Made by a program: the position numbers and the translations under genes
Notes under the pieces: generated by a model
The model's database searches: none
Told to the model about the DNA's origin: nothing
The model's input: only the letters and a program-made list of their open reading frames with translations
Shown: positions 1-64,000 of the stretch, piece by piece
How positions within the stretch are numbered: the first letter of the stretch is position 1
How the letters are laid out: every line of letters starts with the position of its first letter
NCBI GenBank assembly: GCA_019634005.1
Contig: JAHQWD010000002.1
Span: 128,747-192,746 of the forward strand
Direction of reading: 5' to 3'
Length of the DNA: 64,000 nucleotides
Origin: Candidatus Kaiserbacteria bacterium
GTDB lineage: Bacteria > Patescibacteriota > Minisyncoccia > Phycocordibacterales > UBA918

Positions 1-47
1 TTACAGCAACTATCTTTGACGCTGACGGAACAACGCTTGATGCAAGG

Positions 48-2300
48 ATGGCCGGTGAGCCGTCTGTTGGCACCCGAGACACTCTCGTACTCAAGATCCT
101 TGGAAGTATCATCCTTCTCATTATATTGATTCTTGCCATCTATTTTGTATCCGGACGGAAAGGAAAGAAAGCGGTGGTAACAAGTACGCTCTTCCTCGGT
201 GTACTCTTCGCGGGAGGAATGATCGGCGTTGAATCTGTAGAAGCAAAAACATGGAGTGGAAGTAAAACAGGAACTTCATGTAATTATCGTGTTGAAGGAT
301 CCATCAATAAATCAACATATGATGTTGATGATACGATTCGAGCCACTGGTTCATCTATGGTGTGGTGCACAGGAAATGGTGCGCATGGTGGCGGACTTGT
401 CTCAACAAACATTTCTACGTCTGGAGACTCTGCGACCGCAGCATCTGGGGGACAAACAGTAACCCTTAATGCACCCAACTCAAATGGAAGTTATTCGGTA
501 CGTTTTAGAGACGGTGCATACAATAAAGGAGGAAACCTCAGTTACACTGTAACAGGTGCAACACCACCAGCGCCAACTGCGAACCTCTCTGCATCACCTA
601 CATCTATTACAAAAGGGGACAATACTCGTCTGACGTGGAGTTCAACAAATGCCAATGGGTGTTCCGGAAGTGGTAGCGGATTTAGTACCGGCAATAGAAC
701 CTCTGGGGGAGATAATGCTTCACCAACATCAGATACACGTTACACCGTCACGTGTACTGGAGGGGGTGGTTCAGATAGTGACTCTGTTGATGTAAGTGTC
801 TCAGAACCAACACCAACCGCATCAATCTCTGCTTCTCCTCGAACCGTTGTTCGTGGTGCTCAGACACGACTTACCTGGAGTTCATCAAATGCAGAATACT
901 GTACCGGCGTTCGTTTTGGTACCGGTCGTCGAACGTCTGGATCTACCTACGTGACGGTTAATAGTGATACAGACTATGGAATCCGCTGTTACAACAGTGA
1001 TGGGGATCTGAAGATTGCAGTTGTGAGTGTAAGTGTCACCGATCCTGCACCATCCGTCTCACTCTCTGTCTCACCAAGCAATATTACCGAAGGAGGATCT
1101 GCAACCGTGACCTGGTCTTCAACAAATGCCTCCTCATGTTCCGGAAGTGGTAGCGGATTCTCAACAGGGAACAGAACATCAGGCTCAGATGGAGTCTCCC
1201 CAAGTTCAACAACGACATATTCTATTACCTGTACGGGGCCCGGAGGTAATGATAGTGACACTGCTCGACTGACAGTAAATGCACCAGCGCCGTCAGTGAA
1301 CCTCTCTGCGTCACCAAGCAGTATTACTCGGGGGAATAGTTCGACCCTTACTTGGAGCAGTAGCAACACTTCAACATGTGCAGGAAGTGGTAGTGGCTTC
1401 AGTACCGGTGGAAATACCTCTGGCTCAGACAGCGTTTCTCCAAGTTCAACAACGACATATTCTATTACCTGTACTGGAGAAGGGGGAAGCGACTCTGACA
1501 CACAACAGGTCACGGTAAATGCACAATCACCAAGTGCAAGTATTTCCATTTCACCAAGTAGTATTACCGAAGGAGGATCTGCAACCGTGACCTGGTCTTC
1601 AACAAATGCCTCCTCATGTTCTGGTAACGGGAGCGGATTCTCAACAGGTGGTTCTACCTCAGGAAGCGACTCTGTTTCTCCTTCGAGCACTACAACGTAT
1701 ACGGTCACCTGTACAGGTGCAGGTGGAAGCGACTCTGACAGCGATACATTGACCGTGAACACACCGGCACCAAGCGCTTCTCTTGAGGTTCGGAATGTGA
1801 CACAAGGAGGAGGTTGGACTGGAAGCAATATCATCATTCTCCCAGGTGATCAGGTATATCTACGATGGGATAGTGATGACGCCACAAGTTGTAACGGAAG
1901 CAACTTCAGCACTGGTGGAGACACTGATGGAACACAAACATCAGTTTCAGAACCATCTGCCGGGAATCAAACGGTGTTCTCAGTCTCTTGTAGCGGATCA
2001 GGTGGTTCAGATAGTGACTCACTTCGAGTCACCGCTCAGGCGACCGACCCATCTCTTTCTGCTGACAGCACCAACGTACGGGAAGGGGAAACAATCACAT
2101 TCTCGTATGACATGGAGGGAAATGACCCAAGTCAATGTACACTTACGGGACCGGGCATCTCATATCTTGCTGGTTCATTCTCTAATCAGACAGGAACAGT
2201 GGAAACAACAGTGTCTGGAGACTCTACATTTATCTTGGATTGTGACGGTGGTTCCGCAGAAGTATCCATCGATATCATTCCTATTTCCTTCGATTCCTAA
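48..2300 (+). CDS. Giant cell-surface protein, paralog A. N-terminal 2-TM hairpin followed by about 7 tandem ~90-aa Ig-like repeats (LSASPSSIT..TLTWSS.NA..C.GSGSGFSTG..TSGSD.VSPSSTTTY.ITCTG.GGSDSD) and a conserved C-terminal module ending PISFDS. Likely 5'-partial, because the frame is open to nt 3.
   Basis: 750-aa ORF. Repeat periodicity and paired Cys are visible in the translation. The C-terminal ~200 aa are highly similar to the C-terminus of ORF 6125..9160. There is no in-frame stop upstream back to the window start. Confidence 0.6.
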   Translation: MAGEPSVGTRDTLVLKILGSIILLIILILAIYFVSGRKGKKAVVTSTLFLGVLFAGGMIGVESVEAKTWSGSKTGTSCNYRVEGSINKSTYDVDDTIRATGSSMVWCTGNGAHGGGLVSTNISTSGDSATAASGGQTVTLNAPNSNGSYSVRFRDGAYNKGGNLSYTVTGATPPAPTANLSASPTSITKGDNTRLTWSSTNANGCSGSGSGFSTGNRTSGGDNASPTSDTRYTVTCTGGGGSDSDSVDVSVSEPTPTASISASPRTVVRGAQTRLTWSSSNAEYCTGVRFGTGRRTSGSTYVTVNSDTDYGIRCYNSDGDLKIAVVSVSVTDPAPSVSLSVSPSNITEGGSATVTWSSTNASSCSGSGSGFSTGNRTSGSDGVSPSSTTTYSITCTGPGGNDSDTARLTVNAPAPSVNLSASPSSITRGNSSTLTWSSSNTSTCAGSGSGFSTGGNTSGSDSVSPSSTTTYSITCTGEGGSDSDTQQVTVNAQSPSASISISPSSITEGGSATVTWSSTNASSCSGNGSGFSTGGSTSGSDSVSPSSTTTYTVTCTGAGGSDSDSDTLTVNTPAPSASLEVRNVTQGGGWTGSNIIILPGDQVYLRWDSDDATSCNGSNFSTGGDTDGTQTSVSEPSAGNQTVFSVSCSGSGGSDSDSLRVTAQATDPSLSADSTNVREGETITFSYDMEGNDPSQCTLTGPGISYLAGSFSNQTGTVETTVSGDSTFILDCDGGSAEVSIDIIPISFDS
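1071..1648 (+). repeat. Near-identical ~100-bp direct DNA repeats inside the surface-protein gene (1071-1168 vs 1551-1648). Also a 35-bp exact repeat at 1201-1235 vs 1441-1475.
   Basis: There is a 59-nt exact match at 1082-1140 and 1562-1620 (tattaccgaaggaggatctgcaaccgtgacctggtcttcaacaaatgcctcctcatgtt). Confidence 0.7.
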
Positions 2301-2317
2301 TTCCTCAAAGTGGTCAG

Positions 2318-2346
2318 AAAACAGCGCAAGTATGCGCTTTTTTTGA
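2318..2346 (+). terminator. Rho-independent terminator after surface-protein gene A
   Basis: Hairpin agcgcaagtatgcgct followed by a T7 run. Confidence 0.5.
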
Positions 2347-2367
2347 TGTTAAGAACTCCTCGGAAAC

Positions 2368-2396
2368 TTGATCTATTCGCCATAATATGGTATTAT
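2368..2396 (+). promoter_or_regulatory. Sigma70-like promoter for the RTX gene: TTGATC, 17 nt spacer, TATTAT.
   Basis: Hexamers at 2368-2373 and 2391-2396. An aaaggagg SD precedes the ATG at 2466. Confidence 0.4.
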
Positions 2397-2465
2397 TGCG
2401 ATGGGTTTAGAGTACTTCGACAGCCGCTTGCACGCGGATAATATTGATGTAAAAGAAAGGAGGCA

Positions 2466-4619
2466 GTGATGCCTACGACACTAAGTCAGTTAGATCTGGC
2501 ACCTCTTCCGGTTCCGGGCACCCCGCCGGCTGTCGTAAATGACTCGACAGCGGGCTATCAAAACGTGTTTGCCATTGCGCAAATGCTGGATGAAAACGGA
2601 AACCCCGATGGCACGATTCGTGTCATCTGGTACGATGGCGAACAAGCTAAAAGCCTGCAAAAACTCTACAATGCTGACGGCTCCGTCGCGCAAGAAGAAA
2701 CAGAGTTCCTTGCGGACTCAGTTTCCGGCGTGAGCTGGCCAAACATTGTGGCGTTGAAGGGTGGAAGTTTTATCGTCAACTGGACCGAAACCCTTCCGAA
2801 TATCACTGACGGACAAGGTAATTTCGTTGCCGAGGATCATGATATCCTCGCGCAACGATTTAACCCTGACGGCACCCCTGCATGGGAGCAGGCTGTTACG
2901 GTCAACGATACGACCTACAGCAGTCAGGTATTTTCCCACGGGACGCTTCTGCAGAACGGCACGGTCGTTATTACGGAGCATTCCTATGACGAGAAAACCG
3001 ACAGCAACGAAACAGTCCATGTCTACGGACGTGTGCTGGATCCAGTTACCGGTGAACTTGGTAACGAGTTCCTGTTTGACGAGGGCATCGGTGAGGGCGG
3101 TCGTTTCGTTGAGCCCTATGTCCACCCGCTTGCGGACGGTGGTTTCATCGTCGCAGCAAAAGGGTATGTCTATGACGAAGGCGAGGGTGAGGCACTCTTT
3201 GTGCGCGCTTACAACGCTGACGGCACCTCTCGGGGTGCGGCGGTTGCCATCGACGACGGCACGTCGTTTGATGGCGATTTCTTGCAGTGGGCGACACTGA
3301 AAAGTGGCCTGATTGTTGCTGCATGGCGCAGTGACGACGGCACCACCTTCTCGTACCGCCTACTCCAAGCAGACGGTGTAACTCCGGGAAGTGATGTGAT
3401 CACCTACCCAACCGTTGAATGGGCCGGTGCAGGTCAGCCGAGCGTCTCGGCTCTTGCAGATGGTGGCTTCATCATCAGTCTGCGAGGATTCACCCATCTG
3501 CTGGACACTACGGCAGACGTGTTCGTCCAGCGGTTTGATGCTGTTGGCAATACACTGGGGGACCTCGTGCAGGTCAACGACACTCCCATTGAGGGGAACT
3601 TCGTGTATCCGGTGGCGTTTGCGGACGGTAACTTTGCCATCTTCTACAGCGCTGGTAATGGTGATGTCTTTGGGAACCAAGAGACGGATATATACAACCG
3701 TTTCTTTGTCTCTCCAGACAACCTGATCCAAGGGTCAGACGATGCAGAACTGCATCGTGGTACTCCTGGGAGGGACCAGGTCAATGCTCTCGGCGGTAAC
3801 GATACCGTCTGGGCTGGATCTGGCGACCAGGGTGCTGATACGCTTCATGGCGGCGAAGGGAACGACATCCTCGGCGGCGGTGCTGGCGATGATGTGATCC
3901 AAGGCGGTGCTGGCGATGATGTGCTCTTTGGCGGTGTCGGCGACGATTCCCTCTATGGGGGTGCTGTCAATGCCGGGGGAGTCCTTGCTGGAAACGGCTC
4001 AAACGAGATTTGGGCTGGATCCGGTGATGACTTGATCAACGGCGAAAATGGTAATGATCGTCTTGGTGGCGGTCACGGCAATGACACCATCAATGGCCTC
4101 GGCGGCGATGATCTCATCTACTCCGGTTCTACGGGGAATGAGGTTATCAATGCTGGCAATGGCAACGACGTGGCCTTTGGTGGTACCGGTGATGACATGG
4201 TCAACGGCGGTAATGGTCGTGACGAACTCTATGGCGGGTCTGGTACCGACACCGTCATTGGTGGTTTCGGTCATGACACGCTGTATGGTGGTGCTGGTGA
4301 TGATCTCATCAAAGCTGGTCCAGGAAACGATGTTTTGAACGGAAGCCTGGACGGTGATGACACCCTTGTTGGCGGCGATGGGGACGATACGTTTGTCTTT
4401 AATCTCGCCAATACGGGGGAGGATCGTATCACCGACTTTGATGTCGATGGAGACGCTCTCCGCTTTGTCGGTGAGGGGCTCCAGTCGGTAAGTGATGTGG
4501 TCAATGCTGCGACAGAAGTCGATGGCGGCGTTCTCATCACGACACCGGGCGGTGAGGTTTTCATCGATGGACTCTCACTCACCGACCTTTCCGACACATC
4601 AATGGAGTTTGGTCTTTAG
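2466..4619 (+). CDS. Secreted RTX-type protein. The N-terminal region is beta-propeller-like. The C-terminal half carries many hemolysin-type Ca-binding nonapeptide repeats (GGAGDDVIQGGAGDDVLFGG...).
   Basis: 717-aa ORF. There are more than 15 GG.G.D.. repeats in residues ~440-640. A strong SD is present. Confidence 0.7.
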   Translation: MMPTTLSQLDLAPLPVPGTPPAVVNDSTAGYQNVFAIAQMLDENGNPDGTIRVIWYDGEQAKSLQKLYNADGSVAQEETEFLADSVSGVSWPNIVALKGGSFIVNWTETLPNITDGQGNFVAEDHDILAQRFNPDGTPAWEQAVTVNDTTYSSQVFSHGTLLQNGTVVITEHSYDEKTDSNETVHVYGRVLDPVTGELGNEFLFDEGIGEGGRFVEPYVHPLADGGFIVAAKGYVYDEGEGEALFVRAYNADGTSRGAAVAIDDGTSFDGDFLQWATLKSGLIVAAWRSDDGTTFSYRLLQADGVTPGSDVITYPTVEWAGAGQPSVSALADGGFIISLRGFTHLLDTTADVFVQRFDAVGNTLGDLVQVNDTPIEGNFVYPVAFADGNFAIFYSAGNGDVFGNQETDIYNRFFVSPDNLIQGSDDAELHRGTPGRDQVNALGGNDTVWAGSGDQGADTLHGGEGNDILGGGAGDDVIQGGAGDDVLFGGVGDDSLYGGAVNAGGVLAGNGSNEIWAGSGDDLINGENGNDRLGGGHGNDTINGLGGDDLIYSGSTGNEVINAGNGNDVAFGGTGDDMVNGGNGRDELYGGSGTDTVIGGFGHDTLYGGAGDDLIKAGPGNDVLNGSLDGDDTLVGGDGDDTFVFNLANTGEDRITDFDVDGDALRFVGEGLQSVSDVVNAATEVDGGVLITTPGGEVFIDGLSLTDLSDTSMEFGL

Positions 4620-4636
4620 GGCTTTCTCAAGCCCCC

Positions 4637-4669
4637 TGTCCCCGGCACACTGTGCCGGGGGCTTTTTTT
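4637..4669 (+). terminator. Rho-independent terminator
   Basis: Hairpin ccccggcacactgtgccgggg followed by gcttttttt. Confidence 0.65.
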
Positions 4670-4739
4670 GTGCGGTGGAGATACAAGTACACATCAACCT
4701 CTGTCTTGCTGGTTTTGACAGCATTAGAATATCTTCCTC

Positions 4740-4870
4740 GTGACGGTATCTCCTACAACTACAAGGGCATTGAGCCCGATGTGGACGTGGGGGATACTCG
4801 ACACGACGACAATGAAACGGCAACAGAACGTGACGCCCAATTTATGGTTGCAGTTCGCTCTTTTAAGTAG
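4740..4870 (+). pseudogene. Remnant of an S41-peptidase C-terminus (…NYKGIEPDVDVGDTRHDDNETATERDAQF…).
   Basis: It matches the C-terminal ~35 aa of the downstream S41-like ORF (HKKIKDTREVWGDTTNFERDAQFRFAF) and the S41 GIEPD motif. It is short and lacks a plausible start. Confidence 0.35.
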
Positions 4871-5006
4871 TTCCTTGCTTTGGGTCTGTGCTTCGGCGCA
4901 GACCCATTCCCAGCCCTATAAGCCAGATACTTGATTTTTTATGTAAAGTATGGTACTATGAAATCAGTATTGAGTACCATGAAAACTGCATATTGGAGGA
5001 AAACCA

Positions 5007-5996
5007 ATGTATATCCGAATCAGTGCATGTGCACTACTTATTGCGGCAGCAGCTTTCGCTCCCGCATATGCTGGGTCACTTCCCAGTGAAATGGAGGCGG
5101 TGGTGATGAAAGAAGCAGCCTTCAACATCCGGAAAGGTCGGTGTCTTCAAACATATCGTGACCTAGTTGCTCAGAAGGAAATTGTCACACAGCCCACGAT
5201 GGGTCGGTGTGACGCTGGCTTTCTGGAGTACCTGACCGATGCAGAGTACACGTCTTTGTACGCAACTCCGCTTTTCAATCAGAGCGCTCCCAGCAACGTT
5301 TCGTTCCGACTGATCCATGGCACCACGAACACCGTCGGCTACATCCAAGCAAAAAAGGCTGTCAACAACGCAACAGGTGATGCCATCCTGGACGCTCTTC
5401 GCGTCACCAAAGAACAGACGAACTCCGCCATCATTGACACCAGAAACAACAAAGGCGGCTCCATCGTACCGTTCTTGCAGGTGGTGGTGGGTTTTGCCGA
5501 CTCCAAAGACGACGTTATCTATACGGAAACAAATCCGAAAAAAGACGATGTCGTTTGGACTGCCGGTGAAATCGTAGCACGTGTGGAAGCAGCAGGCTTC
5601 ACAACAGCCGATATCGGCGAGTTTGCCGATATGGAGGTGACGTTCCTTGTGAACGGTGCAAGCGTATCGGCAGCGGAAGATATTCCTGCCGCCGCACGCG
5701 AACTGAGCAACAACGTGTACGTTGTCGGCTCGAAAACCTACGGAAAAGGGTCGCTCCAGAAGCTCTTCGAGCTCTCGGACGGATCCAGAATGCGTGTTAC
5801 CACAGCCTTTGTTCTCTTCGGAGAGGAGCGGCGGAAGTTGAATCACAAGGGTGTGCGGCTTCACAAAAAAATCAAGGACACGCGGGAAGTCTGGGGGGAT
5901 ACAACAAATTTTGAGCGTGATGCTCAGTTCCGATTCGCGTTCCAGCGCTATGCTGGTGAGCCGGTCGAGGCGAACACAATCGTCGCCGCAAACTAA
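5007..5996 (+). CDS. S41-family (C-terminal processing / tail-specific) peptidase-like protein with a signal peptide and no PDZ domain
   Basis: NNKGGSIVPF, GASVSAAEDI and TYGKGSLQKL resemble the S41 catalytic Ser/Lys motifs. An N-terminal signal peptide and a ggagga SD are present. Confidence 0.55.
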   Translation: MYIRISACALLIAAAAFAPAYAGSLPSEMEAVVMKEAAFNIRKGRCLQTYRDLVAQKEIVTQPTMGRCDAGFLEYLTDAEYTSLYATPLFNQSAPSNVSFRLIHGTTNTVGYIQAKKAVNNATGDAILDALRVTKEQTNSAIIDTRNNKGGSIVPFLQVVVGFADSKDDVIYTETNPKKDDVVWTAGEIVARVEAAGFTTADIGEFADMEVTFLVNGASVSAAEDIPAAARELSNNVYVVGSKTYGKGSLQKLFELSDGSRMRVTTAFVLFGEERRKLNHKGVRLHKKIKDTREVWGDTTNFERDAQFRFAFQRYAGEPVEANTIVAAN

Positions 5997-6124
5997 CGTT
6001 GCATTCCTCCATGCGGTTTACTTAAGGCCCAGCGCAATGCGTTGGGCTTTTCTTTTTGCCTGTGGGTAATGAAAAGAGGTTTTTAATATTTTAGTACTAT
6101 ACTTTAAATACTAGTACTAACAGG

Positions 6125-9100
6125 TTGTCAAACCGTATATACTCTATGCACTATACAAAATATATCTTTAGTCTCACCCTCCTTTTCTTTGCTGTTACTT
6201 CAGTGTACGCACAAGAGGAGGAGTTTGAGGGCATACTTATCGCCGATGTGGGAGTACAAAATGCTTCTGTGGTGTATCAAGAGGGGCATACGCTTGATGT
6301 TTTCTTCGAGTTAGTTAACGGTGAAGCAGTGCAGCCAAATATTCGCTATGCAGTGCAGGTCGTAGAAGCGACCGAAGAAGGGGATCGGATATGGGGAGAA
6401 TACACACCAGATGATGTTATCTCGCTCGCATCGAATGAACGCCTCCACAGAAATATTACTTATACAGCGCCTGCATGGCTTGATGGTATCTATGAGGTAA
6501 GGGTTATTGTAGAGAACACCGCAGGACTTCCTTTAGGCTCCGCGTTTCTTGGTGAGGTTATGTTCTCGGGAACGGGGCAGTATGTGGAGATAGACCCAGA
6601 TTCTTGTGATGTCCTCTATGATTACGAGACACCAGTGTCCCTCACCTGTCTTGCAACGAATTATTTTGACACGACACTCGATGTATCACCGCTTTCCGAG
6701 GTGTATCGAAAGACAACACGCGGGGAAGGGGTTGGGATGTTTTGGGATGAAGCAGTGCGCTATACTTTTGGCGCGGGAGAGACGAAAGAAGTAGAATTTG
6801 TGTTTGCACCACAGCCAGGATATGGAACATACGCAGCACATGCACTTCTTGTAGGCGCACAAGGTGCAGACGTTTCAAATAGAGTGCCGTATACATATAG
6901 TACGTATGCATCACCTGCGCAGATAGAGAATATTACCGCAAATGCATCGGGATATGATGAAGATGATGAGGCGGTTATTACTGTTGCGTATGCTGCTGAC
7001 GAGACAGTATTCTTTACACTTGAACTTACCGATGAAGATGGTCGTCTGTGTAGCGAACCAATTACCGATGTTCGGTTGGCATATACAGAGTCTGTGTATA
7101 CAGCGCGCACTATCATTGATCGTTCCTGTGAACATCCGACAGCATCAGTCTTCTTGACCGCAGGTACTGGCGACGTCGTTGACGCGAGTACAATCTATCT
7201 CTCTGGATTACAGGAAGAAACGGGGAGGCTCTCTTTTAGAGATTATATGATCATACTTGCCGTCATTGTTATACTTATTCTTGCATATATGCTCTATCGT
7301 CACACACACAAGGCACGTAATACAGAGACCCTGACCCTCAGTGTTCTGTTTGTAGTGCTTGCATTTGGATTCACTACCCATTTTGCCGAGGCAGGATCTT
7401 GGAGTAGTGGCTCTTCTATCAGTGGGTGTCGAAATAGCCTGCAGGGGAACATTAACAAAAGCACCTATGAACCAGGTGAGGCAATCAGAGTCTCAATGAG
7501 AACATCGGTATCCTGTAATTCGTCCGCGACCGTGAATGGTGTCCCAATTGGTTCTGTAGGAAGTCTTAAGACAAAAATGTATACAAACACGTCTGGATCG
7601 AGTGATTCTCGAACGGGCATCAATGGTAATGGATACGGAGGAAGACTTGCGAATGGTTGTTGTTGGGGAACCACACTCACTGCTCCAGGTAGAGCAGGAA
7701 GTTACAATACAAACTTTAGATCTGTTAACTATACTCAAGAGGGAACAGGGTATTCTTCAGGACGTGGTCCTGCTCCTCGGCGGTATGTAAGTCATGGAAG
7801 TATTCGGGGAAGTGAGAGGTATCGAGTAGTTGCTACGACTCCTCCTGCGCCGACCGCGTCACTTACGGCAAGTCCTTCATCTATAGAGCGGGGAGATGAG
7901 ACAACGTTGCAGTCACGATGTACAAATAGCACGAGTGCTTCGATAAGTCGTGGTGTTGGCTCAGTTTCCTCATCGACTGATAATACCGATGTTTCTCCTA
8001 CACAGAGAACGACCTATACGCTTACCTGTAGTGGTCCTGGAGGAAGTGACAATGACAGCACAACAGTTATTGTGACCGAACCTCCCGTGCCCGCTCCAAC
8101 TGCGTCACTTACGGCGAGTCCTTCATCGATTCAGGAAGGGAATAGCACCCGCCTTATTGCTCGATGTACCAATAGTAATGCGTCATCAATTAACAATGGT
8201 GTGGGAAGCCTCTCTGCGACAGGGGGGAGACCAGTTGTCTCACCTAACTCTCCGACGACGTATAGGCTCACTTGTTTTGGAGAAGAGACCGACGCAGTTG
8301 CGACCACGCGAGTCCGCGTAACTGCGACACCTCCACCTCCACCAGCAGCACCACATGCATCAATCTCTGCTTCCCCACGAAGAATCCAAGAGGGAGAGAG
8401 TACGCGGGTCCACTGGAGTTCTTCAAACGCGGTGGAGTGTCGTAGTACATCAAGTCCACTTACCACAGGAGGTGATACAGAGGGGACTCAGAACATAACC
8501 CTCAACAGAGCACAGACAAAGACCTTCAGTATCGTTTGTGAAAATAGCGCTGGTGACACAGACAGTGCCTCAACACAAGTCACTGTTGAAGAACCGAGCG
8601 AACCAAGTGGCCCAGGATCAAGTCCTTCGCCAACGGCGACACTTGAAGTGCGCAATACTACTGGAGGAGGAGGTTGGACGTCGTCAAATATCACCATTCT
8701 TCCAGGAGACCAGATTGCGTTGCGGTGGGATTCTACCAATGCAAGTGCTTGTAGCGGAAGCAATTTCAACACAGGCAGAGCGGATGACGGAACAACAACG
8801 AGTGTAAACGAACCAACCGGGGGTAATCGTACGACGTATGCGGTGACGTGTACGGGTTCTGGCGGAAGTGACTCCGATTCACTTCGTGTTACCGCACAGG
8901 GTCTCGAGCCAGATCTATCCATTTCAGATGAGGATGTACGTCAGGGGGAATCAGTGACACTTACGTACAATATGCAAGGCAACGATCCTTCTCAGTGTTC
9001 CCTTGTTGGCCCAGGCGTCTCCTACATTGCAGGATCCTTTAGTCAACAGTCAGGATCCATTGCAATCACGATTTCTGGAGACTCGACGTTTACCCTGACC

Positions 9101-9160
9101 TGTCCAGGAGGATTTGCAGAGGCGACCGTAGAACTCATTCCAGTCATCTTTGATTCCTAG
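6125..9160 (+). CDS. Giant cell-surface protein, paralog B. Signal peptide, then a ~370-aa N-terminal domain, then an internal 2-TM hairpin, then Ig-like two-Cys tandem repeats and the conserved C-terminal module (ends PVIFDS).
   Basis: 1011-aa ORF. Residues ~375-1011 parallel ORF 48..2300, including its TM hairpin and the INKSTY segment. The last ~180 aa are about 60% identical. Confidence 0.6.
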   Translation: MSNRIYSMHYTKYIFSLTLLFFAVTSVYAQEEEFEGILIADVGVQNASVVYQEGHTLDVFFELVNGEAVQPNIRYAVQVVEATEEGDRIWGEYTPDDVISLASNERLHRNITYTAPAWLDGIYEVRVIVENTAGLPLGSAFLGEVMFSGTGQYVEIDPDSCDVLYDYETPVSLTCLATNYFDTTLDVSPLSEVYRKTTRGEGVGMFWDEAVRYTFGAGETKEVEFVFAPQPGYGTYAAHALLVGAQGADVSNRVPYTYSTYASPAQIENITANASGYDEDDEAVITVAYAADETVFFTLELTDEDGRLCSEPITDVRLAYTESVYTARTIIDRSCEHPTASVFLTAGTGDVVDASTIYLSGLQEETGRLSFRDYMIILAVIVILILAYMLYRHTHKARNTETLTLSVLFVVLAFGFTTHFAEAGSWSSGSSISGCRNSLQGNINKSTYEPGEAIRVSMRTSVSCNSSATVNGVPIGSVGSLKTKMYTNTSGSSDSRTGINGNGYGGRLANGCCWGTTLTAPGRAGSYNTNFRSVNYTQEGTGYSSGRGPAPRRYVSHGSIRGSERYRVVATTPPAPTASLTASPSSIERGDETTLQSRCTNSTSASISRGVGSVSSSTDNTDVSPTQRTTYTLTCSGPGGSDNDSTTVIVTEPPVPAPTASLTASPSSIQEGNSTRLIARCTNSNASSINNGVGSLSATGGRPVVSPNSPTTYRLTCFGEETDAVATTRVRVTATPPPPPAAPHASISASPRRIQEGESTRVHWSSSNAVECRSTSSPLTTGGDTEGTQNITLNRAQTKTFSIVCENSAGDTDSASTQVTVEEPSEPSGPGSSPSPTATLEVRNTTGGGGWTSSNITILPGDQIALRWDSTNASACSGSNFNTGRADDGTTTSVNEPTGGNRTTYAVTCTGSGGSDSDSLRVTAQGLEPDLSISDEDVRQGESVTLTYNMQGNDPSQCSLVGPGVSYIAGSFSQQSGSIAITISGDSTFTLTCPGGFAEATVELIPVIFDS

Positions 9161-9223
9161 GCTTCTTTGTTGCGTTTTTGGGCCACATACGGTATAGTGG
9201 CGGCTCAAATACATATATTCATT

Positions 9224-9487
9224 ATGCCAATTACAACAGGAGCAGCAAAAACACACCGAGCATCGCTACGAAAGCGTGTGTTTAACACTCGTCGCAAGAA
9301 TACGATGGGGGATGTCGTAAAGAAGATGCGCAAACTTGTTGCTGCAGGGAGTGTAAAAGAGGCGCAAGAACTTATGCCAACAGCCCAGAAGGCAATTGAT
9401 AAGGCAGCAAAGCGGGGAGTGATTAAAGAAAATACTGCCGCGCGCAAGAAATCCCGTCTCTCAGCGCTTGTAAAGAAAGCTTCATAA
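9224..9487 (+). CDS. rpsT: 30S ribosomal protein S20
   Basis: MPITTGAAKTHRASLRKRVFNTRRKN…AARKKSRL matches the S20 family. Start taken at the internal ATG 9224 of ORF 9167..9487. Confidence 0.85.
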   Translation: MPITTGAAKTHRASLRKRVFNTRRKNTMGDVVKKMRKLVAAGSVKEAQELMPTAQKAIDKAAKRGVIKENTAARKKSRLSALVKKAS

Positions 9488-9496
9488 AGAAATAAT

Positions 9497-9520
9497 CGGC
9501 CTCGAAGGGCCGATTTCTCA
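9497..9520 (+). terminator. Rho-independent terminator after rpsT
   Basis: Hairpin cggccctcgaagggccg followed by atttct. Confidence 0.55.
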
Positions 9521-9542
9521 TTCTCTTTTCTTGTCCTTGGTC

Positions 9543-9884
9543 CTATTTTCCCGCAAGTGCATAGAGGAGTCTCCGACTATTATCGATGTGTCGAAGGATC
9601 TTTCGATGGGTTTCGATACTCCTCTTGCGGAGTTCTGGGATTGAGGATATTTGGGACACGTAGCCTTCGGATGTTTTCAGCTCCTCTCTCAAAACAATTC
9701 CGTTTTGAAGAATCGCCGCAACCAGCCCGTGGCAGAACATATCCGCTGTCTCTGCACAGGCCGTTGCCTCAAACTCCAGGGCGTCTGTCTCGAGTTTTTC
9801 GAGAAGCTGCTCATACTTCGAGTATTCTACAGCTTGTACTGGAGTACAGCAGATAAAGAACATGATACTTACTATGACTTTCAT
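9543..9884 (-). CDS. Hypothetical secreted protein with a signal peptide
   Basis: 113-aa ORF with an N-terminal hydrophobic signal (MKVIVSIMFFICCTPVQA). Confidence 0.4.
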   Translation of the reverse strand: MKVIVSIMFFICCTPVQAVEYSKYEQLLEKLETDALEFEATACAETADMFCHGLVAAILQNGIVLREELKTSEGYVSQISSIPELRKRSIETHRKILRHIDNSRRLLYALAGK

Positions 9885-9973
9885 TTATATCACCTCCTTC
9901 CATAGTAGTTGATCCCAGTCTGCCATATATATTTTTAAATGCAAAGAGACGCCCGGTAAGGCATCTCTTCGTT

Positions 9974-10048
9974 TGGTGCTCTCGCCAGGAGTCGAACCTG
10001 GAGCACTGGTACCGCAAACCAGTATTTTATCCATTAAACTACGAGAGC
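9974..10048 (-). tRNA. tRNA-Arg (anticodon GCG), 75 nt, CCA encoded
   Basis: Manual fold: acceptor GCTCTCG/CGAGAGC, anticodon stem CTGGT/ACCAG, loop TTGCGGT, T-loop TTCGACT. Confidence 0.7.
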
Positions 10049-10067
10049 GTAGTGAGGACAGCATACC

Positions 10068-10544
10068 TCAAAAACCAAAAAATTCCAGTATCTGATGAGA
10101 CAGCGGTTCTTCAAGTTCTTCTTCAGGAAGACGAAGAGAAATAACGTCCTCAATCTCGTCTATATATTCTTCTGGAATAGGGAGGATAAGGAGTGGAGCA
10201 AACGTCTTTCGGTTTCGAAGAAGTAATTGCGGACCGTGTCGGTTCTCTACATCAAGTGCGTATCCTGCAAGTGTTGCGTATGGATAGAGATCTCCGTCGA
10301 TACGGACACCGCGAGCTGTTATTGCAAAGGGAATAGTGTGTGGATCGCGAAGCGCATGAGTAACAAGCGCCACTGCACCGAAGATGATAACAAGGCCAAA
10401 TAGAATGTTTCCAAAAATAAAAGCCGCCGCCGCGCTCGCGATGGTAAGGAGTCCGACAACCCAAAACCAATCGGTGGTCTTTTCAATATGAGCGTGCTCT
10501 GGCGCTTCCCATGTAATGGATTGGATAACCTCTTCTGTTGCCAT
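10068..10544 (-). CDS. Hypothetical membrane protein, last gene of the zur-znu operon
   Basis: 158-aa ORF with two TM helices. It is co-directional with and tightly spaced to znuB. Confidence 0.45.
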   Translation of the reverse strand: MATEEVIQSITWEAPEHAHIEKTTDWFWVVGLLTIASAAAAFIFGNILFGLVIIFGAVALVTHALRDPHTIPFAITARGVRIDGDLYPYATLAGYALDVENRHGPQLLLRNRKTFAPLLILPIPEEYIDEIEDVISLRLPEEELEEPLSHQILEFFGF

Positions 10545-10568
10545 ATAGAAGATTGTAGCACGGAGAAC

Positions 10569-11366
10569 TTATCGTCGTGCAAAGAGGGTCGTTAACAAAA
10601 AGAGGAAGAGTGCAACAAGGACGATAACTCCTCCAGTTGCGAGATCGAAATAGAATGAAAGAAGCATACCTGAGGTAACAGAAAAGAGGGATACAAACTC
10701 TGCGTAGAGTAGTGTGCGTAAAAAACTCTGCTTTAGTTGGAGTGCGGCAAGTACAGGTATGACAATGAGTGCGGAGATAAGAAGGATCCCCACTACAGGA
10801 ATAGCAAGAGAGATAGTGACTGCCGCAAGGATAATGAGGACGGTATTTAGTAGTCCAACAGGGATGCCAGAGACACGAGCATATTCCTCGTCAAACGCTA
10901 TCGCGATTAGTTCTTTGTAGAAAATGAGTACGAGCACCGCTACGACAACGGCGAGAACGGCAATGACGTAGATGTCAGTTTGGGTCACGGTTACAATACT
11001 CCCAAAGAGATAGTTAAAAAGGTTTGAGGTAAACCCTTTTCCAAGAGAAAGCAGTACGGTCGCGATGGCAAGACTCCCTGAGAGAAAGAGTGCAAGTGCA
11101 GATTCTCCGTAGAGACGTTTTGTTGCACGAAGTCGTTCAAGGCCAAGTGACGACAATACCGTGACACCAAGTGCGGTGAAGAAAGGATTCATGTTTGCAA
11201 GAAGACCCACAGCGATACCCGCAAGAGAGGCGTGTGCGAGCGTGTCGGCAATAAGGGAATACCGACGAAGTACGAGAAAGATGCCGATAAGGGGTGCAAT
11301 GAAACCGACAATGAGTCCTGCCTCAAATCCACGAACGATAAAACTATAGGTGAAGATCTCAAACAT
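10569..11366 (-). CDS. znuB: Metal (Zn/Mn) ABC transporter permease, ABC-3 family
   Basis: 265 aa, 8 TM. It shares the N-terminal ABC-3 permease pattern and sits in an operon with the ATPase and SBP. Confidence 0.8.
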   Translation of the reverse strand: MFEIFTYSFIVRGFEAGLIVGFIAPLIGIFLVLRRYSLIADTLAHASLAGIAVGLLANMNPFFTALGVTVLSSLGLERLRATKRLYGESALALFLSGSLAIATVLLSLGKGFTSNLFNYLFGSIVTVTQTDIYVIAVLAVVVAVLVLIFYKELIAIAFDEEYARVSGIPVGLLNTVLIILAAVTISLAIPVVGILLISALIVIPVLAALQLKQSFLRTLLYAEFVSLFSVTSGMLLSFYFDLATGGVIVLVALFLFLLTTLFARR

Positions 11367-11369
11367 AGA

Positions 11370-12089
11370 TTAATGGTGATGTGCTTGTATGCCGTATTCT
11401 TCTGGCGTTTCATGAAAGAAGACGGTGCAATCGACGCAAGCAATATGCATCGCTTCATGGGCAACAGACTCAAGATCATGAGTAACCAACACCACAGTCA
11501 ATTCCAACTCCTCGTTTAGTTTCTTGATTAGTGCATAGAACTCTTCTCGAATCTCCTGTTCTACTCCCACGGTTGGCTCATCGAGGAAGAGTACTTCTGG
11601 ACGACCAGCAAGGGCTCGGGCGATAAAGACACGTTGTTGCTGTCCACCAGAAAGCGATCCAATTTGCCGATCACGATACGCTTCCATATCAACAGCAGCA
11701 AGCGCATCGGTGACTGCGGCCATATCTCGCTCATCGGTTGTGCGAAAGAGTCCACGCCCATGTCGCCCCATCAGCACAACTTCTTCGACTGTAGCAGGGA
11801 AGGAGGGGTCGAACGAAGTTGCTTTTTGTGGCACATACCCAATACGGGCATGTTCTGTAAACTTCCGAATATCTTGTCCAAAAAGACGAACGGTACCGTT
11901 CGTTGGTTTCATCAAGCCTAAAATAATTTTCAGGAGTGTTGTTTTTCCAGAACCATTGCGTCCTACGATAGCAAGGTAGTCTCCTTTGTGGATTGAGAAA
12001 GAGACATCATGAAGCACCTCATATTCTCCGTAGGAGAATGAGATATTTTCAAGTTCAATAATATTTTCCGAGTGATCAACTGCAGGCAT
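11370..12089 (-). CDS. znuC: Metal ABC transporter ATP-binding protein
   Basis: Walker A GRNGSGKTT, signature LSGGQQQRV, Walker B LFLDEP. The ATG at 12089 lies 2 nt after the znuA stop. The track ORF begins at an upstream GTG at 12104. Confidence 0.8.
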   Translation of the reverse strand: MPAVDHSENIIELENISFSYGEYEVLHDVSFSIHKGDYLAIVGRNGSGKTTLLKIILGLMKPTNGTVRLFGQDIRKFTEHARIGYVPQKATSFDPSFPATVEEVVLMGRHGRGLFRTTDERDMAAVTDALAAVDMEAYRDRQIGSLSGGQQQRVFIARALAGRPEVLFLDEPTVGVEQEIREEFYALIKKLNEELELTVVLVTHDLESVAHEAMHIACVDCTVFFHETPEEYGIQAHHH

Positions 12090-12091
12090 GC

Positions 12092-13096
12092 CTATAGTGT
12101 ACACCCAAGGGCCTCAGTGAGACTATCGAGGTTTGCGTACATCACTGTAAAATATGTTTCACCATGATCCTGCTCTTCCGCAGTGAGTCCTCCGAGTGGA
12201 TTGAGCACCAATGTCTCTGCACCGATTTCTTGTGCAAGTGTTTCTGCGAGACGAGGGGATACCAGTGTCTCAAAGAATACGTGAGTTACCCCATGCTCTT
12301 CTGCAAATGTACTGATCTCTGCAAGGTCTGCAGCCGATGGTTCCGCTTCTGGCGAGAGACCGCTAATAGGAAGTTGTTCGAGTTCGTATGCTTCTGCTAG
12401 ATACCAGAAGGCGTCATGTGAGGTTACGATAGTCCGTGAGGTACATACAGAGAGTGCATTGCGGTAGTCTGCATCAAGCGTCTGCAGTTTTGCGATAAGT
12501 GCACTGGCATTTTCTCGATAGATAGACTCATGCGCAGGATCAGCCAGTACGAACCCTTTCACAATTTCTTCCACCATGAGCATTGCTTTCTCTGGAGAAA
12601 GCCAGACGTGCGGATCAAGTCCTTCGTGGTGATGTTCTTCCTCCTCATGCTCGTCTTCATGATCGTGATCCTCATGTTCATCATGATCTTCTTCGTGCTC
12701 GTGCATTTCGTCTTCGTGATGTTCCTCCTCCTCAAATTCCCGAGTCATGAAGTCTTCACCTGCAAGTACGATGACAATCTCGTCAGCAGAAAGATTTTCG
12801 AGTACATCATGTTCCCATGGCTCAAAGCCACCGCCGTTAAGAATCAATACATCGCTCTTCTCCATAGTAATGATGTCCCGTGGAGTAGGTTCATATTCAT
12901 GTGGTTCTGCTCCCGCAGGAACAACATTGTGTATATCTGCATATTCGCCACCAATCTCAGAGGCAAAGAAATAGAGGGGATAAAAACTAGTGACCACAGA
13001 AAGTTCGTCGGTATGTTCGGTAGGAGTATCCATATACGACGCTACCCCAAAACCGATAACAAGCACGACAACAAGAAATATAAGTATGTTTTTCAT
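12092..13096 (-). CDS. znuA: Metal ABC transporter substrate-binding protein with a His/Glu/Asp-rich flexible loop (ZnuA-like)
   Basis: 334 aa. The loop HHEDEMHEHEEDHDEHEDHDHEDEHEEEEHHHEG is typical of ZnuA. An N-terminal signal is present. Confidence 0.8.
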   Translation of the reverse strand: MKNILIFLVVVLVIGFGVASYMDTPTEHTDELSVVTSFYPLYFFASEIGGEYADIHNVVPAGAEPHEYEPTPRDIITMEKSDVLILNGGGFEPWEHDVLENLSADEIVIVLAGEDFMTREFEEEEHHEDEMHEHEEDHDEHEDHDHEDEHEEEEHHHEGLDPHVWLSPEKAMLMVEEIVKGFVLADPAHESIYRENASALIAKLQTLDADYRNALSVCTSRTIVTSHDAFWYLAEAYELEQLPISGLSPEAEPSAADLAEISTFAEEHGVTHVFFETLVSPRLAETLAQEIGAETLVLNPLGGLTAEEQDHGETYFTVMYANLDSLTEALGCTL

Positions 13097-13099
13097 AGA

Positions 13100-13507
13100 T
13101 TAACTACATGATTTACAAAGCCCGAAGAACTCCAGGGAGTGCCCAGTAATGGATGCGAACCCTCGTGCCTCTTTGAGTGCATCGCGAGAGAGTAACTCCT
13201 CGTGACATGAGGATACATCTGCAATTTTATGGCACGAGGTGCAGACAACATGATGATGTCCGTGACCATCAGGGGCAAGTTCATAGGAGATACTTCCCGT
13301 TCCAAGATTCACTTCCTTCACGATTCCTGCTCCTTTTGCTGCATCAATGATGCGGTATACCGTCACAGGATCAACAACGGCACCCAGTTTTTCTGCAATC
13401 TCTGAGATAGAGATAGGCACACGTTGTTGCTCGAGAAATGAAAGGACTGCAATACGTGACTTTGTCGCGCGAAGTCCAGAGTCTCTAAGAAGGGAAACAA
13501 TATCCAT
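13100..13507 (-). CDS. zur: Fur-family metalloregulator, likely Zur
   Basis: DNA-binding helix region, HHHVVCTSCH and C-terminal CKSC metal sites. Start taken at the ATG 13507 (MDIVSLLRDSGLRATK). A start at 13621 would place the operator palindrome inside the CDS. Confidence 0.7.
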   Translation of the reverse strand: MDIVSLLRDSGLRATKSRIAVLSFLEQQRVPISISEIAEKLGAVVDPVTVYRIIDAAKGAGIVKEVNLGTGSISYELAPDGHGHHHVVCTSCHKIADVSSCHEELLSRDALKEARGFASITGHSLEFFGLCKSCS

Positions 13508-13515
13508 AATCGGAG

Positions 13516-13552
13516 TGTATAGTACCTGCAAAAAAATTGCAAGTACTATACA
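13516..13552. promoter_or_regulatory. 16-5-16 inverted repeat (TGTATAGTACCTGCAA aaaaa TTGCAAGTACTATACA, 1 mismatch). Candidate Zur/Fur-type operator in the divergent promoter region.
   Basis: Seen directly. It is immediately upstream of the zur start and within the 120-bp gap to the divergent thioredoxin-like gene. Confidence 0.5.
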
Positions 13553-13629
13553 CAGGGTAATGTTAAGTCTGCTTGACATGTCCGAAGTGAACGCTATCAT
13601 AGAGTCATTAGTGATAAGCACATATATCT

Positions 13630-14217
13630 ATGAAAGGTTTTGGAACAGTGGGGTGGATTATTCTTGTGGCAGTTATCCTTGGAGGAGGATACGCACTTAC
13701 TATGAACTCTAGTGAAGAGAAGATGGAGTCCATGGAGCATGATTCTATGATGGAGGAGGACGCTATGATGTCTGAAGAAGACAGCATGATGATGGAGAAA
13801 GAAGACGCAATGATGGAAGATGGTTCCATGATGATGGCAAAGTACGAAGGAGCGGTGCTTGCGGGAGGAGAGTCACCACTTCTTGATTTTGTGCAGTCAG
13901 ACTATGAGAAAGCACTCGCAAGTGACAAATTGGTGGTGCTGTATTTCTACGCAACATGGTGTCCATTTTGTAGGGAAGAGGCGGGAAATGCACTCGAGCC
14001 AGCATTCAGCGAACTTGAAGGGGATGATGTCATTGGCTTCCGCGTGAACTATAATGATGGAGATACGGATGAGTACGAAAAAGCACTGGCACGAGAGCAT
14101 GGGATTGCATACCAGCACACAAAAGTCTTTATTAAAAATGGTGAGCGTATCCTCAAAGCACCCGATACCTGGGATAAAGAGCGGTATCACACTGAGATAA
14201 CAAACGCACTCAAGTAA
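13630..14217 (+). CDS. Membrane-anchored thioredoxin-like protein (WCPFC) with an N-terminal Met/Glu/Asp-rich low-complexity segment
   Basis: TM helix, (M/E/D)-rich ~45 aa, then a thioredoxin fold motif LVVLYFYATWCPFCREE. Confidence 0.6.
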   Translation: MKGFGTVGWIILVAVILGGGYALTMNSSEEKMESMEHDSMMEEDAMMSEEDSMMMEKEDAMMEDGSMMMAKYEGAVLAGGESPLLDFVQSDYEKALASDKLVVLYFYATWCPFCREEAGNALEPAFSELEGDDVIGFRVNYNDGDTDEYEKALAREHGIAYQHTKVFIKNGERILKAPDTWDKERYHTEITNALK

Positions 14218-14219
14218 CT

Positions 14220-14924
14220 ATGACCACAAGTCTTATCATTGGAGCATTCATCGGCGGGCTGGTTTCCTTCCTTGCCCCCTGCGTGCTCCCACTCATTCCA
14301 GGATTCCTTGCGTACCTTGCGGGGAGCAACACTGACGCAACGGGGAGGGGGCAGCGAGAGATATTCATCAACAGTGTCTTCTTTGTCCTTGGGTTCTCTA
14401 TAGTCTTTGCACTCCTTGGGGTACTTCTCAACACCATCCTTGAGAGTATTGCATACGATGTGCAGATATGGCTGTCTCGTATTGGGGGTGCACTCATTAT
14501 CTTCTTTGGGCTCTACCTCGTGGGACTAATCCGCATTCCATTCCTCGAGCGAGAGCATAAGATGAGCGTTAAGACAAAGTTCTCTTCACGGTATCTTACG
14601 TCACTTCTCTTTGGATTTGCGTTTGCAGCAGGCTGGACACCGTGTGTCGGTCCTGCGCTTGGAGTGATTCTTGGGCTTGCAGCAACGCAGCCAGGAAGTG
14701 CATTTCTCCTTCTCTTCACCTATTCCCTTGGACTCGGTATCCCATTCCTTATTGTTGGTGCGTTTACGGGTAAGGCGACAGCGTTTATTACTCGTCACGC
14801 ACGTGCACTCAAAATCGTGAACATCATATTTGGCGCAATTCTCCTTGCACTCGGTGTCCTCATCTTTACAAACAAACTCGCACTTATTGCGAACTTCGAG
14901 TTCCTTAATAACTTCCTTATCTAA
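14220..14924 (+). CDS. ccdA: Cytochrome c-type biogenesis / thiol-disulfide transporter CcdA (DsbD family)
   Basis: 6-TM protein with the two conserved Cys motifs LAPCVLPLIPGF and GWTPCVGPALG. Confidence 0.75.
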   Translation: MTTSLIIGAFIGGLVSFLAPCVLPLIPGFLAYLAGSNTDATGRGQREIFINSVFFVLGFSIVFALLGVLLNTILESIAYDVQIWLSRIGGALIIFFGLYLVGLIRIPFLEREHKMSVKTKFSSRYLTSLLFGFAFAAGWTPCVGPALGVILGLAATQPGSAFLLLFTYSLGLGIPFLIVGAFTGKATAFITRHARALKIVNIIFGAILLALGVLIFTNKLALIANFEFLNNFLI

Positions 14925-14926
14925 CT

Positions 14927-16006
14927 ATGCGACCGTATATTCTTGTAGCAGTACTGATTCTGATTGGTGGAGCAATCTGGTTTCTTGAAAGCCAGAGTTC
15001 TGACAGAACATCACTCGCGGATGTCGTGTCACTGACACCACGGACGCTCGATTCTGAAGAAAAGGCGAAGATATATCCAACAGCAAAGGAGATCACCTCT
15101 CCTGATGGCTTCATCAATACCGATGAAATCGCTATTGGAGACCTGATTGGAAAGAAGGTTATTCTTGTAGATTTCTGGACGTACAGTTGTATCAACTGTC
15201 AGCGGACATTCCCGTATCTCAATAGTTGGTATGAGAAGTACAAAGATCAAGGACTTGAAATTGTGGGTATTCACACACCAGAGTTTGAGTTTGAAAAGAA
15301 GTACGAGAATGTGCTTGCGGCAACTGAGCGGTTCGACATTAATTTCCCCGTGGTGCTTGATAACGACTTTTCTACCTGGACTGCATACCAGAATCGGTAC
15401 TGGCCTCGGAAGTACCTGATCGACATAGATGGGTACATCGTCTATGACCATATCGGGGAGGGGGCATATGAAGAAACTGAGAAGAAGATTCAGGAATTAT
15501 TGAAGGAGCGCATGGAAGTGCTCGGAGAGGAAGGAGAAATTGTTGGAGATCTCACCGAAGAAGTCACCAAAGCATCTCGTCCAGACAGTCCAGAAATATA
15601 TTTCGGTGCGTGGCGGAATGAGCATTTCGGAAGTGGACCCCAAAATGCAGTTGGGTCTCAGTCTTTCTATGCACCGGAGGAAGTGAAGTTAAATACACTC
15701 TACTTTGATGGTGTCTGGAGTATTACGGAAGAATATTCGGAAAATGTCACTGCTGGTGGGAAGATTATCTTCCGCTTTAAGGCGAGTGAAGTGAACTTCG
15801 TTGCGGGTGCAGAGACTCCTGTGCGTGCGAAGGTGCTCGTTGATGGTGTTCCTGCAAATGGGCGCGACGTAGATGGGGAGGGGTATATCACGGTGGATGA
15901 GGAACAACTCTACAATCTCGTGTCTTCCGAGGAGAAAGAAGAACATACGATAGAAATTATTCCAGAGAGTCCAGGATTACAGGCGTTTACGTTTACCTTT
16001 GGGTAG
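14927..16006 (+). CDS. TlpA/ResA-like thiol-disulfide oxidoreductase, membrane-anchored, with an extra C-terminal domain
   Basis: FWTYSCINCQRTFPYL aligns to the ResA WASWCEPCKKEFPYM motif. An N-terminal TM is present. Confidence 0.6.
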   Translation: MRPYILVAVLILIGGAIWFLESQSSDRTSLADVVSLTPRTLDSEEKAKIYPTAKEITSPDGFINTDEIAIGDLIGKKVILVDFWTYSCINCQRTFPYLNSWYEKYKDQGLEIVGIHTPEFEFEKKYENVLAATERFDINFPVVLDNDFSTWTAYQNRYWPRKYLIDIDGYIVYDHIGEGAYEETEKKIQELLKERMEVLGEEGEIVGDLTEEVTKASRPDSPEIYFGAWRNEHFGSGPQNAVGSQSFYAPEEVKLNTLYFDGVWSITEEYSENVTAGGKIIFRFKASEVNFVAGAETPVRAKVLVDGVPANGRDVDGEGYITVDEEQLYNLVSSEEKEEHTIEIIPESPGLQAFTFTFG

Positions 16007-16048
16007 AGAGATGTATACTAGACCTGTATTGATAAGCATATATTTTCT

Positions 16049-16375
16049 ATGAAAAAATATTTAGCAGTCTTCGTTGCACCACCTGAGGCGTATGACAAGA
16101 TGAAGTCAATGTCTCCCGAAGATTCTAAAGCGGAGATGGATCAATGGAATGTGTGGATGGAAGCACATAAGGAACATGTTGTTGATCCAGGAGCACCAGT
16201 TGGATCTGCAAAGCGAGTCAATAGTGAAGGTGTTACTGACATGCGGAACACTATCGGTGGCTACATGATTGTTCAAGCAGAGACGCATGAGGAAGCGGCA
16301 CGTATCTTTGAGGATAGTCCAAGTCATGGAATGGAGGACGGAGCGATTGATGTGATGGAGATTGTAGAGATGTAA
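16049..16375 (+). CDS. Conserved hypothetical ~108-aa protein, paralog of 26028..26354
   Basis: About 50% identity to the minus-strand ORF 26028..26354 over full length. Confidence 0.45.
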   Translation: MKKYLAVFVAPPEAYDKMKSMSPEDSKAEMDQWNVWMEAHKEHVVDPGAPVGSAKRVNSEGVTDMRNTIGGYMIVQAETHEEAARIFEDSPSHGMEDGAIDVMEIVEM

Positions 16376-16385
16376 AACAAAAAAC

Positions 16386-16410
16386 GCCCAAGTAAGGGCG
16401 TTTTTTGTTT
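16386..16410. terminator. Bidirectional rho-independent terminator
   Basis: cgcccaagtaagggcg flanked by an A-run and a T-run. It serves the + gene and the convergent minus-strand tRNA. Confidence 0.6.
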
Positions 16411-16413
16411 TTG

Positions 16414-16496
16414 CGGAGGAGGTGGGACTCGAACCCACAAGCGGTTTCCCGCGACGGTTTTCAAGACCGCTCCGATACCATTCCGGGCACTCCTCC
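16414..16496 (-). tRNA. tRNA-Ser (anticodon TGA), type II with a long variable arm. CCA not encoded.
   Basis: Manual fold: acceptor GGAGGAG/CTCCTCC, anticodon loop CTTGAAA, T-loop TTCGAGT. Overall similar to E. coli tRNA-Ser. Confidence 0.75.
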
Positions 16497-16521
16497 AAGG
16501 CTCACATACTACACTAATTCA

Positions 16522-16977
16522 TCATTTTTTTAAATAGTGTTCTTTCGCATGGCAGTTTGGGCATAAGAGTTCTAAATTGGAAAGAGAATTGTGGTCTCGG
16601 TTCCTATCTATGTGGTGGACTATCAGTATCTCTAAAAGGTCATAATTACAGCGTTCGCATTGTGCTCCTCGTTCTTTTACGATTCGAGCCTTCAAAGAAC
16701 GTTGGGTCTTTACGTTATCTTTAAGGCGTCCCGTTTTATATGAGATTCCAGCACGGTTTTTATTTGCGCACCGTCTACTGCACGTTTTCTTGTTTGCACT
16801 TGCGAGTATTGGTTTCTTACAGATGAGACAGGGGTGTTCTTTTCTCTGAGACTTTCCATAACAAGTCTGGCTGCAAAAAAGACCACGTGTACTTCTTTTT
16901 ATTTCTGCTGGACGACGATAGATCTCTTTTCCACAAACGGTGCACGTAGTATTAGGTTTTCTTCTATGCTCAGACAC
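16522..16977 (-). CDS. HNH endonuclease with zinc-ribbon motifs
   Basis: Several CxxC pairs, plus an HNH core ILIVHHIDRNRDHN…LLCPNCH. Confidence 0.65.
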   Translation of the reverse strand: MSEHRRKPNTTCTVCGKEIYRRPAEIKRSTRGLFCSQTCYGKSQRKEHPCLICKKPILASANKKTCSRRCANKNRAGISYKTGRLKDNVKTQRSLKARIVKERGAQCERCNYDLLEILIVHHIDRNRDHNSLSNLELLCPNCHAKEHYLKK

Positions 16978-17018
16978 TAACCCATTATACCAGAAGGAAA
17001 ATATGCTATGCTTTCTCC

Positions 17019-17393
17019 ATGCGATACATGGGTATAGATTATGGAAGAAAACGTGTTGGCATAGCGCTTTCTAACGAAAATGGAGACATGGGATTTCCGT
17101 ACCAAGTGTTTCCAAATGACGAGCGCCTGCTTCAAGAAATAGAGTCACTCGTTAAAGAGCGTGAGGTAGGGGAAATTGTCATTGGACTCTCTGAAGGGAA
17201 TCCAATTCAAGAATCCATTGATGAGTTCGTACAGGATCTTACGCTTCACATCGGTATTCCCGTACATCTAGAGCCAGAGCAGTATTCCACGCAGGAGTCC
17301 GTGCGGTACCAGAAGAAAGGGGAAATGACCGATGCCAGTGCTGCTGCTGTTATTTTAAATAGTTTTTTAACCAGAAAGAAACATACATCATGA
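17019..17393 (+). CDS. ruvX: Holliday-junction resolvase-like YqgF/RuvX
   Basis: MGIDYGRKRVGIALS matches the YqgF N-terminal motif. C-terminal DASAAAVIL is conserved. Confidence 0.75.
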   Translation: MRYMGIDYGRKRVGIALSNENGDMGFPYQVFPNDERLLQEIESLVKEREVGEIVIGLSEGNPIQESIDEFVQDLTLHIGIPVHLEPEQYSTQESVRYQKKGEMTDASAAAVILNSFLTRKKHTS

Positions 17394-17716
17394 TTTCATA
17401 CGACGATTTTGCAAAGTTAGACATACGTATTGGTACTATTACCAATGTTGAGATTGTGGAGGACGCAGATAAACTTTTGAGACTCACGGTAGATACTGGG
17501 GAGGAAGGATCACGGCAAATTGTATCGGGCATTCGTACCTTTTTTGAAGACCCAGAGGTATTAGTAGGGAAGCAGTGTCCATTTCTTATTAATCTCGAGC
17601 CACGAACCATTCGAGGGCTTGAGAGCCAAGGGATGATTCTTGCTGGTGGAGACGGAGAAACATTTACACTTCTTCATCCACACAAAGAAGTTCCGGCAGG
17701 AACAGAGATTTCGTAA
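17390..17716 (+). CDS. Stand-alone tRNA-binding protein (Trbp111/CsaA, EMAP-like OB fold)
   Basis: DFAKLDIRIGTI…ADKLL.L.VD.GEE.RQIVSGI…GMIL matches the MetRS C-terminal tRNA-binding domain family. It overlaps ruvX by 4 nt (ATGA). Confidence 0.75.
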   Translation: MISYDDFAKLDIRIGTITNVEIVEDADKLLRLTVDTGEEGSRQIVSGIRTFFEDPEVLVGKQCPFLINLEPRTIRGLESQGMILAGGDGETFTLLHPHKEVPAGTEIS

Positions 17717-17718
17717 CT

Positions 17719-18288
17719 ATGGAAGAAAAATCACGCATTAGAAAAATACTGGAGAGTAAACATGTAGAGAAGGCGCTCGGACTCTTTTCTTTTGCAGAGT
17801 CCTCATTTCTTCCCGTGTTTGCAGACCCAGTGCTGATTGCAGTCGTTATTGCAAAACCGCTTCAGTGGATGCGACTCGCGTTTATTACAACCGTCACGTC
17901 GGTACTGGGGGGAGTGTTTGGGTACCTTATCGGCTACGTTTTTTTTGACACCATAGGGCAGGGACTCATCGCAACCTATGGTCTTGAAGAGGTTTTTGCG
18001 AAGACACAAAATATTTTTGATGGAAATGTGATCGTGTTTACCCTCATTGGAGCACTGACACCGCTTCCGTATAAATTAGTGGCAATTACAGGAGGACTTC
18101 TGAAGATAAACATGCTTCTTTTTATTCTCGCTTCTATTGCTGGTCGTGCGTTTCGTTTCTATGTTGTTGCATACGTTACGAAGACATTTGGGGAACAGGT
18201 ACTGCAGAAATTAACATGGCGTTTTTCTTTAGGGGCGACAGCGCTTCTCATTGGACTTACGGCGTACGCGGTACTATTGGTGGTCTAA
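17719..18288 (+). CDS. DedA/YqaA-family small membrane protein
   Basis: 189 aa with 4-5 TM. Assigned by general family resemblance only. Confidence 0.45.
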   Translation: MEEKSRIRKILESKHVEKALGLFSFAESSFLPVFADPVLIAVVIAKPLQWMRLAFITTVTSVLGGVFGYLIGYVFFDTIGQGLIATYGLEEVFAKTQNIFDGNVIVFTLIGALTPLPYKLVAITGGLLKINMLLFILASIAGRAFRFYVVAYVTKTFGEQVLQKLTWRFSLGATALLIGLTAYAVLLVV

Positions 18289-18315
18289 CTACGTAAAATG
18301 TGGTTTTATAGGGAT

Positions 18316-18387
18316 GCCCCTATAGTTTAATGGATAGAACAGGAGACTTCTAAGCTCTTGGTGTGGGTTCGATTCCTGCTGGGGGCG
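18316..18387 (+). tRNA. tRNA-Arg (anticodon TCT). CCA not encoded.
   Basis: Manual fold: acceptor GCCCCTA/TGGGGGC, anticodon loop CTTCTAA, T-loop TTCGATT. One mismatch closes the anticodon stem. Confidence 0.6.
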
Positions 18388-18397
18388 CAGCGAATAT

Positions 18398-19267
18398 GTG
18401 CTACACTTTGCACATATGCAGGACATACTTTCATACATTACACCGTGGGTTATGGATCACGGACTGAGCATTATCGTTATCATTGTCGCTATTTTTATTG
18501 CACAAGTCTCTCTTGATGTTGTTATTACACGGGTTATTCAAAAACTTGTCGTTGCAGATAAGTTTTCTTCTCGGGAGTCTGAACGGAAACGAGAAGAAAC
18601 GCTTTCTCGCATTCTCATTGTCACCATGCGTGTGGTGCTCTGGATTGTGGGAGTACTCATGGTGCTTCAGGAGGTGGGTATTGAGGTTGGTCCAATGATT
18701 GCAGCGGCTGGAATTATCGGACTCGCGTTTGGTTTTGGAGGGCAGTACCTCATTAAAGACCTTATTAGTGGACTCTTCATCATCTTGGAAAATCAGTACC
18801 GTATTGGAGACGCCGTTTGTCTTGGTGATACCTGCGGAACGGTAGAAGATATCACGATGCGTATGACGACCCTTCGAGATCTCGACGGTATTGTGCACCA
18901 TGTACCACATGGAGAAATTACCTTGGTATCGAATAAATCAAAGCAGTTCTCTCGCGTGAATCTTGATATTGGTGTTGCATACAATGCAGACCTTGAGAAG
19001 GTAATTGGGGTCATTAACGATGTTGGTGCAGAGTTGGCTAAGGACGAAGAGTGGGGGAAAGACATTCTCGAGGCACCACACTTCCTTCGTGTGGAGGATT
19101 TCGGAGATTCTGCTGTGGTGCTTAAGATCTTGGGAGACACAAAGCCAAGTCGACAGTTTGCGGTTATGGGAGAGCTCCGAAAGCGTATTAAAATCGCCTT
19201 TGATAAGGCGGGTATAGAGATCCCATTCCCACAACGCGTCGTGTACCACGTACAAGAAAAAGAATAG
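18398..19267 (+). CDS. mscS: Small-conductance mechanosensitive channel MscS family
   Basis: 3 N-terminal TM, then LIKDLISGLFIILENQYRIGD…HVPHGEI matching the MscS beta-domain. Confidence 0.75.
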   Translation: MLHFAHMQDILSYITPWVMDHGLSIIVIIVAIFIAQVSLDVVITRVIQKLVVADKFSSRESERKREETLSRILIVTMRVVLWIVGVLMVLQEVGIEVGPMIAAAGIIGLAFGFGGQYLIKDLISGLFIILENQYRIGDAVCLGDTCGTVEDITMRMTTLRDLDGIVHHVPHGEITLVSNKSKQFSRVNLDIGVAYNADLEKVIGVINDVGAELAKDEEWGKDILEAPHFLRVEDFGDSAVVLKILGDTKPSRQFAVMGELRKRIKIAFDKAGIEIPFPQRVVYHVQEKE

Positions 19268-19270
19268 ACC

Positions 19271-20488
19271 ATGCTAAAGATTTTACAGCCATCATCAGTA
19301 TCGACAGGAGTACAGGGGGTCACTATCGCAACCGCAATCAGGTGGTTTGGGTGGGCGTTTGTTGACCCACTCATTCCCGTATTCCTCTTCATGTTCAGTG
19401 AGTCCTTTTTACAAACAGGGCTTCTGGCATCTATTTACAGCGTAGTCTTTCTCATTTCGGTACCGATTGTGAGTTTCATCTCTGACCACATCAGAGCAAA
19501 GTATGTGATTCTCGCAGGACTTGCTATCTATCCGCTTATCGCCCTCTCATATTATTTTGCAGGTGTATACGGCATGGCTGCATTCATCGCAATTGCACGA
19601 GCACTCAACGGTATCTCCTATGCGCTTGATGCGACTGGACGTGCGACCTACGTACGGCGGCATACAGATAAACAGCAGGTGGGTACCGCGTTTGGGTTCT
19701 TTCAGATTTTTACTGAGGGATGGCGGACGCTTGCGATGCTCTTGAGTATTGTCGTGATTAAGTACGTTGAAATACATGAACTTTTCCTCTTCATCATTCC
19801 AACGACACTCATTGCAATGTTCATTGTGTCCCGTATTGAAGATAGTCCGTGTGATTATCAGCATAAAGCGGATTGGGCGTCCTGTATTCACGGGAGCACC
19901 TACATGCGATTCATTCAGGAGGTGATGATCTGGAAAAACGCACTCAAGAAACTCGCTCTTGTCTCGTTTGTCTTCAATGCACTGACCGCCGCGATTGCAC
20001 TTTTCGTACCAATCTTTCTCTATGCAGATGGTGTGTCGCTTGAACGCATTATCATCTTCTCCATCATCGCGAACATTCCATTCTTGTTTGGGTACCACGC
20101 AGGAAAGATCGCGGATACGTACGGTACGCGCCTGCTCTCCCCGCTGTCATTTGTACTTGCGCTTCTCATGGGAGCGCTTGCATTCGTGCACACATACGAA
20201 TGGTATCTCGTTGTCGTGTTCATCTTTAATATGTGTATTTCTCTCGGACTCATCATCATTGATGCGGAGATGACACGGTGCGGAGACGATCGAAAGTATG
20301 GGGCACTCTCGGGTGCAATCCTTGAGGTTGCAGAGTTGGCATCGGTCATTAGTCCAATTGCGGTCGGTTTTTCTATCACAATGATCGGGCAGGGGAATAC
20401 ACTTTTGGGACTTGGGGTGGTGATGGTCATCGTCGCCCTTCTTGGGGTTAGAGGCCTTACATGCAAACAGCCAACCATTGTTTCTTAG
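19271..20488 (+). CDS. MFS transporter
   Basis: 405 aa with about 12 TM helices. Confidence 0.55.
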   Translation: MLKILQPSSVSTGVQGVTIATAIRWFGWAFVDPLIPVFLFMFSESFLQTGLLASIYSVVFLISVPIVSFISDHIRAKYVILAGLAIYPLIALSYYFAGVYGMAAFIAIARALNGISYALDATGRATYVRRHTDKQQVGTAFGFFQIFTEGWRTLAMLLSIVVIKYVEIHELFLFIIPTTLIAMFIVSRIEDSPCDYQHKADWASCIHGSTYMRFIQEVMIWKNALKKLALVSFVFNALTAAIALFVPIFLYADGVSLERIIIFSIIANIPFLFGYHAGKIADTYGTRLLSPLSFVLALLMGALAFVHTYEWYLVVVFIFNMCISLGLIIIDAEMTRCGDDRKYGALSGAILEVAELASVISPIAVGFSITMIGQGNTLLGLGVVMVIVALLGVRGLTCKQPTIVS

Positions 20489-20514
20489 AAGTCTGCAATG
20501 ATAGAATAAACGCA

Positions 20515-21699
20515 ATGGAAATTGAACGCATTTATGTTGGAGGATGGTTTCAAAGGACAACACTCCATCTCTCAGAACTCTACGATTTTCTCAGTGAGGC
20601 GTCATCACCCCTTGAGCTTGATACAAAGAAATTACAAGCCTTGAATGACACACTCGATATAGCATCGGTGGAAATGAAGGTAGGTAGTCTTCAGTATATT
20701 CTTGTTCAAACATCTGAAGGTATCGTCTACCGTATCTATGAGGATGGCCTCATAGTACTCAGTAGAGACCATGCAGGAGTTGAGAGACTTAAGGAGGATA
20801 TTGCTTCCCTTACACAATATTACGAAGAAAAACTCTCTCCTGCTTTCAGTTACCTTTTCAGTCTTGGAGCACCGGTGCCAAAGGAGTTGGCGAACATCAA
20901 AACAGTCTATCCATATTTTGTTGTGCTTAAGCAAGCAAAACACGAGGATATGCTTGCGCTATTGGAGTCATTTGAACAGGAGAAATATTTTGAGATCAAC
21001 CATAAAAACTACGATATATTTCGGGGGAACAAACTCTATCTTATAAATAATAAAAAAGAATCAATAGAACATATTGGTCGTTTTGTTGAAGAACAGATCT
21101 TTATTCGAGAATTCAAAGGGCAGATGCACCGATATCTCAATCTCCATCGCATTATCTGGGAGCGCATTGAGAACATTAAAGAGCGTGGTGAGGTGCACGG
21201 GAGGGACATTGGCGCACTTCGGAATAAAATTGAAGGATATGCAAAAACCATTAATTTGATTGATGCACGTATCAATCAAATGGGAGCTTACATTGGGACT
21301 CGGGCGTCCATTGTAAAATCAGATAAGGAGTTGGAGAATTTCTTGAGTGTTCTAGAGTATAAGTACGAAACGCTCGATGACACACTTGCGTATGTTAAAG
21401 AAATCTGGGCTATGACCAAGAACTATGTGGTATCAGCAGTTGATCTCTTCTCAGGTCTACAGGCTCAAGCGACCCAGAAATCTGTTGAGAATCTCACTGT
21501 CGTGACTTCTATGGGTGTTGGTGCAACACTTATCGGCCTTTTCACCACTGATCAAGTACCAGATGTAACAATCTTCGGTGTCGGGTATTTCTTTGCACTT
21601 GCGGCAATCGGATATATTGCAAGTAAATCTATCAAATGGTTCTACGCACGAAAGAAATACACTATCTCCTACACAGATTACGATAAGAACATTACGTAA
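20515..21699 (+). CDS. Hypothetical protein: large cytoplasmic helical domain plus C-terminal 2-TM hairpin (CorA-like topology, no GMN motif)
   Basis: The ORF runs 20461..21699. Start chosen at the first ATG not overlapping the upstream MFS gene. Confidence 0.4.
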   Translation: MEIERIYVGGWFQRTTLHLSELYDFLSEASSPLELDTKKLQALNDTLDIASVEMKVGSLQYILVQTSEGIVYRIYEDGLIVLSRDHAGVERLKEDIASLTQYYEEKLSPAFSYLFSLGAPVPKELANIKTVYPYFVVLKQAKHEDMLALLESFEQEKYFEINHKNYDIFRGNKLYLINNKKESIEHIGRFVEEQIFIREFKGQMHRYLNLHRIIWERIENIKERGEVHGRDIGALRNKIEGYAKTINLIDARINQMGAYIGTRASIVKSDKELENFLSVLEYKYETLDDTLAYVKEIWAMTKNYVVSAVDLFSGLQAQATQKSVENLTVVTSMGVGATLIGLFTTDQVPDVTIFGVGYFFALAAIGYIASKSIKWFYARKKYTISYTDYDKNIT

Positions 21700-21706
21700 T
21701 CCCGCA

Positions 21707-21901
21707 CTATTTCTTGAGAAGCTCAAGAGCGGCAGAGCATATAAAAATACTTTGGAGAATGATGAAGATGGTATCTCCAATAGAAATGCTGTAGATGAGT
21801 AGTGAGATTCCTCCAATGATAAAGAGGATGTTTTGTTTTTTCTCAGTAAGCCAGAGAGCGAGAGAAATGAGAAGGAGGCCGATGATGCCAAAGGTGATCA
21901 T
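21707..21901 (-). CDS. Possible small 2-TM membrane protein
   Basis: 64-aa hydrophobic ORF abutting the NUDIX gene stop. Weak evidence. Confidence 0.2.
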   Translation of the reverse strand: MITFGIIGLLLISLALWLTEKKQNILFIIGGISLLIYSISIGDTIFIILQSIFICSAALELLKK

Positions 21902-22305
21902 ATGCAGTCAGTGCGGTATTTTCTATAAAAGATGGCGGTATCAGGACACAATTTGTTTTCTTCAAGGAGTGCATCCACTTCATCTTTGCTCATCCATCCG
22001 CACCATTGCCATTCAGTCTCTGCAACAGACGGCTCTTGGTTTGTTTGTATCTCAAAAGCATAGACTGGGTACGATTCGTCTCCATTCGTGTACTCAAAGT
22101 GAAAGAATTGCTTTAATTCTCCAGTAAGTCCAGTTTCTTCCTGGAGTTCCCGAGCAGCGCCTTCTTCTGGGGTTTCTCCATCTTCGATGTGTCCACCTGC
22201 ACCAAGACCATAGTAGTCAGGGAAGGTTTTTTTATCAGAACGTCGTTGGTGTACATAAAAGTCACCTGCATTGTTCCGAACGATAATCGTTGCAATCCGC
22301 TTCAT
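21898..22305 (-). CDS. NUDIX hydrolase
   Basis: Nudix box GGHIEDGETPEEGAARELQEETGL. Confidence 0.7.
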   Translation of the reverse strand: MKRIATIIVRNNAGDFYVHQRRSDKKTFPDYYGLGAGGHIEDGETPEEGAARELQEETGLTGELKQFFHFEYTNGDESYPVYAFEIQTNQEPSVAETEWQWCGWMSKDEVDALLEENKLCPDTAIFYRKYRTDCI

Positions 22306-22326
22306 ATTGAGACTATATCATGTATC

Positions 22327-23190
22327 ATGGACGACATGGAAACATACAAGGACATTGTTGTTATATATCACGCGGAGTGTCGCGATGGCTTCGGCGCAGC
22401 GTATGCTGCGTGGAAGAAATTTGGTGATACTGCGTCATATATTCCCCGAAGGACACAAACTGAGGTGCCCGAAGGGCTTATAGATAAAGAGATATACATC
22501 GTCGACTACAGTTACGACAAAGAAACATTACGGAAACTTGTTGATGAGAATACGTCTGTTGTTGTGATAGATCATCATGAAAGTGCAAGAAGTGCGGTAG
22601 AGTCTTTCCCGCAGAATGTCTTTGATAATGATCACTCAGGAGCGGTACTTACATGGCAGTATTTTCATCCAGATACTCCAGTACCGGAGATGCTTCTTTA
22701 CGTTGAAGATCATGACCTCTGGCGGTTTGCACTTCCAGAACACCGAGAGTTCAACATCGCACTAGGAGAATACGAACGAACGTTCACTGTTTGGGACGAG
22801 CTTAATGAGTCTCTTAAAGAAGAGAATGCTCGCATTAATTTTATTGCCAAGGGGTCACTTCTCGCAAAGTTTGAAGACAAGTTGGTAGCGAGAATTATGG
22901 AGTATAAGGAGCGTGTACTTTTTGAAGGACACGAGGTGTGGGCGATTAATGCATCACGTACCTATAGATCAATTCTCGGGAACCAGCTTGCAGAACTTAA
23001 TGAGTCAGAAGGAGGGACTGCACTCGGTATTGTGTACTACCGATATGGTGGAAGAGTACACATTTCTCTCCGAAGTATTGGAGATGTCGATGTTGCATCG
23101 ATTGCGGGAAAATATGGCGGAGGAGGACACAAAAATGCAGCGAGTATTAAAGTAGATTCGTTTGAAGAACTACCGTTTACATTTGTATAA
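22327..23190 (+). CDS. DHH/DHHA1 phosphoesterase (NrnA-like nanoRNase / pAp phosphatase)
   Basis: DHH motif VVIDHHE and DHHA1 GGGHKNAAS. Start taken at the ATG 22327 inside ORF 22189..23190. Confidence 0.7.
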   Translation: MDDMETYKDIVVIYHAECRDGFGAAYAAWKKFGDTASYIPRRTQTEVPEGLIDKEIYIVDYSYDKETLRKLVDENTSVVVIDHHESARSAVESFPQNVFDNDHSGAVLTWQYFHPDTPVPEMLLYVEDHDLWRFALPEHREFNIALGEYERTFTVWDELNESLKEENARINFIAKGSLLAKFEDKLVARIMEYKERVLFEGHEVWAINASRTYRSILGNQLAELNESEGGTALGIVYYRYGGRVHISLRSIGDVDVASIAGKYGGGGHKNAASIKVDSFEELPFTFV

Positions 23191-23193
23191 CAA

Positions 23194-23219
23194 AACCCGC
23201 CGTATGGCGGGTTTTGTTT
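23194..23219 (+). terminator. Rho-independent terminator
   Basis: aacccgccgtatggcgggtt followed by ttgtttt. Confidence 0.6.
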
Positions 23220-23295
23220 TGGTGGGCGATGAGGGACTTGAACCCCCGACCTTTTCGGTGTAAACGAACTGCTCTACCAACTGAGCTAATCGCCC
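23220..23295 (-). tRNA. tRNA-Val (anticodon TAC), 76 nt, CCA encoded
   Basis: Manual fold: acceptor GGGCGAT/ATCGCCC, D-arm GCTCAGTTGGTAGAGC, anticodon loop TTTACAC, T-loop TTCAAGT. Confidence 0.8.
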
Positions 23296-23361
23296 GTATT
23301 CAGGTACGCACTATACTACCGCGTTTTTCAATAATTTCAATATCTAGGATATACTCACCGT

Positions 23362-23637
23362 ATGTTCAGCGAGATCCAAGCAAAGGTGTCGGGAAAGGTG
23401 CAAGGTGTTGGCTACCGAGATTTTGTGGTGGGACATGCAAAAGAATACGGTGTCTTTGGCTGGATTCGTAATAATGCAGATGGTACGGTAGAACTATTAG
23501 CACAAGGAGAGCCAGATATTTTGAAAGAATTAGTAACACACCTCAATACAGGCTCCTCTCTTGCGAAGGTTGATTCTGTGGCAGTCGACTGGAAGACACC
23601 AAAGAAACATTTTGAAGATTTTGAAGTATGGAAATAG
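23362..23637 (+). CDS. acyP: Acylphosphatase
   Basis: VSGKVQGVGYRDF and GWIRNNADGTVE are acylphosphatase signatures. Confidence 0.75.
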   Translation: MFSEIQAKVSGKVQGVGYRDFVVGHAKEYGVFGWIRNNADGTVELLAQGEPDILKELVTHLNTGSSLAKVDSVAVDWKTPKKHFEDFEVWK

Positions 23638-24356
23638 ACGTACTCTTTGAGAATAACGATGTCGTAGTCATCAACAAACCAGTTGGTGTATTAGTGCACC
23701 CCGATGGACATGCAAAAGAAGACACTGTCGTGGATTGGTTCGTAGAGCAGTACCCAGATGCTAAGGAGGTGGGGGAGCCACAGACACTTACCAATGGAGA
23801 CGTGATAGATCGTCCAGGAGTGGTGCATCGGCTCGATCGAGAAACGTCTGGGGTCATGATTCTCGCAAAGACAGATGAAGCATTTACGCATCTCAAGAAG
23901 CAATTTCATGATAGAAGAACACGAAAAGAGTATCGAGCGTTTGTGTATGGTTCAATGAAAGAGCTTCACGGTACTATTGAGCGTCCCATTGGACGAAGTG
24001 TAAAAGATTTTAGACTTCGCTCTGCAGAGCGTGGTGCACGGGGAACGCTCCGTAAAGCTATTACAGATTGGGAACTTCTGACACAAAATGCAGGATACGC
24101 ATATCTTCGTGTATTGCCAAAAACAGGGCGTACGCATCAGATTCGTGTGCATTTGAAGGCGATTGGGCGACCAATTGTAGGGGATGCACTGTATGCAAAT
24201 CAGGCACAACTCGATTCACCAGATCTTGGACTGGGAAGATTGGCGCTTCATGCATATAAACTGACCATAGAGCTCCCAAATGGAGAAGAACATACATTTA
24301 CGGCGCCACTTCCACAATCTTTCGAGACGGCGAAGGAGCGTATTGCGGTGGCATAG
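23628..24356 (+). CDS. RluA-family pseudouridine synthase
   Basis: HRLDRETSGVMILAK is the catalytic Asp motif. Confidence 0.75.
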   Translation: MEIDVLFENNDVVVINKPVGVLVHPDGHAKEDTVVDWFVEQYPDAKEVGEPQTLTNGDVIDRPGVVHRLDRETSGVMILAKTDEAFTHLKKQFHDRRTRKEYRAFVYGSMKELHGTIERPIGRSVKDFRLRSAERGARGTLRKAITDWELLTQNAGYAYLRVLPKTGRTHQIRVHLKAIGRPIVGDALYANQAQLDSPDLGLGRLALHAYKLTIELPNGEEHTFTAPLPQSFETAKERIAVA

Positions 24357-24402
24357 GGAGTATGGTAGAGTACGGCACGCTTAGAAGCGCTATTTTTTAA
24401 TT

Positions 24403-24984
24403 ATGAACACAGTATTAGACGCAGTACAAGTTTCACCAGTAAACATGGAGGAGCGAAAGAATCTCGGAATTCGTCCGGGAGACACTGTACGTATTCACCA
24501 GAAGATTCAGGACAAGGATAAAACACGTATCCAGGTCTTTGAAGGTGTGGTACTTGCACGGAAGCATGGCTCAGAGGCAGGAGCAACCTTCACTGTCCGT
24601 AAGGTGGTAGATGGTATTGGAGTTGAGAAAATCTTCCCACTCTACTCTCCGCTTATCGACAAAATTGAGATCGTGAAGCGATCTAAGGTTCGCCGCGCGA
24701 AACTTTACTACATCCGTGAGAAGGTGGCACGTGAGATCAAGCGACAGATGCGTCGTATGCGTCTCATGGATCTTGCAACCAAGTCTGAGGCAGAGGCAGC
24801 AGCAGAGAAGGAAGCAGAGGCTGCAGAGCTAGCTCGTAAGGCTGAGGAAGCAGAAGCAAAGAAAGCCGAGGAAGCAGCAAAGGCTGCTGAGGAGGCAAAG
24901 CAGGAAGAGACCACGGAAGAAGCTCCAGTAGAGGAGACAAAAGAAGAAGAGACTCCGAAGGAGGAAGAGAAGAAAGAGGAGTAA
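24403..24984 (+). CDS. rplS: 50S ribosomal protein L19 with a ~75-aa Ala/Glu/Lys-rich C-terminal extension
   Basis: The first ~115 aa match L19 (IQVFEGVVLARKHG…). Then comes a low-complexity AEAAAEKEAEAA…KEEE tail. Confidence 0.85.
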   Translation: MNTVLDAVQVSPVNMEERKNLGIRPGDTVRIHQKIQDKDKTRIQVFEGVVLARKHGSEAGATFTVRKVVDGIGVEKIFPLYSPLIDKIEIVKRSKVRRAKLYYIREKVAREIKRQMRRMRLMDLATKSEAEAAAEKEAEAAELARKAEEAEAKKAEEAAKAAEEAKQEETTEEAPVEETKEEETPKEEEKKEE

Positions 24985-24991
24985 ACAAAAA

Positions 24992-25018
24992 ACCACCCAC
25001 GAGGTGGTTTTTTGTTTA
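24992..25018 (+). terminator. Rho-independent terminator after rplS
   Basis: ccacccacgaggtgg followed by ttttttg. Confidence 0.6.
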
Positions 25019-25731
25019 TAAATAGCAATCCTGATTTGGTATGGAGTGATATACTGTCGGGAGTGGGTAAGCGTGGACCAAAACCTAAAAACAATATAGA
25101 TACAACGTGGCGACCAGAGTTGGCATATGTTGTTGGCCTTTTGGCTGCGGACGGATGCATGTCTCCCGCAGGGCATCTTATAGACTTAACATCTAAGGAC
25201 AGGGAACAGTTAGAGAATTTTTCAAAGTGCGTTGGTATTACAAATAAGATAGGTCGTAAGCGGTCAGGGTATAACGATGGGGGAGTATATTTACGCGTCC
25301 AGTTTAAAAGTGTTCGATTCTATGAGTTTTTGGGATCCGTGGGTTTAACCCCAAATAAATCTCATACAATTGGTTCGCTCGCTATTCCCGATGAATACTT
25401 TTGGGATTTTCTACGTGGTCTCTATGATGGAGATGGTTCATCAAACGCATATTGGGATCCAAGGTGGAAGTCTAGTTATATGTTTTATACGAATTTTGTA
25501 TCAGCAAGCCCTAATTTTATAGTCTGGCTTCGGGAAGAGATTGAAAAGAGGATTAGTATGTCTGGATCCATGACAGGACCAAGCACGTGCAGAGTTATTC
25601 AGTTGAAATATGCAAAAGATGCTTCACGTGAAATTTTAAGGGGCATGTACTACGCAGAGAACGTTACTTGTTTGTCCAGAAAGAAGTTGAAAGTAGAGAA
25701 AATTCTTGCTACAGTTGGCGAGCGTCTTTGA
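25012..25731 (+). CDS. Free-standing double-motif LAGLIDADG homing endonuclease
   Basis: Motif 1 VVGLLAADGC and motif 2 LRGLYDGDGS are about 100 aa apart. There is no in-frame ATG at the 5' end (TTG start); start uncertain. Confidence 0.6.
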   Translation: MFINSNPDLVWSDILSGVGKRGPKPKNNIDTTWRPELAYVVGLLAADGCMSPAGHLIDLTSKDREQLENFSKCVGITNKIGRKRSGYNDGGVYLRVQFKSVRFYEFLGSVGLTPNKSHTIGSLAIPDEYFWDFLRGLYDGDGSSNAYWDPRWKSSYMFYTNFVSASPNFIVWLREEIEKRISMSGSMTGPSTCRVIQLKYAKDASREILRGMYYAENVTCLSRKKLKVEKILATVGERL

Positions 25732-25737
25732 CGAAAT

Positions 25738-25820
25738 GCCCAGGTGGCGGAACTTGGTATACGCGTACGCTTGAGGGGCGTATGAGGCAACTCATGCAGG
25801 TTCGATTCCTGTCCTGGGCA
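25738..25820 (+). tRNA. tRNA-Leu (anticodon GAG), type II
   Basis: Manual fold: acceptor GCCCAGG/CCTGGGC, anticodon stem TACGC/GCGTA, loop TTGAGGG, variable arm GAGG-CAA-CTCA, T-loop TTCGATT. Confidence 0.75.
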
Positions 25821-25893
25821 CAGAAAAGCACTCGAAAGAGTGTTTTTTACGTCTCGACTTTTCTTTATAAAAAAGATAGTATGTCGGGCACAT

Positions 25894-25967
25894 GGCGGCT
25901 ATCGTATAACGGTTTATTACTCCGGTTTGTGGTACCGGCAATTCGGGTTCGATTCCCGATAGCCGCC
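25894..25967 (+). tRNA. tRNA-His (anticodon GTG) with encoded G-1 pairing to discriminator C73
   Basis: Manual fold: G-1 + GCGGCTA/TAGCCGC + C73. Anticodon stem CCGGT/ACCGG, loop TTGTGGT, T-arm TCGGG-TTCGATT-CCCGA. Confidence 0.75.
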
Positions 25968-25984
25968 CAGCGACATAGAAAAAA

Positions 25985-26011
25985 CCTCTTCCCTCGTGGA
26001 AGAGGTTTTTT
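25985..26011. terminator. Bidirectional rho-independent terminator
   Basis: cctcttccctcgtggaagagg flanked by A- and T-runs. It lies between the tRNA-His gene and a convergent gene. Confidence 0.6.
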
Positions 26012-26027
26012 CATATCAGAACAAGAT

Positions 26028-26354
26028 TTACATCTTTGTCATCTCCACCACTTCAATATACGCACCTGGTACATTCAAATGTGGGCAATCTGTGAAGATA
26101 GCACACGCAGCTTCGTGATCTTCAGCCTGAACGATGGAGTATCCTCCAACTTCATTGCGAACATCCGACACCTCGCCTTTTGTTACTCGTTTGTTACTAC
26201 CGACCGGATTACCAAGATCAACAAAACTATCCTTATGCGCCTCCATCCAAGGAGTCCATGCTTGCTTCTCACTTTGTTGGTCTGCTTCAGACATGTTTTT
26301 GAAGGCATCAAAACCTTCGGCTGGCAAATTGTATAGAGCTAGAAATTTTTTCAT
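26028..26354 (-). CDS. Conserved hypothetical ~108-aa protein, paralog of 16049..16375
   Basis: About 50% identity along the full length (MKK.LA.....PE..D..K.MS...........W..WMEAHK…GGY.IVQAE.HE.A..IF…). Confidence 0.45.
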   Translation of the reverse strand: MKKFLALYNLPAEGFDAFKNMSEADQQSEKQAWTPWMEAHKDSFVDLGNPVGSNKRVTKGEVSDVRNEVGGYSIVQAEDHEAACAIFTDCPHLNVPGAYIEVVEMTKM

Positions 26355-26366
26355 AGTGATTTTACA

Positions 26367-26768
26367 TTATTTATTTTTATAAAGCATGCCAAAGGCAATA
26401 CCTACAAGCGTGAAGTGCACCAAGGCAAAACTGCCTGCTACCAGAAACCACGTACTGTATGAAGTAACGGTATGTTTGGCTACTTCGGCAATAACCGAAC
26501 CGCTGGCAAAAAAGAGTCCCATCAACCACGCATAGTGCAAGGCTCCTTTCATAGTGCCATCAGCAAATGATGTTTTGGGAAACAGCCAAGCGAGAATCAC
26601 GCCCTGAATTACCATCGACAACAAGCCGAGCGCAACGACTGGCTCCTCAGAATTGGAGTAGAGCGCCAAATCGAGATACACTTGTTTGAACAAAACCATG
26701 TGCCAAATCATTGCCACCGGAAAGGTAACAACTACGTAGGCCAAGGTTCCTTTAATTAGGTTATTCAT
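26367..26768 (-). CDS. Hypothetical 4-TM membrane protein
   Basis: 133-aa hydrophobic ORF in an operon with the HxlR-type regulator. Confidence 0.4.
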   Translation of the reverse strand: MNNLIKGTLAYVVVTFPVAMIWHMVLFKQVYLDLALYSNSEEPVVALGLLSMVIQGVILAWLFPKTSFADGTMKGALHYAWLMGLFFASGSVIAEVAKHTVTSYSTWFLVAGSFALVHFTLVGIAFGMLYKNK

Positions 26769-26770
26769 AA

Positions 26771-27205
26771 TTATTTTGGTTTTACTGATCCGCCATCTTT
26801 ATATGCCTTGATGGCATTTTTGATAAATGCTGCTTTGTCTCGTTTTATCATCTGCACGTACGCTTTTGGCAGCACAGTATCTGCGTCGTGCTTGCCACTC
26901 CAGAGAATGATTTCGACCAAAATAGGTAATAAATCAAATCCTTTTTCAGTGAGATCGTAACGGTACTTTGAACCACGACCTTGATTGGGGGACTTGCTAA
27001 TAATCCCTTCTCGCTCAAGCAGCATGATGCGGTCAGTTAAGATATTGGTGGAAATCTGTTCGTCTGACTCGGCAAACTCGGTAAAAGTTCGCTTACCTTC
27101 AAACACCAAATCGCGCACCACTAGTAATGTCCACCTATCACCAAAGATTTCCAATGCATAATTGATTGGGCAGACTGAGCGTCTTTGTTCTGGTTTTTTA
27201 GGCAT
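26771..27205 (-). CDS. HxlR-family winged-helix transcriptional regulator
   Basis: CPINYALEIFGDRWTLLVVRDL matches the HxlR (DUF24) N-terminus. Confidence 0.7.
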   Translation of the reverse strand: MPKKPEQRRSVCPINYALEIFGDRWTLLVVRDLVFEGKRTFTEFAESDEQISTNILTDRIMLLEREGIISKSPNQGRGSKYRYDLTEKGFDLLPILVEIILWSGKHDADTVLPKAYVQMIKRDKAAFIKNAIKAYKDGGSVKPK

Positions 27206-27289
27206 AAGCGTATGGTACGTTATTTACTTGCATTTTGCAAGTAAATGTATATACTAGCAAATGTTACGAAGCATAAACATGCCTAACAT

Positions 27290-27601
27290 ATGTCCAGCAA
27301 TACAAATAAAAATATAATTTCTCTAGTACAATTTATTCCTAAAAAAGGAGTGGGTGAAGAAGAGATGTTGGCTGCAGTCGATGCCGCTCAAGAAACTTTC
27401 TTTGCTTTACAGCCAGGGGTTATCGACCATAAAGTACTGCGAACAGACGGTTTGTGGTTCGATATGATTCTGTGGGACTCACTTGAAGCCAATACAGAAT
27501 CAAACAAATCATTTTCTGAACATGAAGCTGGCAAAAAACTGCATGAATTAGCTGATATCAAACAGGTAGATCGTCCAGTTGTTAAACGAGCGTATTGCTA
27601 A
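27290..27601 (+). CDS. Hypothetical small protein (possibly ABM/Dabb-like)
   Basis: 103-aa ORF, divergent from the HxlR regulator. Confidence 0.3.
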   Translation: MSSNTNKNIISLVQFIPKKGVGEEEMLAAVDAAQETFFALQPGVIDHKVLRTDGLWFDMILWDSLEANTESNKSFSEHEAGKKLHELADIKQVDRPVVKRAYC

Positions 27602-27615
27602 ACTATACATAGAAT

Positions 27616-28041
27616 ATGTTCTCACAAAATTACACTCAAAAAATACACGTTACCGCCAATCCACCAACTTCCTTTAAAGCCGTCACGGAAAACGTCGGCG
27701 ACTGGTGGGGTGACGTCGAAGGTAAGCTAACAAAATTGGATGACGAGTTTACCGTTTCATTTGATGAAACCTATTGGACGTTCCGAGCAACTGAGTTTTC
27801 TCCTAACACTACATTGGTATGGGAGTGCGTTAAGGCGCACCATGTGCATGGTGATCTGTCAGGTATTGAGAAAGAGTGGGAAGGAACACGTGTGATTTGG
27901 AATTTTACGGAAACGAACAACGGTACTGAAATACAAATGACCCATGAAGGTCTGCAGCCTGCACTGGTGTGTTATGACGTATGCAAAGAGGGTTGGGATC
28001 ATTTCTTCCTCAAGAGTTTGAAAGAATACTTGGATGAATGA
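27616..28041 (+). CDS. SRPBCC (Bet v1 / AHSA1-like) family protein
   Basis: Size and W-rich pattern. Weak family-level call. Confidence 0.4.
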   Translation: MFSQNYTQKIHVTANPPTSFKAVTENVGDWWGDVEGKLTKLDDEFTVSFDETYWTFRATEFSPNTTLVWECVKAHHVHGDLSGIEKEWEGTRVIWNFTETNNGTEIQMTHEGLQPALVCYDVCKEGWDHFFLKSLKEYLDE

Positions 28042-28225
28042 CAATCGCTAAATCCAAATGGAGTTATCGTGTAAAAAACGCTTCTTTATGTTCGACAGGG
28101 ATTAAATGGGGGTACATGTAACGACACGTCACTTTTTTCCTCAAACACAGTTCGAACATCCTCCACGACGTCGCCCCGAAAACAAAAACCTGCAACTGCA
28201 GGTCTTTGTTGTTATACTAGTTTTA

Positions 28226-28360
28226 ATGATCAGGGTGCTATTTTTTGATAACGATGGAGTTCTAGCTCATACAGAGGAATTATTTTTTGAAATAAATAGC
28301 AAGGTATTCGCTGATATGGATATAGAATATTCACGTAAGGATTTTGAGCATCTTCTTTAA
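28226..28360 (+). pseudogene. Truncated N-terminal fragment of a HAD-family hydrolase (beta-phosphoglucomutase-like)
   Basis: MIRVLFFDNDGVLAHTEELFFEIN… carries HAD motif I (DxDGV) and then stops after 44 aa. Confidence 0.35.
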
Positions 28361-28432
28361 CAGAACTGCCAGATTTACTTAAAGAGTTGTCATAACAATA
28401 TTCCATTCAGAATCAAGTATACTAATTTATAT

Positions 28433-29590
28433 ATGGAAGCATTCTATTCATTTTTCCTCGTTGTCTTTTCAGGAGTCTTCTTCTCAATGCTTTCGATACG
28501 AACCCATATCCCATGGGCAGTTATGCTTATTCTCGGTGGGATCCTTGCTGGTCCTAGTTTTTTAGACGTGATGTCAGTAAATCCTACGATAGATTTTATT
28601 GGGCAGATTGGTTTGATATTCCTTATGTTCATGGCAGGACTCGAGACGAAGTTCTCTCAACTGCAGGAGTTCAAAGGGAACCTCGTCTTTCTAGCATTTA
28701 TAAATGGATTTGTTCCATTTCTCGTCGGTGCTACGGTGGTCTGGTTTCTTGGATACGGGCTCATGGCGTCACTTATTGTAGGAATCATTTTCATTTCTTC
28801 ATCTGTGGCGGTTGTTATTCCATCACTGGAAGTCTCTGGAGTGCTGAATACCAAACTGGGGCAATCGGTGGTCATCACGACACTGCTGCAGGACATCACC
28901 AGTCTGACACTGCTCTCACTGCTACTTCAGTCGGTAGATCCAATTACTGAAGTGCCACTCTATATATTCTATCCAGTGCTGTTGGGTGTGCTTATCTCAC
29001 TTCGTTTAGTTATTCCAAAGTTACGTAGGTGGGTGATTAAGATGGCGACTGGTTCACCCGATCTTTTTCAACTTGAGTTTCGGTCAACATTCCTTGTACT
29101 TATTGGAACTGTGATTGCATTTGAAGTGCTTGGTCTACATCCCATTGTTGCTGGTTTCTTCTCAGGATTAGTGCTCGCTGACTCAATTAAGAGCAAGGTA
29201 CTGAAAGAGAAAATCCAGACCATTAGTTACGGTATCTTCATCCCAACATTTTTTATTGTTGTTGGTCTTGAAACAGACCTCAATGTTCTCAAGGATACGA
29301 GTGGTGTTCTTTTGAGCATTGTCCTGATCGTATTCTCGTTAGTTGTTTCAAAATATATGAGTGGGTATGTTGCAGCCAAGATGGTTGGGTTTAATAGCAT
29401 TGAGTCTGGATTCTTTGCTGCGACGTCACTTCCGCAACTTTCTACCACACTCGCAACCGCATTTGTCGCGTTTAGTCTTGGGCTTATTGATCAGACGCTT
29501 CTCGCTGCACTTGTTATTTTGAGTATTGTTACGGTACTCTTGAGTCCTATTCTCATACGGGCGTACTCTGCTCGTTTGGAGAAAAAATAA
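28433..29590 (+). CDS. Cation:proton antiporter (CPA / Na+/H+ exchanger family)
   Basis: 385 aa with about 11-12 TM. Architecture typical of the Na_H_exchanger family. Confidence 0.55.
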   Translation: MEAFYSFFLVVFSGVFFSMLSIRTHIPWAVMLILGGILAGPSFLDVMSVNPTIDFIGQIGLIFLMFMAGLETKFSQLQEFKGNLVFLAFINGFVPFLVGATVVWFLGYGLMASLIVGIIFISSSVAVVIPSLEVSGVLNTKLGQSVVITTLLQDITSLTLLSLLLQSVDPITEVPLYIFYPVLLGVLISLRLVIPKLRRWVIKMATGSPDLFQLEFRSTFLVLIGTVIAFEVLGLHPIVAGFFSGLVLADSIKSKVLKEKIQTISYGIFIPTFFIVVGLETDLNVLKDTSGVLLSIVLIVFSLVVSKYMSGYVAAKMVGFNSIESGFFAATSLPQLSTTLATAFVAFSLGLIDQTLLAALVILSIVTVLLSPILIRAYSARLEKK

Positions 29591-29705
29591 TGTATAGTTT
29601 TTGATACAATACACCCATGGATCGGTCAGACATTATTCTTTTTGTAACCCTTAGCTTTCTCTTGGGGATTGGCTTCGGATACTATTTCACCCCCATACTA
29701 TTTCT

Positions 29706-30086
29706 ATGAAAAAGTTTTTTGAAGAATTCAAGACATTCGCAATGCGTGGGAATGTGGTTGATATGGCGGTCGGTATCGTCATCGGTGCTGCGTTTGGGAA
29801 GATAGTTTCTTCTTTGGTAGAGAACATCATTACGCCGCTCGCAAGCGTTCTCACTGGCGGTGTGAATTTTGCAGACCTCTCTACCTCTATTGGAGACACA
29901 GTGTTTCCTTACGGCGCATTCATTCAGTCGGTTGTAGACTTTGTTATCATTGCGTTCGCAATCTTTGTTGCTATTAAAGTAATGAACAGACTTCAGGACG
30001 AGGAAGAGGGGCCAAAAAAGAAGAAAAAAGAGTCTGAAGAAGTGAAATTGCTCCGCGAAATTAGGGACTCTCTGCAAAAAGAATAG
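29706..30086 (+). CDS. mscL: Large-conductance mechanosensitive channel
   Basis: [27 protein letters not shown] is the MscL TM1 signature. A charged C-terminal helix follows. Confidence 0.85.
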
Positions 30087-30103
30087 TCACGAAACATTCT
30101 TAA

Positions 30104-30135
30104 AACCGCCGCAAGTCTTGCGACGGTTTTTTATC
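30104..30135 (+). terminator. Rho-independent terminator after mscL
   Basis: accgccgcaagtcttgcgacggt followed by tttttat. Confidence 0.5.
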
Positions 30136-30420
30136 TGTGGCTATCCACAGACTAGAAGGGAATAGGGAGATAAATTCACCTTTATTTTAAAGCATAAATT
30201 ATAAAGTACAGCGTACGGATGATAATTTTGCGTATTGCGGGAAGTGGAGTTAAAATAGACGTATCACACGCCCTTGCTCTTCGTGTGTTAGAGAGATCTT
30301 TCAATGTTTTGAAAGATCATGGGGGCACACTCACTGAGATGGAAACCTTCACTCATGTCGATACAACATGAGGCTCTCAGTGTCACCCTCGTTTTACCAA
30401 CACAACTAAACCGATAGACT

Positions 30421-33255
30421 ATGATTACTGAGATTACCAAGCGCAACGGCACCACGGTTCCATTTGATGAGAAAAAAATCACTGTGGTGATGAAAAAAGC
30501 ATTTGCGGCAGAAAGTGTTTCTGTCACTGATGAACTTTTACAGCAAATGACCGACCGCGTGGTCGCAAAACTTGTTATTCGCTGCGAGGATGAGAAGCAA
30601 CAGCCGACAGTAGAGCAGGTGCAGGATCTTGTGGAAGAGACATTGATGGAGCGGGGGTACTTCGACGTTGCGAAGGCCTTTATTTTGTATCGGTTTAAAC
30701 AAACAGAGGAACGTAAACAGGAGGTGGTTAAGGAGATTGAGGAGAATCGTCTCATGATCGAGCGAACTGATGGTTCAACCGAGCAGTTCTCTCGTGAGAA
30801 GATGCATGAGTACATCTCTCGATTCATTGAAGGATATGAGAAAGAGATTGATGTCGAGGGCATTGTGTCGCAGGTAGAGCGAGAAGTCTATGACGGTATC
30901 AAGACTGCCGAGATGGCAAAGGTAGTGACGCTCATTCTCCGTGCACGCATCGAAGAAGATCCTGCGTACTCCTATGTAGCAGCACGTCAGCTTAATGACC
31001 GCGTCTGTACACAGGCAGTGGGCACCACGATCGGTGTTGGAAAGAGCGAGTACCAAGCGCAGTATCGGTCTGCATTCATCAAGAACATGAAGCACGGCGT
31101 AGAGGAGAAAAAGATTGATTCAAAAATGTTGGAGTTCAATCTAGAACTTCTTGCAGAGAAGATGGAGCCGTCGCGGGACGATCTCTTCAAGTATCTTGGT
31201 ATCGAGACACTTCACGATCGATATTTCATTAAGCGAAATGACGGTACGGTCATGGAAACACCACAAATGATGTGGATGCGTGTGGCGATGGGACTCTGTC
31301 TGAACGAAGAAAAAAAGGAAGACAAGGCGCTCGAGTTCTATAATATGATGTCGACACTTCGATTTGTGCCATCAACACCAACACTCTTCCATTCTGGAAC
31401 ACCACATCCACAACTTTCGTCATGTTATCTCAACGTTGTTGAGGATGATCTCAACCACATCTTCAAAGTGTTTGGAGATAACGCACAGCTTTCTAAGTGG
31501 GCGGGAGGTATCGGAACTGCGTGGACAAAACTGCGTGGTACAGGAGCACTGATTAAGAAAGCACACATCAGTTCACAGGGTGTGGTGCCATTCCTGAAGA
31601 TTGCGAACGATGTAACGGTTGCGATCAACCGTTCAGGACGCCGTCGTGGCGCAACTGCAGTGTACATGGAGAACTGGCACTACGATTTTCTTGACTTCCT
31701 CGAGCTTCGTAAAAACACAGGAGACGAGCGCCGCCGAACACACGACATCAACACGGCAGCATGGATCTCAGATCTCTTTATGAAGCGTGTGAAAGAAAAT
31801 GGCACATGGACACTTTTCTCTCCAGACGAAGCGATAGATCTTACCGAGACATACGGAAAGAAGTTTGAAGAACTCTACACCAAGTATGAGGACATGGCAG
31901 CACGCGGGGAAATTAAACTTCACAAGACAATGCCTGCTGTAGATCTCTGGAAGAAGATGCTCGGCATGCTCTTTGAGACAGGGCATCCGTGGATCACGTT
32001 CAAGGATCCATCAAACATCCGTTCGCCACAGGATCATGTAGGAGTTGTGCACAATTCTAACCTTTGTACAGAGATTACACTCAATACGTCTGAAGAAGAG
32101 ACTGCGGTGTGTAACCTTGGGTCAGTAAACTATAAAGAACATGTCGTGAATGGTCGCTTTGACGAAGCAAAGGTGCGTGAGACGGTAACGACTGCGATGC
32201 GCATGCTTGATAACGTGATCGACCTCAACTTCTACCCAACGAAGGAGGCGAAGAACTCCAATATGAAGCATCGTCCAGTAGGGCTTGGAATCATGGGGTT
32301 CCAAGATGCGCTCTACATGCTTGATATTCCGTTTGCGTCAGAGAAGTGTGTGGAATTCGCAGATTCATCAATGGAGATGATCTCACACGCGGCAATTCTC
32401 GCATCAAGCGAGCTCGCACGAGAGCGAGGTGCGTACGAGAGTTTTGCGGGATCGAAGTGGGATCGAGGATTGCTTCCCGTTGATACTATCGCGCTTCTCG
32501 AGGAAGAGCGTGGTATGAAGACAGACGCGACCCGTACAGAGCGTCTCGACTGGAGTGCAGTCCGAGAATCTGTTCAGAAGCACGGTATGCGAAACAGTAA
32601 CTGTATGGCAATTGCGCCGACCGCGACTATCTCTAACATCGCGGGATCTATCCCAGGAAACGAGCCAATCTACAAAAATATTTACGTGAAGAGTAATATT
32701 TCTGGAGACTTCATCGTGGTAAATACGTATCTTGTGGACGCACTGAAACAGCGCGGACTTTGGAACAAGGATATGCTCGACATCCTCAAGTACAACGATG
32801 GAAGTGTGCAGGATATAGATCTTATCCCACAGGATATTAAAGACATGTACAAAGAGACTTTCGAGATTGATATGAAGTGGCTCGTACGTGCTGCGGTTGC
32901 TCGTGGTAAGTGGATCGATCAGTCACAGTCTCTCAATATCTTCTATTCAGGAACCAGTGGTAAGGAGATCAGCGACCTCTACCTCTACGCGTGGGAGGCA
33001 GGAGTGAAGACGACCTACTACCTCCGTTCACTTGGAGCATCACAGGTAGAGAAGGCGACTGTCGGACAGAGTGGAAGTCAGACACGAAAGAAGAAGGAGG
33101 GAGGCATGACTCCAGCAGACGCGCAGGCTGAGTCAGGCACTCCATCTCCAATGAGTCAGGAGGAGATCGAAAGCGCAAAAGTTGCGATACAGAAGAAATC
33201 TGGGGGCGTGAACCTTCACGTTGCAGAGGATTCCATCTGTGAATCATGTGAGTAA
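30421..33255 (+). CDS. Ribonucleotide reductase large (alpha) subunit with an N-terminal ATP-cone. Class I/II-type catalytic core and a C-terminal CxxC tail.
   Basis: ATP-cone (ITKRNG..VPFD), SNLCTEI, VCNLGSVN and C-terminal CESCE. No small-subunit gene is adjacent, so the class (nrdA vs nrdJ) is unresolved. Confidence 0.85.
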   Translation: MITEITKRNGTTVPFDEKKITVVMKKAFAAESVSVTDELLQQMTDRVVAKLVIRCEDEKQQPTVEQVQDLVEETLMERGYFDVAKAFILYRFKQTEERKQEVVKEIEENRLMIERTDGSTEQFSREKMHEYISRFIEGYEKEIDVEGIVSQVEREVYDGIKTAEMAKVVTLILRARIEEDPAYSYVAARQLNDRVCTQAVGTTIGVGKSEYQAQYRSAFIKNMKHGVEEKKIDSKMLEFNLELLAEKMEPSRDDLFKYLGIETLHDRYFIKRNDGTVMETPQMMWMRVAMGLCLNEEKKEDKALEFYNMMSTLRFVPSTPTLFHSGTPHPQLSSCYLNVVEDDLNHIFKVFGDNAQLSKWAGGIGTAWTKLRGTGALIKKAHISSQGVVPFLKIANDVTVAINRSGRRRGATAVYMENWHYDFLDFLELRKNTGDERRRTHDINTAAWISDLFMKRVKENGTWTLFSPDEAIDLTETYGKKFEELYTKYEDMAARGEIKLHKTMPAVDLWKKMLGMLFETGHPWITFKDPSNIRSPQDHVGVVHNSNLCTEITLNTSEEETAVCNLGSVNYKEHVVNGRFDEAKVRETVTTAMRMLDNVIDLNFYPTKEAKNSNMKHRPVGLGIMGFQDALYMLDIPFASEKCVEFADSSMEMISHAAILASSELARERGAYESFAGSKWDRGLLPVDTIALLEEERGMKTDATRTERLDWSAVRESVQKHGMRNSNCMAIAPTATISNIAGSIPGNEPIYKNIYVKSNISGDFIVVNTYLVDALKQRGLWNKDMLDILKYNDGSVQDIDLIPQDIKDMYKETFEIDMKWLVRAAVARGKWIDQSQSLNIFYSGTSGKEISDLYLYAWEAGVKTTYYLRSLGASQVEKATVGQSGSQTRKKKEGGMTPADAQAESGTPSPMSQEEIESAKVAIQKKSGGVNLHVAEDSICESCE

Positions 33256-33269
33256 CTTCATTTTCTAAA

Positions 33270-33298
33270 AAACTGCTCCTTTTACGGAGCAGTTTTTT
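33270..33298 (+). terminator. Rho-independent terminator
   Basis: ctgctccttttacggagcag followed by ttttttag. Confidence 0.65.
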
Positions 33299-33315
33299 AG
33301 TGTACGCTTTCTAAT

Positions 33316-34224
33316 ATGAGGAATACATTCTCTTTCATAGCATTGGTACTCATTATCGCTCTTGGGTACTTTTTTCTTTCTCCTGCACCATGTGGTATTC
33401 CACTTTCATACCGTATTGGAACAATTGATGAAAACTTTGCACTGACAGAGAGTCAGGCTCGTGCAGCGCTCGCTGATGCTGAGGCAGTATGGGAAGAAGG
33501 TGTGGGGAAAGATCTCTTCGTCTATGATTCCGAAGCATTCTTTACCGTGAACTTTGTCTATGATGAGCGACAGGCAGTTACAGACGAAGAACGAGAACTA
33601 CGACATGAATTGGATACCCAGAAAAATCTCAACGACAGTATCAAAGGAGAGTATGATGCGTACGCTGCAGAGTATGAAACTCTCAAGGCAGAATATGAAA
33701 AACGACAACAGAAATACGCACGGGAACTAAAGGCATACAATGAGACCGTTGCAGAATGGAATGAAAAAGGTGGTGCACCAGAGGAAGTGTATGATCAATT
33801 AAATGAAGAACAGGAGCGTCTCACAAGAGAGGGGGAGGCAATAAACAAAATGGTTGATGAGCTCAATGTGCTCGTAGAGAAATTGAATGAGTTGGGAACG
33901 CAAGGAGATTTGCTGGTAGACTCATATAATGAGATTGTTGATGATTACAACGATCGGTTTAATACTGAGCGGGAGTTTACCCAGGGAGACTATCAGGGAG
34001 ATTTCATCAATATTTACGAGTACGAAAGTCCCGAGGAATTACGCATTGTTCTTGCACATGAGTTAGGACATGCACTTTCACTCGATCACGTAGAAGGTTC
34101 GCAATCCATTATGTATTTCTTTATGGGTGAACAGAGTCTCTCAAAAGGACTCACGGTAGAGGATGTAGAAGCCTTTGAGGCAACATGTTCGCCAAAATGG
34201 TATCATAGACAGCGTTACTACTAG
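33316..34224 (+). CDS. Membrane-anchored protein with a coiled-coil region and a C-terminal metzincin-type zinc-protease motif
   Basis: N-terminal TM. Central heptad-rich region. HELGHALSLDH (HExxHxxxxxH spacing) followed by a Met-turn SIMYFF. Confidence 0.5.
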   Translation: MRNTFSFIALVLIIALGYFFLSPAPCGIPLSYRIGTIDENFALTESQARAALADAEAVWEEGVGKDLFVYDSEAFFTVNFVYDERQAVTDEERELRHELDTQKNLNDSIKGEYDAYAAEYETLKAEYEKRQQKYARELKAYNETVAEWNEKGGAPEEVYDQLNEEQERLTREGEAINKMVDELNVLVEKLNELGTQGDLLVDSYNEIVDDYNDRFNTEREFTQGDYQGDFINIYEYESPEELRIVLAHELGHALSLDHVEGSQSIMYFFMGEQSLSKGLTVEDVEAFEATCSPKWYHRQRYY

Positions 34225-34241
34225 AACAAGAATATATTTAT

Positions 34242-35015
34242 ATGTTTTCATTACCATACATGCGTGTGCTCACACCCTTGTTTGCACTCGCTGCAATCGT
34301 CGCACTCTTTGCATACGCACATCTGACGCTCCGTGAAGCGGAGTATGCAATGAGCGGGCCAACAGTCGTTTCTGTAACAGGAGAGGGTGAGGCAGTAGCA
34401 GTGCCAGACATTGCAGAGTTTACCTTTGGTGTGCTCGCAGAGGGTGCTGATGCGGCAGAAGCACAGGACAAATCTGCAGAAGCGATCAATGCAATCCTTG
34501 GGTACCTTGAGGATGAAGGAGTCGAGGAGGGAGATATTAAAACTGAATACTATAATCTCAATCCAAAATACGAATGGATCGCAGAGACGGAGCTCTCAGA
34601 GCGAAATCGTGTACTTGTTGGCTACGAGGTAAGTCAGACAGTTTCAGTGAAAGTACGCGATACTGATGAGGCGGGAGAACTTATCTCTGGTGTGGGAGAC
34701 CGCGGAGCAACAAATGTATCGTCCGTACAGTTTACGACTGAAGACGACGAGACACTCCGTGCAGAGGCACGTGCAAACGCTATTGCTGATGCTCGGGAAA
34801 AAGCAGAAGTGCTCGCGGATGATCTCGATGTGCGTATTGTACGTATGACTGGATTCTGGGAGGAGCAGAGTTACGCATACGGCCTCGGAGGAGCAGAGCG
34901 CTCATTTATGGCCATGGACTCTATGGCAGTGATGGAAGAGAAGGCGGTACCAAATCTTCCAGTGGGAGAGAATAAAACAACCGTTCGGGTTAACATCAGC
35001 TACGAAGTACGGTAG
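34242..35015 (+). CDS. SIMPL-domain (DUF541) periplasmic/immunogenic protein
   Basis: Signal/TM, then VVSVTGEGEA…GYEVSQTVSVKVRD matching the SIMPL family. Confidence 0.6.
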   Translation: MFSLPYMRVLTPLFALAAIVALFAYAHLTLREAEYAMSGPTVVSVTGEGEAVAVPDIAEFTFGVLAEGADAAEAQDKSAEAINAILGYLEDEGVEEGDIKTEYYNLNPKYEWIAETELSERNRVLVGYEVSQTVSVKVRDTDEAGELISGVGDRGATNVSSVQFTTEDDETLRAEARANAIADAREKAEVLADDLDVRIVRMTGFWEEQSYAYGLGGAERSFMAMDSMAVMEEKAVPNLPVGENKTTVRVNISYEVR

Positions 35016-35216
35016 TATAGTTTTCTTCCCGAAACCACGGACTTTGTGGGCGGTTGAAAACTAGATGACCACAATGCGTTTACTCATTGTGGTGAGTAGG
35101 GGAGAGGCGCTTCAATTCTGAAGCGCCTTTTCTATTACTTTACAATCTCAACCAGTATGGTAATATGGCTCTACATCGCCCCGAGGGGCGTTTTAATTTT
35201 GGATAATTTTCTAAAT

Positions 35217-35396
35217 ATGAGTCGATTCATCAACTATATCAATGATACAAGAGCAGAACTCAAACACGTGTCATGGCCAACAGGAAAACAGTCAGTAACT
35301 GCAACTATTCTTGTGGTACTTATCTCCATCTTCGTGGCCATCTTTACTGGCGCGCTTGATTATCTCTTTGCGCAAGTGCTCACCCTCTTTATCTAA
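35217..35396 (+). CDS. secE: Preprotein translocase subunit SecE
   Basis: 59 aa, single TM, immediately upstream of nusG. Start at the internal ATG of ORF 35157..35396. Confidence 0.7.
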   Translation: MSRFINYINDTRAELKHVSWPTGKQSVTATILVVLISIFVAIFTGALDYLFAQVLTLFI

Positions 35397-35414
35397 CTAA
35401 CGTCTTAACTATAT

Positions 35415-35960
35415 ATGGCAAAGCAACATACAGACGGAATGCGTCACTGGTACGCAATTCACACATACTCTGGATATGAGAACGCGGTAGCACGTAATCT
35501 CAAGCAACGTATCGACTCACTTGGTATGCAGGACAAGATTTTTGATGTCGTGGTGCCAACCGAAAAGAAGATTCGCGTGAAAGGAGGGAAGCGTGTGACT
35601 GAAGAGGAGCGTGTGTACCCAGGGTATGTCCTTGTGGACATGATCGTAACTGACGAATCATGGTACGTAGTGCGTAATACACCACGTGTAACTGGATTCG
35701 TGGGAAGTGGGACACAGCCTGTACCACTTTCACAAGAAGAGCTTGATTCACTCATGAATCGTATGCATGCAGAAACACCGAAGCATAAGGTGGATCTTGC
35801 AATTGACGACATCGTTATGATCGTTGATGGTCCGTTTAAGGAGCTTGAAGGGAAGGTTGGCGAAGTAGATGAAGAACACGGAAAGGTGAAGGTACTGGTC
35901 TCAATGTTTGGTCGAGAGACACCTGTAGAATTGGACTTCCTTCAGGTAAAGAAGGTCTAA
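35415..35960 (+). CDS. nusG: Transcription termination/antitermination factor NusG
   Basis: NGN domain (WYAIHTYSGYE) and a C-terminal KOW motif. Confidence 0.85.
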   Translation: MAKQHTDGMRHWYAIHTYSGYENAVARNLKQRIDSLGMQDKIFDVVVPTEKKIRVKGGKRVTEEERVYPGYVLVDMIVTDESWYVVRNTPRVTGFVGSGTQPVPLSQEELDSLMNRMHAETPKHKVDLAIDDIVMIVDGPFKELEGKVGEVDEEHGKVKVLVSMFGRETPVELDFLQVKKV

Positions 35961-36036
35961 CCTTGCGAAGGATCGCGGTATCGTGTAGTATTCCCGCACT
36001 GTTACGCGAGCTTCACACATAGCAATTACAGCAAAT

Positions 36037-36462
36037 ATGGCAAAAGAATTACTCAACAAAATTAAGGTACAGGCAGTTGGTGGAAAGGCAACACCAGCGC
36101 CTCCTCTTGGACCAATCCTTGGTCAGGCAGGTATTAATATCGGAGAGTTCGTTAACCAGTTTAACGAGCAGACTCGTGACCGCATGGGAGAGGTGGTGCC
36201 AGTAGAGATCAGTATTTACGAAGATCGAAGCTTTGACTTCATCGTAAAGACGTCTCCAGCATCACGCCTTATCCTTAAGAAAATTGGAAAGCCGAAAGGA
36301 TCTGGAAAGAACCTTGTCTCAAAGGCTGGTGAAATCACCAAGGCACAGATCAAGGAGATCGCAGAAGAGAAAATGCAGGATCTTTCTGCAAACGACATCG
36401 ACGCTGCGATGAAAATCATCGAAGGAACCTGTCGTTCAATGGGCGTTCACGTAGTGGACTAG
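36037..36462 (+). CDS. rplK: 50S ribosomal protein L11
   Basis: MAKELLNKIKVQAVGGKATPAPPLGPILGQAGINI is the canonical L11 N-terminus. Confidence 0.9.
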   Translation: MAKELLNKIKVQAVGGKATPAPPLGPILGQAGINIGEFVNQFNEQTRDRMGEVVPVEISIYEDRSFDFIVKTSPASRLILKKIGKPKGSGKNLVSKAGEITKAQIKEIAEEKMQDLSANDIDAAMKIIEGTCRSMGVHVVD

Positions 36463-36476
36463 CCATAACCTCTCAC

Positions 36477-36507
36477 AAAACCCCGCATATGCGGGGTTTT
36501 GTGTTTT
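36477..36507 (+). terminator. Rho-independent terminator directly after rplK
   Basis: Perfect palindrome ccccgcatatgcgggg followed by ttttgtgttttt. Confidence 0.65.
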
Positions 36508-36570
36508 TCAATATATGTGGTATAAAAGTCGCTGGTTTGGAGTAGAGAAACAAAAACAGGAGTTCTTTTA

Positions 36571-37230
36571 ATGGAAGATATTACGGTCAAGGAGAATGAG
36601 TGGGGAGACCTGTGTTCATGTGTTGAAGTTGAGGCACGAAAAGGTAGAGGGAAAAAACGAGTGAAACAGGTCGTTTTGATTCTCCGACTCGATCCTTGCG
36701 GGGACCAGGTTGGCCTGTACCATTCCGGCGATGCCAGCTGTGGTAAGTATACGTTGCCGCAGGGATGTGTCATTCAGAAGGACTACAAAAAAGCACGTGA
36801 TCCAAGGATCCCAGCTGATATCCTTCGTCTTGCCACTGAGCGTGTGCTTAGACAGAAGCTTGACGTTTCTGTTACAGAGATGTATTACCTTGCCTCGTTT
36901 CGGTGTGAAAAACCAGATCGTGTCGTGAGCGACAATATCGAAGTGGTGGATTATCACGTGATGATCACTATTGCTCGAGAACACAAGACGAGTCCTCAGA
37001 AGGAAGGGAGCAAACACCAGTGGCTCCACGTATCGCATCTCGAGAGCATCTTCGGTAACGATGTCGACCATCAGTTCATGAGCAAACAGAAGAAGGATAT
37101 GATTCTTTCTGCTCTGAAACGGTTTGCAGCGAAAAGCGATGAGCTCCTTGACTGTGTGCATCCGAGACTTCGGCACGCGTCTTGGATAAGGCGCTTCAGG
37201 GAGCTGAACGATTCCGTGAAGGCAGCGTAG
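36571..37230 (+). CDS. Hypothetical protein with a degenerate Nudix-like N-terminal region (GKYTLPQG) and several Cys. No intact Nudix box.
   Basis: 219-aa ORF. The GxWxxPGG-like segment lacks REx2EE. Weak evidence. Confidence 0.3.
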   Translation: MEDITVKENEWGDLCSCVEVEARKGRGKKRVKQVVLILRLDPCGDQVGLYHSGDASCGKYTLPQGCVIQKDYKKARDPRIPADILRLATERVLRQKLDVSVTEMYYLASFRCEKPDRVVSDNIEVVDYHVMITIAREHKTSPQKEGSKHQWLHVSHLESIFGNDVDHQFMSKQKKDMILSALKRFAAKSDELLDCVHPRLRHASWIRRFRELNDSVKAA

Positions 37231-37254
37231 CTACGAATCTTCCTCTTTAAAACA

Positions 37255-37284
37255 CCGGCGGGACGTATTCCGCCGGTTTTTGCT
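37255..37284 (+). terminator. Rho-independent terminator
   Basis: ccggcgggacgtattccgccgg followed by tttttg. Confidence 0.55.
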
Positions 37285-37340
37285 TGCAAAAATATTCTTT
37301 GTATAGTTAGATTCATACAGTTTGTGATAAGGAGATTAAA

Positions 37341-37742
37341 ATGAAAGTCTATGTTGGTATGGGGCTCACAAATGCCCCGAAAGCATTCCGAGACATCTTT
37401 AATGGTGAATTCAAGGATATGCTCCGTGCCGTTCCCGATGTTAAGGTTCTCGATTTCATTGGCCTTGAAAATGGTACTGAGGAGGATGTGTACCTCCATG
37501 ACCGTAAGTGTACTGAGGAAGCAGACCTTTGCATCTTCATTTGCGACCATCCTTCAATTGGTCTCGGCATGGAGATTGCATTCCGTCTTTTCGCTCGGCG
37601 TCCGATGAAATGCTTTGTGCGCTCAGACGTCAAGATCACTCGCATGGTGACTGGTATGTGTAAGGTTGAAGGGGTTGTGTTGCACCGATATGTAACTCCT
37701 AAGGACATTATTCGCACATGTTTTCCTGCCGAAACTGTGTGA
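37341..37742 (+). CDS. Nucleoside 2-deoxyribosyltransferase-like (NDT/LOG-like Rossmann) protein
   Basis: MKVYVGMGL N-terminus and EADLCIFICDHPSIGLGMEIAF parallel the NDT pattern aDavva.ldg.D.GTafEiGya. Confidence 0.4.
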   Translation: MKVYVGMGLTNAPKAFRDIFNGEFKDMLRAVPDVKVLDFIGLENGTEEDVYLHDRKCTEEADLCIFICDHPSIGLGMEIAFRLFARRPMKCFVRSDVKITRMVTGMCKVEGVVLHRYVTPKDIIRTCFPAETV

Positions 37743-37756
37743 AGAAGATGATGATC

Positions 37757-38236
37757 CTACTTCTCCAAAGTGAACCACTCATAAGAGAGACCGTCTTGGT
37801 CTCTCTTTTCTTTTTTAATAACATTTGTGAATGTATCATACTCTGGGAAAAAGGTATCTGCCTCAGGATCCTCAGCATCAATGATTGTGAGATAGAGTCT
37901 GTCAGTATAGGGAAGTGCCATCTCGTAAATCTGTGCACCACCGAAGATAAATATCTCATCAGCACCTTCAGATTCCTTTGCTTTTTCAAGGGCTTCTTCC
38001 AGAGAGGTTGTCACAATACACCCTTCAGCTTCATATGAAGGATCTCTCGTGACAACGATATTGGTTCGGTTGGGAAGAGGGCGTCCAATGGACTCATAGG
38101 TCTTCCTTCCCATAACGATCGGGTGTCCAGTAGTCAGATCTTTTACCCGCTTTAAATCATCAGAAATACGCCAAATGAGGTCTCCATTCTTTCCTAATTC
38201 CCGATTCTTACCAATTGCAGCAATAATGCCAATCAT
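37757..38236 (-). CDS. folA: Dihydrofolate reductase
   Basis: MIGIIAAIGKNRELGKNGDLIW…VMGRKTYESIG are canonical DHFR motifs. Confidence 0.9.
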   Translation of the reverse strand: MIGIIAAIGKNRELGKNGDLIWRISDDLKRVKDLTTGHPIVMGRKTYESIGRPLPNRTNIVVTRDPSYEAEGCIVTTSLEEALEKAKESEGADEIFIFGGAQIYEMALPYTDRLYLTIIDAEDPEADTFFPEYDTFTNVIKKEKRDQDGLSYEWFTLEK

Positions 38237-38301
38237 GCGGGAATTATGCCATAGATAGGCACGTGTGTCTTTTTGTGCAACTGGAGTGAGAGCGGTATAC
38301 T

Positions 38302-38982
38302 ATGCTCACTATGGCACACTACGAAGTAGAGATAAAAAGTTTGTTGGGCTCAAAAGAGAATGCAGAAGCGCTGAAAACACAGATGTGTGAGAAAGATCCT
38401 GCGTGTAACTTGGTCTCACAGAATAAGCAACTCAACCACTATTTCGAGGGAGGAGATATCAATACACTCTATGAAAAGGTTGAACATCTGTTTAATGAAG
38501 AAGATAAAGAAAAGCTCAAGCACGTCATTGAAGCAGGGAAGAGCTACTCTATCCGCTCACGACAGAAGGACGAGAACATCTATCTGGTCGTGAAGGCGTC
38601 TGTTGACGAAGGAAGTAGTGCAAATACGGTTTCTCGTTTGGAGTTTGAAGAGGAGGTGAACATTTCCCTCGATGAACTCGACAAACTACTCCTTGATGCA
38701 AGCTTCACGTATCAGGCAAAGTGGTCTCGTGAACGTGAGGAATATGAGTACAAGGGAGTGAACGTGTGTCTTGATAAGAATGCGGGGTATGGATATCTTG
38801 CAGAGTTTGAGAAGGTCTTCGATGACGAAGATGTGAACGAGGCACGCAAGGAACTTGATGTGCTTATGGCTGAACTTGGGGTAGTGGAGTTACCGCAAGA
38901 TCGTCTCGAGCGCATGTTCGCACACTATAATGCGAATTGGGAGGATTATTACGGGACGGATAAGACATTTACCATAGACTAG
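38302..38982 (+). CDS. CYTH-domain protein (triphosphate tunnel metalloenzyme / CyaB-like)
   Basis: YEVEIKSLL matches the CYTH ExExK signature. Acidic residues lie later in the beta-strands. Confidence 0.5.
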   Translation: MLTMAHYEVEIKSLLGSKENAEALKTQMCEKDPACNLVSQNKQLNHYFEGGDINTLYEKVEHLFNEEDKEKLKHVIEAGKSYSIRSRQKDENIYLVVKASVDEGSSANTVSRLEFEEEVNISLDELDKLLLDASFTYQAKWSREREEYEYKGVNVCLDKNAGYGYLAEFEKVFDDEDVNEARKELDVLMAELGVVELPQDRLERMFAHYNANWEDYYGTDKTFTID

Positions 38983-38983
38983 T

Positions 38984-39553
38984 ATGTTTCTTTCAGACAA
39001 AGACATTTTAGCGGAAGTAAAAGAAGGGAATATTACCCTAGAGCCTTTTAGTAAAAAACAGCTACAGCCTGCAACGTATGATATTCGTCTTGGTAACACG
39101 TTCATCGTAAACGATGTGCACTCTACAAAAGCAATTGATCCTGCAAAGGGAGTGTATCCGCAGACACAGACTATCGAGGTGGCTGACGGAAAGGAGTTCG
39201 TACTCCATCCAGGGGTAAGTATCCTTGGGTACTCTAAAGAGAAGTTTGGATCGGATCAGTACCTCATTGAGGTGAATGGAAAATCTAGTCTTGCACGCAT
39301 TGGACTTATCGTGCACAACTCTGCGAGCATTGTGAATCCAGGGCACTATCTCAACATCGCACTTGAGCTCTGTAATCTCAACAATGTTCCGATCGTACTT
39401 CGTCCTGGGATGCAGATTGCACAATTGTCATTCTCGACACTCTCCTCACACACAAAGCAGAACTATCGACAAACGGGGCGCTACAGTAAGAATAACTTTG
39501 CGTCATACGTACCACCAAAAGCAAAGAAAAAGGTAGCTAAGAAGAAAAAATAA
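38984..39553 (+). CDS. dcd: dCTP deaminase with a Lys-rich C-terminal tail
   Basis: MFLSDKDIL…PATYDIRLG matches the Dcd/dUTPase fold. Tail KAKKKVAKKKK. Confidence 0.8.
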   Translation: MFLSDKDILAEVKEGNITLEPFSKKQLQPATYDIRLGNTFIVNDVHSTKAIDPAKGVYPQTQTIEVADGKEFVLHPGVSILGYSKEKFGSDQYLIEVNGKSSLARIGLIVHNSASIVNPGHYLNIALELCNLNNVPIVLRPGMQIAQLSFSTLSSHTKQNYRQTGRYSKNNFASYVPPKAKKKVAKKKK

Positions 39554-39554
39554 T

Positions 39555-40574
39555 ATGAGCGATACACGACATCCAGAATATCAATATCTCGATCTCTGCC
39601 AGGACATCCTCGATAATGGTGCGGATAAGGAATTGTTCTTCAATGATGTCGTACTTAAAGAATACGAAGAAAAAGGGGAGAAACCTCCATTCATTCGTTC
39701 AGTGTTTGGACGACAGATCCGTTTTGATCTGTCTGATGGTTTCCCGCTCCTTACAACTAAGAAGACATTCTGGCGCGGTATCACCACAGAACTACTCTGG
39801 TTCCTCTCAGGAAGTTCCAACCTCAAGCCACTGGTGGATATGAACAACCATATCTGGGACGAGTGGGCATGGAAGATGTATCACATGTGGGCAGAAGAAC
39901 ATGCTCCTGAAGAAGATATGACACAAGAAGAGTTCATTGCAAAAATCCAAGAGCTCCCTGAAGAAGATCCATTCGTACAAAAGTGGGGAGACCTTATTAC
40001 GATCTATGGCCGCATGTGGCGACGGTGGCCAGCGAAAGATGGACGCGAAATAGATCAGCTTGGGTGGGTTATTGAAGGATTGAAAACAAAACCAGATCGA
40101 AAGTCGTATGTAGTCTCTGCGTGGAATCCAGATTTCATTTACGCGATGGCGTCAGAGGGGCAGAAGTCTCATGTGCCACCGTTCTGTCACACCATGTTCC
40201 AGTTCCAGGTTGCAAATGGGAAGTTAAATCTTGGTCTCTATCAGCGTTCGGCAGACCTTTTCCTCGGAGTGCCGTTTAATATTGCAAGTTACGCACTGCT
40301 TCTTAAGATGGTGTCACAGGTTGTCGGTATCCCACCAGGAGAGTTTGTGCATTCATTTGGAGATGTCCATATTTATTCAAATCACTTTGATCAGGTGAAA
40401 GAGCAGCTCTCACGAGAACCACTTCCATTCCCTGAAGTAAAGCTCAATCCAGACGTTAAGAATATCGACGACTTTACCCTTGAGGATATTACACTCGAGA
40501 ACTATGAGTCACACCCTCCACTTCGAGCTGAAATTGCAAACATTGGTGGTTTTGAAGAGAAGAAGAAATCATAA
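39555..40574 (+). CDS. thyA: Thymidylate synthase (ThyA, long form with insertions)
   Basis: R.FG.QIRFDL…FPLLTTKK…W.ELLWFL and catalytic CHT(M)FQF. Confidence 0.9.
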   Translation: MSDTRHPEYQYLDLCQDILDNGADKELFFNDVVLKEYEEKGEKPPFIRSVFGRQIRFDLSDGFPLLTTKKTFWRGITTELLWFLSGSSNLKPLVDMNNHIWDEWAWKMYHMWAEEHAPEEDMTQEEFIAKIQELPEEDPFVQKWGDLITIYGRMWRRWPAKDGREIDQLGWVIEGLKTKPDRKSYVVSAWNPDFIYAMASEGQKSHVPPFCHTMFQFQVANGKLNLGLYQRSADLFLGVPFNIASYALLLKMVSQVVGIPPGEFVHSFGDVHIYSNHFDQVKEQLSREPLPFPEVKLNPDVKNIDDFTLEDITLENYESHPPLRAEIANIGGFEEKKKS

Positions 40575-40642
40575 TGGTATACTGTGCGTATGATCTAACG
40601 TAGTAAAAGCAGCATATTACCCAACCACTAACTGTTTTAACT

Positions 40643-41905
40643 ATGTACGACTACATCAAAAACCAAGATACCGATATCTTCTCTGCACTCGAAGGAGAAG
40701 AAAAGCGCGAAGCTGAAGGCATAGAGCTGATTCCAAGTGAAAACTATGTCTCTCGTGCAGTGCGTGAGGCAAACGGTTCTGTCTTTACAAACAAATATTC
40801 TGAAGGATACCCAGGAAAGCGGTACTACGGAGGACAAGATTATACAGACGAAGTAGAGCGCATTGCTATAGAGCGCGCGAAGGAACTCTTTAACTGTAAG
40901 TTTGCGAACGTGCAGCCACTCTCTGGCGCACCTGCGAATGTCGCCATGTATTTTGCACTTATGGAGCCAGGAGATACGGTGCTTGGTATGGATCTCTCAC
41001 ACGGTGGACACCTGACACATGGACATCCAACCACATGGATTAACAAGATCTTCAATTTTGTTCGATACAAGATGAAGGATACTGAAACAGGGGAGATAGA
41101 CTATGAAGCACTCCGTGAGGTGGCGCTCAGAGAAAAACCAAAGATTATTCTTGCAGGGTTCTCTGCATATAGTCGGGAGCTGGATTACGCAAAGTTTGTA
41201 GAAATTGCAAAAGAAGTTGGTGCGTACACAGTGGCAGACATGGCGCATGTTGCAGGACTGATTGCAGGAGGAGTCCTCCGTAATCCATTTGAAGATGGAT
41301 TTGATGTCATTACCACCACCACACACAAAACACTTCGTGGTCCTCGCGGCGGTATGATCCTGACTCGAGAGAATGAAGAAATTGCAAAAAAAATAGACAA
41401 GGCAGTCTTTCCTGGACTTCAAGGAGGGCCGCATATGAATGTTATTGCCGCGAAGGCGGTTGCATTTGGTGAGGCACTGACACCAGCATTTAAGGAGTAT
41501 GCAACGCAAGTGCTTAAAAATGCAAAAGCCATGGAAGCGGTCTTTAAGAAAGAGAACATCCGCATGCTTGGCGGGGGAACGGACAATCACCTGATTCTTG
41601 CTGATGTGTTCGGATCGCTTGGTGTCACTGGACAAGAGGCGGAGACAGTCTTGGATGCTGTAGGCATTACACTTAACAAGAACATGATCGCAGATGAGTC
41701 ACGCACTGCGATGGATCCATCAGGGATCCGCTTCGGAACACCTGCAATGACCACACGTGGTATGAAAGAGGAAGAGGCAACACGTATTGCAGAGATTATG
41801 ATTGCAGCGATGCGAGAAAAAGATAATGAAGAGAGGCTGTCTGTGTTGAAAGAAGAAGTGAAGAAATTGTGCCTCACGTTTCCTGTACCAGAATCCTTTG
41901 TCTAA
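40643..41905 (+). CDS. glyA: Serine hydroxymethyltransferase
   Basis: Active-site TTTTHKTLRGPRGG and SHGGHLTHG. Confidence 0.9.
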   Translation: MYDYIKNQDTDIFSALEGEEKREAEGIELIPSENYVSRAVREANGSVFTNKYSEGYPGKRYYGGQDYTDEVERIAIERAKELFNCKFANVQPLSGAPANVAMYFALMEPGDTVLGMDLSHGGHLTHGHPTTWINKIFNFVRYKMKDTETGEIDYEALREVALREKPKIILAGFSAYSRELDYAKFVEIAKEVGAYTVADMAHVAGLIAGGVLRNPFEDGFDVITTTTHKTLRGPRGGMILTRENEEIAKKIDKAVFPGLQGGPHMNVIAAKAVAFGEALTPAFKEYATQVLKNAKAMEAVFKKENIRMLGGGTDNHLILADVFGSLGVTGQEAETVLDAVGITLNKNMIADESRTAMDPSGIRFGTPAMTTRGMKEEEATRIAEIMIAAMREKDNEERLSVLKEEVKKLCLTFPVPESFV

Positions 41906-41946
41906 AGGTCTGAGATGGGGTATAGTGCGCATGGAAGGAGTCAAAA

Positions 41947-42117
41947 ATGCAAAATTCAAAAAAGTTACCTGAGGAGTCATACCCGATTCGCTCGGGAGAT
42001 GGTTTGTATTACCGAGCGGATCTAACAGAGGGACACCCACAACAAGTCCCTCAGAGAACACTTCCTCGTCGAGTGGCGAGAGTTTCAAAAGAAGGAGAAA
42101 AGCATGGCTGAGGAGAA
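41947..42117 (+). CDS. Possible 56-aa small protein, translationally coupled to the downstream YHS-like gene
   Basis: aaggag SD 8 nt upstream. The stop overlaps the next start (ATGGCTGA). Not in the provided ORF track (below 60 aa). Confidence 0.25.
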
Positions 42118-42340
42118 TTGTGCCTCTTGCGGAGTTTCTATCCCGCTCTATGGGATCGGTCATCCATTCGTTATTCCTCCTGTAGATAGAGGGCGCATGA
42201 GATTCTTCTGTTCTTCGGCGCATATGGAAGCATTCCAAAAAGAACAACAGGAGATTGACCCGTGCACTGGTTGGCCAAAAGATCTGACCCAAGTGTCGGT
42301 TCGGGATGAAGATGGGCATCGTCGTTTTTGTCCATTGTGA
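42104..42340 (+). CDS. Small YHS/TRASH-like metal-binding domain protein
   Basis: CASCG…(22)…FFCSSAHMEAF fits the TRASH/YHS C-x2-C…FCS-x2-H/C pattern. Confidence 0.4.
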   Translation: MAEENCASCGVSIPLYGIGHPFVIPPVDRGRMRFFCSSAHMEAFQKEQQEIDPCTGWPKDLTQVSVRDEDGHRRFCPL

Positions 42341-42391
42341 TCGACAGTGTTATACAGACACTGAATATTTTGTCATGAGTACATAGAAATG

Positions 42392-42418
42392 GGCCGCTCT
42401 GCAGGGCGGCCTTTTCAT
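42392..42418 (+). terminator. Rho-independent terminator
   Basis: ggccgctctgcagggcggcc followed by ttttc. Confidence 0.5.
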
Positions 42419-42440
42419 ATGGTGGTACAATACCAACACA

Positions 42441-43523
42441 ATGTTCCAAAACTTTCAAAAGCTCATTCGAAAACATAAGAAACACTGGCTTACTATTGCT
42501 TTTGTGCTGGGATTTGTGGTGGACAACATCACACTCAATCGGGTTGATCAGTTGTTTGATAACTTTGTACTGACATCGTATGTACTTCTCGCTATGGGGA
42601 GTCTCCTCCTTCTTTATGCTGGTGCAGCAGAAAAGCTTCCAGAGAGAATGGCGCTTAAAGCACGAGACTATGCACCACTTGTTGCACAATATGCATTTGG
42701 AGGTCTCTTCTCAGGCATGCTCATCTTCTATGGACGTGCGGGATCCTGGTATGAAAGTTGGCCGTTCCTTCTTGTTATCCTAGCAGTGATCTTTGGAAAC
42801 GAGATGATTCGAGAGCGTTCGCAGCGATTGATCTTCAACCTCTCCGTCCTTTTCATCGGCATGTTTTCATATATTGTCCTTTTGATACCAGTGATACTCG
42901 GGAAGATGGGAGCACTTATCTTCATAGGAAGTGGTTTCCTCGCACTTATTATCATGTACTGGTATGTAAAGACGCTTCGGAGAATTGTCCCAAAGTTTAT
43001 TGCACTCCATCAACGAGCGATCGTATTTTCGATTGGATTCATATTTGCACTTTTTAATATCCTCTACTTCACCAATGTTATTCCGCCGATACCACTTTCA
43101 CTCAAAGAAATCGGTATTTATCACAGTGTGGTGAAGTTTGAAACAGGAGAGTATCGACTGACATATCAAGAACCACCGTGGTGGGCATTCCTGAGAGATT
43201 CTGACACGGAGTTCCATATAGATGACGGTGGAAATATATTCTGTTTTGCTGCAGTTTTTGCACCAACGCGTCTTTCTACTGAAATCTACCATCAATGGCA
43301 GTATTATAATCCGAAGACAGAAGAGTGGGAGGATTACTCAAGACTCTCGTACTCTATTGCGGGAGGAAGAGATGGTGGTTTCCGTGGGTATACGCTGATC
43401 AGCAACTATCAGGAGGGGAAGTGGCGTTGTGTCGTGGAGACTGGTCGAGGACAGGTACTCGGAAGTACAGTCTTTGACGTTGTGCCAGGAGTGTCTTCGA
43501 ACCTCGTGACAAGAGTGGAATAA
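42441..43523 (+). CDS. Hypothetical membrane protein: N-terminal polytopic domain (~6 TM) plus C-terminal soluble domain
   Basis: 360-aa ORF with TM helices in the first ~200 aa. Confidence 0.45.
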   Translation: MFQNFQKLIRKHKKHWLTIAFVLGFVVDNITLNRVDQLFDNFVLTSYVLLAMGSLLLLYAGAAEKLPERMALKARDYAPLVAQYAFGGLFSGMLIFYGRAGSWYESWPFLLVILAVIFGNEMIRERSQRLIFNLSVLFIGMFSYIVLLIPVILGKMGALIFIGSGFLALIIMYWYVKTLRRIVPKFIALHQRAIVFSIGFIFALFNILYFTNVIPPIPLSLKEIGIYHSVVKFETGEYRLTYQEPPWWAFLRDSDTEFHIDDGGNIFCFAAVFAPTRLSTEIYHQWQYYNPKTEEWEDYSRLSYSIAGGRDGGFRGYTLISNYQEGKWRCVVETGRGQVLGSTVFDVVPGVSSNLVTRVE

Positions 43524-43537
43524 TTCGCTACATTTCT

Positions 43538-45220
43538 TTGTATATGGACGACGTACTACGAACTGCAATTACTGACACACTGAAAGACCTCGAATTAGAC
43601 GAGGTGGATTTCTCTGTGGAGCATCCAGCGGAGGTCTCTCACGGAGACTATTCCTCGAATGTGGCCATGGTGCTTGCAAAGCACGTGGGGGAAGCACCAC
43701 GCGAAGTGGCAGAACAGATTGTTGAGAAACTCGATGGCGCTATTGAGCATGTCGATCGTATTGAGATTGCAGGGCCTGGGTTCATTAACTTCTTCCTCAC
43801 ACGAGACTTTTTTGTTCAAGAACTTGGACATGTTTCAGAGAAAGAGTGGGGACGTACTGATGATCTGAAGGATGAGGTCATTATGTTTGAATACACCAGT
43901 CCCAATCTATTCAAACCACTCCATATTGGAAATTTGGTAGGAAATATCATTGGGGAATCTGTTACAAGACTCCTTGAAAATGCAGGCGCTGATGTAAAGC
44001 GTATCAATTATCCCTCTGATATTGGGCTTACTGTTGCAAAGGGCGTATGGGGACTTAAGAAAACAGGAGGTAATCCAGACACCATTGCAGATCTCGGAGA
44101 AGCATATAAAAAGGGGAATGAAGCGTATGAAAATGACTCTACAGCAAAAGAAGAAATAGAGGCGGTCAATAGAGCGCTCTATGCAGAGGATGATGAGAGA
44201 CTCAATGAGCTCCGAGAGCGAGGTATTACAACATCAAGAACACATTTGAAAGAACTACTCCGTACACTTGGTACGTCATTTGATCTCGTTGTCTTCGAGA
44301 GTGAGGCGAGCCCAGTAGGAAAGAAAACAGTAGAGGACCATGTTGCCGATGGTATTTTCGAAGAGAGTGATGGGGCGATTGTCTTTAAAGGAGAACGACA
44401 TGGACTGCATACACGTGTCTTTCTGAACTCTCAAGGACTGCCGACATATGAAGCGAAAGATGTCGGGAACTTCATCCTCAAGCAGCGTGCGTACCCAGAG
44501 TGGACACAGTCTATTGTGGTAACAGGGCAAGAACAGCGGGAATATTTTAAGGTTATTATCGCGGCCGTTCGAGAACTTTTCCCTGAAGCAGAGGATAAGG
44601 CGCTCGAGCATATCCCAACTGGTTTCCTTACTCTGACCACAGGTAAGATGTCTTCGCGAAAAGGAAATGTACTTACGGGAGAATCTCTCATTGCAGAAGT
44701 ACGAAAAGAAGCGGAGAAGCGTGCAAAAGAAAGCCGTGCAGAGGATGTCGAGGTACTTTCGGAACAGATTGCAGTTGCGGCACTAAAGTATCAGATTCTT
44801 CGTCAGAAGATTGGATCTGATATTGTTTTTGATAAAGAACGTGCGCTCTCTTTTGAAGGAGATTCTGGACCGTATCTCCAATACACACATGCACGTATTG
44901 GATCCGTACTTGAGAAAGCAAAAGAAGTTGGTGTAGAAGCCTCACTACAGCATGCACCTGAGACCCCATATGCACTCGAGCACATCCTGTACCAGTACCC
45001 AGAGGTGGTAAGAGAAGCAACAGGAGAAAAAGAGCCGCACAGAATCGTAGGATATCTTACAGAGCTCGCGGGAGCATTTAACACCTTCTACGCACAGGAG
45101 AAGATCGCAGATGCGTCCGATGAATACGCATCATACAAAGTGGCACTAGCGGAGGCGGTGAAGGTGACTCTAAAGAACGGATTGCATCTTCTGGGAATTG
45201 AGGCGCCAGAGCGGATGTAG
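43538..45220 (+). CDS. argS: Arginine--tRNA ligase
   Basis: HIGH-type PLHIGNLVGN and KMSSRKG motifs. 560 aa. Confidence 0.9.
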   Translation: MYMDDVLRTAITDTLKDLELDEVDFSVEHPAEVSHGDYSSNVAMVLAKHVGEAPREVAEQIVEKLDGAIEHVDRIEIAGPGFINFFLTRDFFVQELGHVSEKEWGRTDDLKDEVIMFEYTSPNLFKPLHIGNLVGNIIGESVTRLLENAGADVKRINYPSDIGLTVAKGVWGLKKTGGNPDTIADLGEAYKKGNEAYENDSTAKEEIEAVNRALYAEDDERLNELRERGITTSRTHLKELLRTLGTSFDLVVFESEASPVGKKTVEDHVADGIFEESDGAIVFKGERHGLHTRVFLNSQGLPTYEAKDVGNFILKQRAYPEWTQSIVVTGQEQREYFKVIIAAVRELFPEAEDKALEHIPTGFLTLTTGKMSSRKGNVLTGESLIAEVRKEAEKRAKESRAEDVEVLSEQIAVAALKYQILRQKIGSDIVFDKERALSFEGDSGPYLQYTHARIGSVLEKAKEVGVEASLQHAPETPYALEHILYQYPEVVREATGEKEPHRIVGYLTELAGAFNTFYAQEKIADASDEYASYKVALAEAVKVTLKNGLHLLGIEAPERM

Positions 45221-45263
45221 GTGTACACAAGGTGGTATACCAGAGTGGTATGTCCATGCTACG

Positions 45264-45572
45264 ATGGCGTACATGAATGTTCTTGTCATCGAAAGTGTTG
45301 TGGATTTTATAGAGTCTCTTGATCGAAAGACACAGACCAAGACGTATCGAATGATCAGACTGCTTCGAGAGTATGGGCATCATATTGGAATGCCGCACAG
45401 CAAACCACTTCGCGATGGTGTTTTTGAGTTACGGGCTCGAGGTAGAAAAGAAATTCGTCTACTTTACGGCTATCGGGGTAATGGAGCCTTGGTTGTATGT
45501 GGATTCATTAAAAAAACACAGAGTGTGCCAAATTCTGAAATAGAAAAGGCGATACAGGTACTCAAGAAGTAG
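45264..45572 (+). CDS. higB: Type II toxin, RelE/ParE superfamily (HigB / Gp49-like)
   Basis: About 100 aa with the Gp49-like pattern (…LREYGHHIGMPHSKPL…FELR…LYG…). Start at the internal ATG of ORF 45198..45572. Confidence 0.6.
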   Translation: MAYMNVLVIESVVDFIESLDRKTQTKTYRMIRLLREYGHHIGMPHSKPLRDGVFELRARGRKEIRLLYGYRGNGALVVCGFIKKTQSVPNSEIEKAIQVLKK

Positions 45573-45613
45573 TGGTTGTAGATATCACATATATGTGATA
45601 TGATGACTTTGTT

Positions 45614-45901
45614 ATGAAAAAGGAGAAATTAATCCCCCTCGAACAACTGGAGAAAAAGTGGTTCAAAGATCCAGAGTTTAAACGTGAGTATGATGCTCTT
45701 GAGCCAGAGTTTGCGCTTATCAAGTCAATTATTGATAAGCGTCTTGAAGCAGGTCTTTCACAGAAAGAACTTGCTGAGAAGATTGGTACACGTCAGTCTG
45801 CAATCTCCCGACTTGAAGGAGGAGAAGGGAATCCAAGTTTCAAGACACTCCGCAAGGTTGCCGAGGCACTTGGCGCGCAGGTGTTTGTGACATTGCGGTA
45901 G
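45614..45901 (+). CDS. higA: XRE-family HTH antitoxin (HigA-like)
   Basis: HTH LSQKELAEKIGTRQSAISRLE. Toxin-first gene order. Confidence 0.7.
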   Translation: MKKEKLIPLEQLEKKWFKDPEFKREYDALEPEFALIKSIIDKRLEAGLSQKELAEKIGTRQSAISRLEGGEGNPSFKTLRKVAEALGAQVFVTLR

Positions 45902-45981
45902 CCTCTTTCCTCTTTTGTGCTACGATACATCTACGTGTCTGATATACACGTAGATTATTATGTCTGATACACATAGAACAT

Positions 45982-48900
45982 ATGAATACACAAAACGAAA
46001 AAACAGAGGTTGCGCTTCGTGAGGAGGAAATCCTTGCATTCTGGCAGGAGCACGACATTTTTAAAAAATCTTTAGAGAAAGACTCGCCAGAGGGAGACTA
46101 TACATTTTATGATGGACCACCGTTTGCAACGGGGCTTCCACACTATGGACATCTTCTTGCAGGAACGCTCAAAGACGCTATTCCTCGATTCTGGACAATG
46201 AACGGGTATCGGGTGCGTCGAAAGTGGGGATGGGACTGTCACGGACTTCCGCTTGAAAACCTCATTGAGAAGAAACTGGGACTCGGTACGAAACGAGACA
46301 TTGAAGAGTATGGCGTACAGAAGTTCAATGAGGCTGCACGTGATGCGGTCATGGAGTATGCAGATGATTGGCGTAGAATTGTCCCGCGCATGGGGCGCTT
46401 CGTCGATATGGATGACGATTACCGAACCATGGACGCGTCATATACCGAGAGCGTCTGGTGGTCCTTTAGTGAACTCCATAAAAAGGGATTGGTGTATGAA
46501 GGTTTCAAGTCTATGCATCTCTGTCCACGGTGTGGGACAACACTTTCTAACTTTGAGGTGAACCAAGGGTATAAGGATATTAAGGACATATCTGTATATG
46601 TAAAGATGCACCTCAAGTCGGGACAAAAGTATGGTCCTTCATATGAGACAAAAGACTCTGCATACATTGTGGTATGGACAACGACTCCATGGACGCTTCC
46701 AGGAAATGTTGCTGTTGCAGTGCATAAAGATGCTGTTTACGTCGCAGTGCGAGTTGATGGGATTAAAGAACTTCTTATCATTGCAAAAGATAACCTTGAG
46801 CAAGTGCTCAGTGGACATGAGGTTGAGATTGTTCATGATGACATCAAGGGGTCTGACCTAGTTGGTCTTGAGTATACGCCACCATTTGATTATCTAAAAC
46901 AGAAAATTGATAAAACCGAAAACGCATGGAAGGTGTGGCATGCTGATTATGTGGAATTAGGTGAAGAAGGAACTGGAGCAGTACACATCGCACCAGCCTA
47001 TGGTGAGGACGATATGCTTCTGGCGCAGGATAACGACATTCCGATCGTACACCATGTTGGTGAGGATGGGCGCTTTCTTGATTTTGTCACAGATTTTGCA
47101 GGAACACTGGTGAAGCCAAAGGATGACGAAGCGACAGAGATATCTCATCTCGATACCGATATTGAGATTGTACGTGCACTCGCAAAGAGTGGGCATCTCT
47201 TCCGAAAAGAGAATGTGACCCACAGTTATCCGCATTGTTGGCGGTGTGATACGCCGTTGCTTAATTACGGAACTACATCATGGTTTGTGAAAGTGACGGA
47301 TCTCAAGGATGATCTTATCGCAGAGAATAACGAGGTGGTATGGGTGCCAGAACATGTTGGGAAGAACCGCTTTGGAAAATGGCTGGAGAACGCACGAGAC
47401 TGGGCAATCAGTCGCCAAAGGTACTGGGGAGCGCCGCTTCCGATCTGGAAGAATCCAGAGACCAAGGAACACAAAGTATTTGGGTCTCTCGAAGAGTTGC
47501 AGGAGTATGTACCAAAATCTGGGAACACCTTCTTTATCACCCGCCATGGAGAAAGTGAGTTCAACACCAAAGGAATCTTAAGCGCGGTGAATAACGGAGA
47601 TACAAATGGTGTGACCGAGAAAGGAAAAGAACAGATTGATACTCTCGCGGAGGGTCTGAAGGAGGTGGACTATATCTATCACTCCCCACTGAATCGTACG
47701 ACCCTTACTGCGCAACTGGTAGCAGAAAAACTTGGCGTTGCGAAGGAACGTCTCATTGTCGACGAACGGCTGCGAGAGATGGAGTTTGGAGCGTTTGAAG
47801 GGAAGACTCCAGATGAATACCATGCGTTCTTCGGAGACGGGGTTGGACATCTCACAAAAAATCCTGAAGGCGGAGAATCATGGGGAGATGTAAAACGTCG
47901 TGTTGGAGATTTCTTGTATGACATCAATACAAAACATGAGAACCAACGGATACTCATTGTCTCTCACAACGGGACACTCCAGATGCTCCAGGCGGTTGCG
48001 CAGGGAGATGAGAAGGAGACACTCGGTACCTATATAGAAGAGGATCACTACGATATGAAGAATGCGGAACTCCGTGAACTTCCATTTACACCAATGCCGC
48101 ACAATGACGATTACGAACTGGATTTCCATCGCCCGTATATTGATGACATCGACCTCTTTGAAGATGGGGTACGACTAGAACGTGTACCAGATGTATTCGA
48201 CTGTTGGTATGAGTCTGGCTCTATGTCATACGCACAACAGCACTATCCATTTGAAAACACCGACGTCTTTGAACCAAAAGAGGGGAGAGGATATCCTGCA
48301 GAGTTTATCGCAGAGAGTATTGACCAGACACGTGGATGGTTTTACTCCATGCTTGTTCTCGGCACGGCGCTCTTTGGAAAGAGCCCATACAAACATGTAG
48401 TGACCAACGGATTGGTGCTCGCAGAAGATGGAAAGAAAATGAGTAAGTCACTCCAAAACTATCCAGATCCCGTTGATCTTGTCGAGCGACTCGGTGCTGA
48501 TACGATGCGTTTTTATCTCCTTTCTTCTCCGATTATTCGAGGAGAAGATCTCAACTTCTCAGAGAAAGGAGTACAGGAATTAGAGCGGAAGAATATCGGA
48601 CGACTCCACAATGTGCTTGCGATGTACCAAATGTACGCAGATGGCACCACTGCAAAAGATGACTCAACACACGTCCTTGATCGGTGGATCATCTCTCGCC
48701 TCAATGAGTTAATTGCTGACGTAACCAATGGTTTCAAGAACTACGAACTTGATAAGGCAACACGCCCGATCACCGACTTCATTGATGATCTCTCAGTCTG
48801 GTATCTCCGAAGATCTCGTGATCGTATTAAAGGAGAGGACAAAGAGCAGACACTTGCGACACTTCGTCATGTCTTGAAGACCCTTGCACTTGTCATGGCG

Positions 48901-49497
48901 CCATCTATGCCATTCTATGCAGAGTATCTCTGGCGAGAAGTAAAAGAGGATTCTGATGCAGAGAGTGCGCACCTTGCGGATTGGCCTCTGGGAGGGGACG
49001 TTGATGCTGACATCAACGCAGGTATGGAGTTCATCCGCACACAGGCAAACGAAGGACTCCGTTTGCGGTCAGAGAAGGGAATTAATGTGCGACAGCCGCT
49101 TGCAACCTTTACCGTTGCTTCTCCAGAAATACCGCGTGCATGGGAGCAGTTACAGGATATTCTTGCAGAAGAACTTAATGTAAAAGCAGTGCTCCATGAA
49201 GAAGGAAAAGATTCCTGCGATTTTGATTGGAGCATCACTCCTGCATTGAAACTTGAGGGAGATGCACGAGAGTTTATGCGTACCGTGCAAGGTATGCGTA
49301 AGCAGGCAGATCTTGAGCCACAGGATCGCATCAAACTCATCGTGCAAACTTCAGACGGGGGAGAGGAGGTACTCAAAGTACACGACGAGGATATTAGAAA
49401 CGTCGTAGGTGCAGAAGAGATCACACTTGGTGATGCAGAAGGTGAGGAAATTACGTTTGGAGAACACTCTGCAACGGTACAAATGGTAACGGTATAG
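45982..49497 (+). CDS. ileS: Isoleucine--tRNA ligase carrying an in-frame ~220-aa histidine-phosphatase (PGAM-like) domain insertion
   Basis: HIGH (PHYGHLL), CP1 editing (TTPWTLPGN), KMSKS, and DVFDCWYESGS. Between ISRQRYWGAPLPIW and DVFDCWYESGS (~47494..48171) the sequence encodes FFITRHGESEFN … IVSHNG (RHG and His-2 motifs). Confidence 0.9.
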   Translation: MNTQNEKTEVALREEEILAFWQEHDIFKKSLEKDSPEGDYTFYDGPPFATGLPHYGHLLAGTLKDAIPRFWTMNGYRVRRKWGWDCHGLPLENLIEKKLGLGTKRDIEEYGVQKFNEAARDAVMEYADDWRRIVPRMGRFVDMDDDYRTMDASYTESVWWSFSELHKKGLVYEGFKSMHLCPRCGTTLSNFEVNQGYKDIKDISVYVKMHLKSGQKYGPSYETKDSAYIVVWTTTPWTLPGNVAVAVHKDAVYVAVRVDGIKELLIIAKDNLEQVLSGHEVEIVHDDIKGSDLVGLEYTPPFDYLKQKIDKTENAWKVWHADYVELGEEGTGAVHIAPAYGEDDMLLAQDNDIPIVHHVGEDGRFLDFVTDFAGTLVKPKDDEATEISHLDTDIEIVRALAKSGHLFRKENVTHSYPHCWRCDTPLLNYGTTSWFVKVTDLKDDLIAENNEVVWVPEHVGKNRFGKWLENARDWAISRQRYWGAPLPIWKNPETKEHKVFGSLEELQEYVPKSGNTFFITRHGESEFNTKGILSAVNNGDTNGVTEKGKEQIDTLAEGLKEVDYIYHSPLNRTTLTAQLVAEKLGVAKERLIVDERLREMEFGAFEGKTPDEYHAFFGDGVGHLTKNPEGGESWGDVKRRVGDFLYDINTKHENQRILIVSHNGTLQMLQAVAQGDEKETLGTYIEEDHYDMKNAELRELPFTPMPHNDDYELDFHRPYIDDIDLFEDGVRLERVPDVFDCWYESGSMSYAQQHYPFENTDVFEPKEGRGYPAEFIAESIDQTRGWFYSMLVLGTALFGKSPYKHVVTNGLVLAEDGKKMSKSLQNYPDPVDLVERLGADTMRFYLLSSPIIRGEDLNFSEKGVQELERKNIGRLHNVLAMYQMYADGTTAKDDSTHVLDRWIISRLNELIADVTNGFKNYELDKATRPITDFIDDLSVWYLRRSRDRIKGEDKEQTLATLRHVLKTLALVMAPSMPFYAEYLWREVKEDSDAESAHLADWPLGGDVDADINAGMEFIRTQANEGLRLRSEKGINVRQPLATFTVASPEIPRAWEQLQDILAEELNVKAVLHEEGKDSCDFDWSITPALKLEGDAREFMRTVQGMRKQADLEPQDRIKLIVQTSDGGEEVLKVHDEDIRNVVGAEEITLGDAEGEEITFGEHSATVQMVTV

Positions 49498-49499
49498 AC

Positions 49500-50066
49500 A
49501 TGGCGTATCATCTCTACAACACGGAAGCATTGGTCTGTGGTTCGAGAGACAGTAATACATCAGATCGTGCATATATTCTCTTTACCCGTGAAGCGGGAAT
49601 GATCTGGGCACAAACGAAGAGTGTGCGTGAGGAGCGTTCAAAGCATCGCTATGCGCTCCAGGATTTCTCTGTGATCCGCGTGTCACTTGTCCATGGAAAA
49701 GCGGGATGGCGCATTGTGGGGACGGAGCCATCCACCAATCTCTACTATGACGCCAAGGAGCGGGATGTACGTATCTTGCTTCGCAACGTGGTGCGATTAC
49801 TCCGCCGAGTCATTCGAGGGGAAGAGGCGACACCAGAACTCTACGATGATCTCCTCCATACTCTAAAAGCAGTACCCAAAGATGTTGCCGCATCTGAGAT
49901 GGAGACGGTACTGACGCTTCGTGTCCTACATGCGCTGGGATATATTGCTCCACAAGAGGTGTATCAGAACCTTCTTGAAGACAACGCGTATGAGACAAGG
50001 ACTCCAGAAGGTCTTCGGAAGGCATCGCAGGTAATTGAGGGTGCGCTTACCGCCAGCCATCTCTAA
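49500..50066 (+). CDS. recO: DNA repair protein RecO-like (short form)
   Basis: N-terminal OB-fold pattern YILFTREAGMIWAQTKSVREERSKHRYALQDFSV resembles RecO. Confidence 0.5.
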   Translation: MAYHLYNTEALVCGSRDSNTSDRAYILFTREAGMIWAQTKSVREERSKHRYALQDFSVIRVSLVHGKAGWRIVGTEPSTNLYYDAKERDVRILLRNVVRLLRRVIRGEEATPELYDDLLHTLKAVPKDVAASEMETVLTLRVLHALGYIAPQEVYQNLLEDNAYETRTPEGLRKASQVIEGALTASHL

Positions 50067-50087
50067 CAGGATGGTATACTTAGAATC

Positions 50088-51935
50088 ATGGCACAGGGTA
50101 AGGATGAAAATAAGATGGACGTGCTTCGTGACCGTCTCTATGCACGTGATGGAGACGGACAGGTTCGACGTACACAACTCAAGAGCACAAGGCCTGCGAG
50201 TGTGCCAAAAAACTGGGAACGCTCCCAGCAATCCTTACAAGACTCTCTTAAAGAAGAAGAAACACAGACTATGCCAAAAAAGAAAAAAGGGTATCGAATG
50301 AAACTGCTTGTTGCAGGCGGTGTTTTCTTTGGGATAGCGCTCTTACTCTCACTCATTTTCCTTTTCCTAGGGAACAACACAATCTCTGGAGAGAACATCT
50401 CTCTTGAAGTTTCAGGACCGTTCGCCATCGGTGGAGCAGAGACCGTAGATATGCGGGTTATTCTTGAGAACAACAATGCAGTACCAATTGAGTCTGCAAC
50501 GCTTATCATAGAGTACCCTGTTGGCACACAAAAAGCAGATGGATCAGGACAGGAACTTTTCACTGAACGGAAGTCCCTTGATGTTATCGGATCAGGGCAG
50601 TTAGTTTCTGAGGAGTTTAGTGCCACACTCTTTGGTGAGGAGAATGCAGAGAAAGTGGTGAACGTCTCGGTAGAGTATCGCGTGCGTGGCTCTAATGCAG
50701 TCTTTTATAAAGAAGCGGAACCACTCCGCATGAAGATCAGCTCATCACCAATTGTGCTCTCTCTTAAGGCGCCACGAGAACGTACCTCAGGACAAGATAT
50801 AGAGTTAGAGTTTATTGTTGCCTCAAATAGTGAGGAGACACTCAATGATATTCTCATCAGTGCTACATACCCATTTGGATTTGAATACGAAGATGCAGAT
50901 CCTCGTCCAGATTCTGGAGACAATATCTGGCGTATCGACTCTTTGAGTCCAGAGGAACGAGAGACCTTTACGGTACGAGGGGTACTTACTGGATTACAGA
51001 ACGAAGATCGTGTATTTACCTTCTCTGCGGGAGTGGGTACAGAACGTGATCCATTCACCCTCGCGTCCGTGTATGCGGTTGCAGACCATGAGGTGAAGAT
51101 TGATGCACCATCACTCAATGTGGATGTCGACATCAATGGAAGTAACAGTGAGTCGGTCATTATTCAAGAAGGGCAGAGCGCAACTGTGCGTGTCGATGTA
51201 CTCAATACGCTTGATACCACTTTGAATAATGTGACAGTGGATGTGGTGCTTGGAGGAAACATTCTTGATAGCATCGACATTGGGCTTACGGATGGTTTCT
51301 TTGATTCAAAGAACAACACGCTCTCCTTTGATCGCGGAAGTGTCTCTGCATTTCGTGGCATTCCATCGGGTGCACGAAGGAGTGTGTCATTTACCATCGT
51401 GCCTGATGAGGAGATTGGGAAGACATCGGAGATTACCCTTGATATCACAGTGCGGGGGAGCGAATCTACCAGTTCCAATGAGTCTGACCTACTGTACCAG
51501 ACGACAAAGCGTACGATCCAGTTAAGTTCTCGTGCATCACTCAGTGGAGAAGCTCGCTTTATCGGAGGGAGTGCAATACCGGAGGTTGGTGAGGAAACAC
51601 AGTATGCAGTAGATCTTCTGCTTCAAAATGGAAGCAACCAGCTTATCGACGGAACCGTCACTGCGGTACTTGGAGAGAATGTGACATTGAATAATGCAGG
51701 TGGTGCACTTTCGTATGATGCGGGTACGCGGACGGTTACATGGACAGTTGGTTCTGTCGGGGTGCGGGGAAGTGAGCGCACAACGCTCTCACTCTCTATT
51801 ACGCCAGACGCGGGAGATCGAGGGTCGACACCGATACTTCTTGAAACCCAGCGATTTAAGGCAACAAATAAGTTTACTGGTCTTACCGTACGGGCGGAGC
51901 ACACAGCACTTGCAGTACCGCGGGCAGTAGAGTAA
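50088..51935 (+). CDS. Hypothetical membrane-anchored protein: ~80-aa cytoplasmic N-tail, one TM, large beta-rich extracytoplasmic domain
   Basis: 615-aa ORF with a TM at residues ~85-105. No recognised catalytic motif. Confidence 0.45.
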   Translation: MAQGKDENKMDVLRDRLYARDGDGQVRRTQLKSTRPASVPKNWERSQQSLQDSLKEEETQTMPKKKKGYRMKLLVAGGVFFGIALLLSLIFLFLGNNTISGENISLEVSGPFAIGGAETVDMRVILENNNAVPIESATLIIEYPVGTQKADGSGQELFTERKSLDVIGSGQLVSEEFSATLFGEENAEKVVNVSVEYRVRGSNAVFYKEAEPLRMKISSSPIVLSLKAPRERTSGQDIELEFIVASNSEETLNDILISATYPFGFEYEDADPRPDSGDNIWRIDSLSPEERETFTVRGVLTGLQNEDRVFTFSAGVGTERDPFTLASVYAVADHEVKIDAPSLNVDVDINGSNSESVIIQEGQSATVRVDVLNTLDTTLNNVTVDVVLGGNILDSIDIGLTDGFFDSKNNTLSFDRGSVSAFRGIPSGARRSVSFTIVPDEEIGKTSEITLDITVRGSESTSSNESDLLYQTTKRTIQLSSRASLSGEARFIGGSAIPEVGEETQYAVDLLLQNGSNQLIDGTVTAVLGENVTLNNAGGALSYDAGTRTVTWTVGSVGVRGSERTTLSLSITPDAGDRGSTPILLETQRFKATNKFTGLTVRAEHTALAVPRAVE

Positions 51936-51948
51936 CCTGAGAGTCACT

Positions 51949-53316
51949 ATGGCAGAAAAAGAGATGGAGAACATCATATCACTTGCAAAAAGACGGGGTT
52001 TTGTATTCCAAGGGTCTGATATTTATGGCGGAATGGCTGGAATGTATGATTTCGGTCCATATGGTGTCGAACTATTAAATAACCTGAAGCGTGCGTGGTG
52101 GAAAGAGCATGTGCAGAGGCGTGAAGATTTTGTTGGATTAGATTCTTCAATCTTCAAAGACCCCCGAGTATGGGAGGCGTCAGGACATACCAGCGGTTTC
52201 TCTGACCCACTCTCGGAGTGTAAAAACTGTAATACACGTATTCGGGTAGATAAGGAACTTGAGAAAATTGGAGTGGCTGCGGATGAGAAGATGTCCGAGG
52301 AGGAAATCAACGCACTCTTCGAGGAACATAAAGACAAAATCAAGTGTCCGTCATGTGGCAAGAAAGATTTCTCTCTTGCACGTGCGTTTAACCTACTCGT
52401 GAAGACCAACATGGGGAACTTTGCTGGTGAGGATGCCGAGGTGGTCTATCTTCCTGGAGAAGCGAGTCAGGGTATCTATCTCAACTTTAAGAATATTGTT
52501 GATTCTACGCGTGCGAAAGTACCATTTGGTATTGCGCAGATCGGTAAGGCTTTTCGAAATGAGATTTCTCCACGTAATTTCCTTTTCCGCACACGAGAGT
52601 TGGAGCAGGCAGATACACAATACTTTGTACGTCCGAATGAAAATAAAGAAAAGTATGAAGAGATTAAAAGGGATCGCTTCAACTGGTATGTGAAGATGGG
52701 TATTCGCGAGGAGAATCTCCGCTGGAAGCAACATGACAATCTTGTGTTCTATGCCTCTGATGCCTGGGATATTGAGTACAACTTCCCATCGTATGGTTTT
52801 GATGAGCTAGAAGGTATTCATGATCGGACAGACTATGACCTCTCACAACACTCCAAGTTCTCGGGGGTAGATCTCTCATATGTGGATCCGCAGACAGGAG
52901 AAAAATACATCCCGTGGATTCTTGAGACATCTGTTGGTTTGGGGCGTATGTTCCTTGCGTTTCTTTCTGATGCGTACACAGAAGATGAGATCGGGGGCGA
53001 GAAGCGAACAGTGCTCAAACTCTCAAAAGAATTGGCGCCAATTAAAGTTGCGGTATTTCCACTGCTCAAAAACAAGCCAGACCTTGTTGCAAAGGCGCGG
53101 GAAGTGTTCGATATGCTCAAGGAGGACATGATGTGTGAGTTTGATGACAACGGAAACATCGGGAAACGATATCGTAGGCAAGATGAGATTGGTACACCAC
53201 ACTGTGTCACCATAGACTTTGACACGCTTGAAGACGATACCGTGACCGTTCGGGATCGTGATACAGGAGAGCAGGAGCGAGTAAAAATCACAGAACTTGT
53301 GAATCATTTACGCTAA
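51949..53316 (+). CDS. glyQS: Glycine--tRNA ligase (alpha2 dimeric type)
   Basis: GFVFQGSDIYGGMAGMYDFGPYGVEL and class II motifs. 455 aa. Confidence 0.85.
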   Translation: MAEKEMENIISLAKRRGFVFQGSDIYGGMAGMYDFGPYGVELLNNLKRAWWKEHVQRREDFVGLDSSIFKDPRVWEASGHTSGFSDPLSECKNCNTRIRVDKELEKIGVAADEKMSEEEINALFEEHKDKIKCPSCGKKDFSLARAFNLLVKTNMGNFAGEDAEVVYLPGEASQGIYLNFKNIVDSTRAKVPFGIAQIGKAFRNEISPRNFLFRTRELEQADTQYFVRPNENKEKYEEIKRDRFNWYVKMGIREENLRWKQHDNLVFYASDAWDIEYNFPSYGFDELEGIHDRTDYDLSQHSKFSGVDLSYVDPQTGEKYIPWILETSVGLGRMFLAFLSDAYTEDEIGGEKRTVLKLSKELAPIKVAVFPLLKNKPDLVAKAREVFDMLKEDMMCEFDDNGNIGKRYRRQDEIGTPHCVTIDFDTLEDDTVTVRDRDTGEQERVKITELVNHLR

Positions 53317-53318
53317 CT

Positions 53319-64000: not shown

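Follow-up and report, generated by a model that had tools for sequence, protein, structure and literature searches.

The window analysed here is a stretch of 64,000 nt from contig JAHQWD010000002.1 of a Candidatus Kaiserbacteria genome, and all coordinates are counted from its first nucleotide. Four adjacent ORFs, all on the plus strand, were confirmed at the start of the window. The outer two, ORF A and ORF B, encode large proteins with Ig-like repeats, and between them lie genes for an RTX-type protein and an S41-family peptidase (Table 1). Whilst the mechanically defined ORF B begins at a TTG codon at position 6125, its start was placed at the ATG at 6146.

Table 1. Features of the ORF A–ORF B locus, in order of position in the window
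Feature	Position (nt)	Strand	Description
ORF A	3..2300	+	5'-truncated paralogue; KTR10_01005, judged from locus-tag spacing
ORF A TM1 anchor helix	84..140	+	Residues 28-46 numbered from nt 3; by hydropathy; followed by basic loop SGRKGKK
ORF A second hydrophobic helix	174..245	+	Hydropathy segment residues 58-76; ends V-E-A, then K-T-W; putative internal signal peptide with A-x-A-type site
ORF A post-TM conserved domain	246..563	+	Motif INKSTYDVDD; two Cys
ORF A five canonical Ig-like repeats	564..1769	+	About 80 aa each, 240-nt period, one Cys pair apiece
ORF A two diverged terminal repeats	1794..2297	+	Tail IPISFDS at 2277-2297
Terminator-like hairpin and T-run after ORF A	2323..2338	+	
RTX-type calcium-binding repeat protein	2469..4619	+	KTR10_01010
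Terminator-like hairpin after RTX gene	4638..4662	+	Strong; 11 bp, 9 GC, T7
S41-family serine peptidase	5007..5996	+	329 aa
Terminator-like hairpin after S41 gene	6024..6050	+	12 bp
ORF B	6146..9160	+	KTR10_01020; 1004 aa from ATG; complete family member
ORF B N-terminal signal peptide	6146..6214	+	MHYTKYIFSLTLLFFAVTSVYA, then Q
ORF B N-domain	6233..7198	+	Three beta-sandwich domains, aa 37-148, 154-259 and 265-358; family-defining module
ORF B TM1 anchor helix	7235..7306	+	aa 371-394; hydropathy segment residues 373-391; followed by basic loop RHTHKAR
ORF B second helix	7325..7393	+	Hydrophobic segment residues 403-423; ends A-E-A, then G-S-W; putative internal signal peptide
ORF B post-TM beta-sandwich domain	7394..7840	+	Motif INKSTYEPGE
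ORF B five Ig-like repeats	7841..9157	+	Three canonical and two diverged terminal; tail IPVIFDS at 9137-9157

ORF A and ORF B are old paralogues within the Candidatus Kaiserbacteria genome. The proteins align by BLASTP at 3e-113, with 47% identity across the C-terminal 460 aa, and a second alignment spans the hairpin and the domain that follows it. The initial annotation, which had described both products as paralogous, membrane-anchored, extracellular Ig-like repeat proteins, is supported in this respect. It had also raised the concern that the pair might be an assembly duplication. This was ruled out, as identity reaches only 62% over the best-conserved 504 nt (43.5% at third codon positions) and the longest exact word common to the two genes is 17 nt.

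The windowed part of ORF A comprises the last 15 aa of an N-terminal domain, the hairpin, the post-TM domain and seven repeats. Several observations support the earlier suggestion that the gene is cut by the start of the window. The reading frame is open up to nt 3, and the 15 upstream residues, TATIFDADGTTLDAR, which had been thought to resemble the corresponding pre-TM segment of ORF B, fit the motif I.D..G..LD that closes the N-domain throughout the family described below. In addition, P0126 (1028 aa), the closest full-length relative of the ORF A post-hairpin domain (44% identical there), carries approximately 370 residues more upstream than windowed ORF A. A scan of genome contigs for the missing part of the gene yielded a single match, in Flavobacteriaceae and unrelated.

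The Ig-like repeats with paired cysteines are real, and each contains one Cys pair, 29-36 residues apart. The length of approximately 90 aa first given for them did not hold: a DNA period of 240 nt corresponds to a unit of 80-82 aa. Similarly, a C-terminal module of approximately 180 aa that had been treated as a separate element proved to be two further, diverged copies of the same repeat, with the sixth repeat of A (Ar6) 67% identical to the fourth of B (Br4), and Ar7 55% identical to Br5. The repeat HMM therefore finds seven copies in ORF A and five in ORF B, every one with an i-E value below 1e-25. Amongst A, B, P0126 and P0128 the repeat number is 5-7, and the last two repeats are 62-74% identical.

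The proteins show a beta-sandwich fold of the PKD/Ig type. In the domain search that the initial annotation had proposed, the repeats fitted no well-known Pfam domain (no match at E<=0.1), and a profile built from 42 repeats had no significant match amongst PDB sequences (best E 0.13). Membership of a Pfam PKD family was rejected, as no PKD profile (PF00801, PF18911, PF22352) matched A or B at E<=1 in the Pfam scan; a distant homologue, P0002, alone reaches PF22352. Anchoring by an LPXTG (sortase) signal was also rejected: the proteins end in IPISFDS (A) or IPVIFDS (B), with no hydrophobic segment downstream. A and B differ from PKD/Ig-like surface proteins such as the Methanosarcina S-layer PKD domain protein (PDB 1l0q), invasin/intimin and Lap-type adhesins in lacking any PKD, Big or other Pfam match, in having their own conserved Cys pair per repeat, and in a predicted anchoring by an internal hairpin rather than by a beta-barrel, LPXTG signal or type I secretion retention.

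The non-repeat half of ORF B defines a family that has no name and, at about 1000 clusters, is very large. A HMMER search with residues 1-570 of ORF B against 1.84 billion representative sequences returned 991 matches at E<=1e-3 (753 at E<=1e-10), aligned to query residues ~15-470. The family is not covered by any Pfam or NCBIfam model. All named members are 'hypothetical proteins' of Kaiserbacteria, Gracilibacteria, Parcubacteria or Paceibacterota; as far as these go, the family is restricted to the candidate phyla radiation (CPR), judging from the four lineage names amongst 21 members looked up and from the sample types. Family loci typically hold one or two family genes; the locus scan used a 12-sequence alignment, as a 71-sequence alignment was too divergent.

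Members share a two-part layout. The N-terminal half consists of a signal peptide (139 of 151 members), three beta-sandwich domains, a TM helix and a basic loop; the C-terminal half opens with another hydrophobic helix, which ends in A-x-A, and continues through a conserved beta-sandwich and outer domains that vary to a short acidic/hydrophobic tail. ORF B has the signal peptide and the N-domain of three beta-sandwiches, with four invariant Cys at 161, 175, 309 and 335, and the last 15 aa of this domain retained in ORF A agree with its closing motif. The hairpin is present in 137/151 members, and the combination of TM helix, basic loop and second helix ending small-x-small is found in A (VEA/KTW), in B (AEA/GSW) and in 134-137 of the 151 members. 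An HMM of the post-TM beta-sandwich (motif N.NKS.Y.PGE) matches ORF B and 79/149 representatives at E<1e-5, and INKSTY(D/E) is common to A and B. Finally, a tail of the form Phi-x-[DE]-Phi or W[KR]EV[AST]P, as seen in both A and B, ends 69/137 long members, against a background of 1.2%.

The initial annotation had interpreted the membrane region as a two-TM hairpin anchor. Hydropathy does identify two hydrophobic segments separated by a basic loop in each protein, but the region is better read as an anchor helix followed by a second helix, most likely serving as an internal signal peptide. In 86/134 members the junction after the second helix shows A or V at position -3 together with A at -1, followed by D-T/S-aromatic. 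About nine short family members stop directly after TM1 and a basic tail, and at four loci (L029, L049, L062 and L082) the second module is encoded separately, from an ATG of its own, which in three of them overlaps the stop codon of gene 1. These split second-module genes open with an MKQ-hydrophobic-AxA pattern. Signal peptidase I probably cleaves at the internal A-x-A site, although an uncleaved hairpin, as proposed earlier, fits the fused proteins equally well.

The two genes between the paralogues are of the types first assigned to them. The RTX product, 716 aa from an ATG preceded by GGAGG, matches PF00353 at E=1.1e-41 (140.8 bits, nine stretches), and its Gly/Asp-rich, calcium-binding nonapeptide repeats occupy roughly nt 3800-4390. 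Its best full-length relatives are proteins of the marine Alphaproteobacteria Kordiimonas lacus and Ruegeria atlantica. These share the PF00353 repeats and the N-terminal domain over 89-97% of the length and, like the RTX protein studied here, have no N-terminal signal peptide; identity, however, is only 29-33%, and the present gene lies in a CPR genome. To our knowledge, a type I secretion system for RTX proteins is not to be expected in CPR cells. None of the window ORFs scanned encoded an ABC transporter, membrane-fusion protein or TolC-type component of such a system. RTX proteins normally require the type I secretion system of Gram-negative bacteria (PMC3034196).

The S41 protein scores 79.3 bits with PF03572 (E=3.1e-22; cut-off 24). 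It carries a signal peptide, and its catalytic domain spans aa 110-284. Alignment with PDB 6vbb indicated that the Ser/Lys dyad is kept (Ser221 in GASVSAAE and Lys247 in YGKGS). The protein shares this catalytic domain and dyad with CtpA, CtpB and Prc. Unlike them, it is only 329 aa long, falls far below every NCBIfam equivalog cut-off and lacks PDZ, the part of S41 enzymes that usually reads the C-terminal tails of substrates; no PDZ domain was found at E<=1 in the Pfam scan. A tblastn search against plasmids gave matches of at most 35% identity from mixed phyla.

The initial annotation had viewed the four genes as a single adhesin or surface-remodelling island, in which the S41 enzyme would process the paralogues, for example at their C-terminal tails, and the RTX protein would be a co-secreted effector. 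The genes do adjoin one another on the same strand, the S41 protein has a signal peptide and an intact dyad, and S41 enzymes are C-terminal processing proteases, whilst A and B carry a conserved C-terminal tail. Against this, the absence of PDZ from the S41 protein and of type I secretion genes for RTX export from the window ORFs checked count alongside the composition and organization of the locus. In GC3 the RTX and S41 genes exceed all others in the window (0.56 and 0.58, others 0.35-0.525, a moderate difference), and their codon fit is the poorest. A terminator-like hairpin follows each of ORF A, RTX and S41, and those of RTX and S41 are strong. No RTX or S41 homologue was present in 80 related family loci (~770 kb), and tandem paralogues in related genomes are directly adjacent, 60-290 bp apart in five clear cases and up to 314 bp apart in four probable ones. 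We regard a single functional island as improbable.

The highest GC3, the separate terminators and the proteobacterial-type relatives of the RTX protein lead us to propose that RTX and S41 are probably a later insertion of foreign DNA between tandem paralogues, and not partners of A and B. The inserted DNA may be proteobacterial in type, as suggested by the relatives of the RTX protein. The GC profile shows the boundaries of the segment, and its junctions fall in low-GC intergenic DNA. Its surroundings revealed neither a target-site duplication nor any inverted repeat or remnant of a mobile element. That the two genes travelled as a cassette was not supported, as the Kordiimonas relative has no S41 neighbour.

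The foreign GC content and codon usage, the proteobacterial relatives and the dependence of RTX proteins on a secretion system unexpected in CPR cells could also be accounted for by an assembly chimera, in which alphaproteobacterial reads were joined into a Kaiserbacteria contig. To produce such a chimera, two precise joins would have had to fall in low-GC intergenic DNA, both of them between two CPR paralogues of the same family and on the same strand, and no junction repeats able to mislead an assembler are present. The contig is 215 kb long, and the deposited annotation spans the whole of it. Furthermore, typical GC3 of Rhodobacterales is well above the 0.56-0.58 of the segment, which fits amelioration after a real transfer. 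An artefact of this kind therefore seems to us unlikely, and insertion remains the preferred reading.

Taken as a whole, the locus is reasonably well explained as an ancestral tandem pair of a two-module surface-protein family, A and B, later interrupted by a foreign RTX-S41 segment, and we hold this account to be rather probable. In the proposed model, module 1 would form a membrane-anchored base outside the cell. It begins with a Sec signal peptide and three beta-sandwich domains, in which two disulfides are conserved, and continues through a TM helix into a short, basic loop in the cytoplasm. Module 2 would open with the second hydrophobic helix ending in A-x-A, which may re-export the chain and would probably be a substrate of signal peptidase I; beyond it would follow the conserved beta-sandwich, a lineage-variable array of outer domains and the short C-terminal tail (IPxxFDS). 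With an anchor helix and re-export by the second helix, both modules would face outwards. The seven (A) or five (B) repeats, presumably disulfide-bonded, could form a stalk of variable length with a conserved two-repeat tip. Module 2 would be the displayed part, retained through the hairpin or, in the event of cleavage, by non-covalent contact with module 1. A and B would probably serve as a surface coat or in host attachment, in an adhesin or S-layer-like role.

A more specific reading, possible but on balance doubtful, is that the family is the S-layer protein of the CPR, with the N-domain or the tip forming the lattice and A and B acting as alternative or co-assembling subunits. The family is very widespread, typically with one or two genes per locus, and consists of large proteins that are secreted, anchored and composed of Ig-like domains. 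An AlphaFold survey predicts S-layer proteins of 643-1274 aa in Patescibacteria, including A0A0G1WWP5 (Kaiserbacteria, 1173 aa), A0A1G2EN61 and GMX57981.1 (10.1101/2024.05.28.596244). These entries agree with the A/B family in phylum and size range, and were selected as secreted proteins of large size with several Ig-like domains and a segment for anchoring. None of the best 150 of the 991 family matches had exactly the length of one of these entries, and no accession matched. Cryo-EM has revealed an apparent S-layer on Ca. Nealsonbacteria (10.1101/2022.04.20.488981), and the top-expressed secreted proteins of cultured Patescibacteria have Ig-like and PKD folds (PMC10936435).

Like the A/B family, two established systems combine a conserved anchoring part near the cell with an outer part that varies, the two being made as one precursor or from two genes. 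SlpA of Clostridioides difficile is an S-layer precursor cleaved into two subunits that remain associated, and in Sulfolobus SlaA and SlaB form an outer canopy upon a membrane-anchored stalk. There is no sequence relationship to either, and in contrast to them the A/B anchor is a TM helix and the split would come from an internal signal peptide rather than a dedicated protease. One may speculate that the family is the main surface scaffold, whether S-layer or host-attachment coat, of Parcubacteria-type CPR cells. Its precursor would be threaded out twice and cut at the internal signal peptide, and the variable display module would be held on the conserved base, possibly via the conserved C-terminal tail; small changes to codons of the A-rich loop would convert fused into split forms and back. 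To this extended scenario we attach a low probability, slightly below that of the S-layer reading, and our preferred interpretation is the two-module surface protein with a likely coat or attachment role.

CPR bacteria (Patescibacteria) are thought to live attached to host cells, yet few of the proteins that form their surface and establish contact are known. The locus probably documents the transfer of RTX and S41 genes of proteobacterial type into a CPR genome, a curious finding given that the secretion system normally used by RTX proteins is not expected in CPR cells. It also points to a family of ~1000 clusters, without a Pfam or NCBIfam model, whose unusual but well-defined architecture joins an anchored base to a variable display module by way of a putative internal signal peptide and closes with a conserved C-terminal tail. 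This family could become a profile for annotating many CPR 'hypothetical proteins'.

The four ORFs named in the initial annotation are present as described, on a 215-kb contig of a Candidatus Kaiserbacteria (CPR/Patescibacteria) metagenome-assembled genome. The remainder of the window carries the usual CPR housekeeping genes (S20, ZnuABC/Fur, a thioredoxin/CcdA cluster, ribonucleotide reductase, SHMT, tRNA synthetases, RecA and FtsK) and six tRNAs. What proved informative at this locus is the non-repeat half of the surface protein ORF B. ORF B and its paralog ORF A are members of a large CPR family of surface proteins, so far undescribed, whose two-module design is unusual; the general kind, anchored Ig-repeat surface proteins, is already known.

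Positions of features in the window and, where named, in related loci (L-numbers)
Feature	Position	Strand	Remark
ORF A	3-2300		cut by window edge
ORF A repeat 3, 98-nt stretch	1071-1168
ORF A repeat 5, 98-nt stretch	1551-1648
ORF A C-terminal ending	2277-2297
RTX gene	2469-4619		KTR10_01010
S41 peptidase gene	5007-5996
ORF B	6146-9160		KTR10_01020; ATG start
ORF B C-terminal ending	9137-9157
ZnuA-like gene	12092-13096	-
Thioredoxin/CcdA cluster	13630-16006	+
ORF, 412 aa	20461-21699	+
Peptidase_M10-like gene	33316-34224	+	302 aa
Isoleucyl-tRNA synthetase	45982-49497	+
ORF, 615 aa	50088-51935	+
L049, gene 2 ATG	about 1100-1150
L062, gene 2 ATG	about 940-990
L029, gene 2 ATG	about 8180-8230
L027, two N-domains	2132-6364

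When ORF B residues 1-570 served as query in an exhaustive HMMER search, 991 cluster representatives matched at E<=1e-3 (753 at E<=1e-10), with alignments spanning residues ~15-470. Named members come from Kaiserbacteria, Gracilibacteria, the Parcubacteria group and Paceibacterota, and all are 'hypothetical proteins'. An N-terminal signal peptide occurs in 139 of the 151 family sequences inspected, and a TM-loop-TM hairpin in the corresponding position in 137; the residues Q70 and Y75 and four Cys are invariant in the family alignment. The AlphaFold2 model of ORF B (pTM 0.79) places three consecutive beta-sandwich domains at aa 37-358 (pLDDT about 95), followed by helices 371-394 and 401-414 and another beta-sandwich; the conserved post-TM domain carries the motif N.NKS.Y.PGE. 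Some members, such as P0127 and one at L027, contain two copies of the conserved domain that precedes the hairpin (N-domain) in one polypeptide, the order in P0127 being N-domain, hairpin, second N-domain and C-terminal TM.

The proposed paralogy of ORF A and ORF B was confirmed (E=3e-113, 47% identity across the last 460 aa). A second alignment covers the hairpin together with the domain that follows, and each protein has two hydrophobic segments with a basic loop in between. The duplication is old: across the best-conserved 504 nt the paralogs share 62% identity (43.5% at third positions), and the longest exact word in common is 17 nt, which rules out an assembly duplication. The suspicion that ORF A is truncated by the window start was justified, since its 15 pre-ATG residues, TATIFDADGTTLDAR, fit the motif I.D..G..LD that closes the N-domain, and P0126, the full-length relative closest to ORF A in the post-hairpin domain (44% identity in that domain), carries about 370 residues ahead of its hairpin.

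The hairpin had been described as a 2-TM anchor. Both hydrophobic segments are there, but the sequence features favour more than an anchor: the hairpin probably combines an anchor with an internal signal peptide, which the second helix resembles. The end of this helix fits the cleavage-site rule of signal peptidase (position -3 is A or V and position -1 is A in 86 of 134, and D-T/S-aromatic comes next), with VEA followed by KTW in ORF A and AEA followed by GSW in ORF B. About nine short members (roughly 400-475 aa) end directly after TM1 and the basic tail. At four related loci (L029, L049, L062 and L082) each half is encoded by a gene of its own; gene 2 has its own ATG, overlapping the gene 1 stop in three of the four, and its product carries a textbook signal peptide (MKQ-hydrophobic-AxA) ahead of the conserved post-TM domain. 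On this comparison, the second helix of the fused proteins is the counterpart of a true N-terminal signal peptide. By the positive-inside rule, both large parts lie outside the cell, and we infer that the fused proteins are cleaved at the internal site. In split forms the gene 2 ATG lies within the A-rich codons of the gene 1 basic tail (e.g. AAAGAAAATGAAACAA), and small indels in these codons could switch proteins between fused and split forms.

A repeat HMM recovered all seven units of ORF A and all five of ORF B (i-E below 1e-25), and in each unit the two Cys of a pair are spaced by 29-36 residues. With a period of 240 nt in the DNA, the repeat measures 80-82 aa rather than the ~90 aa first estimated. 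Excision and alignment of the units showed that the supposed ~180-aa C-terminal module is not a module of its own; it comprises two further, more diverged repeat copies (the sixth of ORF A and fourth of ORF B are 67% identical, the seventh and fifth 55%). Within ORF A, a stretch of 98 nt shows 93% identity between repeats 3 and 5, against 62-67% for other copies, which suggests a recent intragenic two-unit (480-nt) duplication or gene conversion; this region is a likely hotspot for repeat-number change. Repeat number varies (seven in ORF A, six in P0126 and P0128, five in ORF B), and the last two repeats are more conserved among the closest relatives than the N-domain (62-74% versus 32-37% identity), a pattern that suggests a variable-length stalk bearing a conserved distal tip. 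Only 35 of 149 representatives use the ORF A/B-type repeat, and C-terminal parts past the post-TM domain differ widely.

The shared ending P(I/V)(S/I)FDS is present in both ORFs, as the local form of a family-wide tail. Across proteins P0126-P0274, Phi-x-[DE]-Phi (e.g. PQYQEF, PIFIEI, IPVVFDS) or W[KR]EV[AST]P stands at the very end of 69 of 137 long members, irrespective of the preceding domains; the background at random internal positions is 1.2%. The tail is a possible docking or sorting signal. An LPXTG-type signal is ruled out because no hydrophobic segment follows the tail, and we know of no counterpart among known C-terminal sorting signals.

The locus had been presented as an adhesin-like island. 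The evidence bears this view out only in part: the RTX and S41 genes between the paralogous surface proteins are most likely an unrelated foreign insertion. Both were correctly identified: the RTX product is a true calcium-repeat protein (PF00353, 1.1e-41) that lacks a signal peptide, and the S41 product has the catalytic domain and Ser221/Lys247 dyad, with no PDZ domain detected. The best full-length RTX relatives are from marine Alphaproteobacteria (29-33% identity over 89-97% of length), and the one from Kordiimonas has no S41 neighbour. In GC3 the two genes rank highest in the window (0.56 and 0.58, versus 0.35-0.525 in 27 other genes), and they match local codon usage least well; GC falls to about 0.40 in the flanking intergenic DNA, and each gene of the cluster has its own terminator-like hairpin downstream. 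In a sample of 80 related loci (about 770 kb in total) there is no RTX or S41 homolog, and tandem paralogs lie 60-290 bp apart in five clear pairs and 4-314 bp apart in four further probable ones. None of the window ORFs scanned is a type I secretion gene, and no target-site duplication or mobile-element remnant was found at the insert. The simplest reading is an ancestral tandem pair split by the insertion of 3.8 kb of foreign DNA, which the RTX evidence marks as proteobacterial in type. That this segment is an assembly chimera is less likely, because both joins would sit in intergenic DNA between two same-strand paralogs.

Elsewhere in the window, the isoleucyl-tRNA synthetase has a His_Phos_1 (histidine-phosphatase) domain (aa 518-680, Pfam E=1e-34) inside its catalytic domain, an unusual fusion. 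The 302-aa protein has a matrixin-like (Peptidase_M10) zinc-protease motif region (E=1.2e-8) and is possibly another secreted protease in this small genome. The ZnuA-like solute-binding protein, encoded beside ZnuB, ZnuC and a regulator of the Fur family, contains a long insert rich in His, Glu and Asp, HHEDEMHEHEEDHDEHEDHDHEDEHEEEEHHHE. The 412-aa and 615-aa ORFs have no Pfam match at E<=1e-3.

The architecture of the family indicates a putative membrane-anchored surface display protein. Thioredoxin-like, CcdA/DsbD-type membrane and thioredoxin_8/thioredoxin_10 proteins are encoded 4.5 kb downstream of the surface-protein genes; this cluster may provide the surface proteins, rich in Cys pairs, with thiol-disulfide chemistry outside the cytoplasm, and fits their need for many extracytoplasmic disulfides. 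Cryo-EM of CPR cells has revealed an apparent S-layer (10.1101/2022.04.20.488981), an AlphaFold survey predicted Patescibacteria S-layer proteins of similar size, one of them from Kaiserbacteria (10.1101/2024.05.28.596244), and in cultured Patescibacteria the secreted proteins with the highest expression have Ig-like and PKD folds (PMC10936435). In the light of this literature, an S-layer or host-attachment role is plausible for the family.

Follow-up and report, generated by a model that had tools for sequence, protein, structure and literature searches.

Flavivirus prM-E-NS1 and bunyavirus Gn-Gc are glycoprotein polyproteins that the signal peptidase of the host processes. Bacteria rarely have natural internal sites for signal peptidase I; one bacterial polyprotein that is split at an internal signal peptide is the Bradyrhizobium japonicum FbcH cytochrome b-c1 precursor. 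In Clostridioides difficile, the cysteine protease Cwp84 cleaves the SlpA precursor, the two resulting surface subunits remain non-covalently associated, and anchoring is provided by CWB2 domains. Surface layers have also been reported in Patescibacteria. CPR bacteria have ultra-small cells and live mostly as episymbionts and, to our knowledge, the building of their envelope and their attachment to hosts are largely undescribed; we likewise know of no adhesin that is built on a mid-chain anchor combined with an internal signal peptide.

Here we describe ORF B, which is encoded in a 64-kb window (the whole stretch of DNA that was analysed) from Candidatus Kaiserbacteria. ORF B is one real gene of a large, unnamed surface-protein family of Patescibacteria/CPR, and we consider it probable that its product is a precursor with an internal signal peptide (SP2) at which signal peptidase I cuts. 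The proposed family layout would comprise an N-terminal signal peptide (SP1), an N-module of three beta-sandwiches, a membrane anchor (TM1), a basic loop, SP2 and a C-module, the last consisting of a conserved first domain followed by variable Ig-like or adhesin-type repeats. The corresponding features of ORF B and of its paralog ORF A are listed in Table 1.

Table 1. Features of ORF B and ORF A, given as nucleotide positions in the window.
Feature	Position	Strand	Details	Basis
ORF B, whole precursor gene	6125..9160	+	1011 aa from TTG 6125; likely start ATG 6146 (NCBI KTR10_01020, 1004 aa)	
SP1, N-terminal signal peptide	6125..6211	+	predicted cleavage VYA/QEE after residue 29	sequence
N-module ectodomain	6212..7234	+	three predicted beta-sandwich domains, about residues 36-148, 154-260 and 265-358	
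TM1, putative stop-transfer membrane anchor	7247..7297	+	MIILAVIVILILAYMLY	hydropathy scan; AlphaFold2 helix 371-395
Basic, predicted cytoplasmic loop, also n-region of the internal signal peptide	7298..7327	+	RHTHKARNTE	K/R-rich columns; loop charge
TM2, putative internal signal peptide h- and c-regions	7328..7393	+	ends AEA; predicted signal peptidase I cut A423/G424	
Post-hairpin beta domain, family-conserved	7394..7828	+	residues 424-568; motif N..K.TY.PGE.I	alignments; HMM matches; AlphaFold2
Five Ig-like beta-sandwich beads	7853..9136	+	residues 577-651, 659-733, 744-822, 837-924 and 930-1004	AlphaFold2, pLDDT 80.7
ORF A, paralog cut by the window edge	3..2300	+	N-module end 3-83; TM1 84-149; loop SGRKGKK 150-170	
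ORF A, putative internal signal peptide	171-245	+	ends VEA	
ORF A, C-module	246-2297	+		

In the list of open reading frames, both parts of ORF B lie in a single stop-free frame, as the preliminary description had read them, with a predicted signal peptide ending VYA/QEE. Translation likely starts at ATG 6146, where the NCBI record (P0001, Candidatus Kaiserbacteria) begins and which yields a 22-aa signal peptide typical of the family; the TTG at 6125 is merely the mechanical start of the longest ORF. A terminator-like hairpin is present upstream of ORF B at 6024-6050, and none was found at the junction between the two parts. The segment MIILAVIVILILAYMLY-RHTHKARNTE-TLTLSVLFVVLAFGFTTHFAEA begins with the ATG at 7247 (residue 375). 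We rejected an internal translation start at this codon: its Met column in the homolog alignment consists mostly of gaps, with varied residues in the remainder (T8, I6, S5, P5 and K5 being the commonest), and the GGGGAGG at 7221-7227 is too distant, at 19 nt upstream, and is itself part of coding sequence.

At the N-terminus, the residue at position -1 of the predicted SP1 cleavage site (A29) is Ala in 110 of 121 homologs, and the AlphaFold2 model places a helix at residues 4-22 within SP1. The N-module that follows (~340 aa) contains two cysteine pairs, Cys161/Cys175 and Cys309/Cys335, that are nearly invariant across the aligned homologs. AlphaFold2 folds it into three beta-sandwich domains, and the predicted all-beta fold is Ig-like and of the kind typical for exported proteins. 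Likeness to known Ig-like, Fn3 or CBM domains supports an Ig-like beta-sandwich fold in ORF B. The earlier statement that residues 1-370 hold no Ig-like repeats is accurate at the level of sequence, but does not agree with the structural model. Neither ORF A nor ORF B matched Pfam at or above the gathering score or NCBIfam above its cut-off, no sequence match was found in the PDB, and no Pfam family matched the N-module in seven typical family members. The N-module is covered by neither Pfam nor NCBIfam. Hits to DUF4131, DUF6056, Emfourin and IcmV were discarded as sub-threshold noise, three of the four lying on the hydrophobic hairpin and that to Emfourin at 627-663, in the repeats.

A hydropathy scan identified exactly two internal hydrophobic segments in ORF B, TM1 and TM2, with a corresponding pair in ORF A. 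Together with the BLASTP alignment of the two proteins from the hairpin onward, this bears out the earlier proposal that the segment beginning at ATG 7247 mirrors the hairpin of ORF A. Lysine and arginine predominate at alignment columns 392, 396 and 398 in the loop, and the median net charge in homologs is +4 for the loop, +1 before TM1 and -1 after TM2. Because SP1 is predicted to be cleavable, the cysteine pairs are conserved and the loop is strongly basic relative to its flanks, we infer that both modules are extracytoplasmic. One option in the preliminary description put the N-terminal 370 residues on the cytoplasmic side or at the hairpin's N-in end; read in this way, the repeats alone would be exported. 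Such a topology fits the presence of a hairpin and nothing more; a conserved cleavable signal peptide ahead of the N-module, conserved cysteine pairs, an all-beta Ig-like fold and positive charge in the loop rather than ahead of TM1 all argue against it, and we regard it as very improbable.

In terms of sequence, TM2 has the properties of a signal peptide rather than those of a plain transmembrane anchor, a case that we built on alignment column statistics and hydropathy scripts. Sec-type signal peptides were taken to be ~20-35 aa long, with an h-region less hydrophobic than a membrane anchor. Segment 392-423 has a basic n-region, an h-region and length within these limits, and an AxA motif. 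In homologs, a median of 32 aa separates the first basic residue from position -1, and the uncharged run measures 22. SP2/TM2 reaches a maximum 15-aa hydropathy of 2.52 and SP1 one of 2.37, compared to 3.29 for TM1, and TM1 is more hydrophobic than TM2 in 131 of 137 homologs. At the end of TM2, the (-3,-1) rule of small, uncharged residues is obeyed in all 116 homologs compared: position -3 is always A, V, S, T or L (A73/V34/T4/S3/L1), and position -1, which ranks among the best-conserved alignment columns, is nearly always Ala (A111/G4/T1). SP2 lacks a lipobox for signal peptidase II, the +1 column being D50/V11/A11/N8/Y6, with Cys outside the six commonest residues and G in ORF B. We also rejected a sortase, exosortase or rhombosortase sorting signal at TM1, as no motif of the LPXTG, PEP-CTERM or GlyGly-CTERM types is conserved in columns 360-375. 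The repeat homolog P0003, by contrast, carries GGG-type signals.

Alternatively, the same gene could encode a single polypeptide in which TM2 stays uncleaved and both ectodomains are held outside the cell by a mid-chain helical hairpin. The topology evidence fits this arrangement equally well, AlphaFold2 models the TM2 helix (401-415) next to that of TM1 (371-395), and the rarity of internal signal peptidase I sites in bacteria gives cleavage of SP2 a low prior. Our search of the literature on the ORF B family and on bacterial internal signal peptides returned nothing relevant beyond viral polyproteins and the Streptomyces Rieske protein, whose internal signal peptide is uncleaved and provides a precedent (PMC13186574). 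An uncleaved helix, however, does not explain why small residues are nearly fixed at -3 and -1, nor why TM2 is close in hydrophobicity to SP1 rather than TM1. Split variants of the family also speak against it. These are rare (8 of the 150 top sequences), and in the two that we examined in their genome context (L001 and L003) the N-module gene ends ~10 aa past TM1 and the C-module is a separate gene, beginning MKK...VQA/DTY... or MKF...VYA/DTY... and continuing into the post-hairpin domain (HMM E-values of 1.8e-18 and 3.6e-19). The normal, cleavable signal peptides of these C-module genes end at the same A/DT position as SP2 of the fused genes. We consider the uncleaved hairpin unlikely, albeit far from negligible.

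To define the breadth of the family we used an exhaustive HMMER search, which recovered 1018 homolog clusters (defined at 50% identity), 782 of them at E<=1e-10. Most of the best 150 of the 1018 align as one stretch over residues about 15-460, and the architecture is continuous in 140 of these 150. Likewise, among 30 independently fetched GTDB Patescibacteria genome loci, all 27 sufficiently complete genes are fused, as are both syntenic orthologs; P0006 and P0008 are full-length orthologs, and in P0075 and P0007 the unit of ectodomain, anchor and signal peptide occurs repeatedly. Since the two-part pattern recurs in hundreds of homologs, it is far beyond chance. Few members have a named source record, and all of those are annotated as 'hypothetical protein'. 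Word-index searches were nearly blind to the family (5 matches in one, mostly through the repeats, and 1 in another), and a first scan of genome contigs with ORF B residues 1-472 gave no match.

Against this background, an assembly or sequencing artefact that merged a type I membrane protein gene with a secreted repeat gene, through an indel or lost stop near 7240, is extremely improbable. Split arrangements do occur elsewhere and the homolog locus L015 is frameshifted, but fusion is the norm across independent assemblies and samples and extends to ORF A in the same window, and in true split loci another gene, rather than a single stop, stands between the N-module and C-module genes; in the split operons this middle gene encodes a lipoprotein. 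Of the two origins that the preliminary description had offered, a genuine in-frame protein and two genes joined by frameshift or lost stop, the former is thus upheld. Nor are the two parts always separate in orthologs, as it had envisaged for a refutation; split forms are a minority, and so inform the mechanism instead of countering the fusion. Sequence and comparison establish that the architecture is continuous and conserved, that charge is biased, that TM2 has signal-peptide features and that split variants exist.

ORF A shares the two-part architecture, as had been suggested from its open upstream frame: this frame stays open as far as the window's first base, with TATIFDADGTTLDAR preceding the ATG at 48, and the ORF A ortholog in the syntenic locus L005 (3746-6448) carries a signal peptide, N-module, hairpin and repeats in one 900-aa gene. 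In the BLASTP comparison, the hairpin and all downstream sequence of ORF B align with ORF A (34% across 583 columns starting at residue 388, and 48% across the last 445). The last ~180 aa of ORF B, which terminate in IPVIFDS, show strong conservation between ORF B, ORF A and the L005 orthologs. Foldseek matches of the ORF B repeats are strings of Ig domains, including GhpA, titin, alpha-2-macroglobulin and an S-layer protein. C-modules of relatives carry CARDB, NHL, PKD and TSP1, and the C-modules of the family are adhesin-like; in ORF B itself, no Pfam Ig-like repeat family (CARDB, PKD, Big_x) matched above its curated threshold. We rejected a family-level functional link with the adjoining S41 peptidase or RTX protein, whose co-occurrence is confined to the close relative L005.

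We propose that SP1 would direct export of the N-module across the membrane via Sec, and that TM1 would halt transfer and anchor it, the basic loop remaining in the cytoplasm. SP2 would then act as an internal signal peptide and restart export, which would bring the C-module to the outside as well. Judged from its sequence features, the site after AEA is most likely cleaved by signal peptidase I, between A423 and G424, and the N- and C-fragments would arise in a 1:1 ratio. The former would be membrane-anchored, comprising the ectodomain and helical hairpin, and the latter would have no anchor of its own and a predicted neo-N-terminus at G424 (peptide GSWSSGSSISGCR). A motif scan of the 64-kb window did not detect a gene for signal peptidase I, and the enzyme is therefore assumed for this organism. 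The C-fragment may be released or, more likely, held at the cell by its conserved first domain, where it would display variable binding repeats. Association of the two fragments, and a role in adhesion or a surface layer, are speculative.

With ~1000 clusters, an anchor fixed in mid-chain and an AxA site that hardly varies, the family provides a concrete and testable hypothesis of a two-piece surface complex made from one gene and, if true, a rare case of natural internal signal-peptidase processing in bacteria. A broader proposal is possible, if rather doubtful: Patescibacteria, above all Parcubacteria/Paceibacteria, might produce lineage-wide cellular 'polyproteins' of 1-3 exported modules, linked by units of anchor helix and internal signal peptide and separated by signal peptidase I, assembling a stoichiometric membrane stalk and distal adhesin complex that may be a main component of the surface layer or of host attachment. 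For annotation, such ORFs should be kept whole and the hairpin should not be labelled as an N-terminus. The family is also relevant for topology and signal-peptide predictors, which mostly examine N-termini alone.

Taken together, ORF B resembles several known systems in part. Like the Ig-like repeat adhesins (the CARDB, PKD and Big families, and the grappling-hook protein GhpA), it carries beta-sandwich strings at the level of fold, but unlike them it matches no Pfam repeat family. The proposed route is similar to that of SlpA in that one exported precursor would give two surface pieces; ORF B differs in its transmembrane-helix anchor, its predicted signal peptidase I cut and the lack of CWB2 or any other Pfam match. 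FbcH is likewise one ORF, from which signal peptidase, acting at an internal signal peptide, yields two proteins of the membrane or periplasm, but it is a respiratory enzyme of unrelated sequence and a single case, compared to ~1000 clusters here. The viral glycoprotein polyproteins share with ORF B the order of ectodomain, anchor helix, cytoplasmic loop, internal-signal helix, signal peptidase site and second ectodomain (see also PMC3437442 and PMC7926653), and their products arise in a 1:1 ratio and frequently remain associated. In contrast, ORF B belongs to a cellular bacterial family without kinship to them in sequence or fold, its enzyme would be signal peptidase I, and its cleavage is predicted. 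If the broader proposal is true, the family would be the bacterial equivalent of the way in which viral glycoprotein polyproteins are processed, and would represent a route of bacterial surface-structure biogenesis that had not been recognised before.

ORF B, the surface-protein gene under study, is a single unbroken frame in the ORF listing of the window, and its first 29 residues (numbered from TTG 6125) are signal peptide-like, ending VYA/QEE, where a slash marks a signal peptide end. Residues 375-423, which start at ATG 7247, read MIILAVIVILILAYMLY-RHTHKARNTE-TLTLSVLFVVLAFGFTTHFAEA, confirming the layout of the preliminary description, with no stop codon between the two parts. A Kyte-Doolittle scan placed two internal hydrophobic segments (TM1 and TM2, the hairpin) between the N-module and the C-module; ORF A as listed, the paralogue cut by the window edge, has a matching pair close to its start. 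The NCBI record (hypothetical protein KTR10_01020, Candidatus Kaiserbacteria bacterium, 1004 aa) starts at ATG 6146, giving a family-typical 22-residue signal peptide; this record and the family alignment make ATG 6146 more likely to be the true start than the mechanical TTG 6125. A clear Shine-Dalgarno sequence was absent before both codons, and the junction within ORF B showed no outstanding terminator-like or promoter-like element.

Coordinates of ORF B, its paralogue, neighbouring features and homologous loci
Locus	Positions	Strand	Feature
Window	3-2300	+	ORF A
Window	1761-2297	+	ORF A, conserved last ~180 residues
Window	2466-4619	+	RTX protein, 717 aa
Window	4638-4662		terminator-like hairpin after a gene upstream of ORF B
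Window	5007-5996	+	secreted S41 (C-terminal processing) peptidase
Window	6024-6050		terminator-like hairpin after a second gene upstream of ORF B
Window	6125-9160	+	ORF B, 1011 aa
Window	8621-9157	+	ORF B, conserved last ~180 residues
Window	10569-13621	-	zinc-uptake cluster
Window	about 55,700-56,100		strand switch
ORF B residues	371-395; 401-415		AlphaFold2 helices
ORF B residues	424-568; 577-651; 659-733; 744-822; 837-924; 930-1004		six modelled beta-sandwich beads
L005	3746-6448		A-type gene, 900 aa, conserved terminus
L005	8001-11165		second gene with conserved terminus
L001	6001-8877		three-gene split cluster
L003	5001-8053		three-gene split cluster
L015	1054-5264		family gene frameshifted, two overlapping frames

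An exhaustive HMMER search with ORF B residues 1-472 against 1.84 billion cluster representatives returned 1018 matches at E<=1e-3, 782 at E<=1e-10 and 36 at E<=1e-30. Among the best 150 of the 1018 matches, the majority formed one continuous alignment from about residue 15 to about residue 460, running from the N-part across the hydrophobic pair into the beginning of the next domain. When ORF B and its top 149 homologues were classified by architecture, 140 of the 150 had a signal peptide, an N-module about 370-400 aa long, the pair of hydrophobic segments and further residues (34-1123 after TM2, median 387, in the 137 homologues with a resolved TM pair); eight ended 3-13 residues past the first segment, and two were truncated earlier than its end. 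We also sampled GTDB representative genomes independently through the conserved peptide TIQNLxLDK (30 loci). All 27 sufficiently complete genes ran in frame through TM1, a basic loop and TM2 and on through the next domain; three genes were cut by contig ends and one was frameshifted. Two Gracilibacteria loci (L030 and L031) had no table-11 ORFs, which fits genetic code 25. The prevalence of the fused form in both samples, together with full-length ORF B orthologues that include the terminal 180 residues (P0006, 1028 aa; P0008, 1054 aa), supports a genuine in-frame fusion. The other option considered earlier, two genes merged by a frameshift or lost stop, is therefore rejected on this prevalence and on the fused A-type gene of the syntenic locus L005.

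ORF B aligns with ORF A from residue 388 on by BLASTP, at 34% identity across the hairpin and first domain versus 48% in the last 445 residues. The frame of ORF A is open up to window base 1, and TATIFDADGTTLDAR, which precedes its ATG at 48, is similar to the end of the N-part of ORF B, TASVFLTAGTGDVVDAS. The complete architecture is present in the L005 A-type gene: its signal peptide, MFKYAALFLFFISTPFFAFA/QEGG, precedes an N-module of two sandwiches, TM1, a loop reading RSANPKQK, then ...GFAQQADA/VTW, repeats and the end ...ELIPVVYDS. Both observations bear out the guess that ORF A shares the two-part layout. Tandem pairs of this kind also occur in L013, L019 and L022. The last ~180 residues of ORF A, ORF B and both L005 orthologues, which end in IP[VI]xFDS or IPVVYDS, are far more conserved than the remainder (phmmer E 1e-94 to 1e-121), and this domain is present too in P0084, P0090, P0142 and P0024.

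The N-terminal signal peptide has a conserved -1 Ala (110/121 sequences), and the N-module carries the nearly invariant Cys161/Cys175 and Cys309/Cys335, pairs that seem typical of exported domains. In the AlphaFold2 model, three high-confidence beta-sandwiches make up the N-module (pLDDT >90 over 40-360, pTM 0.79), and two helices follow. Across 115 homologues, median net charge was +4 in the interhelix loop, +1 in the 15 residues before TM1 and -1 in the 15 after TM2; under the positive-inside rule this places the loop in the cytoplasm and both large modules outside, a predicted out-in-out topology. The cytoplasmic N-part proposed in the preliminary description is not supported, given the cleavable-type signal peptide ahead of the N-module and the basic charge in the loop. 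At the end of TM2, the broad family alignment has A73/V34/T4/S3/L1 at -3 and A111/G4/T1 at -1, followed by columns of D50/... and then T88/S16, and the (-3,-1) rule is satisfied in 116 of 116 sequences. Ala423 and Ala29, the -1 residues of both signal peptides, are among the few nearly invariant columns of the full alignment, and the first basic loop residue lies a median of 32 residues from -1. Median peak hydropathy was highest for TM1 (3.29), which exceeded TM2 in 131/137; the median for TM2 (2.52) was close to that for the N-terminal signal peptide (2.37). The alignment columns contained neither a conserved sortase-type motif ahead of TM1 nor a lipobox Cys after TM2. Judged by these sequence features, TM2 is a signal peptide.

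No Pfam-A family reached threshold in ORF A or ORF B, weak matches falling on the hairpin alone, and neither NCBIfam nor PDB sequences gave a match. The C-part (424-1011) was modelled as a chain of six beads (pLDDT 80.7; pTM 0.39, a low value in keeping with a beads-on-a-string arrangement), with Foldseek matches to multi-Ig chains, including GhpA, titin, alpha-2-macroglobulins and an archaeal S-layer protein. The first bead is the family-conserved post-hairpin domain, with the motif N..K.TY.PGE.I; beyond it the C-module is variable, with CARDB, NHL, PKD or TSP1 domains in relatives.

Genome context was inspected for two of the eight short homologues, and both lie in clusters where the N-module, a lipobox lipoprotein and a signal peptide with the post-hairpin domain are separate genes. 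The N-module genes are P0155 in L001 (423 aa, ending after TM1 and a short tail) and P0018 in L003 (431 aa), and the middle lipoproteins show weak similarity to each other (24% over 148 aa, pairwise E 5e-4). The third genes, MKKIFLVLSLFTLFTFVHYDEVQA/DTYAVGG...NSATYSPGEQIR in L001 and MKFFQCLSVITAFCFVLVLGTNTVYA/DTYTLGA...NSGTYTPSG in L003, match the hairpin/post-hairpin HMM (E 1.8e-18 and 3.6e-19) from within the signal-peptide region. Such separate C-module genes bear an ordinary N-terminal signal peptide with a predicted cut homologous to A423/G424. P0075 (1386 aa) is arranged SP-X-TM-SP-Nmodule-TM-SP-C (SP, signal peptide), with two anchor-plus-internal-signal-peptide units, and P0007 (869 aa, Candidatus Yonathbacteria) has an additional module ahead of the N-module, indicating that the unit can be iterated. 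These split and iterated variants are the strongest indirect arguments that signal peptidase I would cut the fused precursor at A423/G424. The main rival, in which TM2 is uncleaved and the hairpin stays intact, appears less likely; ORF B probably encodes a polyprotein-like precursor cut by signal peptidase I at its internal signal peptide. ORF B has no C-terminal anchor, and its C-fragment would be free after cleavage unless bound to something. That the N-module and the post-hairpin domain are constantly paired, fused or within one operon, suggests that they may interact.

L005, the P0008 locus, is syntenic with the window in its RTX protein, S41 peptidase, ORF B orthologue, rpsT, znuCBA-type ABC transporter genes and Fur-family (PF01475) regulator gene. 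The RTX protein between ORFs A and B matches RTX (HemolysinCabind) Ca-binding repeats eight times and has an N-part resembling a beta-propeller; its L005 orthologue lies upstream of the A-type gene, so that the order of the two is swapped. The ordinary-looking zinc cluster, also syntenic, comprises znuB-like and znuC-like genes, a ZnuA whose long insert is rich in His/Glu/Asp, and a regulator of the Fur/Zur-like type. The S41 gene lies immediately upstream of ORF B, and in L005 an S41 gene with a PDZ domain precedes the ORF B orthologue. The other 30 family loci yielded no S41 gene, so there is no family-level link, and trimming of the conserved ...IPVIFDS terminus of ORF B by this peptidase is only a thought. 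Every large ORF between 14 kb and 55.7 kb lies on the plus strand, and those beyond 56 kb lie on the minus strand; cumulative GC skew no longer rises at this switch, which may mark the origin or terminus of replication or the edge of an operon block. In P0003 (1705 aa), a repeat homologue from a non-CPR organism, a new signal peptide comes after an internal 'GGGALEWFSLLILLAIRAGRTLRR', and the C-terminus carries the same GlyGly-CTERM-like signal; here two exported proteins seem to have been joined end to end in an analogous way.

Finally, named records of the family come from Kaiserbacteria, Yonathbacteria, Campbellbacteria, Moraniibacteriota, Paceibacterota, Minisyncoccota and the Parcubacteria or Patescibacteria group, with a single record from Saccharibacteria and two from Gracilibacteria; two MAGs bear source-given labels Alpha- or Gammaproteobacteria. 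The source annotations obtained (six homologues and the ORF B record) all read 'hypothetical protein', and we found no literature account of this surface-protein family or of internal signal-peptidase processing in Patescibacteria.

Taken together, the finding has good comparative support and is directly testable, with cleavage as the key step that we infer. Sec signal-peptidase processing is a known ingredient, as are Ig-repeat surface proteins; new is their arrangement, undescribed for bacterial surface proteins, in a large uncharacterised family. ORF B may functionally resemble SlpA-type two-subunit S-layer precursors, although the defining CWB2 domains and Cwp84 cleavage of that family are both missing. 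Viral glycoprotein polyproteins follow the same logic of ectodomain, anchor helix, internal signal helix and signal peptidase cut, and a bacterial match for this precursor logic is the Bradyrhizobium FbcH cytochrome b-c1 precursor.

Follow-up and report, generated by a model that had tools for sequence, protein, structure and literature searches.

The intergenic region between a Fur-family regulator gene and a divergently oriented thiol-redox operon of Candidatus Kaiserbacteria contains a long palindrome. This locus raises the question of what the palindrome is for: is it the operator of the adjacent regulator, and does it serve one or both of the operons that flank it? A sequence-only reading of the 64,000-nucleotide stretch of DNA analyzed here (the window) had put it forward as a candidate Zur box. 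The analysis supports this proposal, as the core of the element is conserved and tracks zur, znuABC and ZIP genes in other genomes. Thus, the palindrome quite probably contains the operator of the adjacent Fur-family (Zur-like) repressor of the zinc-uptake operon.

The regulator gene (13100..13507, minus strand) encodes a Fur-family protein of 135 aa (PF01475, E=6.6e-17), and its product is 100% identical to a Candidatus Kaiserbacteria protein at NCBI, which assigns the window to a genome of the CPR/Patescibacteria. It is followed on the same strand by genes for a znuA-like substrate-binding protein with a His/Asp/Glu-rich loop (12092..13096; PF01297, E=7.6e-86), a znuC-like ABC ATPase overlapping the end of znuA (11370..12104; PF00005) and a znuB-like ABC-3 permease (10569..11366; PF00950, E=1e-66). 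Family matches and gene order therefore agree with zur being the first gene of a zur-znuA-znuC-znuB operon. On the plus strand, a thioredoxin-like gene (13630-14217), a DsbD_TM/CcdA gene (14220-14924) and a gene for a ResA-like protein with a Thioredoxin_10 domain (14927-16006) follow one another, and here too the domain matches agree with the thioredoxin-like / ccdA / resA-like assignment made earlier.

The position of the zur start codon matters for the interpretation of the palindrome. An upstream in-frame start at 13621, which would place the repeat within the coding sequence, had been considered and described as ATG; the codon read at this position is GTG. The N-termini of 16 homologues (37-76% identity) fall at or a few residues from ATG 13507, barring a few over-extended calls, and none of the 16 shows an equivalent of the 38 codons that would lead up to GTG 13621. 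The longer open reading frame would also cross the conserved divergent promoter. It was therefore ruled out, and ATG 13507 was taken as the start of zur, leaving the repeat outside the coding sequence.

A repeat search located the full inverted repeat at 13515..13553. Its arms, 13515-13531 (GTGTATAGTACCTGCAA) and 13537-13553 (TTGCAAGTACTATACAC), are 17 nt each, show 94% complementarity and are separated by five A residues, so that the plus strand reads GTGTATAGTACCTGCAA aaaaa TTGCAAGTACTATACAC. The element had been described as a 16-5-16 repeat with 1 mismatch: the repeat and its single mismatch stand, and each arm is one base longer, giving 17-5-17. The gap between the end of the repeat and the zur ATG (13505-13507, minus strand) measures 8 nt, not 9 nt. 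The distance to the divergent ATG at 13630 was given as about 80 nt, in agreement with the 76 nt counted from the arm end 13553 (or 77 nt from 13552, the arm end used earlier). None of 40 first-order-Markov simulations of the 64-kb window produced a comparable repeat (arms of 17 nt, no more than 1 mismatch, loop of 0-10 nt). The remaining repeats of such size in the window all consist of an A-run, a G+C stem and a T-run, the layout of bidirectional terminators. The zur palindrome, located in the divergent intergenic region, is the sole long one of non-terminator type. More copies of the 16-nt half-site, or of TTGCAA-N5-TTGCAA, were looked for across the 64-kb window, as the sequence-only reading had proposed for the genome; only the palindrome itself was recovered, below the 3.9 expected by chance, and a second site was not found there.

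Conservation was assayed in close relatives, which comprised L001-L003 (76% Zur identity), L004-L006 (62%) and L007 (62%) and gave, including the window, four distinct intergenic sequences for alignment (L numbers designate homologue loci). The contigs of these relatives show the same gene order on both sides of the intergenic region. The element TTGCA-TTTTTTTGCA-GTA (core TTGCAR-TTTTT-TTGCARGTA) is unchanged in the four distinct Kaiserbacteria-like sequences, and the 16-nt spacer of the neighboring TTGACA/TATCAT promoter is essentially randomized in the same four sequences. The comparative footprint suggested earlier thus gave a clear result, with the core remaining invariant while unconstrained bases diverged.

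The outer arms are less conserved. The distal arm differs at three positions in L001, L007 contains an insertion of 1 nt, and in L004 an insertion of 9 nt is accompanied by absence of the outer symmetry. Beyond +/-11 from the dyad, only the window and its nearer relatives are symmetric, with GyGTAyAGTAC on either side (window, L001, L007, L009); neither L004 nor the wider family shows this symmetry. In L004, the TGTG of the distal outer arm keeps its distance to the neighboring promoter block, not to the box. As judged from these alignments, the outer 8 nt of each arm are clade-specific. They could provide additional contacts for a second dimer, by analogy with the two-dimer complex of E. coli, or they could reflect no more than the promoter elements that flank the box.

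In homologues with 45-51% identity, a 6-5-6 core lies directly upstream of the regulator gene, and the spacer letters differ. The box before the regulator gene is TTGCAAagtatTTGCAT in L008, and the core at this position is TTGCAAataatTTGCAA in L009. The latter locus contains a perfect 29-bp palindrome, AAGTACTTGCAAAT-A-ATTTGCAAGTACTT, and another box lies where its divergent gene begins. In L010, ATGCAAataatTTGCAA precedes zur and the box-like ATGCAAgttatTCGCAT precedes a divergent znuA. Scanning metagenome contigs with a profile yielded 80 further homologues (32-52% identity), 72 of which had at least 100 nt of upstream sequence. TGCAA-N5-TTGCA, with at most 1 mismatch in 10, was detected no more than 150 nt upstream of the regulator in 46 of these 72 loci, 33 being exact. 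The density of the core was 5.19/kb in the 150 nt upstream and 0.093/kb across the remaining 300 kb, a 56-fold enrichment. The concern that the motif might not be conserved upstream of zur/znu in relatives was not borne out, given this enrichment and the presence of the motif before znuA and ZIP genes as well.

The metagenomic sites gave the consensus wTGCAAATAATTTGCAw which, expressed as half-sites, reads TGCAAAT-A-ATTTGCA from 56-59 sites. Symmetry across family sites is 0.82-1.0 at +/-3 to +/-7; it reaches +/-10-11, with background beyond about +/-11-12. On this sequence evidence, the palindromic operator shared across the family measures about 21-23 bp, and its 7-1-7-like core has the inverted-repeat geometry (7-1-7 or 9-1-9) and the AT-rich centre of Fur-family boxes. 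The family-wide operator match in the window spans 23 bp at 13523..13545 (TAC CTGCAA AAAAA TTGCAA GTA) and includes the 15-bp 7-1-7-like core TGCAA-N5-TTGCA at 13527-13541. The full palindrome had been called typical in size for Fur-family operators. This does not hold, since the family-wide operator covers only about 15-23 bp compared with the 39 bp of the palindrome in the window.

A symmetrized position weight matrix (PWM) was built from 59 independent metagenomic sites, with the window and its close relatives left out. Applied to the 64-kb window, it assigned 17.7 bits to 13523-13545, 4.2 bits to the runner-up and at most 12.4 bits to any site in 20 simulated windows. Thus, 13523-13545 is the single strong PWM site of the window. 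It has an asymmetric T-run centre, and its score compares with a median of 26 bits for the training sites.

Beyond the regulator gene itself, the box accompanies genes for metal uptake. It lies upstream of zur-znuACB in the window, L001, L004, L007, L008 and L009. In L106, L111 and L157 it stands before a ZIP gene (PF02535) located ahead of zur, and in L164, where the operon order is znuACB-zur, before znuA; the divergent znuA of L010 is a further case. ZnuABC or ZIP genes are present in 23 of the 32 homologue loci of at least 5 kb. A strict pattern, TTGCARWWWWWTTGCARGTAC, was also scanned across 185,579 species genomes and gave 79 matches; it is too strict to reveal regulon members. Nearly all of these matches can be attributed to chance, many of them apparently falling within coding sequence (for example, recurrently in Paenibacillus and other Bacillales). 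The only relevant ones were found in L089 (Kaiserbacteria), where the match adjoins zur, and in L015 (Halanaerobiales), where it lies upstream of znuACB-zur. L015 is the one relevant match outside the CPR, and two boxes bracket the TTGACT-17-TAATAT promoter of its znuACB-zur genes.

The transported metal was inspected through the substrate-binding protein. The best solved relatives of the ZnuA-like protein are YcdH (2o1e, 6.9e-67) and AdcA (7jj8, 1e-59), both of which are zinc proteins, and manganese proteins score at about 1e-25 to 1e-31. The protein contains a long His/Asp/Glu-rich loop, EEEEHHEDEMHEHEEDHDEHEDHDHEDEHEEEEHHHE; such a loop is characteristic of Zn-specific ZnuA. In EPHEYEP, DPHVW and TSHDAF, which we take to be the three metal-ligand positions of the substrate-binding protein, the His aligns with the His of YcdH and AdcA. 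Manganese proteins of the PF01297 family have Glu at the third ligand motif. The top-ranking NCBIfam models, all below cut-off, were AztC, AdcA and ZnuA for the binding protein, AztA for the ATPase, and AztB and ZnuB for the permease. Altogether, the substrate-binding protein of the window looks zinc-specific.

The regulator itself was compared with solved structures and with curated models. Its best solved match is M. tuberculosis FurB/Zur (2o03, 4e-13), with S. coelicolor Zur (3mwm) at 1e-11. The Fur structures 5nbc and 2w57 (E=1e-12) score nearly equal to 2o03, and PerR structures score almost as high. None of the NCBIfam equivalog models reached its cut-off for the regulator, the best being PerR with 59.6 bits against a cut-off of 180. 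Assigning a subtype from the protein sequence was tried and abandoned, as the PDB and NCBIfam comparisons do not separate Zur, Fur and PerR; the name Zur is therefore given to the regulator from its regulon, not from its protein sequence. Like M. tuberculosis FurB/Zur 2o03 and S. coelicolor Zur 3mwm, the regulator has a Cys4 site (C89, C92, C131, C134) and an HHH run before the first CxxC. The two pairs of this structural site, C89/C92 and C131/C134, are invariant in 25 homologues, and a fifth cysteine, Cys101, is mostly conserved. Counterparts are also found for His85, Glu104 and His123, presumably the third-site ligands of 2o03. Lys64 and Ala78 occupy the positions of Asp62 and Cys76, which we take to be the major sensory-site ligands of M. 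tuberculosis Zur. In contrast to M. tuberculosis Zur, an N2OS sensory site is thus not recognizable at the same positions in the window regulator, and a Fur-like set, Glu76/His84/His86, is conserved. An N2OS sensory site has been described for known Zurs, and the ligand positions vary even among them (PMC6103462).

A promoter layout could be predicted for the zur operon. In the order of the zur strand, the sequence consists of TTGCAA (13542-13537), a 17-nt spacer, TACACT (13519-13514), CCGATT and the ATG (13507). The predicted -35 (TTGCAA, 13537..13542, minus strand) has the same sequence as the zur-distal half-site. The predicted -10 (TACACT, 13514..13519, minus strand) follows 17 nt past the -35 and lies inside the outer zur-proximal arm. 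Relatives have, at the -10 position, TACACT (L001, L009, L091), TACGCT (L007), TACTGT (L004), TACAGT (L089) or TATAAT (L133, where the arrangement is TTGCAA-17-TATAAT-6-ATG). The layout TTGCAA-17-TAnnnT-6/7-ATG, with the proximal half-site in the spacer, occurs in more than 20 relatives, and in about 20 metagenomic loci the end of the box is 19-20 nt from the start codon. A second promoter class has TTGACA just upstream and the whole box in the spacer, as illustrated by L127 (TTGACA-18-TAATAT-6-ATG). Other assignments, which placed the -35 at TTAACA, placed the -10 at TATAGT of the left arm, or relied on TACTAT and a spacer of 12 nt, were discarded because their spacings were impossible or unconserved. 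The TTGCAA-17-TACACT-type layout is the only one common to the relatives.

The predicted -35 and -10 of zur match the sigma-70 consensus at 8/12 positions only, which is why this promoter was not reported by the promoter scan. A Shine-Dalgarno-like motif was detected in 5 of the 46 long ORFs of the window, and in many of the ORFs a -10-like hexamer precedes the ATG by 6-9 nt. This rarity of Shine-Dalgarno motifs, together with the -10-like hexamers close to the ATG, suggests that the zur-znuACB mRNA is leaderless.

These elements can be combined into a mechanism. When zinc is sufficient, a metal-loaded dimer would bind the core TGCAA-N5-TTGCA (13527-13541) and contact about 23 bp in all; given the long arms, two dimers may be bound. 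The distal half-site would serve as the -35, the proximal half-site would fill the 17-nt spacer and the -10 would be part of the outer proximal arm, so that bound repressor would exclude RNA polymerase and turn off the leaderless zur-znuA-znuC-znuB transcript. Under zinc scarcity, the protein would leave the site in its apo form, and the regulator and the ZnuABC importer would be made together, a case of negative autoregulation. The scheme follows the established view of the Zur box, a palindrome that in many cases overlaps the -35 and blocks polymerase (PMC6103462). We infer from the sequence the binding by this protein, zinc as the signal, the stoichiometry, the promoter hexamers and the leaderless start. 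The points that count against the operator model are the single site in 64 kb, a regulator that could not be assigned to a subtype and has Lys64 and Ala78 at the presumed sensory-ligand positions, an asymmetric centre and a PWM score below the training median, and hexamers with 8/12 matches.

Other explanations of the palindrome were weighed against this one. The most serious, since the regulator cannot be typed, is that the operator does belong to the adjacent Fur-family protein, which would sense manganese or iron (Mur/Fur-like) with the ABC system importing that metal. It is consistent with the near-equal scores of Fur structures and Zur 2o03, with PerR and Fur being the best NCBIfam models below cut-off, and with the presumed Asp/Cys ligands of actinobacterial Zur being unconserved where the Fur-like Glu76/His84/His86 are conserved. 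In addition, the PF01297 and ZIP families include manganese and iron transporters too. The transporter evidence nevertheless favors zinc: the binding protein has YcdH and AdcA, both zinc proteins, as its best solved relatives and contains a His-rich loop and His, not Glu, in TSHDAF; zinc models rank first for all three transporter proteins; and the homologue loci carry ZnuABC or ZIP genes at the frequency given above (23/32). Thus, we consider another metal unlikely. In favor of another metal, the half-sites of the alpha-proteobacterial Mur box may resemble TGCAA; Mur responds to manganese and controls manganese transporters. A Fur-family protein binds this Mur box (MRS), a palindrome of 19 bp that lies before the PF01297-type ABC importer genes sitABCD and is sometimes linked to the regulator gene (PMC1698941).

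The palindrome could also act as an RNA hairpin, that is, a 5'-UTR structure, attenuator or terminator, instead of a DNA operator. Its 17-bp stem is indeed stable (-25.9 kcal/mol, z = -9.2 against shuffles). However, the T-run that should follow the stem is absent on both strands and the terminator scan found none. No Rfam family was matched at threshold, only miRNA-hairpin noise below it, and the covariation of 0.118 is indistinguishable from the shuffled mean of 0.116, with 399 of 500 shuffles equally high and the pairing kept by invariance. Moreover, L004 and distant relatives have lost the outer stem but retain the TGCAA half-sites, and with the predicted start sites the repeat is outside both mRNAs. 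A hairpin is accordingly the least probable of the readings considered, and only marginally more credible is a site for another transcription factor, or a feature of promoter architecture without any regulator. The resemblance of TTGCAA to a -35 hexamer and the occurrence of one site only in the 64-kb window would fit such a reading. Against it, the motif tracks the Fur-family gene in the 46 of 72 loci with quite different neighbors, it is also found at separate znuA and ZIP promoters of the same loci, and it shares with Fur-family sites a symmetric 7-1-7 arrangement around an AT-rich centre (PMC6103462). The second promoter class, having TTGACA upstream and the whole box in its spacer, indicates that the box is not merely a -35.

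It had further been suggested that the box co-regulates the thiol-redox operon. This operon has its own predicted promoter, TTGACA-16-TATCAT (13573-13600), with 11/12 consensus matches and with hexamers and spacing unchanged in all four sequences. The centre of the box is about 73 nt upstream of the start predicted for this promoter (about 7 nt past the -10). A second conserved palindrome, ATGTTAAG-tctg-CTTGACAT (13560-13579), overlaps the divergent -35; among 169 loci, ATGTTAAG-N4-CTTGACAT was found only at the divergent promoter of close relatives. It is, from its position and distribution, a better candidate than the zur box for control of the thiol-redox operon. A bidirectional operator that also controls the thioredoxin-like/CcdA/ResA genes, via a mirrored promoter or by Zur acting from upstream, would agree with the divergent arrangement kept in L001, L004 and L007. 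The mirrored promoter candidate on the plus strand is CTGCAA-17-TACACA, and in the window, L001 and L007 the left outer arm GTGTA is the mirror image of the -10-like TACAC. The 9-nt insertion of L004 is close to one helical turn, and a case in which Zur activates from a box located upstream of the -35 has been documented (PMC6103462). Counting against this reading, besides the separate promoter and palindrome of the thiol-redox operon and the distance of the box from its start, is the mirrored -10, TACACA, which is without a final T and is absent in L004. Furthermore, the box stays with zur as the divergent neighbor varies (a 424-aa unknown protein in L009, znuA in L010, an HlyD-like protein in L089). 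The conserved synteny extends to the unrelated flanking genes ruvX and S20 and therefore reflects relatedness, not linkage. We thus regard control in both directions as improbable, and give similarly little weight to activation of the thiol-redox operon by Zur from the upstream box. The model for such activation would be S. coelicolor Zur at zitB, where the box is likewise upstream of the promoter and does not overlap it (here, the thioredoxin-operon promoter); however, zitB encodes a zinc exporter, and the target here would be a thiol-redox operon.

Returning to the operator of the Zur-like repressor, its features can be compared with those of known systems. Like the Zur, Fur and PerR boxes of B. 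subtilis, it has inverted heptamers around one central base, an AT-rich centre and specific outer bases, and the window site overlaps the predicted core promoter of a zinc-uptake ABC operon, as the B. subtilis boxes do. The half-site of B. subtilis Zur is TCGTAAT, compared with TGCAAAT for the family described here. In contrast to B. subtilis, the regulator gene of the window heads the transporter operon, the site has a T-run centre and each arm carries 8 extra symmetric bases. Fur-family boxes have been described with a 7-1-7 layout and are bound by the metal-loaded, active form of the repressor (PMC6103462); the PerR box has been quoted as TTATAATNATTATAA (PMC12748984). The Zur-znuABC operator of E. 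coli (4mtd) is, similarly to the window site, a pseudo-palindrome of about 23 bp in a divergent intergenic region before znu genes. Two dimers of E. coli Zur can occupy one box cooperatively, a precedent for an operator that exceeds the footprint of one dimer (PMC6103462). However, the E. coli consensus is TRWNAYRWTATAWYRTNWCA (PMC6103462), and E. coli zur is unlinked to znu.

A repressor box before an autoregulated zur-znuACB operon is textbook biology, and the result for the window is in this respect ordinary. What is new here is the lineage and the specific consensus, wTGCAAATAATTTGCAw. To our knowledge, regulatory sites of CPR/Patescibacteria are almost unstudied, these organisms not being grown in pure culture. 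A literature search for 'Zur box' and Patescibacteria found no paper combining both, and a search for Zur, znuA and Parcubacteria gave none on that lineage among the matches listed. The analysis provides a usable operator consensus for a Fur-family regulator spread across CPR/Patescibacteria, and an example of a repressor site built into a predicted leaderless promoter.

A more far-reaching interpretation, which we hold to be doubtful and slightly less probable than a sensor of another metal, is that these proteins form a CPR branch of Zur-like regulators. This branch would be devoid of the canonical Asp/Cys ligands, would have its own operator, TAAwTGCAA-N5-TTGCAwTTA, in leaderless promoters and would include, in Kaiserbacteria, a 39-bp two-dimer operator setting the level of the thiol-redox operon. 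If true, zinc status would be coupled to envelope disulfide and metal-thiolate chemistry. Finally, YibE_F proteins, as well as several proteins without a Pfam match, are encoded by genes that bear the box or lie beside the regulator gene, which makes them candidates for a role in zinc homeostasis.

The promoter of the thioredoxin/CcdA/ResA operon (-35 TTGACA at 13573-13578 and -10 TATCAT at 13595-13600) carries a second palindrome, ATGTTAAG-tctg-CTTGACAT, at positions 13560-13579. This 8-4-8 element with 1 mismatch overlaps the -35 hexamer. It is unchanged in the close-relative contigs L001, L004 and L007 and, among 169 loci, was detected at the promoter of this operon only. The palindrome is probably an operator for a separate regulator of the thiol-redox operon. 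The thioredoxin-like protein (13630-14217) has a WCPFC motif and a signal-anchor-like N-terminus, followed at about residues 28-70 by a low-complexity stretch rich in Met, Glu and Asp, MESMEHDSMMEEDAMMSEEDSMMMEKEDAMMEDGSMMM, which recalls Met-rich metal-binding segments.

The TGCAA-N5-TTGCA box, the predicted operator of the zur-like regulator, was also found in L015 (Halanaerobiales MAG JANWJZ010000030.1, Firmicutes), whose Zur is only 25% identical to that of the window. Two copies lie within 3890-3975 of this locus, at the znuA-znuC-znuB-zur operon, one abutting the -35 and the other just 3' of the -10. Therefore, the motif is not restricted to CPR.

Additional boxes precede genes other than zur and znu, and these genes are possible further members of the regulon. 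In the more distant relative L009, a box at 2904-2920 adjoins a gene on the minus strand (1629-2903) encoding a 424-aa protein without a Pfam match. Metagenomic locus L147 has boxes at 2629, 3495 and 3518, with genes at 2686-2901 (71-aa protein) and 3536-4507 (323-aa protein, no Pfam match). In another metagenomic locus, L115, a site with 1 mismatch at 3049 lies before the gene of a CbiM-type transporter (3073-4038). Moreover, a gene for a YibE_F membrane protein (PF07907, an uncharacterised family) adjoins the zur-like gene in 22 of the 80 metagenomic loci (L090-L169). Such genes were also found in the distant relatives L008 (2981-3526) and L010 (3465-4625), in the latter immediately 3' of zur. 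YibE_F proteins are therefore candidates for a role in metal homeostasis.

Downstream of znuB, a gene on the minus strand (10068-10544), also present at the equivalent place in L001, L004 and L007, encodes a 158-aa protein whose sole match, to DUF5673, is weak. Because the ATG of this gene is preceded, at a distance of 7 nt, by a separate TACAAT hexamer, the gene may be transcribed separately. Similar -10-like hexamers (TACAAT, TATACT, TACACT and the like) were observed 6-9 nt 5' of the ATG of many first genes in the window, and genes inside operons frequently start immediately 3' of TAACT or TAATCT. Among the long ORFs of the whole window, a Shine-Dalgarno-like motif was detected for only 5 of 46 genes. 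Taken together, these sequence features suggest that leaderless or SD-independent initiation is widespread in this Kaiserbacteria genome.

A Cys-rich 151-aa ORF on the minus strand (16522-16977), flanked by a YCII-like gene and ruvX, ends in an HNH-like motif, HHIDRNRDHN...LCPNCHAKEH, and has the appearance of a stand-alone gene for an HNH endonuclease. The ORF is missing from the equivalent position in L001 and L004. Finally, perfect palindromes arranged as A-run, G+C core and T-run were located at 16374-16411, 23189-23218, 24982-25018, 25978-26012, 33265-33300, 36474-36503 and 58152-58195, a layout suggestive of bidirectional intrinsic terminators.

Follow-up and report, generated by a model that had tools for sequence, protein, structure and literature searches.

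What is the function of a thioredoxin that hangs on a methionine-rich tether, is encoded together with a CcdA-type electron transporter and a second thioredoxin-like protein, and lies divergently from zinc uptake genes? This question is raised by three same-strand genes in the analysed 64,000-nucleotide stretch of a Candidatus Kaiserbacteria contig (hereafter the window), encoding a thioredoxin, CcdA and a ResA/TlpA-like protein, in which each stop codon lies 2 nt before the next ATG (Table 1). A first-pass annotation of the same DNA had given a spacing of 2-3 nt and had named the products as a WCPFC thioredoxin, CcdA and a ResA-like CINC protein; the spacing is 2 nt, and our Pfam matches agree with the three identities. 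Genes 1 and 3 each encode one transmembrane anchor and gene 2 about six transmembrane segments, and each of the three proteins has a single Cys pair. We tentatively regard the three genes as a single operon that encodes a thiol-reducing relay outside the cytoplasm, and the relay as a reductive system of the Scs kind, acting against copper and oxidative stress, two statements that we make jointly and with slightly less than even confidence.

Table 1. Coordinates of the trio, its parts and its divergent neighbours in the window.
Feature	Residues	Position (nt)	Strand	Remarks
Gene 1		13630-14217	+	195 aa, membrane-anchored atypical thioredoxin with Met-rich linker
Met/Glu/Asp-rich linker of gene 1	~25-70	13702-13839	+	predicted disordered
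Thioredoxin-fold domain of gene 1	71-195	13840-14217	+	pLDDT 95-98
WCPFC of gene 1	110-114	13957-13971	+	
His163 of gene 1	163	14116-14118	+	at cis-proline position; HMMER alignment to thioredoxin 2j23
Gene 2		14220-14924	+	234 aa, CcdA (DsbD-beta-type transmembrane thiol-disulfide electron transporter)
C21 of gene 2	21	14280-14282	+	
C142 of gene 2	142	14643-14645	+	
Gene 3		14927-16006	+	359 aa, DipZ C-terminal region homologue
Thioredoxin_10 domain of gene 3	221-359	15587-16006	+	PF17991, 116 bits; Cys-free beta-sandwich
Fur-family regulator		13100-13507	-	Pfam FUR; listed ORF 13100-13621, likely ATG 13507, 135 aa as called in L001
ZnuA		12092-13096	-	Pfam ZnuA
ZnuC		11370-12104	-	Pfam ABC_tran
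ZnuB		10569-11366	-	Pfam ABC-3
Inverted repeat GTGTATAGTACCTGCAA-N5-TTGCAAGTACTATACAC		13515-13553	.	between Fur-family gene and gene 1; candidate operator
Sigma-70-like promoter of trio, TTGACA-16-TATCAT		13573-13600	+	11/12 consensus matches, 30 nt before gene 1 ATG

Gene 2 matches Pfam DsbD_TM (PF02683; 64.9 bits, cut-off 27.1), and its only two cysteines both lie within Pro-Cys motifs, which were found in 74 of 74 orthologues. The gene 3 product consists of an N-terminal transmembrane anchor, a TlpA/ResA-like thioredoxin domain (Pfam Thioredoxin_8, AhpC-TSA and Redoxin) and a beta-sandwich. Its CINC motif (residues 88-91, nt 15188-15199) lies within WTYSCINCQR and is conserved in all 62 orthologues, and the cis-proline is kept in RYWP. 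What had been noted at first pass as an extra C-terminal domain is the C-terminal domain of DipZ (PF17991), which is described in Pfam only as the thioredoxin-like C-terminal domain of that protein. A phmmer search of the PDB aligned residues 51-359 of gene 3 with Mycobacterium tuberculosis DipZ (Rv2874; 5cyy and 2hyx, E 8e-52 and 1e-51), covering both of its soluble domains with an identical W-x-Y-S-C-I-N-C-Q-R site. Because gene 3 is homologous in full length to the soluble part of DipZ, and the CcdA/DsbD-beta-type membrane domain of gene 2 is of the type that forms the N-terminal half of DipZ, genes 2 and 3 together represent DipZ as two genes; the halves fused in the mycobacterial protein are encoded here by separate genes spaced 2 nt. 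The module also differs from DipZ in a third partner, the Met-rich, atypical thioredoxin, whose gene is always upstream. To our knowledge, the function of DipZ is not experimentally established. Gene 3 has at least 7987 homologues, and the top 120 of these were without exception stand-alone Patescibacteria proteins.

In Bacillus, CcdA and ResA-like proteins serve cytochrome c maturation, and a system II pathway, with CcdA and a ResA-like apocytochrome reductase, is one way to read the trio; gene 3 does score against the ResA model, at 77 bits, which is below the cut-off of 170. We consider this highly improbable (the first-pass annotation had called it less expected for a fermentative small-genome organism), since gene 3 is nearest to DipZ and not to ResA, and since neither the window nor the 1430 genes around 80 orthologous loci encode cytochrome c or Ccs proteins, a CcsA/ResC-type WWD motif or a multi-haem protein. 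The CxxCH motifs of the window are confined to the Fur-family protein and an HNH endonuclease.

Gene 1 encodes a single N-terminal hydrophobic segment, which is transmembrane, followed by the disordered linker and a C-terminal thioredoxin domain, with cysteines only at 111 and 114. This domain matches Pfam Thioredoxin (32.6 bits, cut-off 23.5), and its top structural matches by Foldseek were classical thioredoxins and DsbD-gamma, not Sco; the NCBIfam thioredoxin and DsbE models all scored far under their cut-offs. In the alignment to 2j23, Tyr105 stands opposite the buried Asp (Trx Asp26 position). Among 132 representatives of the gene 1 family, His occupies the cis-proline position in 131 and Tyr the Asp26 position in 124, and Glu117, three residues past the second Cys, is Glu in 131. 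Gene 1 is therefore an atypical thioredoxin, with a classical fold and altered active-site residues. The buried Asp and the cis-Pro are the two residues by which ordinary disulfide exchange is tuned. Their replacement by Tyr and His predicts an active site with a Cys-Cys-His(-Glu) cluster, and the near-invariant loss of both residues speaks against gene 1 being an ordinary disulfide reductase. The cis-proline is conserved more than CxxC itself across thioredoxin-fold groups (PMC2757866), and it is thought to block metal binding by the CxxC thiolates (a passage of PMC2757866 citing Su et al., 2007), so that a His at this metal-blocking position supports the copper idea indirectly. In Sco/SenC, also a protein of thioredoxin fold anchored on the outer membrane face, a copper site can be built from two Cys and one His, as might be the case in gene 1; however, the Sco motif is CxxxC, against CxxC in gene 1, Sco proteins contain a peroxiredoxin-like insertion, and no Sco family model matched the trio in Pfam and NCBIfam searches.

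The linker, which includes MESMEHDSMMEEDAMMSEEDSMMMEKEDAMMEDGSMMM within residues ~25-70, has 14 Met in 40 residues, compared with 2.1% Met over the 73 ORFs of the window (binomial P ~4.5e-14) and a maximum of 7 per 40 residues in any other of them, confirming the Met/Glu/Asp-rich low-complexity stretch recognised at first pass. It is predicted to be without secondary structure (pLDDT 51-58) and is a degenerate 6-8-residue repeat (family consensus [DE][GDE][DE]-A-M-M-[EK]-[KE]), encoded by DNA with tandem repeats of periods 18 and 21 at 13732-13817; no Pfam or NCBIfam model matches this repeat. In the family, Met makes up 18% of linker residues, His is almost absent from the repeat (0.5%), and MM dipeptides number 540 versus 250 +/- 13 in shuffles (2.2-fold, z ~23), with a spacing of 6-8 residues from one Met run to the next (MM-x5-6).

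Relatives of gene 1 were found at 268 GTDB species-representative loci, of which 80 were studied in detail (L008-L087); these are mostly labelled Patescibacteria, with a few metagenome-assembled genomes labelled Gammaproteobacteria or archaeal. CcdA follows gene 1 directly at all 73 loci with enough sequence, and a DipZ-like gene follows CcdA at 60 of 65, giving the order Trx-CcdA-DipZc. For Parcubacteria (Patescibacteria) the trio is a signature module, near-universal whatever its neighbours. As to whether the Met-rich insert is conserved in orthologues, a check proposed at first pass, it is common (52 of the 80 best species loci) but not universal, being present in about 27-31% of 50%-identity family clusters in an unbiased search; roughly half of the clusters have P/T/S/E-rich linkers with Met below 5%. 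On a similarity tree of the thioredoxin domain the Met-rich trait is unclustered (nearest-neighbour concordance 0.61 versus 0.61 random). The Met-rich linker is evolutionarily labile, and its absence from ~70% of clusters, together with its scatter on the tree, indicates that it is dispensable for the core function.

The trio of the window is divergent from a Fur-family gene and znuACB across a common 122-nt intergenic region, and the first-pass annotation had taken a Met-rich stretch joined to a thioredoxin fold beside a Zur-controlled promoter to suggest a metal-linked extracytoplasmic reductive pathway. A zinc-linked function, with the trio in a zinc-starvation regulon under Zur and keeping, for example, ZnuA or Cys-based zinc sites of exported proteins reduced, would fit this arrangement; a palindrome in the intergenic region has a core, CTTGCAAAAAAATTGCAAG, that is kept in the relative L002, and the Cys2His site of gene 1 could in principle bind Zn(II). 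The palindrome nevertheless does not overlap the predicted promoter of the trio, lying 20-58 nt upstream of its -35 hexamer and clear of its -10 as well; relative to the likely Fur-family start codon it is 8-46 nt upstream. The TTGACA region is also kept in L002, and this promoter is predicted solely from its match to the consensus, sigma-70-like sites being no more numerous in the region than expected from shuffling. The top NCBIfam matches of the regulator were PerR and Fur models, all under cut-off, so that HMMs cannot place it as Zur rather than PerR or Fur and the name Zur is one of context. Among 87 loci, the adjacency was found only in L001-L003 (the window organism and one close relative) and was missing in all 80 other species, two of which are likewise Kaiserbacteria (L060 and L071); elsewhere a gene for a conserved 121-aa membrane protein precedes the trio (37 of 80 species), and an XRE-type HTH gene lies by it in 25 of 80. 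ZnuA occurs within ~5 kb of the trio, not adjoining, in L012 and L076. The zinc link is thus not conserved, the Fur-family/znuACB block (10569-13507) is context outside the conserved system, and, Met being no zinc ligand, we think a zinc function very unlikely.

The broader idea of a metal-linked reductive pathway accordingly lost its zinc part, while copper is supported indirectly by the His in place of cis-Pro and by the domains that replace the linker. Some orthologues at the operon position of gene 1 have Cupredoxin_1, plastocyanin or CopC domains in place of the Met-rich linker. In an unbiased search with the thioredoxin domain only, Cupredoxin_1 was the commonest accessory Pfam domain at the linker position (5 of 150), one of the five fusions having a CuA-type CxxxCxxxHxxM motif. 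Within canonical trios, the gene 1 orthologue is CopC + plastocyanin + thioredoxin in L053 and cupredoxin + thioredoxin in L043. Cupredoxin/CopC domains of orthologues are flanked by Met-rich segments, in P0135 and P0185, both of the family, the Met-rich repeat and a cupredoxin domain occur in one protein, and in L019 and L044 a separate gene directly upstream of the trio encodes a Met-rich segment with a cupredoxin match under the Pfam cut-off. None of the other accessory domains at this position, RskA_C (3), DUF6799 (2), FKBP_C (1) and CHRD-like, suggests copper, and FKBP is a sign of protein folding. P1B-type ATPases are encoded no farther than 10 kb from the trio at only 4 of 80 loci, about chance level, and no copper ATPase, cupredoxin or Msr gene was found in the 64-kb window.

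The FKBP-type PPIase fusions (P0172 and L077) suggest a folding role and thereby favour a general-purpose pathway that reduces or isomerises exported Cys proteins, a housekeeping analogue of DsbD-DsbC or CcdA-ResA/StoA, in which the Met-rich stretch would be one of many interchangeable disordered spacers, giving the domain reach across the wall but contributing no specific chemistry. The variable composition and lability of the linker, the near-universal occurrence of the trio in Parcubacteria regardless of neighbours and the resemblance of the gene 3 beta-sandwich to a binding module are in line with such a pathway. We nonetheless hold it to be unlikely, because a regular MM-x5-6 repeat of this Met content recurs across lineages, which drift alone is unlikely to produce, because the cis-Pro and the buried Asp of gene 1 are swapped near-invariantly, and because cupredoxin leads the accessory domains.

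In the Scs-like reading that we tentatively prefer, CcdA would pass electrons from cytoplasmic thioredoxin through the membrane via its single Cys pair and then reduce two membrane-anchored thioredoxin-fold proteins on the outer face. Gene 3, a TlpA/ResA-type reductase with a beta-sandwich that is fused to CcdA in DipZ, would be the canonical client, and gene 1, its domain hung on the disordered Met-rich repeat, the second, atypical one. The tether would serve as a capture arm for Cu(I), a soft metal, beside a thiol/His site that CcdA keeps reduced, and the module, like Salmonella ScsBCD, would guard the cell envelope against copper and oxidative stress and repair it; methionine oxidation and its repair would belong to the same stress biology. 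We infer copper binding by gene 1, and likewise the direction of electron flow, the first electron acceptor and the physiological substrates of the relay, from the sequences. Gene 1 probably acts on copper or oxidative damage and not in cytochrome maturation.

In Salmonella, ScsB occurs together with ScsC and the membrane-anchored ScsD; both ScsB and ScsC bind Cu(I), and Scs guards against copper and peroxide (PMC10907172, PMC8900818). In the ScsABCD systems of Salmonella, Caulobacter and Proteus, a DsbD-type membrane reductase serves two envelope thioredoxin-fold proteins, of which ScsD is membrane-anchored and TlpA/CcmG-like, and this is the logic proposed here for the trio. The likeness is one of logic only, without sequence orthology: ScsB is a full three-domain DsbD-like protein, unlike the CcdA of the trio, ScsC is DsbA/DsbG-like with a cis-Pro where gene 1 has His, and a Met-rich tether is missing from Scs. 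The cupredoxin-like protein CopI is known to capture copper with disordered His/Met-rich modules (PMC13308877), and the linker resembles CopI, CusF, the Mets motifs of Ctr1 and the Met-rich inserts of CueO/PcoA in being a disordered, Met-dense extracytoplasmic segment by cupredoxin-like domains. However, the gene 1 repeat, with MM pairs every 6-8 residues (MM-x5-6-MM) in an acidic/lysine context and almost without His, has neither the canonical MxxM/MxM copper spacing nor that of MxxH, which counts against copper. Our literature searches found no Met-rich copper module coupled to a thioredoxin domain.

Among trio neighbours of known function at the 80 loci, MsrA and MsrB are the most frequent. 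MsrA occurs at 11 loci, in five directly after gene 3 on the same strand, and MsrB at five, including L051 and L082, where a transmembrane-anchored form adjoins the trio; L012 and L059 have the genes in the order trio-msrA-msrB. By chance, a single-copy gene would directly adjoin the trio at well under one of the 80 loci. Methionine-sulfoxide and oxidative-stress repair is thus a link as concrete as copper, and it was missing from the first-pass interpretation. These genes favour extracytoplasmic methionine-sulfoxide repair and oxidant scavenging of the Etrx type, from CcdA through surface thioredoxin-fold proteins to a surface Msr, with the tether as a sacrificial oxidant sink or Msr substrate and copper not primary. 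The CcdA1/2-Etrx1/2-MsrAB2 system of Streptococcus pneumoniae is a direct precedent, in which CcdA and co-encoded surface thioredoxin-fold proteins supply an extracellular methionine sulfoxide reductase (PMC3914529) in a monoderm-type envelope, as for the trio. The thioredoxin domain of gene 3 also resembles that of SOQ1 (7djj, E 5e-21), a protein which a preprint credits with lumenal Msr activity, CcdA being the proposed donor (10.1101/2024.11.01.621559). We rate this explanation as doubtful, though worth serious attention. The pneumococcal Msr is exported and always present, whereas most MsrA proteins adjoining the trio have no transmembrane or signal segment, which makes them look cytoplasmic and so neither direct clients nor repairers of an external tether; no Msr gene lies near the trio at 69 of the 80 loci. 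The adjacency is independent of the Met-rich state (linker Met 0% in L082 and 5% in L081), the C-terminal domain of gene 3 is Cys-free, unlike that of SOQ1, and the Etrx proteins, lipoproteins of the TlpA/ResA type, have the normal cis-Pro where gene 1 has His. This explanation also leaves that His and the cupredoxin/CopC fusions unaccounted for. The Met ligands of known Met-rich copper modules are oxidation-sensitive and Msr-dependent: copper stress oxidises those of the copper chaperone CusF, and periplasmic MsrP repairs them (PMC9302797), which ties the copper link to the oxidative one.

The first-pass annotation had described three co-directional ORFs, and these were recovered just as it had them, 2 nt separating each stop codon from the next ATG (table below). 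Gene 1 and gene 3 each carry one N-terminal hydrophobic anchor, and gene 2 consists of about six hydrophobic segments. Exactly one Cys pair is found in each protein, namely C111/C114 of gene 1 (WCPFC), C21/C142 of gene 2 (two Pro-Cys motifs), and C88/C91 of gene 3 (CINC). An identical copy of the gene 1 protein is on record from Candidatus Kaiserbacteria. The DsbD_TM model matched gene 2 with 64.9 bits (cut-off 27.1), covering model positions 3-215 of 219. The CcdA/DsbD transmembrane family is characterized by a six-TM core in which TM1 and TM4 each have an essential Cys within a Pro-Cys motif. Gene 2 agrees with this, its only Cys being C21 (APCVLP) and C142 (TPCVGP); two Pro-Cys motifs are present in the CcdA of 74/74 orthologs.

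Features at and around the trio (coordinates relative to the window)
Feature	Coordinates	Strand	Remarks
Gene 1	13630-14217	+	195 aa; passes the Pfam Thioredoxin model
Gene 2	14220-14924	+	234 aa; DsbD_TM (PF02683)
Gene 3	14927-16006	+	359 aa; Thioredoxin_8, AhpC-TSA, and Redoxin matches, C-terminal Thioredoxin_10
Predicted sigma-70-like promoter	13573-13600	+	precedes gene 1; 11/12 consensus matches
Inverted repeat, 17-nt arms	13515-13553	.	between trio promoter and Fur-family start; core kept in L002
Fur-family gene, ORF as listed	13100-13621	-	GTG start at 13621
znuA	12092-13096	-	acidic His-rich loop
HNH endonuclease gene	16414-16977	-	151 aa
tRNA gene	16414-16496		adjoined by the HNH endonuclease gene
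Ig-like repeat protein gene	6125-9160	+	1011 aa

In a sequence search of the PDB, gene 3 matched Mycobacterium tuberculosis DipZ (5cyy, 2hyx) over residues 51-359 at E ~1e-51. This alignment spans both the TlpA/ResA-like domain and the C-terminal β-sandwich, whereas ResA, YkuV, SOQ1, and NHLRC2 aligned with the Trx part alone and far more weakly. Both hallmarks of the soluble part of DipZ are present in gene 3. Its TlpA-like Trx domain contains SCINCQ as part of an active-site string, W-x-Y-S-C-I-N-C-Q-R, that the two proteins share, and Thioredoxin_10 follows (PF17991, 116 bits); CINC is kept in 62/62 orthologs. An SOQ1-like Msr activity was rejected for the C-terminal domain because it has no Cys. 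The N-terminal part of full-length DipZ is a membrane domain of the CcdA type. Since gene 3 matches the soluble half, genes 2 and 3 correspond to DipZ made as two polypeptides. While the CcdA-like domain of DipZ is in the same polypeptide, here the genes are separate with a 2-nt spacer, and no fusion to DsbD_TM was found among the best 120 of at least 7987 gene 3 homologs, which indicates a split architecture. All of these best 120 are stand-alone proteins of 330-416 aa, and every one with a named source is labeled as belonging to the Patescibacteria group. With the trio operon, DipZ is thus seen in a clean, naturally occurring two-gene form.

When one genome per GTDB species was scanned, at least 268 loci with a gene 1 relative were recovered, and detailed counts were taken from the best 80 (loci are numbered L001-L087), which come mostly from Patescibacteria/Parcubacteria MAGs. 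The CcdA gene directly follows gene 1 in 73/73 loci with enough sequence, and a DipZ-like gene follows CcdA in 60/65 (adjacent in 55, with one gene inserted in five). Parcubacteria (CPR) are abundant, uncultivated bacteria with minimal genomes. The maintenance of a three-gene redox operon in at least 268 species-level genomes of such organisms suggests that it is likely to be important for their envelope biology. We consider it very likely that the trio is an extracytoplasmic reducing relay in which CcdA serves two anchored Trx-fold clients, and that this relay is Parcubacteria-wide and unrelated to cytochrome c maturation. The latter role had already been doubted from the sequence, and motif scans of the window and the 80 loci for CxxCH, multi-haem, and CcsA WWD signatures gave nothing relevant to it. 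In the window CxxCH occurs in only the Fur-family protein and the HNH endonuclease, and neither a CcsA-type WWD motif nor a multi-CxxCH protein was found in the 64-kb window or the 1430 genes of the 80 loci. The components of system II maturation, CcsA/ResC (WWD), CcsB/ResB, and CxxCH apocytochromes, were likewise not found in this set, and cytochrome c maturation was rejected for the trio on these scans. Our literature searches returned no paper describing the operon or the gene 1 family in Parcubacteria/Patescibacteria, and to our knowledge none of the operon's proteins has been studied so far.

Several loci with the trio in a context typical of Parcubacteria (L020, L045, L052, L059, L062, L079, L084, and L086) come from MAGs that bear other names ("uncultured Gammaproteobacteria," "archaeon," or "Aenigmatarchaeota"), probably through mis-assignment or contaminated bins. 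L029 and L066 each have the atypical thioredoxin twice, in tandem or close together, and in L029 there is a second, partial Trx-CcdA pair, which indicates local duplication of the module.

Residues 70-195 of gene 1 are modeled by AF2 with pLDDT 95-98, and the top Foldseek matches of this domain are thioredoxins with target-normalized TM-scores of 0.75-0.85. A fold of the Sco or TlpA kind was rejected, because among solved structures classical thioredoxins and DsbD-gamma are the nearest. The listed top 50 Foldseek matches (classical thioredoxins, DsbD-gamma, and PDI) include no Sco protein, gene 1 has no SCO1-SenC Pfam match, and it has CxxC, while Sco/SenC proteins have CxxxC plus a conserved His in a Sco-type fold. 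Gene 1 scores far below the cut-offs of all curated NCBIfam thioredoxin/DsbE models (e.g., 28.9 bits against TIGR01068, TrxA, cut-off 96.8). It shares the fold of classical TrxA, but has WCPFC instead of WCGPC, and in the HMMER alignment to a classical thioredoxin His163 stands opposite the cis-Pro ("QHT" vs. "MPT") and Tyr105 opposite the buried Asp, Asp26 of Escherichia coli ("VLYFYATWC" vs. "VIDFWATWC"). The gene 1 domain alone was then used as an unbiased query against 1.84 billion cluster representatives (members from this search are numbered P0xxx). Among 132 aligned family members, which we call YQHTK thioredoxins, the cis-Pro position is His in 131 and the Asp26 position is Tyr in 124, and Glu is found three residues past the second Cys in 131. 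The most conserved non-Cys residue of the Trx fold is thus systematically His in this family. According to PMC2757866 (citing Su et al. 2007), the cis-Pro is more strongly conserved than CxxC across Trx-fold groups and blocks metal binding by the thiolates, and peroxiredoxins have a catalytic Arg at this position. Mutant studies have led the field to propose metal binding upon such a change. Judging from this role of the cis-Pro and from the His and Tyr replacements, gene 1 is unlikely to be an ordinary disulfide reductase. The predicted cluster of Cys-Cys-His(-Glu) could bind a metal or provide an activated thiolate.

The Met-rich stretch between the anchor and the Trx domain of gene 1 (residues ~25-70), to which the first-pass annotation had drawn attention, is real. 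Of 40 residues, 14 are Met, while Met makes up 2.1% of the ORFs of the window (P ~4.5e-14); other ORFs of the window have at most 7 Met per 40 residues. It is predicted to be disordered (AF2 model) and is encoded by degenerate tandem repeats of 18 and 21 nt. Across the family the linker is a degenerate repeat of 6-8 residues with the consensus [DE][GDE][DE]-A-M-M-[EK]-[KE], composed of 18% Met, 16.5% Glu, 11% Asp, 11% Lys, 0.5% His, and 0.2% Cys, and MM dipeptides number 540 vs. 250 ± 13 in shuffles. Ctr1, CusF, and PcoC have MxxM/MxM Cu(I) motifs, a spacing that differs from the MM pairs every 6-8 residues and the 0.5% His of the linker. No Pfam or NCBIfam model matched the Met-rich repeat even at E ≤ 1; the MxKDx pentapeptide-repeat family, which we took to be a candidate curated family for it, was rejected on this ground. 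A different Met-containing linker repeat, (K/P)DGTM(V/I), was seen in P0127, P0142, P0068, and L079. The sole curated-model match was that of DUF6799 to these unrelated DGTM-type repeats in two family members (35 bits for P0142).

Met upstream of the domain was measured in 142 cluster representatives collected with the linker-free query. It amounted to at least 8% in 44 of them and less than 5% in 75, which have Pro/Thr/Ser/Glu-rich spacers or other domains instead. A linker with at least 10% Met is found in 52 of the 80 best species loci. A lack of the segment in orthologs would have counted against the first-pass interpretation; the segment turned out to be common, but not universal. The Met-rich state does not follow similarity of the Trx domain (nearest-neighbor concordance 0.61, random 0.61 ± 0.05), so a single evolutionary origin was rejected, and the segment has been gained and lost often, as an accessory rather than a core part. 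One main rival explanation is that the trio is a generic pathway of reductive folding and the linker a mere spacer. The variable composition of the linker is compatible with such a role.

Accessory Pfam domains in the unbiased set (n = 150) were Cupredoxin_1 (5), Copper-bind (3, in the same proteins as Cupredoxin_1), RskA_C (3), DUF6799 (2), and FKBP_C (1). Type-1-like H...C...H...M ligand sets are present in P0135, P0137, and P0185, and P0177 has a CuA-type CxxxCxxxHxxM motif together with a COX2 match. In canonical trios, the gene 1 ortholog of L053 is a CopC-plastocyanin-Trx protein and that of L043 a cupredoxin-Trx protein. These cupredoxin/CopC-type domains are often flanked by Met-rich segments. 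In L019 and L044 a separate Met-rich gene directly upstream of the trio gave a weak cupredoxin match below the Pfam cut-off, and a bona fide Met-rich cupredoxin lies 5 kb from the trio in L066. A parallel is found in cupredoxin-like CopI, which has disordered His/Met-rich copper-capture modules (PMC13308877). No other evidence speaks as strongly for a putative role of the linker position in copper handling as this substitution of domains; FKBP, RskA_C, and a CHRD-like domain also occupy the position, so the pattern is not copper-exclusive.

Two further modules were observed at the linker. One is an inserted domain of ~110 residues with a conserved PQP(S/A)HIH motif, located either within the linker or in a gene of its own upstream and flanked by Met-rich repeats (P0017, P0100, P0118, P0135, P0244; L058 9641-10594; L009 9049-9642; L044 8963-9868). 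Its assignment to CHRD was rejected, as the matches are sub-threshold only (E 0.001-0.008). The other is a short Cys-rich module, C-x3-A/x-K-x-CPDGS-x-V-x-R-x-GP-x-CEF-x2-CP, in P0107, P0168, P0199, P0203, P0213, and L081.

We tentatively propose that the trio defends the envelope when copper or oxidants stress the cell, and that its Met-rich tether acts as a Cu(I)-capturing arm beside a reduced Cys/His site. The closest working analog is Scs, which protects against copper and peroxide; its DsbD-type reductase supplies both ScsC, which binds Cu(I), and ScsD, which is TlpA-like and anchored in the membrane (PMC10907172, PMC8900818). The trio resembles Scs in architecture, a DsbD-type reductase with envelope Trx-fold partners in one operon, but not in orthology. 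Further marks of Scs are Cu(I) binding by the Trx-fold partners, induction by copper, and a copper-sensitive phenotype on deletion; for the trio these would be putative, with indirect support from the cupredoxin and CopC fusions. Copper-type P1B ATPases within 10 kb of the trio (4/80 loci) were discarded as support because they occur at about chance level.

The other main rival is an Etrx-type pathway feeding Msr (PMC3914529). The commonest neighbors of known function at the 80 loci are indeed MsrA and MsrB. MsrA is near the trio in 11, directly after gene 3 on the same strand in five, and MsrB is near in five; direct adjacency of a single-copy gene by chance is expected in well under one of 80 loci. 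A TM-anchored MsrB adjoins the trio in two loci (L051, L082), cytoplasmic-type MsrA/MsrB in about nine more, and the window has neither. Most of the neighboring MsrA proteins have no membrane anchor, which indicates that they share a stress regulon with the trio and are not its direct clients. The signals for copper and for Msr are compatible, because the Met ligands of E. coli CusF are oxidized under copper stress and need repair by periplasmic Msr (PMC9302797). Glutaredoxin/NrdH-like genes (6 loci), DoxX, and DUF1360 genes also recur near the trio. DUF3179 (PF11376, 267 bits) occurs in 5 loci, twice between CcdA and the DipZ-like gene (L013 11304-12311; L027 11282-12289) and near the trio in three more species, and this links a domain of unknown function to the pathway. 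None of these neighbors (Msr, P1B ATPase, glutaredoxin/NrdH, DUF3179, DoxX, DUF1360) lies within the 64-kb window.

A bolder version of the copper proposal, which we consider rather improbable, is that YQHTK thioredoxins are an unrecognized class of copper-handling thiol oxidoreductase. His for the cis-Pro and Tyr for the buried Asp would create a Cys2His(Glu) Cu site on the thioredoxin scaffold, cytoplasmic electrons would reach it through CcdA, and a Met-rich repeat, cupredoxin, or CopC would be the interchangeable copper-capture arm. Outside the cytoplasm, the family would then reduce Cu(II), or chaperone or buffer Cu(I), and its copper handling would belong to the core functions of the parcubacterial envelope. 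If the copper reading is true, it would show how cytoplasmic reducing power is coupled to extracellular copper/oxidant defense in organisms that lack an outer membrane and have few detoxification genes, and the thioredoxin superfamily would gain a new design of metal site. If it fails, the family still offers testable natural linker swaps (Met-rich, cupredoxin, CopC, FKBP, RskA_C) on one catalytic domain. The components (CcdA, the soluble region of DipZ, and the Trx fold) are of known kinds, and Scs, Etrx, and DipZ are precedents for the logic. Three things are new: an operon of split DipZ plus a third partner that is a unit throughout Parcubacteria; the YQHTK family, in which His replaces the cis-Pro and Tyr the Asp; and the arm of this family, in which a Met-rich repeat, a cupredoxin, and CopC are interchangeable. 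The trio is a well-defined, testable lead for specialists in thioredoxin folds and copper homeostasis and for CPR biology; the mechanism is a proposal.

Upstream of the trio, a Fur-family gene and znuA-znuC-znuB are divergently oriented, and a coupling to zinc through Zur had been suggested from this arrangement. Context analysis of 87 loci limited the Zur-ZnuABC adjacency to L001-L003, the window organism and one close relative, and two other Kaiserbacteria loci (L060, L071) lack it; the coupling was abandoned because the adjacency is lineage-specific. No Zur box was recognized near the trio in the window. The best NCBIfam matches of the regulator are PerR and Fur models, all below cut-offs, and HMM scores do not separate Zur from PerR or Fur. 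The inverted repeat, which does not overlap the predicted -35/-10 of the trio, may be the operator of this regulator. The Fur-family ORF as listed would nearly abut gene 1; a protein of 135-136 aa starting from an ATG at 13507 is indicated by the gene call in an identical Logan contig and by the homolog in L002. The long acidic His-rich loop of ZnuA, EEEEHHEDEMHEHEEDHDEHEDHDHEDEHEEEEHHHEG, is typical of zinc-specific cluster A-I binding proteins and is the real low-complexity segment of the locus with a zinc relation.

A same-strand gene for a conserved multi-TM protein of ~121 aa precedes the trio in 37/80 species (e.g., L066 8305-8670), in 25/80 with an XRE-type HTH gene (HTH_3, ~70 aa) in front of it; the arrangement was also noted at L004 7438-7996 and L006 7418-7968. 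The ~121-aa protein matches no Pfam family above cut-off, the two genes look like a dedicated regulator/sensor pair, and they are missing from the window. Between the trio and ruvX, the HNH endonuclease, with several CxxC zinc-ribbon-like motifs, is not at the corresponding position in L002, which suggests a mobile insertion. The 1011-aa protein, for which no Pfam match was recorded in L001 or L002, is probably a surface protein; besides repeated Ig-like modules rich in Ser/Thr/Pro, it has a signal-like segment at the N-terminus and one internal TM segment.
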